DNA from: Thermodesulfobacterium commune DSM 2178
GTDB taxonomy: Bacteria > Desulfobacterota > Thermodesulfobacteria > Thermodesulfobacteriales > Thermodesulfobacteriaceae
Length of the DNA stretch: 32,000 nt
NCBI RefSeq assembly: GCF_000734015.1
Contig: NZ_CP008796.1
Location: 300,001-332,000 of the forward strand
Direction: 5' to 3'
Made by a program: the position numbers and the translations under genes. This document shows, piece by piece, positions 1 through 32,000 of the stretch. The notes under the pieces are model-generated. The model was not told the origin of the DNA. It did not search any database and saw only the letters and a list, made by a program, of their open reading frames with translations. Position 1 is the stretch's first letter, and each line of letters begins with the position of its first letter.

Positions 1-75
1 AATCTAAGGAGTTAAGGGTTAAATATCAGGGGGTATTGATTAAAAAGTAGAAAGGAATGAGATTTAAAATTTATA

Positions 76-119
76 AAAGGGAAGAAGTTTAGAGTAACTT
101 CTTCCCTTTTATTTTTTTT
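76..119 (+). terminator. Rho-independent terminator for a + strand gene lying upstream of the window
   Basis: A perfect 14-bp inverted repeat, AAAGGGAAGAAGTT (76-89) and AACTTCTTCCCTTT (96-109), has a 6-nt loop and is followed by TTATTTTTTTT. Confidence 0.8.
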
Positions 120-140
120 AATCCATGATATATTCCCTGT

Positions 141-1538
141 ATGAATAAAGAGTTTAACGTTCCCAGGTTTTTAGTTTCTTCTCACAAGGGTGGTTCTGGT
201 AAAACGTTGTTAACCATTGGTCTCATCTATGTTTTTCGAGATTTAGGATTAAAGGTAGTAGGGTTTAAAAAAGGTCCTGACTACATCGATGCAGGTTGGT
301 TGTCTAAAGTCTCTGGAGTGGTCTGTAGAAATTTAGACCCTTTTTTATTTGAAGAAGAAGATGTTTTAAAGTCTTTTTATCAGGGAGCTAAACAAAGTGA
401 CCTTGTGATAATAGAAGGAAATAGGGGACTTTTTGACGGATTAGACGTTTATGGAAGTTATAGTACTGCTAAATTAGCTCAAGTTTTAAAAACTCCTGTA
501 GTTTTAGTGCTTGATTGTACCAAGGTTACCAGAAGTTTAGCCCCGTTGGTTAAAGGATTTTTAACCTTCGAACAAGGTGTGGAAATCAAGGGGGTTGTCT
601 TAAACAAGATAGCCAGACCTAGACACGAAGATATCATAAGAAAATCTATAGAGTATTATACAGGAGTAAAAGTTTTAGGAGCTTTACCTAAACTTAAAAA
701 TTTACCTCCTGAAAGACATTTAGGGTTGATTACCTCTTTTGAATATCAACAGGAACTCTTTTTGAATGAACTTTCTCAAGCGATTAAACAGAATTTTGAT
801 TTAGAAGGCTTCTTGACCATAGCTAAGGACGTCCCCCCTATTGAGTTCACCTTCTCACCTCAAGAATTACCAGAAAGTGAATTAAACGGGATTAAAATTG
901 GTGTTTTTTGGGACAAGGCTTTTCAATTTTATTATCCAGAAAATTTAGAGAGTTTTCAAAACCTTGGAGCAGAAATTAAATTGATAAATGCTTTTAAAGA
1001 TAAATCCCTTGAAGATATAGATGGGCTTTATTTAGGAGGTGGATTCCCTGAGGTTCAGGCAGAAGCTCTTTCCGAGAATAAAGACTTGATGAAGGAGGTG
1101 AAAGAGGCAGTTTTAGAAGGGATGCCAGTTTATGCTGAATGTGGTGGTTTGATGTATTTAGGAAAAAAGATAATTTGGAAAAACAGAGAATATCCGATGT
1201 CAGAAGTATTACCGATCACCTTTAAGGTAGAACCTACCCCTCAAGGACATGGTTACGTAATAGCTAAAGTAAAAGAAAAAAATCCTTATTTTGATGTAGG
1301 TCTCTCTATAAAAGGACATGAATTTCATTATTCAAAACCTGTAGATTTTGAACTTAATCAAGATGTTAAGTTCGTCTTTGACTTGGAAAAAGGAGTAGGG
1401 TTTAAAGAAAAAAAAGACGGTATTTTATTTAAAAATTTACTGGCAGCCTATACACATATTCATGTTTTTAGTGTAAAATGTTGGACAGAGAAGTTTTTAA
1501 AGAAAGCCAAAGAGTTTAACCTACAAAAATCATCATAA
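141..1538 (+). CDS. cbiA: Cobyrinate a,c-diamide synthase family amidotransferase (CbiA/CobB; the DsrN siroheme-amidase clade cannot be excluded)
   Basis: The 465-aa ORF has an N-terminal nucleotide-binding motif (SHKGGSGKT) and GPDYID. It also has C-terminal glutamine amidotransferase signatures AECGGLMYL (Cys nucleophile) and GHEFHYS, as in CobB/CbiA. Confidence 0.85.
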   Translation: MNKEFNVPRFLVSSHKGGSGKTLLTIGLIYVFRDLGLKVVGFKKGPDYIDAGWLSKVSGVVCRNLDPFLFEEEDVLKSFYQGAKQSDLVIIEGNRGLFDGLDVYGSYSTAKLAQVLKTPVVLVLDCTKVTRSLAPLVKGFLTFEQGVEIKGVVLNKIARPRHEDIIRKSIEYYTGVKVLGALPKLKNLPPERHLGLITSFEYQQELFLNELSQAIKQNFDLEGFLTIAKDVPPIEFTFSPQELPESELNGIKIGVFWDKAFQFYYPENLESFQNLGAEIKLINAFKDKSLEDIDGLYLGGGFPEVQAEALSENKDLMKEVKEAVLEGMPVYAECGGLMYLGKKIIWKNREYPMSEVLPITFKVEPTPQGHGYVIAKVKEKNPYFDVGLSIKGHEFHYSKPVDFELNQDVKFVFDLEKGVGFKEKKDGILFKNLLAAYTHIHVFSVKCWTEKFLKKAKEFNLQKSS

Positions 1539-1551
1539 AAGGAGGTGCGAC

Positions 1552-1740
1552 ATGTTTGAAATTACTGTGAATTATGACACCTGTGATGCTTGTGGCACCT
1601 GCATTGAATCTTGTCCTGCTCAGGTTTATGACAAAGGAGATGATGGGAAACCTGTCATTTCAAGAGCAGAGGATTGTCTTGGTTGCATGACCTGTGTGGA
1701 GGTATGTCCAACAGGTTCTATCACTGTTAAAGAAATTTAG
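1552..1740 (+). CDS. Small 2x[4Fe-4S] ferredoxin
   Basis: The 62-aa ORF carries two CxxCxxCxxxCP motifs (CDACGTCIESCP and CLGCMTCVEVCP). A strong SD (AGGAGGTG, 1540-1547) sits in the 13-nt gap after the amidase gene. Confidence 0.85.
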   Translation: MFEITVNYDTCDACGTCIESCPAQVYDKGDDGKPVISRAEDCLGCMTCVEVCPTGSITVKEI

Positions 1741-1753
1741 TGTTTTAGACTTT

Positions 1754-1786
1754 TTCCCTCTGAGGGCTTTAAAGCCCCAGAGGGAA
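1754..1786. terminator. Bidirectional hairpin shared by the convergent ferredoxin and coaD genes
   Basis: TTCCCTCTGAGGGC (1754-1767) pairs with GCCCCAGAGGGAA (1774-1786) with one bulged A, and both sides are T-rich. The coaD stop codon (1769-1771) lies in the loop. Confidence 0.6.
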
Positions 1787-2275
1787 CTTTTCTTTTAACT
1801 TTTCAAAAACTATCTTAGGAACTAAATCTTCTACTTTTCCACCCAATCTTGCAGCCTCCTTTACTATAGAAGAGCTTAAAAAGATCCATTTAAGGCTTGG
1901 TAAAAGGAAAATGGTGTCAATGCTGTTAGAAAGTTTCCTGTTCATTAAGGCTAATTGCATTTCATATTCAAAATCAGAAACTGCCCTTAGACCTCTGATA
2001 ATGGCACAAGCATTTTTAGTTTTAGCAAACTCTACCAACAATCCGGAAAAGGTTTCCACCTCTACTCGATGTCCTTCTGGAAGTTCTTTGACTGCTTCCT
2101 CTACCATCATTAACCTTTCTTCTATAGAAAATAGTGGTTTTTTGGCTGGATTTTCACCTATAGCCACAATTACCTTGTCAAAAAGTTTTAAAGCCCTGTT
2201 TATTATGTCTAAGTGTCCATTGGTGATAGGATCAAAAGTTCCAGGATAAATAACTACCTTAGGATAACTCATCAA
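1769..2275 (-). CDS. coaD: Phosphopantetheine adenylyltransferase
   Basis: The 168-aa ORF has the N-terminal YPGTFDPITNGHLDII motif (T/HxGH nucleotidyltransferase) and typical CoaD length. GGAGG lies 5 nt upstream of the ATG on the minus strand. Confidence 0.9.
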   Translation of the reverse strand: MMSYPKVVIYPGTFDPITNGHLDIINRALKLFDKVIVAIGENPAKKPLFSIEERLMMVEEAVKELPEGHRVEVETFSGLLVEFAKTKNACAIIRGLRAVSDFEYEMQLALMNRKLSNSIDTIFLLPSLKWIFLSSSIVKEAARLGGKVEDLVPKIVFEKLKEKFPLGL

Positions 2276-2309
2276 TGCCTCCTTTTTTTGACTTTCAGAT
2301 GTTTGGTGG

Positions 2310-3758
2310 TTATTCTTTAATTGGAATATAAAATATTTTGAGAACAGCTGAACCGTCCTTTTGACCTATTCCAAAAAGTCCTTCTAAGATTTCTACATAA
2401 CCTGTCTTCTCACCATCTACTATCCTTAAGATAGGGCCTATTTCCTGTACTTTTCTGTTTTTGTATCTTTCATATCTATAAAGCCCCCATAGCAGCTTAA
2501 ACATAACATATTCTTCTTTTTTGTAGTATTCCATCAGTTTTAAAAGTGGACCATAGTTTCTTTCTAACCCTTCGTCAAAAATAGGTAAAATTGCTGGAAA
2601 ATACCAGATTTTGACCTCTGGTGAACCCTGAGAAATGGTGTGAAAAAGAGGCCAAATTTTAACCTCTCTGGCAACCGTTTGGTTACCTTCCCATGTTTTT
2701 TGAGCTTTAGAGAGAATTAAGAAACGATGTATTTCTTCTCGATAGGTTTTCCCTTTATAAGAGATATAAGTTTTTTGATAGAAATAGAGAGGCCATAAAA
2801 CAAAAGAATCAAAGGTGTCTTCTTTTTTGACATAACCGTACAAAGGCCAAAAACGTTTACCCTCTATTTCTTTACCTTGAATTTTTCTGAAAAATGGCCA
2901 TGGTGCATCTAACTGATAGTATGAGTTGTCTGGGGTGGTGATTTTTTGGAAAAAAGGCCAAAGTATTATCTTTTTTTCAAAATCTTCGTTTTTTTCGCGA
3001 ATGTAAAAAGGAAAGATTATCAGTTTTTCTGAAGAATCTCCTTCTGAAGAATGAATAATTTCTTTTATGTAAAAAGGCCATAGGATAAATTTACGTTCCT
3101 GTTCCTCTTCTCTGAAGTTTCCATAAAAAGGCCAGATTTTAAATCCTTGGTAAAGAGATCGGTTTTGTTCTTGGTTAGCAGATATAGTTCTTACAAAGGG
3201 CCATAGGATGTTGTAGGCTGTATATTCTTCATATTTAGTTTTACTATAAAGAGGCCATAGAAAAAAAGTTATTTCATCAGCACCAAACCGATTTTTGATC
3301 TTTCCATAAAAAGGAAAAAAACCTCCATAGGTTTCGTTTGAAGAGGTTTTACCTGTAAAAAAAGGGAAAAAAGTAAATTGTGTTTCTTCAGGCTCTTCAG
3401 GAGAGTATTTATACCAAGTTTTGTTGATTATAGGAACTATTTTTAAGGTAGAACTTTGGGAATCAGACTGATAAATCCCTAAAGGAGATATAAAAAAGAT
3501 TTTTTTTGCTTCAGGAGTGACAACTTTAGAAGTAATAGGCCTTATAGAAGTAGCATTTTCTTTAGAAAAAGATGTTTTTTGATATAAGGGACCTAAGGCT
3601 TCAACCCTGGTGGAATTTAATTCATAATTTTGAGAAAAGAAAAAAATCGGCCAAAGATTAAACCGTTTTTCCTGTAAGTCTTCATAGGCATAGAGTGGAA
3701 AACATACAAAAATTAAGATAAATATTAAAAGGGTTGATATCTTTAATATTTTATACAT
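2310..3758 (-). CDS. Secreted/envelope repeat protein of unknown function (W-P-[FL]-[FY] repeats)
   Basis: The 482-aa ORF starts with a hydrophobic signal-like N-terminus (MYKILKISTLLIFILIFVCFPLYA/YE). This is followed by about 18-20 short aromatic/Pro repeats spaced roughly 18-20 aa apart. About 10 of them carry the full W-P-[FL]-[FY] motif, for example LWPIFFF, FLWPLYSK, ILWPFVR, KIWPFYGN, ILWPFYIK, ILWPFFQK, APWPFFRK, RFWPLYGY, VLWPLYFY and KIWPLFH. I recognise no named family. Confidence 0.75.
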   Translation of the reverse strand: MYKILKISTLLIFILIFVCFPLYAYEDLQEKRFNLWPIFFFSQNYELNSTRVEALGPLYQKTSFSKENATSIRPITSKVVTPEAKKIFFISPLGIYQSDSQSSTLKIVPIINKTWYKYSPEEPEETQFTFFPFFTGKTSSNETYGGFFPFYGKIKNRFGADEITFFLWPLYSKTKYEEYTAYNILWPFVRTISANQEQNRSLYQGFKIWPFYGNFREEEQERKFILWPFYIKEIIHSSEGDSSEKLIIFPFYIREKNEDFEKKIILWPFFQKITTPDNSYYQLDAPWPFFRKIQGKEIEGKRFWPLYGYVKKEDTFDSFVLWPLYFYQKTYISYKGKTYREEIHRFLILSKAQKTWEGNQTVAREVKIWPLFHTISQGSPEVKIWYFPAILPIFDEGLERNYGPLLKLMEYYKKEEYVMFKLLWGLYRYERYKNRKVQEIGPILRIVDGEKTGYVEILEGLFGIGQKDGSAVLKIFYIPIKE

Positions 3759-3856
3759 GATTTTAAAATTATAAAAAATTTTCGAGAAATGTCAATAATT
3801 TTTAGATAAAGCTATTTAATTTTGGTAAAATGCAATTTTTTGTTTTTTTTTTGTAT

Positions 3857-3885
3857 TTGACAAAATTTTTAACGTTAATTATTAA
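3857..3885 (+). promoter_or_regulatory. Candidate sigma-70-type promoter for the hemerythrin/sensor/dynamin cassette
   Basis: TTGACA (3857-3862), a 17-nt spacer and TATTAA (3880-3885) lie in the AT-rich divergent intergenic region, about 30 nt upstream of the hemerythrin start. Confidence 0.4.
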
Positions 3886-3917
3886 ATAATCTTTAGACAT
3901 CAATTGGAGGCAAAACT

Positions 3918-4316
3918 GTGCCGTTTTTAGAATGGAACGACAATTTTCTCACAGGTATTAAAGAGATTGATCAACAACATAAAAAGATGTTTAACATGGT
4001 TAATGCTTTATATGAGGCGGTAAGACTTAAGGTAGACAAAAAATTTCTGATAAACTCGATAAATACGCTTAATAACTATTTTGAAACCCATTTTAAATTT
4101 GAAGAAGAACTTTTAGAAAGGTATGGTTATCCTGAAATAGAGAAGCATAAAGAGGAACACGAAGGTTTTAAAAGATCTTTTAAAGAGTTAATCGACCAGG
4201 AAGAAGTTAATTTTTCTGAGGTTTTAAAACATTTGAAAAATTGGTGGGTTAGCCATCTTTTGGTTCATGATAAAAAATATGGAAATTTTTTAGCTGGAAA
4301 GATAAATAGTCAATAA
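3918..4316 (+). CDS. Bacteriohemerythrin (single-domain, O2/iron-binding four-helix bundle)
   Basis: The 132-aa ORF uses a GTG start 7 nt after GGAGG (3906-3910). The diiron ligand pattern is present: IDQQH, THFKFEE, HKEEH, WWVSHLLVHD. Confidence 0.85.
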   Translation: MPFLEWNDNFLTGIKEIDQQHKKMFNMVNALYEAVRLKVDKKFLINSINTLNNYFETHFKFEEELLERYGYPEIEKHKEEHEGFKRSFKELIDQEEVNFSEVLKHLKNWWVSHLLVHDKKYGNFLAGKINSQ

Positions 4317-4330
4317 AGGGGAGGTTTAAC

Positions 4331-5986
4331 ATGTCTTCTCAAGGTTGGTTCAGCAAATTAAATAAAAAGTTAGAGTTACATCAAAAGATTATACCCATTA
4401 TTGTAGTTTGTTTCTCTGTGTTGATAATTTTAACCATCATCGTTACTTCTTATGCTAACTATTTTTTTGGTTTAAAACACGCTAAACAGTCTTTAAAAGA
4501 AAAATATGAAATAGTATCTAATGCAATCATTAAACATGGACCACTTCTTGACAAAATGGTAGGAGATAAAAGACAAAACTATAAAATTATTAGAGAAGAA
4601 TTTTTAAGACAACAACCTAATATTAGAATTATAAGAAACGAAAAAATAGACGAGTTATATGGTAAGGAATCTCCTCAATATTATGCGAAAGATGAGTTAG
4701 AAAGAAAGGTCTTAAAAGAAGGAAATGAGGTAATAGTAAGAGAAGGTTTTGAGTTGAGAGGAGTTTTTCCGATTAAGCCTAACATAGAGTGTTTAAGATG
4801 TCATTATAATGTAGGAGAAAAAGAGGTAATAGGAGCTATAAGCATTGTTATTCCTGTAGAGTATATATTTTCTGAGACTAAACTGGTAACACTGGTTTAC
4901 ATATTTTTAGGTTTAGGAGGTATTTTAACTGCAGCATTAGCTGTTTATTTTACCTACATGAAAATAGCTCATCAACCTTTGGAATCTGTAGTAAAAGTTT
5001 TGGATAAAATAGCAGAGGGAGACCTTACGGTTGAAGTTCCAGCTGTTTTTAAAGAAAGAGAGGATATGATAGGAAGATTGTCTAAAGCAGTAGACAAAGT
5101 GTTAGAGTATATGAAAAACTTTACTTCCAAAATCCTTGACTATTCAGTAAAACTGGTAGACCAGGTGGATAATGTTTTTAGATTGGTAGACAGTGTTAAT
5201 GAGAAAATTAAGTTCCAGAATTTGCAGGTAGCACAGACTTCTATAATATCTGAGGATTTTGCTTTGACTGTGGGTTCTATTTCAAGGAACACCAGTGCTA
5301 TAAATAACATTGCTAAAGAAATGTTAGCCTATATAAAAAAGTTAAAAGAGGCAGAGGTTCAGGAACAATCAGAGATTTTGGTAAAGATATTTGGCTTGCT
5401 TGAAGGTTTGAATACTAAGGTATTAGAAATAGCAGAGGATTTAGACAAAGGTCTTAAAACTTCTGAAAGTATTAATGAGGCTTTTGAGGAGATTACCCAA
5501 GTTTCAAACGAGATCAGCCAACTCATGGATAAGATGAGCGAGAATGCTTATGAAACCTTGCTTATCTCTTCTTATATGAAAACCATAGCTTCCACAGTAA
5601 AAACCAAGAAGATGGAAGAGATGTTGTTTGAACTTTTTGAAAAGGATATAGACCGCTATATGTTACGTTTGCAGGCTCATATAAAAGGTATAGATAGACT
5701 TGACCCAGAGAGATGGGGAGATTATCAGGCCTTTCCTCTCGGAAAGTGGTATTATTCTGAAGAAGGTCAAAGTTTAAAAAAGATGATTCAAGATTTTGAT
5801 TTTGATGAATTTGAAAGTCTTTTGAAAAACCTTCATAATGTAGGTAAAGACCTTATTGTTGCTCACAATCAGGAAGATTCTATAAAGGTAGAAAAATTAC
5901 AGGTGCAGCTTAGAGGTATAGCAAGGAGGCTAAAGCTTCTTTTAGATGAGTTGAGAGAGCATTATTCTAAAATAAAAACTTTATAG
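4331..5986 (+). CDS. Transmembrane sensor: periplasmic CxxCH (heme c, DUF3365/Tll0287-like) domain, HAMP, degenerate MCP-like coiled coil and a CZB-like C-terminal domain
   Basis: The 551-aa ORF has two hydrophobic helices (about aa 19-43 and 184-208) flanking a ~140-aa domain. That domain contains C154-L-R-C-H158 (nt 4790-4804) followed by GAISIVIPV. A HAMP-like segment (AHQPLESVVKVLDKIAEGDLTVEVP) follows TM2. A long heptad-rich region lacks the conserved MCP tip. The C-terminus has H450...F-P-L-G-K-W...H502, resembling the chemoreceptor zinc-binding domain. Confidence 0.7.
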   Translation: MSSQGWFSKLNKKLELHQKIIPIIVVCFSVLIILTIIVTSYANYFFGLKHAKQSLKEKYEIVSNAIIKHGPLLDKMVGDKRQNYKIIREEFLRQQPNIRIIRNEKIDELYGKESPQYYAKDELERKVLKEGNEVIVREGFELRGVFPIKPNIECLRCHYNVGEKEVIGAISIVIPVEYIFSETKLVTLVYIFLGLGGILTAALAVYFTYMKIAHQPLESVVKVLDKIAEGDLTVEVPAVFKEREDMIGRLSKAVDKVLEYMKNFTSKILDYSVKLVDQVDNVFRLVDSVNEKIKFQNLQVAQTSIISEDFALTVGSISRNTSAINNIAKEMLAYIKKLKEAEVQEQSEILVKIFGLLEGLNTKVLEIAEDLDKGLKTSESINEAFEEITQVSNEISQLMDKMSENAYETLLISSYMKTIASTVKTKKMEEMLFELFEKDIDRYMLRLQAHIKGIDRLDPERWGDYQAFPLGKWYYSEEGQSLKKMIQDFDFDEFESLLKNLHNVGKDLIVAHNQEDSIKVEKLQVQLRGIARRLKLLLDELREHYSKIKTL

Positions 5987-6005
5987 AATAAAGAGGTAAT
6001 TAAAG

Positions 6006-8009
6006 ATGTCTACTCGTTTAGGTTTTACAGATTATAAATTTTATAAACAACAGGTTATAGAAGCTTTTGAAGTTTACAAGTCTTTAAGGGGAGAGGTTAA
6101 CGATGGAGTAGATCTTGAAAGTCTTTCTAAAAAGGTGCAAAACTTAAAGAACAGTCAATTTTTGGTGGCTGTAGCCGGTGAGGTAAAGGCAGGAAAGTCA
6201 AGTTTTATAAATAGTTTAATAAAAGAAGAGATACTTCCTACCGATGTTTTACAGGCTACCAGTGCACTTATCGAAATTTTTTATGCTAAAAAACCTTTTT
6301 TAAGAGTTACTTACGCCTCAGGTAGGGTAGAACTTTTTGAAGAAGAATCAAAAGAAATTTTTAGAGAGAGACTTAAGTCGATTGCCTCTATTCCTGAAGA
6401 ATACAGGGATATTCCGGTAACCTTGATAGATCTTTATATTTTAGAACACGATAAGGTTCCTCTGATAGACGATGATTTTATAAAGTACTTAGAAGAAAAG
6501 TCAGGAATGGAAAGACTTAAAGAGGTCAGGTATAAACTAGAACAATACGCTATGGATCGTAGTAAAGATAAAATCCCGATAAGGATAGAGCTTGGATATC
6601 CCTTTGATTGGGTTTTTGACGAGTTACGTTTTGTTGACATGCCAGGGGTTAACGCGGTAGGAGGAGTATATGACATTTCTTTTTCCTTTTTAGATAAAGC
6701 TAATGCTGTCCTTTTTATCCACCCTATTAAACCTGTAGAATCTGAGTCTTTTAAAAGGTTTGTTTCTTCGGTTATTACCAAAAAGAGTAAAGATGTATTG
6801 TTTTTAGTTTTAACCCATGCTGCGGTTTTTTATGAAGAAAAAGAGAGATTGTTAGATGAGGCTAAGCGTATTTATGGTTCTATCATACCTCCTGATAGGA
6901 TTTTTGCAGTAGATAGTATTCTAAAACTTATTTATGAAGAGCTAAATAAAGGGAAATCTTTAGCTGAAATAAAAAAAGATAAGAGTAAAAGAAAATGGGT
7001 AGTTTATTTTCAGGATTTGGCAGATGAAGAAGGTTTAGATGAAAAAGAAGCTTTTTTAGAGTTTTCTGGTTTTAAACAACTTCTTCCTAACCTTGAAAGA
7101 TTTTTGGTTGAAGCACCTTTTTCTATTTTAACAGAGGTTTTAGAGACTATTAAAGAGGGGTATAAAGAACAGATAAATCATTATCAAGAAACGATAACTT
7201 TACTTCAAAGTCAGAAAAAAGATCGAGAAGAGTTTTTAAGGGAGATAGAAAGACGACAGGAGGGTTTGAAGAAGTTAGAAGCTTACTGTTATTTAGTTTT
7301 GGAAGAAGCTATGACCATTTTTAGGGGGGTTCATTCTCCTATAGAGACTACTTTAAATGAGTTTAAGTTTAATTACTATGAACTTTTTTTAAAAAGTTCC
7401 GATTTAGAAGAATTGAGGAAGTATTATCGAGATGCTGAAAACGATTTAGACCAGATAGTGAGAGAAAACCTGCAAAAAATTACTGAATTTTTTAAAGAAA
7501 AGCTAAAACAAATAGGAGAACAGTTTAAAGAGGAATATAACATAAATTTACCCAAAATAGATTTTAAGGCCATAGAAGAGAGCTGTAAAAAGAGGGTGGT
7601 AAAAAGGGAAGAAATCGTAGAAGAAAGGATAGAAGAACTGTTTGAAAATTGGAATTTTCTTAAACCTTGGAAATGGTTTAAATCTGGGCGTATAAAAAGG
7701 ATGGTTGTAGGGACTAAAGAGGTATTAGATGAAAATATGTTTTTTAAGACTTTGAAAAACAGTCTGATAGAAAATTTTGTGGAAATCATCGAGAAATTGA
7801 GAGAAGAGTTTTACAATGCTTTTGATTTTTACAAAAAAAGGATTACGTTAATTTTAGAAGAAAAAAGAAGGGGTTTGGAAAAATTAAGACAAGAGTTAAA
7901 ATCAAACGAACTTATAGATTATGAAATTCTTATGTTAGAAAAGAATATTAGCTTGATCGAAGGTGAGCTTAAAAAAATCGATAATTTACAGAGTGCTCTT
8001 ATATGTTAA
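6006..8009 (+). CDS. Bacterial dynamin-like GTPase (BDLP family)
   Basis: The 667-aa ORF has G1/P-loop GEVKAGKS (aa 57-64, nt 6174-6197) in the context VAVAGEVKAGKSSFINSL. A conserved Thr region (PTDVLQATS) and G3 DMPG (aa 211-214) follow. The remaining ~400 aa are a K/E-rich helical stalk with no hydrophobic segment. Confidence 0.8.
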   Translation: MSTRLGFTDYKFYKQQVIEAFEVYKSLRGEVNDGVDLESLSKKVQNLKNSQFLVAVAGEVKAGKSSFINSLIKEEILPTDVLQATSALIEIFYAKKPFLRVTYASGRVELFEEESKEIFRERLKSIASIPEEYRDIPVTLIDLYILEHDKVPLIDDDFIKYLEEKSGMERLKEVRYKLEQYAMDRSKDKIPIRIELGYPFDWVFDELRFVDMPGVNAVGGVYDISFSFLDKANAVLFIHPIKPVESESFKRFVSSVITKKSKDVLFLVLTHAAVFYEEKERLLDEAKRIYGSIIPPDRIFAVDSILKLIYEELNKGKSLAEIKKDKSKRKWVVYFQDLADEEGLDEKEAFLEFSGFKQLLPNLERFLVEAPFSILTEVLETIKEGYKEQINHYQETITLLQSQKKDREEFLREIERRQEGLKKLEAYCYLVLEEAMTIFRGVHSPIETTLNEFKFNYYELFLKSSDLEELRKYYRDAENDLDQIVRENLQKITEFFKEKLKQIGEQFKEEYNINLPKIDFKAIEESCKKRVVKREEIVEERIEELFENWNFLKPWKWFKSGRIKRMVVGTKEVLDENMFFKTLKNSLIENFVEIIEKLREEFYNAFDFYKKRITLILEEKRRGLEKLRQELKSNELIDYEILMLEKNISLIEGELKKIDNLQSALIC

Positions 8010-8665
8010 AGAAAGAGACTATAAAAAACATAGAAAGTCAACTTGATAAAGACATAGATAAAGAAGTTGAGTTGATTAAAAGTGAACTTTTTTATTTTTT
8101 AGATAAAGATTTAGATATGTTTTTTTTAAAAGAGTTTGTCAAACATTATCCAAGGAAACTTCTCCGAGAAAGGTCTGAAGTTTTACTTGATACGGTACTT
8201 AACTATCTTATGAAAGAGATATTAGAACAAATTAGAACAAAAAGTTCAGACGTTCAGTATGCCTTTTCTAAAGAAAACCTAAGAGAAAAAATAAAGGAGT
8301 GGGCTTTAGCTAAAGAGAACAGGTATAATCCTTCTCTACTTAAATTGAAAGAGGAAGAGACCATAGTAGAAAAAACTATTACTGTAGCACCAGGTATAGT
8401 TGTTAGTGCTGGAGGGCTAATCGCTATAGCCTCAGCCCCTGAAACTTTAGTTTTAAAAGCTATTCCTGCAGTCTCTACTTTAGCAGGTCCGATTTATATC
8501 TTTAAAAAAATAAAAGAAAAAAACAAAAGATTAAAAAAAATCTGGAAAAAAGAAATAAACAGTTATTTAGAAAGGGCTAAAAAAGAGTTGAAAATTTGGT
8601 TGATAAAAGTGATCGAAAAATTTGAAAAAGAACTAACCGATTTTTGTAGAAAATTGGGGTTATAA
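8003..8665 (+). CDS. Membrane-hairpin protein translationally coupled to the dynamin-like GTPase
   Basis: The 220-aa ORF has an ATG that overlaps the dynamin stop by 7 nt (ATGTTAA). Helical K/E-rich N- and C-terminal parts flank one ~40-aa hydrophobic Gly/Pro/Ala-rich stretch (VAPGIVVSAGGLIAIASAPETLVLKAIPAVSTLAGPIYIF, nt ~8378-8503). Confidence 0.6.
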   Translation: MLKKETIKNIESQLDKDIDKEVELIKSELFYFLDKDLDMFFLKEFVKHYPRKLLRERSEVLLDTVLNYLMKEILEQIRTKSSDVQYAFSKENLREKIKEWALAKENRYNPSLLKLKEEETIVEKTITVAPGIVVSAGGLIAIASAPETLVLKAIPAVSTLAGPIYIFKKIKEKNKRLKKIWKKEINSYLERAKKELKIWLIKVIEKFEKELTDFCRKLGL

Positions 8666-8704
8666 CTTGACTTTATATTCAAAGAAAATATTATAATAAA
8701 AGTT

Positions 8705-9769
8705 ATGAATAAAATTTTTGATTTAAAAAGTCTGAAAAGTTTATTAACTTTTAAGAAATCTCAAAAAAACGTTTATATAGGAATAGATATAGGGACATAT
8801 TCTATCAAAATAGCCGAGGTTGTTTTAAATAAAAATAATAACATAATTCTTACTAATTTTATCCAAGGAAAAACCTACCCGAATGTTATCGTAAACGGAA
8901 TAATCAACGACTTTCAATATCTAAGCACTAATTTAAAAAATATTTTTGAAGTGTTTCAACCGATTTCTAATCAAGTTAATCTTTCGCTTTCGTATGATGT
9001 ACTTATATATGATTCTTTTCAATCTCAATATATACCTTCTGAAGAAGAAATAAGAAATAAACTTAATGAAGACATTCCCTATAATTTAGATGATGTTTAT
9101 TACAGTTATTTTATCTTCCCTATGCAAAATAGTTATAAAATTCTTTATTTGGTTATAAAGAAGGATATAGCTCAACAGTTTGAAAATCTTTTGAAAGGCC
9201 TTAATTTCAGCGTAAAAAACATGGATGCAGATTTTATAAATATTCACAACCTTGTAGAGTTTTTAGAAGGGGAAGAAAAGGCCAAGTTAATCGTCGATTG
9301 GGGGGAAAGTAAGGTTAGACTTCTTTTTTCTACCAAAGATATTCCTGTATACAATCGAGAACTTTTTAATCTTGGTTTAAAAAACCTTAAAAAAGAAATA
9401 AGAAAACTGGTTCCGGATAAAGATATGGTAGAGATGGTCATGGTTAATCCTTCTAATTTTGAGAAATTTCAAGAGGTAAAGGAAATTTACAAAAACTATA
9501 TCAACGAAATCATAAAAGAAATTCAGTACACCATCGAGTTTGTACAAGGTAAGTTTAATTTAATCTTAGAAGTAGTATATCTGGTAGGAGGAGGAGCAAG
9601 AATTTTAGATATAGAAAAGATTTTTACTTCAAAACTTAAACTTGAAACAAAAAAAATCAACCTCCAAGATAGGATTGAGATAGACTCTAATGTTGATCCA
9701 ACTTATCTTAAGATCATAAACACTCAAGGGGCGAATGCTGTAGCTGCAGCTTTGAGGGAATTTATATGA
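8705..9769 (+). CDS. pilM: Type IV pilus assembly protein PilM (actin-like ATPase fold)
   Basis: The 354-aa ORF has the N-terminal actin/FtsA-like phosphate-1 motif VYIGIDIGTYSIKIAEV and a late LVGGGARI motif. It is first in a pilMNOPQ-ordered operon. Confidence 0.8.
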   Translation: MNKIFDLKSLKSLLTFKKSQKNVYIGIDIGTYSIKIAEVVLNKNNNIILTNFIQGKTYPNVIVNGIINDFQYLSTNLKNIFEVFQPISNQVNLSLSYDVLIYDSFQSQYIPSEEEIRNKLNEDIPYNLDDVYYSYFIFPMQNSYKILYLVIKKDIAQQFENLLKGLNFSVKNMDADFINIHNLVEFLEGEEKAKLIVDWGESKVRLLFSTKDIPVYNRELFNLGLKNLKKEIRKLVPDKDMVEMVMVNPSNFEKFQEVKEIYKNYINEIIKEIQYTIEFVQGKFNLILEVVYLVGGGARILDIEKIFTSKLKLETKKINLQDRIEIDSNVDPTYLKIINTQGANAVAAALREFI

Positions 9770-10308
9770 TCATTAAGTTTAACCTCTTACCTAAACCTAA
9801 AGAGACAGTAAAGGAGGAAATTCATAAAGAACCTTTTAGGTTTTATAAACTTATCATACCTTTAGTTATTTTTGTATTATCTGTGATGTTAAGTGGTGTT
9901 ATTTCTCTGGAAAAACAGAAGAAAGACCTGATTAAAGAAAAAACAACTAAAGAAACTAAGCTTAAGGAATATAAGATGGTAGCTCAAAAGGTGGAACAAC
10001 TTGAAAAGGAAAACGAAGAGGTTAAAAGAAGGATAGAAACCATTTTATCTCTTAAAAAGGATAGAGAAAAGGTTTTAAAAAGATTAGATGTTGTTCTTAG
10101 TAATCTTGGTAAAAATCAGGTTTATTTTAGTTTGTTAAAGATAGGCTCTAATCAAACCAAGATAGAAGGTATAAGTACTGATATGAAAGAAGTAGGTGAA
10201 TATTTAAAAACCTTAGAGGAAAAAAAGGATATAGTAAGACAGGTAAACATTACCCAGGTTAAAAAGCAAGATAAGCTGGTAGAATTCCAGGCTGAGGTTG
10301 TTTTTTGA
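9766..10308 (+). CDS. pilN: Type IV pilus assembly protein PilN
   Basis: The 180-aa ORF overlaps pilM by ATGA. It has the short cytoplasmic N-terminus (IIKFNLLP) typical of PilN, a single TM helix and then a coiled coil. Operon position supports the call. Confidence 0.7.
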   Translation: MIIKFNLLPKPKETVKEEIHKEPFRFYKLIIPLVIFVLSVMLSGVISLEKQKKDLIKEKTTKETKLKEYKMVAQKVEQLEKENEEVKRRIETILSLKKDREKVLKRLDVVLSNLGKNQVYFSLLKIGSNQTKIEGISTDMKEVGEYLKTLEEKKDIVRQVNITQVKKQDKLVEFQAEVVF

Positions 10309-10907
10309 TGAAGGCTTTGATCGAAAGACTTAAAGCTTGGGATGAAGTTACCCCTAAAAGAACAAAAATACTTCTTTTGCTTGTTTTAGTGATAGGTCCC
10401 CTTGCGTTGTTTTATCAGTTTTATTATCAGCCCAGTAAAGAGACTATAAATGTTTTAAAAGAAGATGTTAAAAAGTTAGACTTGGAAATAGTTAAATACT
10501 CCCAGGTTGTTAACAAGCTTGAATTCCTTAATAAACAAATGGCAGCAAGAAAAGAATTTTTGGAAGTGGTAAAGACTATCTTTCCTGATGAAAAGGAGAT
10601 ACCTGTTATCCTGAAAAAGATAGCAGAGCTTGCTAAAAAAAACAATTTAGATTTAGCCTTGTTTAAACCAGAGAAGGAAGAGCTAAAAGATTACTATAAG
10701 ATCATTCCTATTACTGTTGAACTCGTAGGAGATTTTAGCAACATGATAAATTTTCTAAACGAGATTCAAAAGCTTCCTCGTTTAGTGGTAATAAATGAAC
10801 TTGAGTTTAAGGTTAAAGATAAGAGGCTTACCCTTGGATTAAATTTAAGTACTTTTCAATATACAGGTAAACCTTTAGAAACTAAAGAGAATAAGGAAAA
10901 GAAATGA
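10308..10907 (+). CDS. pilO: Type IV pilus assembly protein PilO
   Basis: The ~199-aa ORF has one N-terminal TM helix, a coiled coil and a ferredoxin-like C-terminal part. The ATG at 10308 overlaps the pilN TGA, and the ORF track uses an in-frame TTG at 10305. Operon position supports the call. Confidence 0.7.
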   Translation: MKALIERLKAWDEVTPKRTKILLLLVLVIGPLALFYQFYYQPSKETINVLKEDVKKLDLEIVKYSQVVNKLEFLNKQMAARKEFLEVVKTIFPDEKEIPVILKKIAELAKKNNLDLALFKPEKEELKDYYKIIPITVELVGDFSNMINFLNEIQKLPRLVVINELEFKVKDKRLTLGLNLSTFQYTGKPLETKENKEKK

Positions 10908-11362
10908 AAATTAAAGTTTGGTTGGTAAGTTTAGTGTTGATTTGTTTATTAATAGGGTGTGATAAAAAGAAAGAGGAACCTATTTCTCCCAAAATAGGTG
11001 TAAATGCAACTTTAATCGATAAGGAGCTTGAAACGTGGAAGGTTGAGCTTGCTAAAGAACCTTATATAATAAACTCTAAAGAGGTTAAAAATCCTTTTAT
11101 TGCCCCTGTAGTAGGTAAAACCATAAGTTATGAAAATGTCCTTTCTATACGTTTAGTAGGTATAGTTGATAAACAAGGAAAAAAGTGGGCTCTTATTCAG
11201 GACGAAAGCAAGATGGGTTATCTGGTTAAACCAGGAAGTAAGATAGGAAATTACAGGATCTTAAAGATAGAAAAGAACCAGGTTTTAGTAGAAGAAGAGA
11301 TAACCGACCTTTATGGCAATCGTAAGAAGGTGCAAAGGGTTTTAAGTTTGATCAAGGAGTGA
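10904..11362 (+). CDS. pilP: Type IV pilus assembly lipoprotein PilP
   Basis: The 152-aa ORF overlaps pilO by ATGA, has a lipobox (LLIGC) and sits between pilO and the secretin gene. Confidence 0.6.
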   Translation: MKIKVWLVSLVLICLLIGCDKKKEEPISPKIGVNATLIDKELETWKVELAKEPYIINSKEVKNPFIAPVVGKTISYENVLSIRLVGIVDKQGKKWALIQDESKMGYLVKPGSKIGNYRILKIEKNQVLVEEEITDLYGNRKKVQRVLSLIKE

Positions 11363-11365
11363 GGT

Positions 11366-13294
11366 ATGAAGATAAAAATATTTATTTTTAACATGCTTAT
11401 ATTTATTTTAGCTTTTATGTTTATTCTAAGTTTTGGAAAGGGTGAGGCAAAAGCTAAGACCAATCTAAAAGAGGTGTTTTACCTGAAACAACCGGTTGAT
11501 ACTTTGATTTTTGAATTTGATGGAAAACCTCAATATACCTTAAATGTTGATGAGACTAAATTGACTCTATTTTTACAAAACGTGATTCCTTTGAAATCAA
11601 ACTGGGTAAAAAATTTACCCAAGGATTTGATTAAGGAAGTCGATGTTTCTATAGAAAAGAATGGGATTAGATTAAGTTTAACCTTGACCAAAAAGTTTAA
11701 CGTTCAGGTAAAAGATTTAGAAAATAAAATTCTGGTGGAATTTTTATGGGAAAAACCTTTAAAACCGGTCAACGTGGTTATTAAAGATAAAAAAGTAGAA
11801 ACCTTAGAGGAAAAAACTTTAAAGGAATTAAGAGATATTTTAGAAAATAAGATAAGTACCCAACCGTACGAGATTCTTTTAAATGAAAGAAGGGTGAGTC
11901 TTCCGCTTTCTGACCTTAAATATAAAGGGATTCCTATAACGGTTGATTTTCAAGGGGCAGACCTACATGCCGTTTTAAGGCTTCTTTCAGAGGTAGGTGG
12001 TATTAATATTTTGGTGAGTGATAAAGTTAACGGTATAGTTACCCTTAAAGCCAAAGATGTTCCGTGGGATCTGTTATTAGATGCGATAATCTCTAACTTT
12101 GGTTTAGCGAAGTTGAAAACAGAAAATTTGATTGTGATTGCTACGTTAGATGAGGTCAAAAAATATGCAGAACAGTATAAAGATTACTTAAAGGCAGTAG
12201 CTCAGGGTAAAGAGGGTATTAAAGCAGAAATAGAAGCTCAGCGAGATATTTTTGATGCTTTGCAAAAGGTTCAAGAAGAAAAAAACCTGCTTATTACCAA
12301 AATTTTTACGCTTAAGTATTTAAGAGCAAGCAAGGTTATAGACCTTCTAAAGAGCCATCGTTTTCCGGATAAGCTTCAGGAGCTACTTAAGGATCCCAAC
12401 AAAATAACCTTTGAACCTCTAACCAACACCATTATAGTTAAGGCAACTCCCAAAATTTTAGATGAGATTGAGGCGATCATTAAAGCTATAGATAAACCAA
12501 GGCCTCAGATAATGATAGAGGCAAGAATAGTCGAAATGAGAGATGAGTATGCCCATAAATTGGGTATTAAGTGGGGGGGAGCTGCTTGGAAAAGAACAGA
12601 ACATAGTATTTGGAATATTGCTCCTGGTCATTCTATTACCACAAATGATACCATGACTACAAAAACACCAAGTATTAACATTCCTAACACAACCATCTTT
12701 GATTTAGGTGTTGCCAATAGCATAGCAAATTTAGGGGTTGCTTTAGGGTATTTTGGTGCTACCACGGCTGTGCTTGACGTAACTCTTTCTGCTCTTGAAG
12801 AATCAGGGGTTGCAAGGGTTCTTTCAAAACCTCAAATTTTAACCCTTGACAAAGAACAAGCTATAATACAGCAGGGTTACAGAATTCCTTACTTGAGTTA
12901 TGCAGCTAACATCAACCAGGCAACCGTAAATTTTATAGATGCTGGGTTAAAACTTTTGGTAACCCCTTCTGTTACCCCAGAGGGTAAAATTTTTGTAGAT
13001 GTGGTTATAGAAAAGTCAGAGCCTGATTGGGGGCGTACAGTTCAAGGTGAACCAACTATTAATACCAGTAACATTTCTACCTCGGCTTTACTTGATAATG
13101 GAGAAACTTTAGTAATAGGAGGGGTTAAAATAAATAACATTTCTGATAACATAGATAAAGTTCCTGGGCTTGGAAGTATTCCAGGAGCAGGGGAATTTTT
13201 TAAAAGAAAAGAAAAAACGTTGTCTACCAGCGAACTTATGATTTTTATAACTCCCAAAATAGCCTATATTCCTATAGAAGGGATAGACTATTAA
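11366..13294 (+). CDS. pilQ: Type IV pilus secretin PilQ
   Basis: The 642-aa ORF has a signal peptide and an AMIN-like N-terminal domain. It has a secretin N-domain (ITVDFQGADLHAVLRLLSEVGGINILV) and a conserved secretin C-domain (VLSKPQILTLDKEQA ... VPGLGSIPGAGEFFKRKE ... ELMIFITPKI). Confidence 0.9.
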   Translation: MKIKIFIFNMLIFILAFMFILSFGKGEAKAKTNLKEVFYLKQPVDTLIFEFDGKPQYTLNVDETKLTLFLQNVIPLKSNWVKNLPKDLIKEVDVSIEKNGIRLSLTLTKKFNVQVKDLENKILVEFLWEKPLKPVNVVIKDKKVETLEEKTLKELRDILENKISTQPYEILLNERRVSLPLSDLKYKGIPITVDFQGADLHAVLRLLSEVGGINILVSDKVNGIVTLKAKDVPWDLLLDAIISNFGLAKLKTENLIVIATLDEVKKYAEQYKDYLKAVAQGKEGIKAEIEAQRDIFDALQKVQEEKNLLITKIFTLKYLRASKVIDLLKSHRFPDKLQELLKDPNKITFEPLTNTIIVKATPKILDEIEAIIKAIDKPRPQIMIEARIVEMRDEYAHKLGIKWGGAAWKRTEHSIWNIAPGHSITTNDTMTTKTPSINIPNTTIFDLGVANSIANLGVALGYFGATTAVLDVTLSALEESGVARVLSKPQILTLDKEQAIIQQGYRIPYLSYAANINQATVNFIDAGLKLLVTPSVTPEGKIFVDVVIEKSEPDWGRTVQGEPTINTSNISTSALLDNGETLVIGGVKINNISDNIDKVPGLGSIPGAGEFFKRKEKTLSTSELMIFITPKIAYIPIEGIDY

Positions 13295-13304
13295 CCATTA
13301 AAAA

Positions 13305-14615
13305 ATGTCTGAAGTTTGGGTAGTAGGGGGAGGGCTTGCTGGTTCTGAGGCTGCCTGGCAGCTTGCGGTTAGAGGGGTTAAGGTTGTCCTGTTTGAGATG
13401 CGCCCTACTAAACTTACCCCAGCCCATAAAACAGATTTATTAGCTGAACTTGTATGTTCAAACTCCCTTCGTTCTAAAGAGCTTACCAAGGCTGTAGGAC
13501 TTTTAAAGGAAGAATTAAGGCTTTTAAAATCTTTGATACTTGAGTCAGCTTTAATTTCTGAAGTTCCTTCAGGCAAAGCTTTAGCGGTAGATAGAAAGCT
13601 TTTTTCTGAATATATAACCCAAAAACTTTCTTCTCATCCTAACATAAAAATTATCAGAGAAGAGTTAACGGAGATTCCCAAGGATAGAATAGTTATTTTA
13701 GCTACAGGACCTCTTACCAGTGAAGCTATGGCTAAAGCTTTGGCAACCCTGATAGAGGTACCTTATTTACATTTTTATGATGCCATATCTCCTGTGGTGT
13801 ATGCAGAAACCATAGATTGGGATAAGGTGTTTGTAGCAGACCGTTATGGAAAAGAGGAAGGATCGTATGTAAACTGTCCTCTTACCAAAGAGGAATACGA
13901 AAGATTTTGGGAGGCTTTGATAAAAGCAGAAAAGGTTCCTTTACATTCCTTTGAAGACCCAAAGTATTTTGAAGGATGTCTCCCTATAGAGGTAATGGCT
14001 GAAAGGGGAAAAGAAACCCTGCTTTATGGTCCGATGAAACCTGTAGGATTGGTAGACCCAAGAACAGGTAAACAACCTTATGCAGTAGTACAACTAAGGC
14101 CTGAAAATCGAGAAAAGACTTTATACAACATGGTAGGGTTTCAGACTAAGCTAAAATATGAGGAACAAAAAAGGGTTTTTCGGCTTATCCCAGGGCTTGA
14201 GCAGGCAGAGTTTGCAAGGTTAGGTTCTATCCATAGAAATACCTTCGTTAATGCCCCTTTGGTCTTACATCCTACCCTTCAGCTTAAAAAAAGTCCTAAT
14301 GTTTTTTTAGCAGGACAACTTACAGGTGTTGAAGGGTATGTAGAATCTACTGCCATGGGTTTTTTAGCAGGAATTAATGCAGAAAGGTTGATGAAGGGGA
14401 AGCCCTTATTAGTTCCTCCTAAGGAAACGGCTATCGGGGCTTTAGTACACTATTTGGTTGAAGCAAATCCAAAGTATTTTCAACCTATGAACATTAACTG
14501 GGGGCTTTTTCCTCAGTTGGATAAAAAAGTTCACAAAAATCAAAAATATCAGTTAATGGTAGAAAGGGCACTAAAGGCCCTTTCTGAATGGATTAGCAAA
14601 AATCAGGTATTATAA
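13305..14615 (+). CDS. trmFO: Methylenetetrahydrofolate--tRNA-(uracil54-C5)-methyltransferase TrmFO
   Basis: The 436-aa ORF has the N-terminal FAD motif VVGGGLAGSEAAWQLA, the CSNSLR motif, and the length and overall pattern of TrmFO/Gid. Confidence 0.9.
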   Translation: MSEVWVVGGGLAGSEAAWQLAVRGVKVVLFEMRPTKLTPAHKTDLLAELVCSNSLRSKELTKAVGLLKEELRLLKSLILESALISEVPSGKALAVDRKLFSEYITQKLSSHPNIKIIREELTEIPKDRIVILATGPLTSEAMAKALATLIEVPYLHFYDAISPVVYAETIDWDKVFVADRYGKEEGSYVNCPLTKEEYERFWEALIKAEKVPLHSFEDPKYFEGCLPIEVMAERGKETLLYGPMKPVGLVDPRTGKQPYAVVQLRPENREKTLYNMVGFQTKLKYEEQKRVFRLIPGLEQAEFARLGSIHRNTFVNAPLVLHPTLQLKKSPNVFLAGQLTGVEGYVESTAMGFLAGINAERLMKGKPLLVPPKETAIGALVHYLVEANPKYFQPMNINWGLFPQLDKKVHKNQKYQLMVERALKALSEWISKNQVL

Positions 14616-14617
14616 AG

Positions 14618-14950
14618 TTAAAAGTTGATAGGACCAGCGATATAGCCTTTTACTACAGGAATATTAGTATCTTTGTCTACCTCTAACCAGACGATATCTC
14701 CTTCAATCTTTACGATCTTTCCAACAATACCACCGGTGGTAAAAACTTTTTGTCCTGGTCTTAGTTCAGAAAGAAATTTTTGATGTTCTTTCATTCTTTT
14801 TTGTTGAGGTCTGATAAGAAGGAAATAGAAGATTACAAAGATGATGATAAGAGGTAGAAGGGAGATGATAAAACCTATCAACCCTCCTTGAGGGGGTTGT
14901 CCTTGAGGTGCACCCATAGCCCAAAGATTAGAAACTAAGTTTAAGTCCAT
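14618..14950 (-). CDS. yajC: Preprotein translocase subunit YajC
   Basis: The 110-aa ORF has a single TM helix followed by LIRPQQKRMKEHQKFLSELRPGQKVFTTGGIVGKIV, the YajC signature. It lies downstream of tgt, as in many bacteria. Confidence 0.85.
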   Translation of the reverse strand: MDLNLVSNLWAMGAPQGQPPQGGLIGFIISLLPLIIIFVIFYFLLIRPQQKRMKEHQKFLSELRPGQKVFTTGGIVGKIVKIEGDIVWLEVDKDTNIPVVKGYIAGPINF

Positions 14951-14964
14951 AAAACTGCCTCCTT

Positions 14965-16089
14965 TCAGGTGGTTTTTGAATATAACTCTTTCAGTTCTTG
15001 AATTAGGTTCAGCAAGGTTTCTTGCTTGATGTTTTGTTTTATTTTTTCTATAAGTTTAGCATAATAAAATAGATTGTGAAGGGTTAATAGTTGATAGACT
15101 AAAAGTTCTTTGGTATGAAAGAGATGTCTTAAATATCCTTTAGAAAAGTTACGACAAGTATAACAACCGCAATTTGGGTCTATTGGTTCAGAGTCGGTTT
15201 TAAACCTGGAGGATTTTATAGATAAGGGCCCTTGAGAGGTAAAAAGACTTCCTCTTCTGGCATTACGGGTTGGAAGGACGCAATCAAACATGTCAACCCC
15301 TCTGGCTACTGCCTCAGCAATATCAATCGGAGTTCCTACCCCCATAAGATATCTTGGTTTATCCTTAGGCATAAAACTGGTTGAAACTTCGATCATTTCG
15401 TTTCTTAGTTCTAAAGGTTCTCCTACTGAAAGGCCTCCTATCGCATAGCCATCAAACTCAAGAGAGGTAATAAAAGAAGTGCTTTTTTGTCTAAGGTCTA
15501 CAAACATACCTCCCTGAATGATACCAAAAACGGCTTGTTTGGTGTTTTTGTGTCTTTGTCTATATTTAAAAGATTCTAAGGCCCATCGGTGGGTAAGTTC
15601 AGTAAGGGCTTTAGTTTCTTCATAAGATAGCGGATAAGGAATACATGTGTCAAGGACCATCGCTATATCAGAACCAAGCTTTGTTTGAATTTCTAAAGCC
15701 TCAACCGGGGTGATAAAATGCTCTGACCCGTCGAGGTGAGATTTAAAAATAATTCCGTCTTCTTTTATCGTTCTAAACTGCGATAGACTGTATACTTGGA
15801 ACCCTCCGCTATCTGTGAGGATAAGTCTTGGCCACCTCATAAATCTATGAATTCCGCCCAAATCTTTGATAACTTCAGCCCCAGGTCTTAGGTAAAGATG
15901 ATAGGTGTTAGCTAAAACCACCCTGTAACCTAAAGAAGCTATATTCTCAGGAGGAACAGCTTTGATGGTAGCCTGAGTACCTACAGGCATAAAGACTGGT
16001 GTTTCAACCACCCCTCGGTGGTTGATTAACATCCCAATTCTGGCCTGGGTGGTCTGGCTTTCGTATAAAACGTGGAACTTAAACATCAA
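14965..16089 (-). CDS. tgt: Queuine tRNA-ribosyltransferase (tRNA-guanine transglycosylase)
   Basis: The 374-aa ORF has the catalytic LTDSGGFQV motif and the zinc site CGCYTCRNFSKGYLRHL. Confidence 0.95.
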   Translation of the reverse strand: MMFKFHVLYESQTTQARIGMLINHRGVVETPVFMPVGTQATIKAVPPENIASLGYRVVLANTYHLYLRPGAEVIKDLGGIHRFMRWPRLILTDSGGFQVYSLSQFRTIKEDGIIFKSHLDGSEHFITPVEALEIQTKLGSDIAMVLDTCIPYPLSYEETKALTELTHRWALESFKYRQRHKNTKQAVFGIIQGGMFVDLRQKSTSFITSLEFDGYAIGGLSVGEPLELRNEMIEVSTSFMPKDKPRYLMGVGTPIDIAEAVARGVDMFDCVLPTRNARRGSLFTSQGPLSIKSSRFKTDSEPIDPNCGCYTCRNFSKGYLRHLFHTKELLVYQLLTLHNLFYYAKLIEKIKQNIKQETLLNLIQELKELYSKTT

Positions 16090-16091
16090 AA

Positions 16092-17276
16092 TTAAGTGTA
16101 TTTAAGAATAGTTTTTACTGCTTCGACAAAAGATTTTTTATGCCTTTTTAGGGTTTCTTCATCTACGCAAAAAGAAAGTCTTATATGGTTTGATACACCA
16201 AAACCACGCCCTGGGACAGCCAATATCAGATGTTCTTTTAGTTTTTGGCAGAAGGTAACATCATCCATCGGTACTTTAGGAAAGATAAAAAGTCCACCTT
16301 TAGGTTTAACAAACTCAAGCCCTGCCTCTTGGAGCATCTCACAGATAAGGTCTCTTCTTCTTTGATAAATATTGGTTTCTACCTTTGCAAAAGCGCACTC
16401 TGCAGCCAATCTTTGGGCTAAAGCCGGTGCGTTTACAAACCCTAAAATCCTATTGCAAAGGATTAATCCTTCTAAGATGAGTTTCTTAGATTGTATCTCA
16501 GGATGAACGGCTACAAAACCTATCCTTTCTCCTGCAAGAGAAAGTTCTTTAGAAAAGGAATAGGCAATAAGACTGTTTGGATAGTGTTTAAAAATAGAGG
16601 GTACCTGATGATTATCGAAAACTAAATTTCTGTATGGTTCGTCAGAAACTAAATATATAGGGTGTCCAAAGATTTTACTTTTTTCTGACAGAAGTTTAGC
16701 AAGACTTTTTATTTCTTCTTCGGTATAGATTTGTCCTGTGGGATTGTTAGGTGAATTTATCAGGACTATTTTGGTCTTTTCAGTAATATTTTGGTCTAAA
16801 GCTTCAAGGTTAAGGGAAAAATCCGGATAGGTAGACACAGGTTTAGGTATACCTTGATGGTTTTCTGTATAAAAGAGGTATTCTACGAAAAATGGAGAAG
16901 GGAAAATCACCTCTTCTCCTGGGTTGAGAAGAGTTTTAAAAATGATATTTAAAGCACCAGCTGCACCACAGGTCATAATTACGTCTTCGTAGGTGAGCAT
17001 AACCCCTTGCTCTATACTTACCTTTTTTGCCATCATCTCTCTCACAAAAGGAAACCCAGAGTTAGGCATATAACGATGAAAGGATGGTTCATAGGTTTCT
17101 ATAATCTTTTGTAAAGCTTCTTTTACCTGAGGGGGAGGAGGAAGGTCTGGATTTCCTAAAGTTAGGTCTAAAACTTGGTCCTCACCATGAGTTTTTTTAA
17201 GTTTTATACCTTCTTCAAACATTTTTCTTATCCAGGAACTTCTCTCCAGATAATCTTTGATTTGCAGTGAAATCAT
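16092..17276 (-). CDS. PLP-dependent aminotransferase, class I/II (aspartate aminotransferase-like)
   Basis: The 394-aa ORF has SPNNPTGQ, the PLP lysine context SFSKELSLAGERIGF, and a C-terminal RLSF motif. Confidence 0.85.
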   Translation of the reverse strand: MISLQIKDYLERSSWIRKMFEEGIKLKKTHGEDQVLDLTLGNPDLPPPPQVKEALQKIIETYEPSFHRYMPNSGFPFVREMMAKKVSIEQGVMLTYEDVIMTCGAAGALNIIFKTLLNPGEEVIFPSPFFVEYLFYTENHQGIPKPVSTYPDFSLNLEALDQNITEKTKIVLINSPNNPTGQIYTEEEIKSLAKLLSEKSKIFGHPIYLVSDEPYRNLVFDNHQVPSIFKHYPNSLIAYSFSKELSLAGERIGFVAVHPEIQSKKLILEGLILCNRILGFVNAPALAQRLAAECAFAKVETNIYQRRRDLICEMLQEAGLEFVKPKGGLFIFPKVPMDDVTFCQKLKEHLILAVPGRGFGVSNHIRLSFCVDEETLKRHKKSFVEAVKTILKYT

Positions 17277-17296
17277 AGGTTTTCTCCTTGCAAATA

Positions 17297-17965
17297 TTAT
17301 AAGTTTTTAAAAATTTCTGGGGTAAACTTTGAACTCTGAGATATTTCCCAGAGAGTTTCAAAGGCTTTTAAAATCAACGGGTCATCTATATAAAATCTAT
17401 ACCCAAAGCAGGCTGAGTTTACCGAAGGAATAAGCACTTGTCCTTCCATCCAGTCAAACTGCAGAACTAAATGTTGATGGACAAATCCTTCTTGAAAAGT
17501 AAGGGTCATAAGAGTTTGGTCAAACCATTCAACCGTCCATAGATGGGTATACACATATACCTTAGGTTTGTTAGGAGGGGTAAAGCTTGCCTTTTCAAAA
17601 GGTAGATTTCTAAGTTTATTAAGGATTTCGTAAGGTATGGACTGGATTGCCCGATTGTCTATAAGATGTTTTTCTTTTTCTTCCAAGTATAAAAAATATT
17701 CCTTAGTTGCTCCTCCTTCAGTAGAAAGGATTTCTACCCAAGCAGGTTTGGTAAGATATAACCTTACAGGAAAGGCTTGATGCTTGACTTTATCATACAA
17801 AGAAAGAAAGTGAGAAAAATGAATAGGAAGGTCTGGAGGTGGTTCGTCATGTTCATCTTTAGCTTTAAAAATTAAAAAGTTAAAGTCAGGTGAAAGAAAA
17901 ATAGACTGATCTTTGGTTTTTTGACGAGATTTTAAGTATCTTAAAGCCTCTAATTTTTGATACAC
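17297..17965 (-). CDS. Hypothetical protein (first gene of the aminotransferase-tgt-yajC transcription unit)
   Basis: The 222-aa ORF has a GTG start preceded by GGAGG (10-nt spacing). I recognise no motif. Its composition looks coding. Confidence 0.55.
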   Translation of the reverse strand: MYQKLEALRYLKSRQKTKDQSIFLSPDFNFLIFKAKDEHDEPPPDLPIHFSHFLSLYDKVKHQAFPVRLYLTKPAWVEILSTEGGATKEYFLYLEEKEKHLIDNRAIQSIPYEILNKLRNLPFEKASFTPPNKPKVYVYTHLWTVEWFDQTLMTLTFQEGFVHQHLVLQFDWMEGQVLIPSVNSACFGYRFYIDDPLILKAFETLWEISQSSKFTPEIFKNL

Positions 17966-18062
17966 CTGTTAAAATCCTCCGAATTTAACTTTTAAATAGA
18001 AATTTTAACATCTTATATAAAAAGAAAAAGGGTTGTCCATGAATTTTTAGAGTTTACATAGC

Positions 18063-18089
18063 TAAAGTTTTTTTTTATCTGTCCGATAA
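18063..18089 (+). promoter_or_regulatory. Sigma-28 (FliA)-type promoter of the flagellin gene
   Basis: TAAA (18063-18066), a 15-nt spacer and tCCGATAA (18082-18089) match the class III flagellar consensus TAAA-N15-GCCGATAA at all but one position. The motif lies about 40 nt upstream of the flagellin ATG. Confidence 0.8.
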
Positions 18090-18129
18090 GAATATACAAA
18101 AGAAAAAAACAAAAAAGGAGGTGCCAGAT

Positions 18130-19653
18130 ATGGCAGTTAAAATTAACTTTAACGAAGCAGCTGCTCAGACCCACACAGCTTTATTAAGAAACGAGCGTGC
18201 TATGAACAAATCCTTACTGAGGTTGTCTACAGGAGTCAGGATTTTGAATGCGTCAGACGACTCGGCAGGACTTTTTATTGCGGACATGCTTGGAACAGTT
18301 GCAAAGGGATATGACCAGGGTAACCGTAACATTCAGACAGGTATTTCCGCTTTGCAGATTGCGGAAGCTTCAGCAGGACAGATCTTTGACAAACTTCAGG
18401 AGATTTATGTAAGAGCGCAGAATGCAGCAAACGACATTAATGACCCTATTGCAAGGGCTGCTTTACAACAAGAAATCAGAAACTTTGTGGATGCTATTCA
18501 AAAGATAGGTGCTGATACAGAGTATAACGGAATAAAACTTTTGGATGGCACATTTAAAGATAAATATATTCACTACGGTGCAAGACTTGAACAGACAGTA
18601 TATCTGTCAATAGATGATGTTAGGGCACAAAGTTTAGGTGCTCATATGATAAAGACCAGCGGAAATAAAGTTGCAGCTAGTGACGTTTTAACAAGTCTTA
18701 CTGATGTAGTATTTGGAACTAATCAAACCATAACAGTTGGTGGTAGAGTAATTGATGCAACTATACAAAATGTTAATGGTTCTACAACCAACTACATCCT
18801 GGATGCAGGGTATATGGCAGAACAGATTAATTCTAATCTCAGCGACATAGGTTTTAAGGCAAAGGCCATAAATGTTAGTATTGGTGAAAAATATACAGCG
18901 ATAGCTGATGTTTCAGACACGGCTACTCTAACTTTTTATGTAGGAGATAAGTCTTTTAGTTTTACTGCAGAAACTACGATATCTCTTGATGAACTTGTAG
19001 AGAAGATAAACCGTGAAGCAGCAACTGCTGGCGCAGACCTTACTGCCTCAACCGATGCAGGAAGACTTGTTCTTACCTCTTCTAAAGGTTATACTATTGG
19101 TGTTGAAATTAGCCTTGCAAGCGCAACAGGTACTATTAATATCAATCAAATTGTTAATGACTTAGAAAATGCTTCTGCAGGAACCATTCAATCTCAAACT
19201 AGTGCAACCACAGCTTCTGCAGTAAAGGTTGGAGATCTTTATATTGCTAATGATAAAAATTTTACCTTGGATTTAGGATCAGTAACTAACACCGCCTTAG
19301 GAAATTTTGAAATTGGCTCAACTACAGGATCCCAGTTTAAGAATCTTTATTCTATAAATGTGACTTCAAATGAGGGAGCAGAGGCATCGATGCTTATTGC
19401 TGAGGTAGCGTTAAGAAAAGTTGATACCATAAGGGCGCAGATTGGTGCGACGATGAACAACCTTCAGTCTATTTTTGACTCACAGAAGGTGGCATATGAT
19501 AATACTAAGGAAGCAGAGTCAGTGATTAGAAATACTGACTATGCGAAGGAGATGGCGGAGTTTACTACTTATCAGATTCGTATGCAGGCAACCGTTGCGA
19601 TGCTTGCACAGGCAAATACTCAGCCACAATTAGTGCTTCAGTTGTTGAGGTAG
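18130..19653 (+). CDS. fliC: Flagellin
   Basis: The conserved N-terminus is INFNEAAAQTHTALLRNERAMNKSLLRLSTGVRILNASDDSAGL and the C-terminus is TDYAKEMAEFTTYQIRMQATVAMLAQANTQPQLVLQLLR. The centre is variable and Thr/Ala/Gly-rich. I prefer the ATG at 18130 (9 nt after AGGAGG, 18115-18120) to the in-frame GTG at 18121 used by the ORF track. Confidence 0.95.
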   Translation: MAVKINFNEAAAQTHTALLRNERAMNKSLLRLSTGVRILNASDDSAGLFIADMLGTVAKGYDQGNRNIQTGISALQIAEASAGQIFDKLQEIYVRAQNAANDINDPIARAALQQEIRNFVDAIQKIGADTEYNGIKLLDGTFKDKYIHYGARLEQTVYLSIDDVRAQSLGAHMIKTSGNKVAASDVLTSLTDVVFGTNQTITVGGRVIDATIQNVNGSTTNYILDAGYMAEQINSNLSDIGFKAKAINVSIGEKYTAIADVSDTATLTFYVGDKSFSFTAETTISLDELVEKINREAATAGADLTASTDAGRLVLTSSKGYTIGVEISLASATGTININQIVNDLENASAGTIQSQTSATTASAVKVGDLYIANDKNFTLDLGSVTNTALGNFEIGSTTGSQFKNLYSINVTSNEGAEASMLIAEVALRKVDTIRAQIGATMNNLQSIFDSQKVAYDNTKEAESVIRNTDYAKEMAEFTTYQIRMQATVAMLAQANTQPQLVLQLLR

Positions 19654-19670
19654 TAAGACTTAGAGGGTGG

Positions 19671-19700
19671 AGGCAGGGATTATCCTGCTTCTGCCTTTTG
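19671..19700 (+). terminator. First hairpin downstream of flagellin
   Basis: AGGCAG (19671-19676) pairs with CTGCCT (19691-19696). An alternative inner stem is GCAGG/CCTGC. TTTTG follows. Confidence 0.5.
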
Positions 19701-19715
19701 TTTAAGCTTAAGAGA

Positions 19716-19750
19716 GGGGCGGGTTTAAAAATCCGCCCTTTTTTGTTTTT
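19716..19750 (+). terminator. Rho-independent terminator of the flagellin gene
   Basis: GGGCGGG (19717-19723) pairs with TCCGCCC (19732-19738) across an 8-nt loop. TTTTTTGTTTTTT follows. Confidence 0.8.
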
Positions 19751-19796
19751 TCTGTCTTTTTCTGTCAAAAACTTTATAACCTAATCGTTTGGCACT

Positions 19797-20300
19797 AATT
19801 TACCGATAGAGAATAAAATCAAAAATCTTTCCGTAATCTTTTGACTTAAAAAATTTTCAGAAAACACATTTCTCCCATATCCTCTCTTAACATCACAAAA
19901 ATGTTATAGGACAAAAGCTGTAACGCACACCAAAACGCATTGGCTCCGAAACCCCCAAAAGGCATATATTCTACTTCAAATCCTATCTTTAACTCCTTGA
20001 TAATGTTCTCCATCTCCCCCTCTCATCGTATCGGTAGACCACCTCCTCAGCCTCTCTTGCCCTCAGGCAAAACCTCAAGAGCAGCTTCTATCGCCCTTAC
20101 ATGCCCATCAACAAGAGCAAGCCCTGAAAGAGCTGTTAGGTTTTCATTAGTTCTCAGGATTTTGAAGTTAAGAAAGTTTTGTGGCATAACGAAATCCTTT
20201 TAGGTTTAGGGAATTTTCACCTGATGGGTGATATTATAAATCGTTTAGATAGATTGGAAAATAGGGAAACATGAAAGAATATAAATTCCTATCGGCAATT
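19797..20300 (-). mobile_element. Internally deleted IS4-superfamily insertion sequence relic (~0.5 kb) with imperfect terminal inverted repeats
   Basis: The candidate TIRs are AATTTACCGATAGAGAAT (19797-19814) and the reverse complement of ATTCCTATCGGCAATT (20285-20300), sharing AATT..CCGATAG.GAAT. They enclose transposase fragments on the minus strand. The local GC content is visibly higher than in the flanks. Confidence 0.5.
19846..20187 (-). pseudogene. DDE transposase pseudogene (N-terminal ~46 aa joined to a C-terminal ~75-aa fragment, frameshifted)
   Basis: The minus-strand translation 20187->20047 is MPQNFLNFKILRTNENLTALSGLALVDGHVRAIEAALEVLPEGKRG*. A second frame gives ...EEVVYRYDERG. 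After a G5 run (C5 on the plus strand, 20016-20020) a third frame gives EMENIIKELKIGFEVEYMPFGGFGANAFWCALQLLSYNIFVMLRE...*, ending at 19846. Adding one G restores YRYDERGEMENIIKELK, an exact Y-2-R-3-E-6-K signature of IS4-type transposases. Confidence 0.65.
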
Positions 20301-20318
20301 TTGGGTTTGGTTTCCCTA

Positions 20319-20346
20319 TTGATAAATAAAAAAATCGTGCTATAGT
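20319..20346 (+). promoter_or_regulatory. Candidate sigma-70 promoter of the TetR/RND operon
   Basis: The motif is TTGATA (20319-20324), a 16-nt spacer and TATAGT (20341-20346). Confidence 0.55.
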
Positions 20347-20357
20347 CAAAAATTAAT

Positions 20358-20369
20358 GTAAGTACTTAC
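20358..20369. promoter_or_regulatory. Candidate TetR operator (perfect 12-bp palindrome)
   Basis: GTAAGTACTTAC (20358-20369) lies between the putative -10 and the SD of the TetR gene, the usual position for autoregulatory TetR operators. Confidence 0.45.
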
Positions 20370-20385
20370 TAAAAAGGATGATAAG

Positions 20386-20988
20386 ATGGGCAAAAATACA
20401 AAAAAAAGACTTCTTGAAGCTGCCTTAAAGGTTTTTTCAGAGAAAGGGTTTTTAGGTGCAACCACCAAAGAGATCGCTAAACAGGCTGGGGTAGCTGAGG
20501 TAACTCTTTTTAGACACTTCGGTTCTAAGGAAAATCTTTTTGCAGAAACCATAAATCAGTATTCTTTTTTACCTAAACTAAAAGAGATCTTGCCTGAGAT
20601 AAAAACTGAACCTCCAGACATTGCTTTAAAGAAAATAGCTCGAGAGTTTTTAAACGTTCTTGAGTCTAAGAAAAACTTGATACGGATCATGTATACAGAT
20701 TTTCACCGATACCCTGACCATATTAAAAAGATTCACGAATCCATCATAGAAAATATCATAGAGCTTATTTCTGCATATTTTAACGAGCTGATAGAAAAGG
20801 GTATTTTTAGAAAGGTTGATACGCATTTTGCGGCGAGAGCGTTTTTAGGGATGTTTTTTTCTTACTTTTATGCTAAAGAAATCAAAGAGTTTCTAAACAT
20901 CAAAAAAAATGATTTGGAAGAAATTATAAACTGTTATGTCGACCTTTTTATAAAAGGAATTGAACTTAAACCAGAGTCGGAGGCATAG
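20386..20988 (+). CDS. TetR/AcrR-family transcriptional repressor
   Basis: The 200-aa ORF has the N-terminal HTH region LLEAALKVFSEKGFLGATTKEIAKQAGVAEVTLFRHFGSKENL. It is first in the efflux operon. Confidence 0.9.
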   Translation: MGKNTKKRLLEAALKVFSEKGFLGATTKEIAKQAGVAEVTLFRHFGSKENLFAETINQYSFLPKLKEILPEIKTEPPDIALKKIAREFLNVLESKKNLIRIMYTDFHRYPDHIKKIHESIIENIIELISAYFNELIEKGIFRKVDTHFAARAFLGMFFSYFYAKEIKEFLNIKKNDLEEIINCYVDLFIKGIELKPESEA

Positions 20989-20993
20989 GCTAT

Positions 20994-22103
20994 ATGTTGA
21001 GGATATTAAGTTTTATATTCGCTATAATGTTAAGCCTTTCTGGTTGTGCTAAAAAAGATGCAGAACAACCTAAGGCTACGATAGTACCTGTAACTGCCTA
21101 TCAGGTTCCTCAACCTAAAGACCATAAGGTTGAATTGGTCTATCCTGGCAAGACTAAAAGTATTTCTTTCGTAACGGTATCAGCAAGAATTACAGGGGTA
21201 TTACAAAAGCAGTATTTTAAGGAAGGGGATTTTGTTAAAAAGGGTCAGGTACTTTTTTTGATAGAACCTGATTTGTATGAAGCCAATTATAAAAGCGCAA
21301 AGGCTAACTTAGAAAGAGCCCTTGCCGAGTATGAGAAAGCAGAAAAAGATTGGAGAAGGATAGAAGCATCTTTTAAAGCAAAGGTAGTAAGTGAACAAGA
21401 AAGAGACTTTGCCCTTTCTGCTTATAAAACTGCTAAGGCAAATGTTGAATATGCTAAGGCCCAGTTAAGACAAGCAGAGATAAACTTAGGCTACACCAAA
21501 GTTGTAGCCCCGGTTTCTGGTATTGTAGGACAGAGAATGGTAGACGTAGGGAATCTGGTAAATCCTGGTACGCCTTTGGTAACGATAAACCAGATAGACC
21601 CTATTTATGTAGATTTTTCTTTTCCTGATAGAGATTTAGTAAAATTAGGGTTCGAGATCACCAAAAAGGGGCTTATGGGACTAAAAGGTCTAAACCTTGG
21701 CTTAATCCTTGAAGGTAAAACTTATCCTTATTCAGGGGTGATAGATTTTGTAGACACCATCATCGATGAAAAGACCGCATCAGTTAAAGCCAGGGGACTT
21801 TTTAAAAATCCTGAAAGGATTTTACTTCCAGGGCAGTTTGTGCAGGTTGTAGTAAAAGGTATCACAAGAAAGAACATAATCCTAATACCTCAAAAAGCTG
21901 TGTTTCAGACACCTACCGGTCCTGTGGTCTGGATAATAAAGGATAACAAGGTACAGCCTCAGCCAGTAAAACTTGGAGAAACTTCAGACGAGTATGTAGT
22001 GATAGAAGAAGGCCTTAAACCAGGAGATATTATAGCTTTAGACAACTTACTTAAGCTCAAGCCAGGTGTTCCTGTAAAGGTGGAAAAGGTAGTTGGAGAA
22101 TAA
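20994..22103 (+). CDS. RND efflux periplasmic adaptor (membrane fusion protein, AcrA/MexA-like)
   Basis: The 369-aa ORF has a lipobox (LSLSGC), a biotinyl/lipoyl-like hairpin plus coiled coil, the motif APVSGIVGQRMVDVGNLVNPGTPLVTI, and a C-terminal beta-barrel region. Confidence 0.9.
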   Translation: MLRILSFIFAIMLSLSGCAKKDAEQPKATIVPVTAYQVPQPKDHKVELVYPGKTKSISFVTVSARITGVLQKQYFKEGDFVKKGQVLFLIEPDLYEANYKSAKANLERALAEYEKAEKDWRRIEASFKAKVVSEQERDFALSAYKTAKANVEYAKAQLRQAEINLGYTKVVAPVSGIVGQRMVDVGNLVNPGTPLVTINQIDPIYVDFSFPDRDLVKLGFEITKKGLMGLKGLNLGLILEGKTYPYSGVIDFVDTIIDEKTASVKARGLFKNPERILLPGQFVQVVVKGITRKNIILIPQKAVFQTPTGPVVWIIKDNKVQPQPVKLGETSDEYVVIEEGLKPGDIIALDNLLKLKPGVPVKVEKVVGE

Positions 22104-22105
22104 GT

Positions 22106-25100
22106 ATGATTTCAAAGTTTTTTATAGAAAGGCCGAGATTTGCGGCAGTAGTTTCTATCTTTTTTGTTTTGCTTGGGATTTTAGCTATACAAGTACTCCC
22201 TATCCAAGAATATCCAGCCCTTACCCCTCCTCAAATAATGGTTAGAACTGTTTATCCTGGGGCAGACGCCGAAACTGTTTTAAAAACAGTAGTTACTCCT
22301 TTAGAAGAAAGTATTAACGGTGTCCCTAACATGATTTATATGTCAAGTACTGCTTCTTCAAGCGGAGATGTTAACATAAATGTTTACTTTGAAGTAGGGA
22401 CTGATGTTAACGTTGCGAAGATGGATGTAAATAACAGGGTACAAATGGCCTTGAGTAAACTTCCTGAAGAGGTAAGAAGACAAGGAGTTCAGGTAAGAGA
22501 ACGTTCCCCTGACATTGCTTTGGCGGTAGCTTTTATCTCTCAGGGAGGGGTAAGAAGCCCGGTAGAAATTTCTAACTTTGTTTTGATAAACGTGGTAGAA
22601 GAGTTAAAGCGTATACCCGGGGTAGGAGACGTTGTAATTTTTGATGATAAAAGTTATTCTATCAGGGTTTGGTTAAAACCCGATAAACTTGCTAAATATG
22701 GTTTAACCCCGATAGAAGTAGCCCAAGCTATTGCGTCTCAAAATCAACAGTTTTCTGCAGGAGGTATAGCTCAAGAACCTACAGATAAGGCTTATAGTTT
22801 TTCTTACACCGTAAAAGGAGATCCAAGGTTTGAAAAGGTTTCTCAGTTTGAAAACATCATCTTGAGGTCAAATCCTGATGGGTCTAAGCTACTTTTAAAG
22901 GACGTAGCAACCGTAGAGTTAAGTTCAGAGAACTTTAACAGACAGTCTTCTTATAAGAAAGATCCTGCTATCCCAGTAGGTATTTTTTTAGCACCCAATG
23001 CTAACCTTTTAGAAGTAAATAAAAAGGTAAAAGAGACGTTAAAACAGCTTTCGCATAACTTTCCAGAGGATATAAAATTTTATTATCCTTACGACCCGAC
23101 TCTTTATGTTAAGGAGGCTATTAAAGAGGTTATCGTTACTTTTGTAATAGCTTTAGTTTTAGTAGTGTTTGTTATTTATATTTTTTTAGGTAGTTTAAAA
23201 GCTACTATCATCCCTGTACTTGCCATACCTGTTTCTATCATTGGAACATTTGCTGGCATGTATGCCTTAGGTTTTTCTATCAACCTTCTTACCCTTTTTG
23301 GTCTGGTATTAGCCATAGGACTTGTGGTAGATGATGCCATCATCGTGATAGAAAATGCAGAAAGAATAAAGAGGGTTAAAAGGCTTTCTTCTAAAGAAGC
23401 AACCATCGAGGCTATGCAAGAGATAACAGGGCCTATCATAGCGATAGTACTTGTGCTTTCTGCGGTTTTTATCCCCGCAGCCTTTTTAGGAGGTTTTACC
23501 GGTGCTTTTTATCGTCAGTTTGCCGTAACCATCGCTATTTCTATGATCCTCTCTGGAATTGTAGCTCTCACACTGACCCCAGCCCTTTGTGCAAGATTTT
23601 TAGAGGAAGAGCATAAAAAGATGCCTTTACCTATTAGATTGTTTAATCTATTCTTTTTTAAAAGTAGAAAGTGGTTTGTAAACACAGTTAAAAATTTTCT
23701 TAGATTTGTACCGATAGGAATAGCGGTATTTATTTTTGTGGTAATAGGAACTATATTTTTTATCAAACGTCTACCTACAGGACTAGTGCCTTTTGAAGAT
23801 GATGGTCTTCTTAATATCTTTACTAACCTACCTCCAGGATCTTCATTAAAAAGAACGATAAATGTTGCCAACGAAATAAGTGATACCTTAGCCAAAACCA
23901 AAGAAATAGAGGAGTGGATAAACATAGCAGGTCTCGATTTGCAAACTTTTGGTTTTAAAAGCGATTCTTTGACTACTTTTATTCATCTAAAGGATTGGAA
24001 AGAAAGGAAGGGTAGAGAACATTCTTCATTTGCTTTGGTTCAGAGATTAAATCAACAATTTGCGAAAAACCGGGAGGCTTTAATCTTTGTAGTAAATCCA
24101 CCTCCTATTAGAGGCATGAGTTTGGTAGGTGGTTTTGAAATGTATATCCAGGATAGGTCAGGAAGACCTCTTTCTGACCTTTATAAATATGTTCAAGAGA
24201 TAGTGGCTAAAGCTAATCAAAGGCCTGAACTTACCGCAGTTAGAACCACTTTTGTTCCTAATGTTCCTACTTATAAGGTTACAGTTGACAGAGAAAAAGC
24301 TAAGGCCTATGAGGTAGATGTAGATGAAGTTTATCGTACTTTAAACATCGTGTTTGGTAAATACTATGTTAATGATTTTAACCTTTACGGTAGAATTTTT
24401 CATGTTAACTTAGGTGCAGAAGGTGAATATCGTGATGATTTAAGAGATTATAGTTATGTCTATGTTCGCTCAAAAAATGGAAACTTGATCCCTATCAGTA
24501 GTTTGATTAAAGTAGAGTTAATCCCAGATGCTCCTATTTTAGAAAAATTTAATATGTTCGTAAGTGCTAAAGTTTTAGGAAATCCTAAGCCTGGATATAC
24601 TTCAGGTGATGCTATCAAGGCTATTTCTGAGGTAGCCAAAGAAGTTTTACCTCCAGGATATACGATAGCCTGGGCAGGAACGTCTTATCAGGAGGTCAAG
24701 GTACAAACTAAGGGTAATTTAGCCCTTATATATGCCTTAATCTTTATTTATCTTATCTTGGTTGCGCTTTATGAAAGCTGGACTGCTCCCCTTGCCATCC
24801 TCTTAAGTGCACCTTTTGCCCTTTTTGGGGCAGCCTTGGGATTAAATCTTTTTGGTTTACAGAATGACGTATATTTCCAAGCAGGGCTTTTGGTTTTGAT
24901 CGGACTTTCTGCCAAAAATGCTATTTTGATCGTTGAGTTTGCAGAAGAAAGATTAAAACGTGGTATGGGGTTGGTTGAAGCAACGATAGAGGCCGCTTAT
25001 CTCAGGTATAGACCGATTATGATGACCTCCTTTGCTTTTATTGCCGGGGCTATACCTCTTATGTTTGCAAGTGGAGCCGGAGCTAACAGCAGAATGATCA

Positions 25101-25225
25101 TCGGAACCACCGTGGTTATGGGAATGACCTTTGCAACGTTGTTTGGGGTTTTCTTTATACCTCTTTTTTATTACGTGGTGGTAAAATTAAGAGAGAGATT
25201 TTCTAAAATAACGGGAAGAAAATGA
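22106..25225 (+). CDS. RND multidrug efflux transporter, HAE1 family (AcrB/MexB-like)
   Basis: The 1039-aa ORF has the N-terminal FFIERPRFAAVVSI motif, 12 predicted TM segments with two large periplasmic loops, and the conserved GLVVDDAIIVIENAER motif in TM4. Confidence 0.95.
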   Translation: MISKFFIERPRFAAVVSIFFVLLGILAIQVLPIQEYPALTPPQIMVRTVYPGADAETVLKTVVTPLEESINGVPNMIYMSSTASSSGDVNINVYFEVGTDVNVAKMDVNNRVQMALSKLPEEVRRQGVQVRERSPDIALAVAFISQGGVRSPVEISNFVLINVVEELKRIPGVGDVVIFDDKSYSIRVWLKPDKLAKYGLTPIEVAQAIASQNQQFSAGGIAQEPTDKAYSFSYTVKGDPRFEKVSQFENIILRSNPDGSKLLLKDVATVELSSENFNRQSSYKKDPAIPVGIFLAPNANLLEVNKKVKETLKQLSHNFPEDIKFYYPYDPTLYVKEAIKEVIVTFVIALVLVVFVIYIFLGSLKATIIPVLAIPVSIIGTFAGMYALGFSINLLTLFGLVLAIGLVVDDAIIVIENAERIKRVKRLSSKEATIEAMQEITGPIIAIVLVLSAVFIPAAFLGGFTGAFYRQFAVTIAISMILSGIVALTLTPALCARFLEEEHKKMPLPIRLFNLFFFKSRKWFVNTVKNFLRFVPIGIAVFIFVVIGTIFFIKRLPTGLVPFEDDGLLNIFTNLPPGSSLKRTINVANEISDTLAKTKEIEEWINIAGLDLQTFGFKSDSLTTFIHLKDWKERKGREHSSFALVQRLNQQFAKNREALIFVVNPPPIRGMSLVGGFEMYIQDRSGRPLSDLYKYVQEIVAKANQRPELTAVRTTFVPNVPTYKVTVDREKAKAYEVDVDEVYRTLNIVFGKYYVNDFNLYGRIFHVNLGAEGEYRDDLRDYSYVYVRSKNGNLIPISSLIKVELIPDAPILEKFNMFVSAKVLGNPKPGYTSGDAIKAISEVAKEVLPPGYTIAWAGTSYQEVKVQTKGNLALIYALIFIYLILVALYESWTAPLAILLSAPFALFGAALGLNLFGLQNDVYFQAGLLVLIGLSAKNAILIVEFAEERLKRGMGLVEATIEAAYLRYRPIMMTSFAFIAGAIPLMFASGAGANSRMIIGTTVVMGMTFATLFGVFFIPLFYYVVVKLRERFSKITGRK

Positions 25226-26634
25226 AAAGATCTAATTTAGCAATTTTAGTGTTAAGCATATTTTTGGTTTTTGGTTGCTCTTTAGCCCCAGAGCTTAAGA
25301 AGCCTGATCTACCTTTACCTCAGAGTATTAGGTTAGAAAATGGGACCGTTAGCTTAACAGATAACTGGTGGAAAAACTTTGATGATCCTTACTTAAACCA
25401 GCTGGTAGAAGAGGCCTTAAAAGCAAACGATGATCTTATGATCGCACAGTCGCGTGTGGAACAAGCCTTAGCTATGCTTGGCAATCTAAGGGCTCAGCTT
25501 TATCCTTATTTTGGTTATCAAGGTCAGGCTGAAAGAAGTAGAAATTCTGAATATACTGGTCCTCTTGGAGGCAAAACAGATTATTTCTTTTCTCTCTCTG
25601 GTTTGGTGTCTTATGAGATAGACCTTTGGGGTAAACTTAGAAATCAAGAAAAGGCAGGTCTTGCAAGGCTTTTATCTGCTAAAGCTAACCAAGAAGCTTT
25701 AAAAATCAGCCTGATTGCAAACGTAGTCTCTACCTATTTAAACCTAACTTCAACCAACTTACAACTCAAAACTGCCGAGGATTATGCTGAAAAACTTAGA
25801 GAAACCTACGAATATAGAAAAACTCAGTTTCAAAAAGGTTTGGTCAGCGAGATAGTTGTAGAACAGGCTAAGGCAGAGTATGAATCTGCCAAATTAACGG
25901 TAGAAACTTTGAAAAATCAAAGAGAAGTCCTGAAAACTGTTTTGTCCGTCCTTTTAGGAAGAAGTCCTAAGGAGATTTTTGAAAAAAATTTTTTGGTAAG
26001 GCAGGATTTACCTCAGCCTTTAAAACCTCCCTCAGTTTTACCTTCTGAAGTTTTGGTGCGCAGGCCTGACATCATCGCGGCAGAAGAGACCCTTAAAGCC
26101 GCTAACTTTGAGATAGGTGTAGCAAAATCAGCCTATTTTCCGAGTATTTCTTTAACAGGTGCTTTAGGGTATAAAAGTAATGAACTGTCAAACCTTATTA
26201 CACATTCAGCCTCTTTTTGGAATCTGGGACTTTCTTTAGCAGGACCGATACTTGATTTTGGTAGAACTAAAAGCCAGGTAGAACTAAAAGAGGCTCAAAA
26301 GAGGGAGGCTTTGTATACCTATGTAAAAACCGTAAAAACTGCTTTTAAAGAAGTATATGATGCTTTGGTAGCCATAGAAACAGCAGAGAAAAAGTTGGAA
26401 GTTCAAAAGGAGCGATTAGCCTCTTTAGAAAAGGTTCTTTCCCTTTCAGAAAAAAAGTTTGAACAAGGGTTGATTGATTATTTGGTGGTAATTGATGCTC
26501 AGAGAAACTATCTCAACGCTAAGCTTAACCTAATCCAACTACAAACAGACCTTCTTAATGCCTATGTTAATCTTTACAAAGCCCTTGGAGGCGGTTACTC
26601 TTATAAAGAAAACTTCAACTTTAATGGAAAATAA
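25222..26634 (+). CDS. Outer membrane factor lipoprotein (NodT/OprM family)
   Basis: The 470-aa ORF overlaps the RND gene by ATGA, has a lipobox (LVFGC) and shows the duplicated TolC-like helical repeat pattern (RPDIIAAEETLKAANFEIGVAKSAYFPSISLTG). Confidence 0.9.
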   Translation: MKRSNLAILVLSIFLVFGCSLAPELKKPDLPLPQSIRLENGTVSLTDNWWKNFDDPYLNQLVEEALKANDDLMIAQSRVEQALAMLGNLRAQLYPYFGYQGQAERSRNSEYTGPLGGKTDYFFSLSGLVSYEIDLWGKLRNQEKAGLARLLSAKANQEALKISLIANVVSTYLNLTSTNLQLKTAEDYAEKLRETYEYRKTQFQKGLVSEIVVEQAKAEYESAKLTVETLKNQREVLKTVLSVLLGRSPKEIFEKNFLVRQDLPQPLKPPSVLPSEVLVRRPDIIAAEETLKAANFEIGVAKSAYFPSISLTGALGYKSNELSNLITHSASFWNLGLSLAGPILDFGRTKSQVELKEAQKREALYTYVKTVKTAFKEVYDALVAIETAEKKLEVQKERLASLEKVLSLSEKKFEQGLIDYLVVIDAQRNYLNAKLNLIQLQTDLLNAYVNLYKALGGGYSYKENFNFNGK

Positions 26635-27673
26635 AGTCTACTTAAAAGAAGAAGATTTAGGCTTTCAACCTAAGTGGTCTGAGATTTTTAACAATTTAAA
26701 CCCTATTTATGTAGAGATAGGTATAGGAAACGGAGAGTTTATCGTTCATTTAGCCAAAACTTACCCTCATTTTAACTTTGTTGGCACCGAGTTTTGCCGG
26801 GAGGTTTTAAGAAAGGCTTTAAAAAGGGCAGAAGGAGAAGGTCTTTCAAATTTAAGACTCTTACCGATGGAAGGGACCAAACTTCTTATTAAAGGGTTTA
26901 CTTCAGAAAGTATCTCTGGACTTTATCTTAATTTTCCAGATCCTTGGGATAAACGTAAGAAAAGACGAAACAGGTTAGTTAATGAAGCGTTTGTATGGTT
27001 GCTTGCAGACCGGCTTAAAGAAGGTGGATTTTTTCGGATGGCAACAGACCATAGACCTTATCTTGAGGAGGTAGTAAAATTATTTACCACTAATGAGGCT
27101 TTTTCTCCTCTTTGGGAAGAGCTTATAAGAACTGAGATAGAAGATTTTTATCCTACCAAATATGCAAGAAAATGGCTTTCTCAAGGTCTACCTTTATATT
27201 TTACCGGTTTTAAAAAGATAAAAAGGGTTAGGTTGCCTGATTGGATAAAAGAGAAATATTCTTTATTAAGGTTAACGAAGGAGGACTATGTGCCCATAAT
27301 AAGTGTGTTGAAGGTAAAAGAATTGCCAGATTTTCGAGCCTTGGCTAAAGCTATATCTAAGGGCATTTTATACCAAAGCGAAGGGGATTTAATAAAGGTT
27401 TTAGATGTTTATACCAAAGAAGATGGGTTACTTATAGACCTCATAGTGTTAGAAAAGAGTCTGCAACAACGGTTTTTTGTAGCTGTAAATCCTTATGAAA
27501 CCAGAGGGATTCTTATTTCTGTTCATAGTTCAGACCATCCTGACCCAACAGATGGAGTCCACCTTGCTATCTCCATAATAACCCACAAAATCTGGTCCTT
27601 TTTACCTGAGTCTGAGCTAATAAAAACTACCTGTAAGACTAAACTTTTTAACCTAATCAAAACTATGGTATAG
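26624..27673 (+). CDS. trmB: tRNA (guanine46-N7)-methyltransferase TrmB with a ~140-aa C-terminal extension
   Basis: The SAM-binding motif VEIGIGNGEF and the signature NFPDPWDKRKKRRNRL are present. I prefer the start at ATG 26624 (MENKVYLK). The ORF-track start at 26558 would overlap the OMF gene by 77 nt with non-conserved-looking sequence. Confidence 0.85.
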   Translation: MENKVYLKEEDLGFQPKWSEIFNNLNPIYVEIGIGNGEFIVHLAKTYPHFNFVGTEFCREVLRKALKRAEGEGLSNLRLLPMEGTKLLIKGFTSESISGLYLNFPDPWDKRKKRRNRLVNEAFVWLLADRLKEGGFFRMATDHRPYLEEVVKLFTTNEAFSPLWEELIRTEIEDFYPTKYARKWLSQGLPLYFTGFKKIKRVRLPDWIKEKYSLLRLTKEDYVPIISVLKVKELPDFRALAKAISKGILYQSEGDLIKVLDVYTKEDGLLIDLIVLEKSLQQRFFVAVNPYETRGILISVHSSDHPDPTDGVHLAISIITHKIWSFLPESELIKTTCKTKLFNLIKTMV

Positions 27674-27750
27674 CCTTACGGAATTGCTGTTAAAATCCTC
27701 AAATATTATCTATTACAAGAATTTCTTTTTTTGAAAATTAAGGAAGTAAG

Positions 27751-27778
27751 TAAGCAAGGCGTCGATTGCTTATTTTTA
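27751..27778 (+). terminator. Possible weak terminator after trmB
   Basis: TAAGCAA (27751-27757) pairs with TTGCTTA (27766-27772) across an 8-nt loop, followed by TTTTTAT. The stem is short and AT-rich. Confidence 0.35.
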
Positions 27779-28476
27779 TAGTCTTAAGTTAAGAAATTGA
27801 TAGGCTAAGCATGTAAGAAAACTTTTCATTTGAAAACCCTTTTGAAGTAGGGCAGGTTTCACTTACCCCTTGAAACCCTGATAAAATCTAGCTTTTTAAA
27901 GTTTAGTATAAAACTAAATTTTAGAAAATAGCCCTTTGAAAGACTGATGAAATCTATGTTAGAGAATCAGGGATAATAAAAAATTTTACATAAAATCAAT
28001 AACTTGCAATGATAATTTTTTGGTGGTTTTCATTGCAAATGAGACTAAATAATAAAATACCTCTAAAAATCCATTTCTCTATGTCGCATTAAATCTTGCT
28101 TGTAAGGGAGGGTAAAAATTATCTATTTGTTTGCTAAATATACGTACACGCCCCCTTTAAAAGGAGAGATGATAAGGAAGTGTTTCATTAATTGTGTCTA
28201 AATTTTAGGGGCTAAGAGTTTTCTCTTCGGGTAAAAAATTAGAAAGTTTATTTACGCGACGGATCAATTAAAGAGGTTAATAAAGGAGGTAGGCTTTTTA
28301 CCCTGCACTGTTAAATACCATTAATCAAACGCTATACAATTTTTCACATTGATTAAATATAGGTTTTTTAGTTCCTATATACATTGGTTTTTAGAACTTA
28401 AATTTTTGGTCTCGTGGGGTTCCGTGTGGTTAGGTGAAAAAAGGGAAGGGTTAGTACCTTGAAACTTAGAGAAAAA

Positions 28477-28562
28477 TGCCCGGGGCCGGACTCGAACCGG
28501 CACGGGGCGGAAACCCCAGTGGATTTTAAGTCCACAGCGTCTACCAATTCCGCCACCCGGGC
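28477..28562 (-). tRNA. tRNA-Leu (anticodon UAA), class II with a long variable arm; CCA not encoded
   Basis: The minus-strand sequence is GCCCGGGTGGCGGAATTGGTAGACGCTGTGGACTTAAAATCCACTGGGGTTTCCGCCCCGTGCCGGTTCGAGTCCGGCCCCGGGCA. It has a 7-bp acceptor stem GCCCGGG/CCCGGGC, an anticodon stem GTGGA/TCCAC with loop CTTAAAA, a T-arm GCCGG-TTCGAGT-CCGGC and a discriminator A. Total length is 86 nt. Confidence 0.95.
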
Positions 28563-28585
28563 GAAAAACCCGTATACTTTTGTAA

Positions 28586-28613
28586 ATATTACTCTAAAAA
28601 TCTGGTTTATCAA
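28586..28613 (-). promoter_or_regulatory. Candidate promoter for tRNA-Leu
   Basis: On the minus strand, TTGATA (28613-28608), a 16-nt spacer and TAATAT (28591-28586) lie about 24 nt upstream of the mature tRNA 5' end. Confidence 0.5.
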
Positions 28614-28671
28614 GAGGTTCTCACCTTGTTTTTTGCCAGAAAATGTTTTAAAATTTTATCGTACTTAAGCC

Positions 28672-30312
28672 ATGTTAAAAGAACTTAGTATTAGAAATTT
28701 GGTGTTGATAGACGAAATCTCGCTTAACTTTGATAAAGGATTTATTGTTTTTACCGGAGAAACAGGGGCAGGAAAGTCTTTGATAATAAAGGCAATAAGG
28801 CTCCTTTTAGGAGATCGGTTTAGTCAAGACTATCTGAAACCAGGGGCTAAAGAAGGAGAGGTAGAAGCCCTTATCTGGGGAGGCGATTTTCTATATCAAA
28901 GATTAAAAGACTTAGGATATCAAGAAACAGATGAGGTGCATATCCTCAGGGTTTTTTCTCCAAAAAAACAGAGAGTTTTTATTAACGGAGAACCAGCTTC
29001 TTTAACAGACCTTAGCTACCTAATCAAAGATTTAATCCTTCTTACCAGTCAGCACGAATTTTACACCCTTATTGATCCCGAAAAACAGTTAGAGCTTTTA
29101 GATGAGTTTGCTGATTCATTTAGTCTTTTGAAGGCTTATAGAGAGGCCTTAGCTCGTTATAAAGAAATTTCTTCTCAAGTTTTGGCTTTAGAAAAAAAAC
29201 TTGAGGATCTCTCCGTTAAAAAAGATTTTTTACTTTTCCAGATAAAAGAGCTTGAAGACCTAAAACCCGATCCTGAGGAAGAAGAACAACTTAGAGAGGA
29301 AAGAGAAAAACTTAAAAACCTTACGTTTTTAAAAGAACAGTTAGACTTGACATCAAAAAGTTTAGAAGAGACTACCTCAAACCTTTATCAGGCTTTATCT
29401 TCTTTAGAAAAAATAAGTAGTTTGGATAGAGTTTTTAAGATTTATGCTGAAAAAACCTCAGGGTTTTATTATGAAATTAAAGAGATTTTAAGAGAAGTGC
29501 ACGCCTATTCCAGAGGTCTTCCTGAAGATAGTTCCCTTTTAGACCAAATAGAAACAAGGCTTTCTCAATACGAAAAAATAAAAAAGAAATATCAGCGAGA
29601 CACCAGAGGCTTGCAAAAGTTATTAGAGGAACTCAAAAGTGAGTTAAACCTTCTTGAGTTTGGGAGAGAGGATTATGAGGATTTAAAGAAAAAGCAAGAA
29701 ATAGTTTTAGAAGAAGTCTTAAGCTTAGCTAAAGATTTGTCGTTGAAAAGAAAAGAGGGATCTTTAGCCCTAACTAAATTATTAAAAGAAGAGCTAAAAG
29801 AACTTGGGATGGAAAAGGTTGAGTTTTTGATAGAAGTTAACTCTAAAGCACCTGAAGGAAGTAACCTTGGTTCTTATGGGCTTGATGAGGTGAGATTTCT
29901 TTTTTCATCTAATCCAGGGATCCCTCCAAAACCTCTTGAAAAGGTAGCTTCAGGAGGAGAACTTTCTCGTATTTTTCTGGCTATTCAATCAATCATCCAG
30001 ACCAAACAGACACCTAAAACAGTAATTTTTGACGAGGTAGACGTAGGTATAGGTGGGATTACCGCGAAAAAAGTAGGTGAAAAACTTAAAAAACTTTCGG
30101 AAAATACGCAGGTAGTTTGTATTACCCATCTTCCTCAAATAGCAGCCATGGCAGATCATCATTTTTTAGTAGAAAAGTACTCAGATCTTGGAGAAACCAA
30201 AGCGGTGGTTAGACCTCTTGAGAAAGAAGAAAGGCTTAAAGAGATCGCAAGAATGTTAGGTCATCCTGAAAACCTTGAGTTAGCTCAGCAGTTTTTAAGG
30301 GAAAGTTCTTAG
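28672..30312 (+). CDS. recN: DNA repair protein RecN (SMC-like ATPase)
   Basis: The 546-aa ORF has Walker A GETGAGKS, a long central coiled coil, the ABC signature SGGELSR and Walker B VIFDEVD. Confidence 0.95.
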   Translation: MLKELSIRNLVLIDEISLNFDKGFIVFTGETGAGKSLIIKAIRLLLGDRFSQDYLKPGAKEGEVEALIWGGDFLYQRLKDLGYQETDEVHILRVFSPKKQRVFINGEPASLTDLSYLIKDLILLTSQHEFYTLIDPEKQLELLDEFADSFSLLKAYREALARYKEISSQVLALEKKLEDLSVKKDFLLFQIKELEDLKPDPEEEEQLREEREKLKNLTFLKEQLDLTSKSLEETTSNLYQALSSLEKISSLDRVFKIYAEKTSGFYYEIKEILREVHAYSRGLPEDSSLLDQIETRLSQYEKIKKKYQRDTRGLQKLLEELKSELNLLEFGREDYEDLKKKQEIVLEEVLSLAKDLSLKRKEGSLALTKLLKEELKELGMEKVEFLIEVNSKAPEGSNLGSYGLDEVRFLFSSNPGIPPKPLEKVASGGELSRIFLAIQSIIQTKQTPKTVIFDEVDVGIGGITAKKVGEKLKKLSENTQVVCITHLPQIAAMADHHFLVEKYSDLGETKAVVRPLEKEERLKEIARMLGHPENLELAQQFLRESS

Positions 30313-31242
30313 ATGGGAAAGGCTCTTTTGTTATTTTCAGACGGGCTTGACAGCCTTCTTGCTGGCCTTGTCTTGAAGACTCAAGGGATAAAGGTTATAC
30401 CTGTTAAATTTATTACCCCTTTTTTTGGTTGGAAATACAAAAAAAATCCTGAGATTTTTTATCAAAAGAGTTTAGAGCTGGGGTTTGAAAAAGGATTGGT
30501 TTTAGACATTACGGAAGAATATCTTCAGATTTTAAAAAAACCAAGATATGGGTATGGAGATTTTGCTAACCCTTGTTTAGACTGTAAAATTTTGATGGTT
30601 AGACTTGCTAAAACCTTACTTTCTGAACTTGGGGCTGATTTTATAGCCACTGGAGAGGTAGTAGGACAAAGGCCTATGAGCCAGAATCGACAGGCCTTAG
30701 AGACTATAGAAAGAGATGCAGAGGTAAAGGGAATACTGCTTAGACCTTTATCTGCTAAACTTTTGGAACCTACTATCCCTGAAAGGGAAGGTTTAGTAGA
30801 CAGGGAAAAACTTTTAGACCTTCAAGGTAGACAAAGAAAACCACAGCTTGAGCTGGCTAAAAAATGGGGGATAAAGGAGATACCAACACCTGCTGGAGGG
30901 TGTTTATTGACAGACCCTCAGATAGGCTCAAGGGTGTTGAAAGTTTTGAAAGAAAAAAGACTTCTCACCTATAAAACCGCTCAACTTCTTTGCTTGGGAA
31001 GACATTTTTTAGAGGAAAACCTTTGGGTTATCCTTGGTAGAAACCAAGAGGAAAATCAGACAATCCAGGAGATAGTCGAAAAAGAGTTTCCTCTTTATAT
31101 GCTTAGTCAAAGTTCTCCTGTTGCCTGTGTGGTTGAAGGAAATCCTCCTGTAGAGTTTATTAGAGAACTTCTATTAAAATATGCACCTAAAGCAAGAAAA
31201 AGGTTGGCTGAGGGAGAAGCCGTAGAATGTATAAAACTGTAG
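30313..31242 (+). CDS. PP-loop ATP pyrophosphatase family protein (ThiI/MnmA-like tRNA sulfurtransferase-type core) with a variant PP-loop
   Basis: The 309-aa ORF has an N-terminal LLFSDGLDSLLA where the family has SGGxDS. The central NPCLDCKILMVRLAKTLLSELGADFIATGEVVGQRPMSQ resembles the ThiI/MnmA adenylation domain. The ORF starts directly after the recN stop. Confidence 0.6.
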   Translation: MGKALLLFSDGLDSLLAGLVLKTQGIKVIPVKFITPFFGWKYKKNPEIFYQKSLELGFEKGLVLDITEEYLQILKKPRYGYGDFANPCLDCKILMVRLAKTLLSELGADFIATGEVVGQRPMSQNRQALETIERDAEVKGILLRPLSAKLLEPTIPEREGLVDREKLLDLQGRQRKPQLELAKKWGIKEIPTPAGGCLLTDPQIGSRVLKVLKEKRLLTYKTAQLLCLGRHFLEENLWVILGRNQEENQTIQEIVEKEFPLYMLSQSSPVACVVEGNPPVEFIRELLLKYAPKARKRLAEGEAVECIKL

Positions 31243-32000
31243 TGCTACTTACGGATTTTGGTATCAAAGACCATTATGTAGGGGTAGTTAAGGGAAAAAT
31301 ATTACAAGAACTTAATAGAAAAGGAGTGAACATAACAAGTCTTCAGTTTATAGACCTTTGTCATGAAATACCACCTCAAGATGTAAAACAAGCATCCCTT
31401 ATGTTGTTTTTTTCTTATCGTTATTTTCCTGAAGGCACTGTTTTCCTCTGTGTGGTTGACCCAGGGGTAGGTACAGAAAGAAAGGCTTTAGTGGTTAAAA
31501 CCGATAAATATTTTTTTGTAGGGCCTGATAACGGGATTTTTTCATTAATCTATCAGACAGAAAAGTGTATTCCCTATGAGATAGAGGTTTCTAAAGTTTT
31601 ACGTCCTCCTTATAGCAAGACTTTTCATGGAAGAGATCTCTTTGCTCCGGTTGTATCTTTTTTGTTAGCAGAGGAACCGTTAGAGAGTTTTAGCCAAAAA
31701 ATCTCTATGGATACTTTAGTTAAGCTTGAGTTTAAACCTCCTCAAAAAACCGAAAAGGGATTAAAATTAGCTATTTGGTATGTGGATCGGTTTGGCAACT
31801 TGATTACTAACCTTAGTCAAGAGCTACTTAAGGCAAAGAACAAGCCTTTTAAAATTTTGGTTAACCATCGGGAAGTTCCTTTGGTCGAGACCTATGGTGG
31901 GGCCAAGAAAGGGGAGTTGGTAGCTTTGTTTGGGAGTGAAGGATTGTTGGAAATAGCTATAAATCAAGGGTCAGCAAAAGAGGTTTTAGGGGAACCTGAA
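31227..32000 (+). CDS. SAM hydrolase / SAM hydroxide adenosyltransferase family protein (DUF62), 3' end outside the window
   Basis: This ORF is not in the supplied track because it has no stop in the window. My translation from ATG 31227 is MYKTVVLLTDFGIKDHYVGVVKGKILQEL...FLCVVDPGVGTERKALVVKTDKYFFVGPDNGIFSLI..., showing the LTDFG..D.YVG..KG and VDPGVGT motifs of the family. It overlaps the previous gene by 16 nt. Confidence 0.8.
   Translation, partial: MYKTVVLLTDFGIKDHYVGVVKGKILQELNRKGVNITSLQFIDLCHEIPPQDVKQASLMLFFSYRYFPEGTVFLCVVDPGVGTERKALVVKTDKYFFVGPDNGIFSLIYQTEKCIPYEIEVSKVLRPPYSKTFHGRDLFAPVVSFLLAEEPLESFSQKISMDTLVKLEFKPPQKTEKGLKLAIWYVDRFGNLITNLSQELLKAKNKPFKILVNHREVPLVETYGGAKKGELVALFGSEGLLEIAINQGSAKEVLGEPE

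What the first reader, a model, noticed from the sequence alone, without database searches (positions are those of the whole stretch)
3918..8665. Four-gene hemerythrin / heme-HAMP sensor / dynamin-like GTPase / membrane-hairpin cassette with no described function, directly upstream of pilMNOPQ
Four co-directional genes are separated by 14 nt, 19 nt and a 7-nt overlap, and the first three have their own strong SD. They encode (1) a stand-alone bacteriohemerythrin, (2) a two-TM sensor with a periplasmic CxxCH domain, HAMP and a non-canonical output, (3) a dynamin-like GTPase and (4) a small protein with a hydrophobic hairpin. Hemerythrin coupled to chemoreceptor-type signalling is known (DcrH of Desulfovibrio vulgaris fuses the two). 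Bacterial dynamin-like proteins are known membrane-remodelling or repair GTPases. I know of no characterised system that places a redox/O2 sensor pair in one operon with a dynamin. One hypothesis is a signal-gated membrane remodelling or repair module, for example responding to oxidative or envelope stress in an anaerobe. The cassette is only 39 nt from pilM, and the co-directional block continues through trmFO (10 genes, 3918-14615), so a link to pilus or envelope assembly is also possible.
Basis: partly seen in the sequence, partly recalled or inferred. Interest (0 to 1): 0.75.

Follow-up and report, generated by a model that had tools for sequence, protein, structure and literature searches.

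The report
Oxygen-sensor pair wired to bacterial dynamin
A heat-loving sulfate-reducing bacterium carries a conserved four-gene operon that joins an oxygen-binding protein and a chemoreceptor-derived sensor lacking its normal signalling tip to a dynamin-like membrane GTPase and its small membrane anchor; no such sensor-plus-dynamin combination turned up in the literature searched.

Summary
Four co-directional genes lie at 3918-8665 in a Thermodesulfobacterium genome. They encode a DcrH-like bacteriohemerythrin, a two-TM sensor, a BDLP/mitofusin-type dynamin-like GTPase and a 220-aa protein with a hydrophobic hairpin.

Three results sharpen the picture:
- **Synteny.** The cassette is kept intact in nine loci (window included) across five different genomic contexts in Thermodesulfobacteriaceae. 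Sensor identity falls to about 33% between them. Gene gaps run from -11 to +54 nt (+19 at most for sensor-DLP and DLP-partner).
- **The sensor is a derived chemoreceptor.** It keeps an invariant CxxCH periplasmic domain and the HAMP region. It has lost the ~118-residue block that carries the CheA/CheW-binding tip, and 3 of 4 zinc ligands of its CZB domain. A stand-alone paralogue keeps both.
- **DLP and partner are an older pair.** In other phyla the pair is always followed by a ~1,000-aa HerA/DUF87 ATPase, often with an LHH nuclease and SUKH immunity gene, and half of those loci have defence or mobile-element genes nearby.

pilMNOPQ adjacency is not conserved family-wide, although pilM alone stays attached within the genus.

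Best reading: a redox/O2 input pair controlling a dynamin membrane machine. The coupling itself is inferred, not shown. I rate it a new variant of a known kind.

The parts
3857..3885 (+). Putative promoter of the cassette: -35 TTGACA (3857-3862), 17-nt spacer, -10 TATTAA (3880-3885)
   Evidence: Read from the sequence. The TTGAC core aligns in the upstream regions of L001 and L009. Missed by the scan because of its rule for position 6 of the -10 hexamer. Function inferred, not shown.
3918..4316 (+). Stand-alone bacteriohemerythrin (132 aa, GTG start, SD GGAGG at 3906-3910)
   Evidence: NCBIfam bact_hemeryth 110.5 bits and Pfam PF01814 57 bits. All seven Fe ligands (H21, H58, E62, H77, H81, H113, D118) are invariant in six cassette orthologues. 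Best solved relative is the Hr domain of the Desulfovibrio chemoreceptor DcrH, E=4.9e-17.
4331..5986 (+). Tip-less MCP-derived transmembrane sensor (551 aa): TM1, periplasmic CxxCH domain, TM2, HAMP, shortened coiled-coil hairpin, degenerate CZB-like four-helix bundle
   Evidence: AF2 model pLDDT 79.7. Aligns to paralogue P0140 on both sides of a ~118-residue gap that holds the EAARAGE-GKGFAVVA tip in P0140 and P0150.
4466..4882 (+). Periplasmic alpha/beta sensor domain (aa ~46-184) with c-type haem motif CLRCH (aa 154-158, nt 4790-4804)
   Evidence: C154, C157 and H158 invariant in 8/8 sequences. Foldseek match to the periplasmic haem-c sensor domain of GSU0935 (3b42): prob 1.0, E=0.016, TM(target) 0.47. 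Pfam Tll0287-like only E=0.067. Haem attachment not tested.
4961..5125 (+). HAMP-like linker (aa ~211-265)
   Evidence: Pfam HAMP 17.6-18.6 bits, below the cutoff of 25. P216, D245 and G248 invariant. Position directly after TM2 in the AF2 model.
5066..5593 (+). Shortened antiparallel coiled-coil hairpin (helices aa 246-340 and 343-421, turn at ~341), the remnant of the MCP signalling domain without its tip
   Evidence: AF2 secondary structure. Alignment gap against P0140 and P0150. MCPsignal only E=0.046 here against 151.6 bits in P0140.
5606..5980 (+). CZB-derived four-helix bundle (aa 426-550) with 3 of 4 zinc ligands substituted
   Evidence: Pfam CZB 27.4 bits, below the cutoff of 29.4. 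In alignment A2 the ligand positions that are H, C and HxxxH in P0140 are I, F and LxxxH in the window, and none is kept in L003 or L004. Ligand positions are from published CZB motif knowledge.
6006..8009 (+). Bacterial dynamin-like GTPase (667 aa), BDLP/mitofusin type
   Evidence: Pfam Dynamin_N 65.4 bits. Profile against PDB: Nostoc BDLP 2j68, E=2.1e-20. AF2 pLDDT 81.2; Foldseek 2j69, E=5.8e-18, then IniA, SynDLP, Cj-DLP1/2 and mitofusins.
6177..6200 (+). P-loop GEVKAGKS (aa 58-65). G3 DMPG at aa 211-214. Non-canonical G4 LTHAA at aa 269-273.
   Evidence: Motif columns of alignment A1.
7632..7691 (+). Trp-rich basic tip (aa 543-562, EELFENWNFLKPWKWFKSGR) of a beta-hairpin in the stalk: candidate membrane-inserting paddle
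   Evidence: AF2 strands 532-543 and 562-574 with a low-confidence tip. W549 nearly invariant. Membrane binding is inferred by analogy with the BDLP paddle.
8003..8665 (+). 220-aa partner protein, translationally coupled (7-nt overlap, no SD), helical with a hydrophobic hairpin at aa 125-167 (nt 8375-8503)
   Evidence: No Pfam, NCBIfam or PADLOC family. Homologous to the gene that follows the DLP in Advenella and Algibacter (27-28% identity, E=3e-24 and 2e-17). The family has 89 representatives, nearly all 210-240 aa.
8705..9769 (+). pilM (354 aa): context gene, possibly associated within the genus. Promoter-like TTGACT (8667-8672) and TATTAT/TATAAT (8689-8697) lie in the 39-nt gap.
   Evidence: Pfam PilM_2 64 bits. 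Promoter-like site. pilM follows the cassette in L001, L094, L009 and L093 but not in L003, L010 or L004.

Best explanation
The four genes form one conserved operon-level module, restricted (as far as sampled) to Thermodesulfobacteriaceae. It has two halves.

**Core.** A BDLP/mitofusin-type dynamin-like GTPase and a small hairpin-anchored partner form the core. The pair is ancient and also occurs in other phyla.

**Input.** In this lineage the core has gained an input pair. One member is a cytoplasmic DcrH-like hemerythrin with an intact diiron site, which would bind O2. The other is a chemoreceptor-derived transmembrane transducer. It keeps its periplasmic c-haem sensor domain and HAMP, but has lost the hairpin tip that couples chemoreceptors to CheA/CheW, and it has lost the zinc site of its C-terminal CZB domain.

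**Proposed mechanism.** The transducer can no longer signal to a chemotaxis kinase. Its output is therefore most likely a direct protein contact at the inner membrane with the co-translated dynamin and partner. Periplasmic redox state would be read by the haem and cytoplasmic O2 by the hemerythrin. The hemerythrin may dock on the degenerate CZB or hairpin, mimicking the fused arrangement in DcrH. The combined signal would gate recruitment, assembly or GTPase activity of the dynamin, leading to membrane sealing, tethering or remodelling when this strict anaerobe meets oxidants.

**Shown.** Gene order and coupling, domain content, tip and zinc-ligand loss, intact Fe and haem motifs, BDLP fold, conserved synteny, and monophyly of the cassette-linked dynamin clade.

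**Inferred.** Haem and O2 binding, every protein-protein contact, the direction of signalling, and the physiological output.
For: - **Synteny.** Hr-sensor-DLP-partner is kept in the window, L001, L094, L009, L093, L003, L010 and L004, across five different flanking contexts. Sensor identity falls to 33-37% and Hr identity to 27-43%. Starting from the sensor gives the same cassette in 2 of 2 look-ups.
- **Tight coupling.** Sensor-to-DLP gaps are -1 to +19 nt and DLP-to-partner gaps are -1 to -11 nt in seven loci.
- **Tip loss.** All six cassette sensors lack the tip block that P0140 and P0150 retain. P0140 has the same CxxCH domain, MCPsignal at 151.6 bits and CZB at 43.6 bits. It is a stand-alone gene with no Hr or DLP nearby.
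- **Intact sensing sites.** The Hr Fe ligands are invariant, and its closest solved relative is the chemoreceptor-borne DcrH Hr. The periplasmic domain matches the GSU0935 haem-c sensor.
- **BDLP fold.** The DLP fold and GTPase motifs are supported.
- **Single origin.** The cassette-linked DLPs form one clade of 27 in an NJ tree of 118 sequences.
- **Housekeeping flanks.** Neighbours are housekeeping genes, not defence islands.
Against: - No result shows any physical or regulatory contact between sensor and DLP.
- Co-transcription is not proof of a shared pathway.
- In all other phyla the DLP and partner work without Hr or sensor, so the core does not need this input.
- The sensor could signal by joining arrays of tip-bearing MCPs, since the genome has flagellin and canonical MCP paralogues.
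- HAMP, CZB and Tll0287-like matches are all below curated thresholds.
- The DLP family has a non-canonical G4 motif (LTHxx, no Asp), so even GTP specificity is untested.
- Caldimicrobium cassettes carry an extra gene of 275-284 aa, so the unit is not strictly four genes.
Confidence: 0.5

Rival explanations
1. Two independent two-gene units share a promoter. Hr and the tip-less sensor would form an O2/redox-sensing accessory receptor that modulates chemotaxis or twitching by mixing into arrays of tip-bearing MCPs. The DLP and partner would be a constitutive membrane-maintenance pair. Adjacency would be inherited, not functional.
For: DLP and partner exist without Hr or sensor in all eight non-Thermodesulfobacteriaceae loci. 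The sensor plainly descends from an MCP and keeps the membrane-proximal coiled coil. The window encodes flagellin and type IV pilus genes. Hr-MCP coupling is established for DcrH (plus published knowledge).
Against: The four genes moved together into five different contexts and stayed adjacent while diverging to about 30-35% identity. In two loci the sensor stop overlaps the DLP start. No tip-less sensor was found away from a DLP. The canonical paralogue, by contrast, stands alone. Loss of both the tip and the zinc site argues for a changed output rather than ordinary array signalling.
Confidence: 0.2
2. The cassette is a domesticated or re-tooled conflict system. The DLP-partner pair is the membrane-surveillance core of an undescribed defence or toxin-handling system, DLP-partner-HerA/DUF87 ATPase-LHH nuclease-SUKH immunity. 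In Thermodesulfobacteriaceae the ATPase and toxin arm was swapped for Hr and sensor, but the function is still protection against phage or other envelope attack, as for DynA or Eleos.
For: All eight loci outside the family have the DUF87 ATPase straight after the DLP, with the partner gene between them in seven; L014 is the exception. Four also have LHH and SUKH. Neighbours in four of the eight include type I R-M, Fic, GmrSD, HicA, integrase and other methylase or endonuclease genes. Bacterial dynamins are established in phage defence: Eleos/LeoABC and DynA (PMC12998192 listed).
Against: The Thermodesulfobacteriaceae cassettes sit among housekeeping genes: cobB, pil, ribosomal proteins, pheST, rho and lpxD. 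They look vertically retained as one clade. An O2/redox sensor pair has no obvious role in phage sensing. There is no PADLOC hit beyond the P-loop, with LeoBC at 23.7 bits. No homologue was found in the phage or plasmid collections. The defence role of the architecture with the ATPase is itself untested.
Confidence: 0.15
3. The cassette serves type IV pilus or envelope assembly. It would be part of a longer pil operon and would control pilus biogenesis in response to O2 or redox.
For: Only 39 nt and no terminator separate the cassette from pilM. pilM follows the cassette in the window, L001, L094, L009 and L093. In L009 and L093 a pilM-like gene remains attached although pilNOPQ is absent from the downstream flank, which holds convergent lpxD and proS.
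Against: There is no pil gene next to the cassette in L003, L010 or L004. A promoter-like element lies in the 39-nt gap. DLP-partner pairs in other phyla have no pil neighbours.
Confidence: 0.1

Closest known systems
Nostoc punctiforme BDLP (PDB 2J68/2J69/2W6D) and the BDLP/mitofusin branch of the dynamin superfamily (IniA, SynDLP, Campylobacter DLP1/2)
   Same: GTPase domain followed by a helical stalk that folds back, with a membrane-facing tip. Best sequence-profile hit (E=2.1e-20) and best fold hit (E=5.8e-18). G1, switch I and G3 conserved.
   Different: About 14% identity. The tip is a Trp-rich beta-hairpin loop rather than the helical paddle. G4 is LTHxx instead of NxxD. It is always paired with a separate ~220-aa hairpin protein, and here it sits behind a sensor pair.
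LeoABC / Eleos two-dynamin anti-phage system (Michie 2014; Millman 2022, bioRxiv 10.1101/2022.05.11.491447) and B. subtilis DynA
   Same: Bacterial dynamins encoded with a membrane-anchoring component. Relatives of the window's DLP lie in defence islands. The LeoA structure is recovered by fold search (4aur, E=4.5e-8).
   Different: Eleos has two dynamin-like GTPases. This module has one GTPase plus a partner that is not a GTPase. The PADLOC LeoBC model matches only the P-loop (23.7 bits). No HerA ATPase, Hr or MCP-like gene is described for Eleos.
DcrH of Desulfovibrio vulgaris (MCP with C-terminal hemerythrin domain)
   Same: The window's Hr is most similar to the DcrH Hr domain among solved structures (E=4.9e-17). 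In both cases a hemerythrin is associated with an MCP-type transducer in an anaerobic sulfate reducer.
   Different: Here Hr is a separate protein. The transducer has no signalling tip. Its C-terminal domain is a degenerate CZB, not Hr. The downstream genes are a dynamin pair, not che genes.
Haem-c PAS-like periplasmic sensor MCPs GSU0935/GSU0582 of Geobacter sulfurreducens (PDB 3B42) and the Tll0287-like/DUF3365 family
   Same: A periplasmic alpha/beta domain with a single CxxCH between two TM helices of an MCP-type protein. Foldseek prob 1.0, TM(target) 0.47. Weak Pfam Tll0287-like hits centred on the haem motif.
   Different: Sequence matches are below family thresholds. There is no hit to Tll0287 itself by sequence profile. 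The cytoplasmic part lacks the MCP tip.
CZB-containing chemoreceptors (TlpD type) and the stand-alone paralogue P0140 in Thermodesulfobacterium
   Same: Same overall order: CxxCH domain, HAMP, coiled coil, CZB. 32-36% identity to P0140 on both sides of the deletion.
   Different: A ~118-residue tip block is deleted. Zinc ligands are reduced to 1 of 4 in the window and 0 of 4 in L003 and L004. MCPsignal is not detected.
DLP-partner-HerA/DUF87 ATPase(-LHH-SUKH) loci in Bacteroidota, Pseudomonadota and metagenomes (undescribed as far as I could find)
   Same: Orthologous DLP (38-44% identity) and partner (27-31% identity) with the same overlap-coupled gene order.
   Different: They have a ~1,000-aa HerA/FtsK-type ATPase and often a nuclease toxin with an immunity gene downstream, and no Hr or sensor upstream. 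Half of the eight sit in defence or mobile-element contexts.

Membership tests
Dynamin superfamily, BDLP/mitofusin branch (667-aa protein) | Dynamin-type large GTPase domain recognised by family profiles | tested here: met
   Pfam Dynamin_N 65.4 bits against a cutoff of 27. Profile against PDB: Nostoc BDLP, E=2.1e-20.
Dynamin superfamily, BDLP/mitofusin branch (667-aa protein) | Conserved G1 P-loop, switch I Thr and G3 DxxG | tested here: met
   GEVKAGKS, T/S in LQATS and DxPG are invariant or nearly so in 18 sequences.
Dynamin superfamily, BDLP/mitofusin branch (667-aa protein) | G4 (N/T)KxD or NxxD guanine-specificity motif | tested here: not met
   The position after the beta strand reads LTHxx family-wide, with no Asp. 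Nucleotide specificity is therefore open. An invariant VDS follows the next strand.
Dynamin superfamily, BDLP/mitofusin branch (667-aa protein) | Helical neck/trunk (stalk) folding back on the GTPase domain, with a membrane-binding tip | tested here: met
   AF2 model pLDDT 81.2 and pTM 0.60. Foldseek full-length matches to 2j69, IniA and SynDLP. Tip membrane binding itself was not tested.
Dynamin superfamily, BDLP/mitofusin branch (667-aa protein) | GTP hydrolysis stimulated by assembly or lipid; membrane remodelling | not testable with these tools
   Needs biochemistry.
Bacteriohemerythrin (132-aa protein) | Family profile above the curated cutoff | tested here: met
   NF033749 110.5 bits (cutoff 84). 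TIGR02481 107.3 bits (cutoff 51.75).
Bacteriohemerythrin (132-aa protein) | Seven diiron ligands: H, HxxxE, HxxxH, HxxxxD | tested here: met
   H21, H58, E62, H77, H81, H113 and D118 are invariant in six cassette orthologues.
Methyl-accepting chemotaxis protein (551-aa protein) | MCP signalling domain with the conserved hairpin tip that binds CheA/CheW | tested here: not met
   Pfam MCPsignal E=0.046, against 151.6 bits in P0140. A ~118-column gap replaces the tip in all six cassette sensors. AF2 shows a short hairpin turning at aa ~341.
Methyl-accepting chemotaxis protein (551-aa protein) | Two-TM topology with periplasmic sensor domain and HAMP | tested here: met
   TM segments at 20-38 and 185-203. 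AF2 topology. The HAMP Pfam score is sub-threshold (17.6 against 25), but its position and invariant P216, D245 and G248 fit.
CZB, chemoreceptor zinc-binding domain (551-aa protein, C-terminus) | Pfam gathering score | tested here: not met
   27.4-28.5 bits against a cutoff of 29.4. Some orthologues are pre-annotated with PF13682.
CZB, chemoreceptor zinc-binding domain (551-aa protein, C-terminus) | 3His/1Cys zinc ligands (H...CxLGxW...HxxxH; motif from published knowledge) | tested here: not met
   The window has I, F, L and H at the four positions. L003 and L004 have none. Paralogue P0140 has all four.
Tll0287-like / DUF3365 haem-c PAS-like domain (551-aa protein, periplasmic part) | Pfam PF11845 above the gathering score | tested here: not met
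   E=0.067 at 14.1 bits in the window, and 17.9 bits in L003, against a cutoff of 24.1. No Tll0287 hit by profile against PDB sequences.
Tll0287-like / DUF3365 haem-c PAS-like domain (551-aa protein, periplasmic part) | Single CxxCH in a periplasmic alpha/beta (PAS-like) fold | tested here: met
   CxxCH invariant. The AF2 alpha/beta domain matches the GSU0935 haem-c sensor 3b42, prob 1.0. Covalent haem not testable here.
Eleos (LeoA/LeoBC) defence system | Two dynamin-like GTPase genes matching the LeoA and LeoBC models | tested here: not met
   Only one GTPase is present. LeoBC scores 23.7 bits over the P-loop only, and there is no LeoA hit. The partner has no hit.
Any PADLOC-DB v2.0.0 defence system | Profile match of cassette proteins | tested here: not met
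   No significant full-length match for any of the four proteins, nor for the Algibacter DLP and partner.

The most novel reading that the evidence does not exclude
A chemoreceptor that has shed its kinase-control tip would act as a dedicated transmembrane receptor for a dynamin. Periplasmic haem and a cytoplasmic hemerythrin would directly gate assembly or GTPase activity of a bacterial dynamin-like protein and its hairpin anchor. This would be the first receptor-controlled prokaryotic dynamin. It would also be a second, non-kinase output for the MCP scaffold. The same DLP-partner core would serve in other phyla as the membrane arm of an undescribed HerA-ATPase/nuclease conflict system.
Probability: 0.35. 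Interest if true: 0.85.

Novelty: new variant of a known kind. Interest (0 to 1): 0.62.

Why it matters
What triggers bacterial dynamins is largely unknown. Most are studied as stand-alone membrane repair, fusion or phage-defence factors with no defined input. This cassette is a natural case where a dynamin pair is genetically locked to a recognisable O2/redox sensing pair, so the question of what switches a bacterial dynamin on becomes directly testable.

It also shows an MCP scaffold that has lost both its kinase-coupling tip and its zinc site yet has been conserved for a long time. That implies a non-chemotaxis output for chemoreceptor-like proteins.

Finally, it reveals that the DLP and 220-aa hairpin protein form a cross-phylum pair. 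Elsewhere this pair is coupled to a large HerA/DUF87 ATPase and nuclease toxin-immunity genes. This is a candidate new conflict system, absent from PADLOC 2.0.

Tried and rejected
- **Ordinary MCP serving a che cluster.** Rejected. The tip is deleted and MCPsignal is not detected. No che genes were found among the window ORFs scanned.
- **Membership in Eleos or any other PADLOC system.** Rejected.
- **Conserved upstream divergent gene as a fifth component.** Rejected. The 482-aa protein is conserved only in the closest genomes, and the upstream genes of L003 and L009 are unrelated.
- **Sensor related to the N-terminal part of the DUF87 ATPase, as a domain swap.** No similarity.
- **A DUF87 ATPase elsewhere in the window.** None.
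- **Tll0287 relationship by sequence profile against PDB.** Only the haem motif matched cytochrome c3.
- **Operator palindrome.** TTAACGTTAA in the promoter spacer (3870-3879) is not conserved in L001 or L009.
- **Plasmid or phage carriage of the DLP.** No matches.
- **Literature.** Searches combining dynamin with DUF87, HerA, hemerythrin, SUKH, chemoreceptor or Thermodesulfobacterium gave nothing relevant.
- **Genome scan.** The genome-contig scan was mostly swamped by P-loop matches of unrelated dynamins. Only L009-L014 were informative.

Full report
**1. Observation**

The window is from a Thermodesulfobacterium. The DLP is 97% identical to a Thermodesulfobacterium sp. protein, and the partner is 94-99% identical to T. 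hveragerdense and T. commune proteins.

- 3918-4316, 132 aa, GTG start
- 4331-5986, 551 aa
- 6006-8009, 667 aa
- 8003-8665, 220 aa

The gaps are 14 nt, 19 nt and a 7-nt overlap. pilM starts 39 nt further on, and the co-directional block continues through pilNOPQ and trmFO. GGAGG, GGGGAGG and AAGAGG precede the first three genes. The fourth overlaps the DLP stop (ATGTTAA) and has no Shine-Dalgarno sequence.

A TTGACA-17-TATTAA element lies at 3857-3885. Its -35 core aligns in two orthologous upstream regions.

**2. The four proteins**

*Gene 1* is a bona fide bacteriohemerythrin: NCBIfam 110.5 bits against a cutoff of 84. All seven diiron ligands are invariant in six cassette orthologues. Its closest solved relative is the hemerythrin domain of the Desulfovibrio chemoreceptor DcrH, E=4.9e-17.

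*Gene 3* is a dynamin-family GTPase.
- Pfam Dynamin_N scores 65.4 bits.
- A family profile hits Nostoc BDLP at E=2.1e-20.
- The AF2 model (pLDDT 81.2, pTM 0.60) matches BDLP at E=5.8e-18. IniA, SynDLP, Campylobacter DLP1/2 and the mitofusins follow.
- G1, switch I and G3 are conserved. The G4 position reads LTHxx throughout the family, with no Asp.
- A beta-hairpin in the stalk carries a disordered Trp-rich basic tip (NWNFLKPWKWFKSGR), which is a plausible membrane-inserting element.
- It has no TM segment.

*Gene 4* has no match in Pfam, NCBIfam or PADLOC. It is helical-looking, with a 43-residue hydrophobic stretch (aa 125-167) broken by a conserved PET turn, consistent with a hairpin anchor.

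*Gene 2* is the most informative.
- It has two TM helices at aa 20-38 and 185-203.
- Between them lies a periplasmic alpha/beta domain with an invariant CxxCH.
- After TM2 come a HAMP-like linker, a helical hairpin (helices 246-340 and 343-421) and a C-terminal four-helix bundle.
- All Pfam matches are sub-threshold: HAMP 17.6 bits (cutoff 25), CZB 27.4 bits (cutoff 29.4), Tll0287-like E=0.067 and MCPsignal E=0.046.
- The fold search returns full-length MCP models. For the periplasmic part it returns the haem-c sensor domain of Geobacter MCP GSU0935 (3b42, prob 1.0).

A Thermodesulfobacterium paralogue, P0140 (657 aa), has the same CxxCH domain and HAMP. It also has a canonical MCP signalling domain (151.6 bits) and CZB (43.6 bits). 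The window protein aligns to P0140 on both sides of a block of about 118 residues. That block contains the EAARAGE-GKGFAVVA hairpin tip, and it is missing from all six cassette-linked sensors.

At the four CZB zinc-ligand positions (motif from published work) P0140 has H, C, H and H. The window sensor has I, F, L and H. The L003 and L004 sensors have none of the four.

The sensor is therefore a chemoreceptor derivative. It kept its periplasmic input and lost both the kinase-coupling tip and the zinc site. P0140 itself is a stand-alone gene with no Hr or DLP nearby.

**3. Synteny**

Starting from DLP homologues, the order Hr-sensor-DLP-partner is found in the following loci:

| Locus | Source | Flanking context |
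|---|---|---|
| L001 | T. sp. TA1 | same flanks as the window, with pilMNOPQ |
| L009 | Ca. T. syntrophicum | followed by pilM only, then convergent lpxD and proS |
| L003, L010 | Caldimicrobium type | extra 275-284-aa gene between Hr and sensor; flanked by ribosomal/pheST or rho and by ftsJ/sbcD or acrB; no pil genes |
| L004 | metagenome | flanked by nrfD/cytochrome c7 and phosphate-binding proteins; no pil genes |

Starting instead from two sensor homologues gave the full cassette both times (L093 and L094).

Sensor-to-DLP gaps are -1 to +19 nt and DLP-to-partner gaps are -1 to -11 nt in seven loci. In an NJ tree of 118 DLPs, the 27 cassette-linked sequences form one clade on a long stem. 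The four-gene unit therefore arose once, has been kept while the sensor and Hr diverged to about 30% identity, and has been relocated several times. This is good evidence of functional linkage.

The pilMNOPQ adjacency is genus-level only. One oddity remains: a pilM-like gene stays attached in L009 and L093, where pilNOPQ is not downstream.

**4. The wider family**

Outside Thermodesulfobacteriaceae, DLP homologues at 38-44% identity occur widely. Hosts include Advenella, Algibacter, Legionella, Halopseudomonas and several metagenome or MAG lineages. In seven of the eight loci examined the DLP is followed by a homologue of the 220-aa partner at 27-31% identity. Pairwise E-values for the Algibacter and Advenella partners are 2e-17 and 3e-24. 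The exception is L014.

In all eight loci a DUF87/HerA-FtsK-type ATPase follows. It is about 1,000-1,060 aa in most. In four loci an LHH nuclease and a SUKH immunity protein come next. In four of the eight loci the neighbours include type I R-M, Fic, GmrSD, HicA, integrase and other methylase or endonuclease genes.

None of these loci has Hr or a sensor, and none of the Thermodesulfobacteriaceae loci has the ATPase.

The partner family is small: 89 representatives at E<=1e-3 among 1.84 billion, nearly all 210-240 aa. PADLOC 2.0 does not recognise the DLP or the partner. No homologue is present in the phage or plasmid collections. Literature searches found no description of either architecture. 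The known dynamin defence system, Eleos, consists of two dynamin-like GTPases, which this is not.

**5. Mechanism**

*Shown:* a co-translated DLP and hairpin-anchor core; an upstream Hr with an intact diiron site; and an MCP-derived transducer that cannot use the canonical CheA/CheW route.

*Inferred, about 0.5 confidence:* the transducer's output is a direct contact with the DLP-partner complex at the inner membrane. The periplasmic haem and the cytoplasmic Hr would supply redox and O2 information. Hr may dock on the zinc-less CZB-like bundle, reproducing in trans the DcrH arrangement. The outcome would be gated dynamin assembly for membrane sealing or remodelling in a strict anaerobe exposed to oxidants.

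*Rivals:*
- Two independent units under one promoter (0.2).
- A re-tooled conflict or defence module (0.15).
- A pilus or envelope assembly role (0.1).

**6. Verdict**

The CZB is degenerate and the haem-domain family assignment is weak. The pil link is genus-level only. The dynamin-partner core belongs to a cross-phylum family otherwise tied to a HerA-type ATPase and toxin-immunity genes.

Each component belongs to a known kind. The combination appears undescribed, as does the tip-less, zinc-less chemoreceptor derivative locked to a dynamin. I rate it a new variant of a known kind, interest about 0.6.

Noticed in passing
L006:8001-14643; L007:8001-14666; L008:481-7386; L011:3970-9609; L012:8001-13607; L089:7001-13790; L090:7001-11508: Conserved DLP, ~217-aa partner and ~1,000-aa DUF87/HerA-type ATPase, with LHH nuclease and SUKH immunity genes in four loci. 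Found in Bacteroidota, Pseudomonadota and metagenomes. In four loci they sit beside R-M, Fic, GmrSD, HicA or integrase genes. Not recognised by PADLOC 2.0. A candidate undescribed conflict or defence system.
   Followed up: partly
L009:10737-11792 and L093:10439-11494: A pilM-like gene (PilM_2/FtsA fold) directly follows the cassette, although pilNOPQ is absent from the downstream flank (convergent lpxD and proS instead). PilM may therefore be linked to the cassette within the genus rather than only to the pilus operon.
   Followed up: partly
L003:7529-8356 and L010:3701-4555: Caldimicrobium-type cassettes carry an extra 275-284-aa gene between the hemerythrin and the sensor. It has no family match. 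The L010 copy has a lipoprotein-like signal (…LFLFSSC). It may be an added periplasmic input component.
   Followed up: partly
window 6810-6824 (DLP aa 269-273): The whole DLP family has LTHxx where dynamins carry the G4 N/TKxD or NxxD motif, and an invariant VDS after the next strand. Guanine specificity is not guaranteed.
   Followed up: partly
window 2310-3758 (- strand): A divergently transcribed 482-aa ORF with no Pfam, NCBIfam or PADLOC match. It is conserved only in the closest genomes (L001 at 75% identity; a 494-aa gene in L094).
   Followed up: partly
window 8666-8704: The 39-nt gap before pilM holds TTGACT with TATTAT/TATAAT but no recognisable Shine-Dalgarno sequence for pilM. Either the pilM start or its mode of translation initiation may be unusual.
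   Followed up: no
L091:1028-3001 compared with L003:1-7000: The canonical MCP paralogue P0140 lies near the rpmI-rplT-pheST-HU-merR-dfx cluster. The Caldimicrobium cassette (L003) sits next to the same cluster. This hints at where the tip-less sensor may have originated.
   Followed up: no
P0260 (737 aa): A 737-aa protein carries a partner-like domain at residues 522-724, fused to an unrelated N-terminal region of about 520 aa. It is a different architecture for the partner family.
   Followed up: no
window 18121-19653; 20386-26634: A flagellin gene, so the organism is probably motile and has chemotaxis machinery. Also a TetR, membrane-fusion protein, AcrB-type RND pump and outer-membrane factor efflux operon.
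   Followed up: no
window 3870-3879: A perfect 10-bp palindrome, TTAACGTTAA, lies in the spacer of the putative cassette promoter. It is not conserved in L001 or L009.
   Followed up: yes
window 3001-5000 and 7001-10000: G+C content of the cassette and the start of the pil operon (0.275-0.30) is lower than in the rest of the window (0.34-0.39).
   Followed up: no
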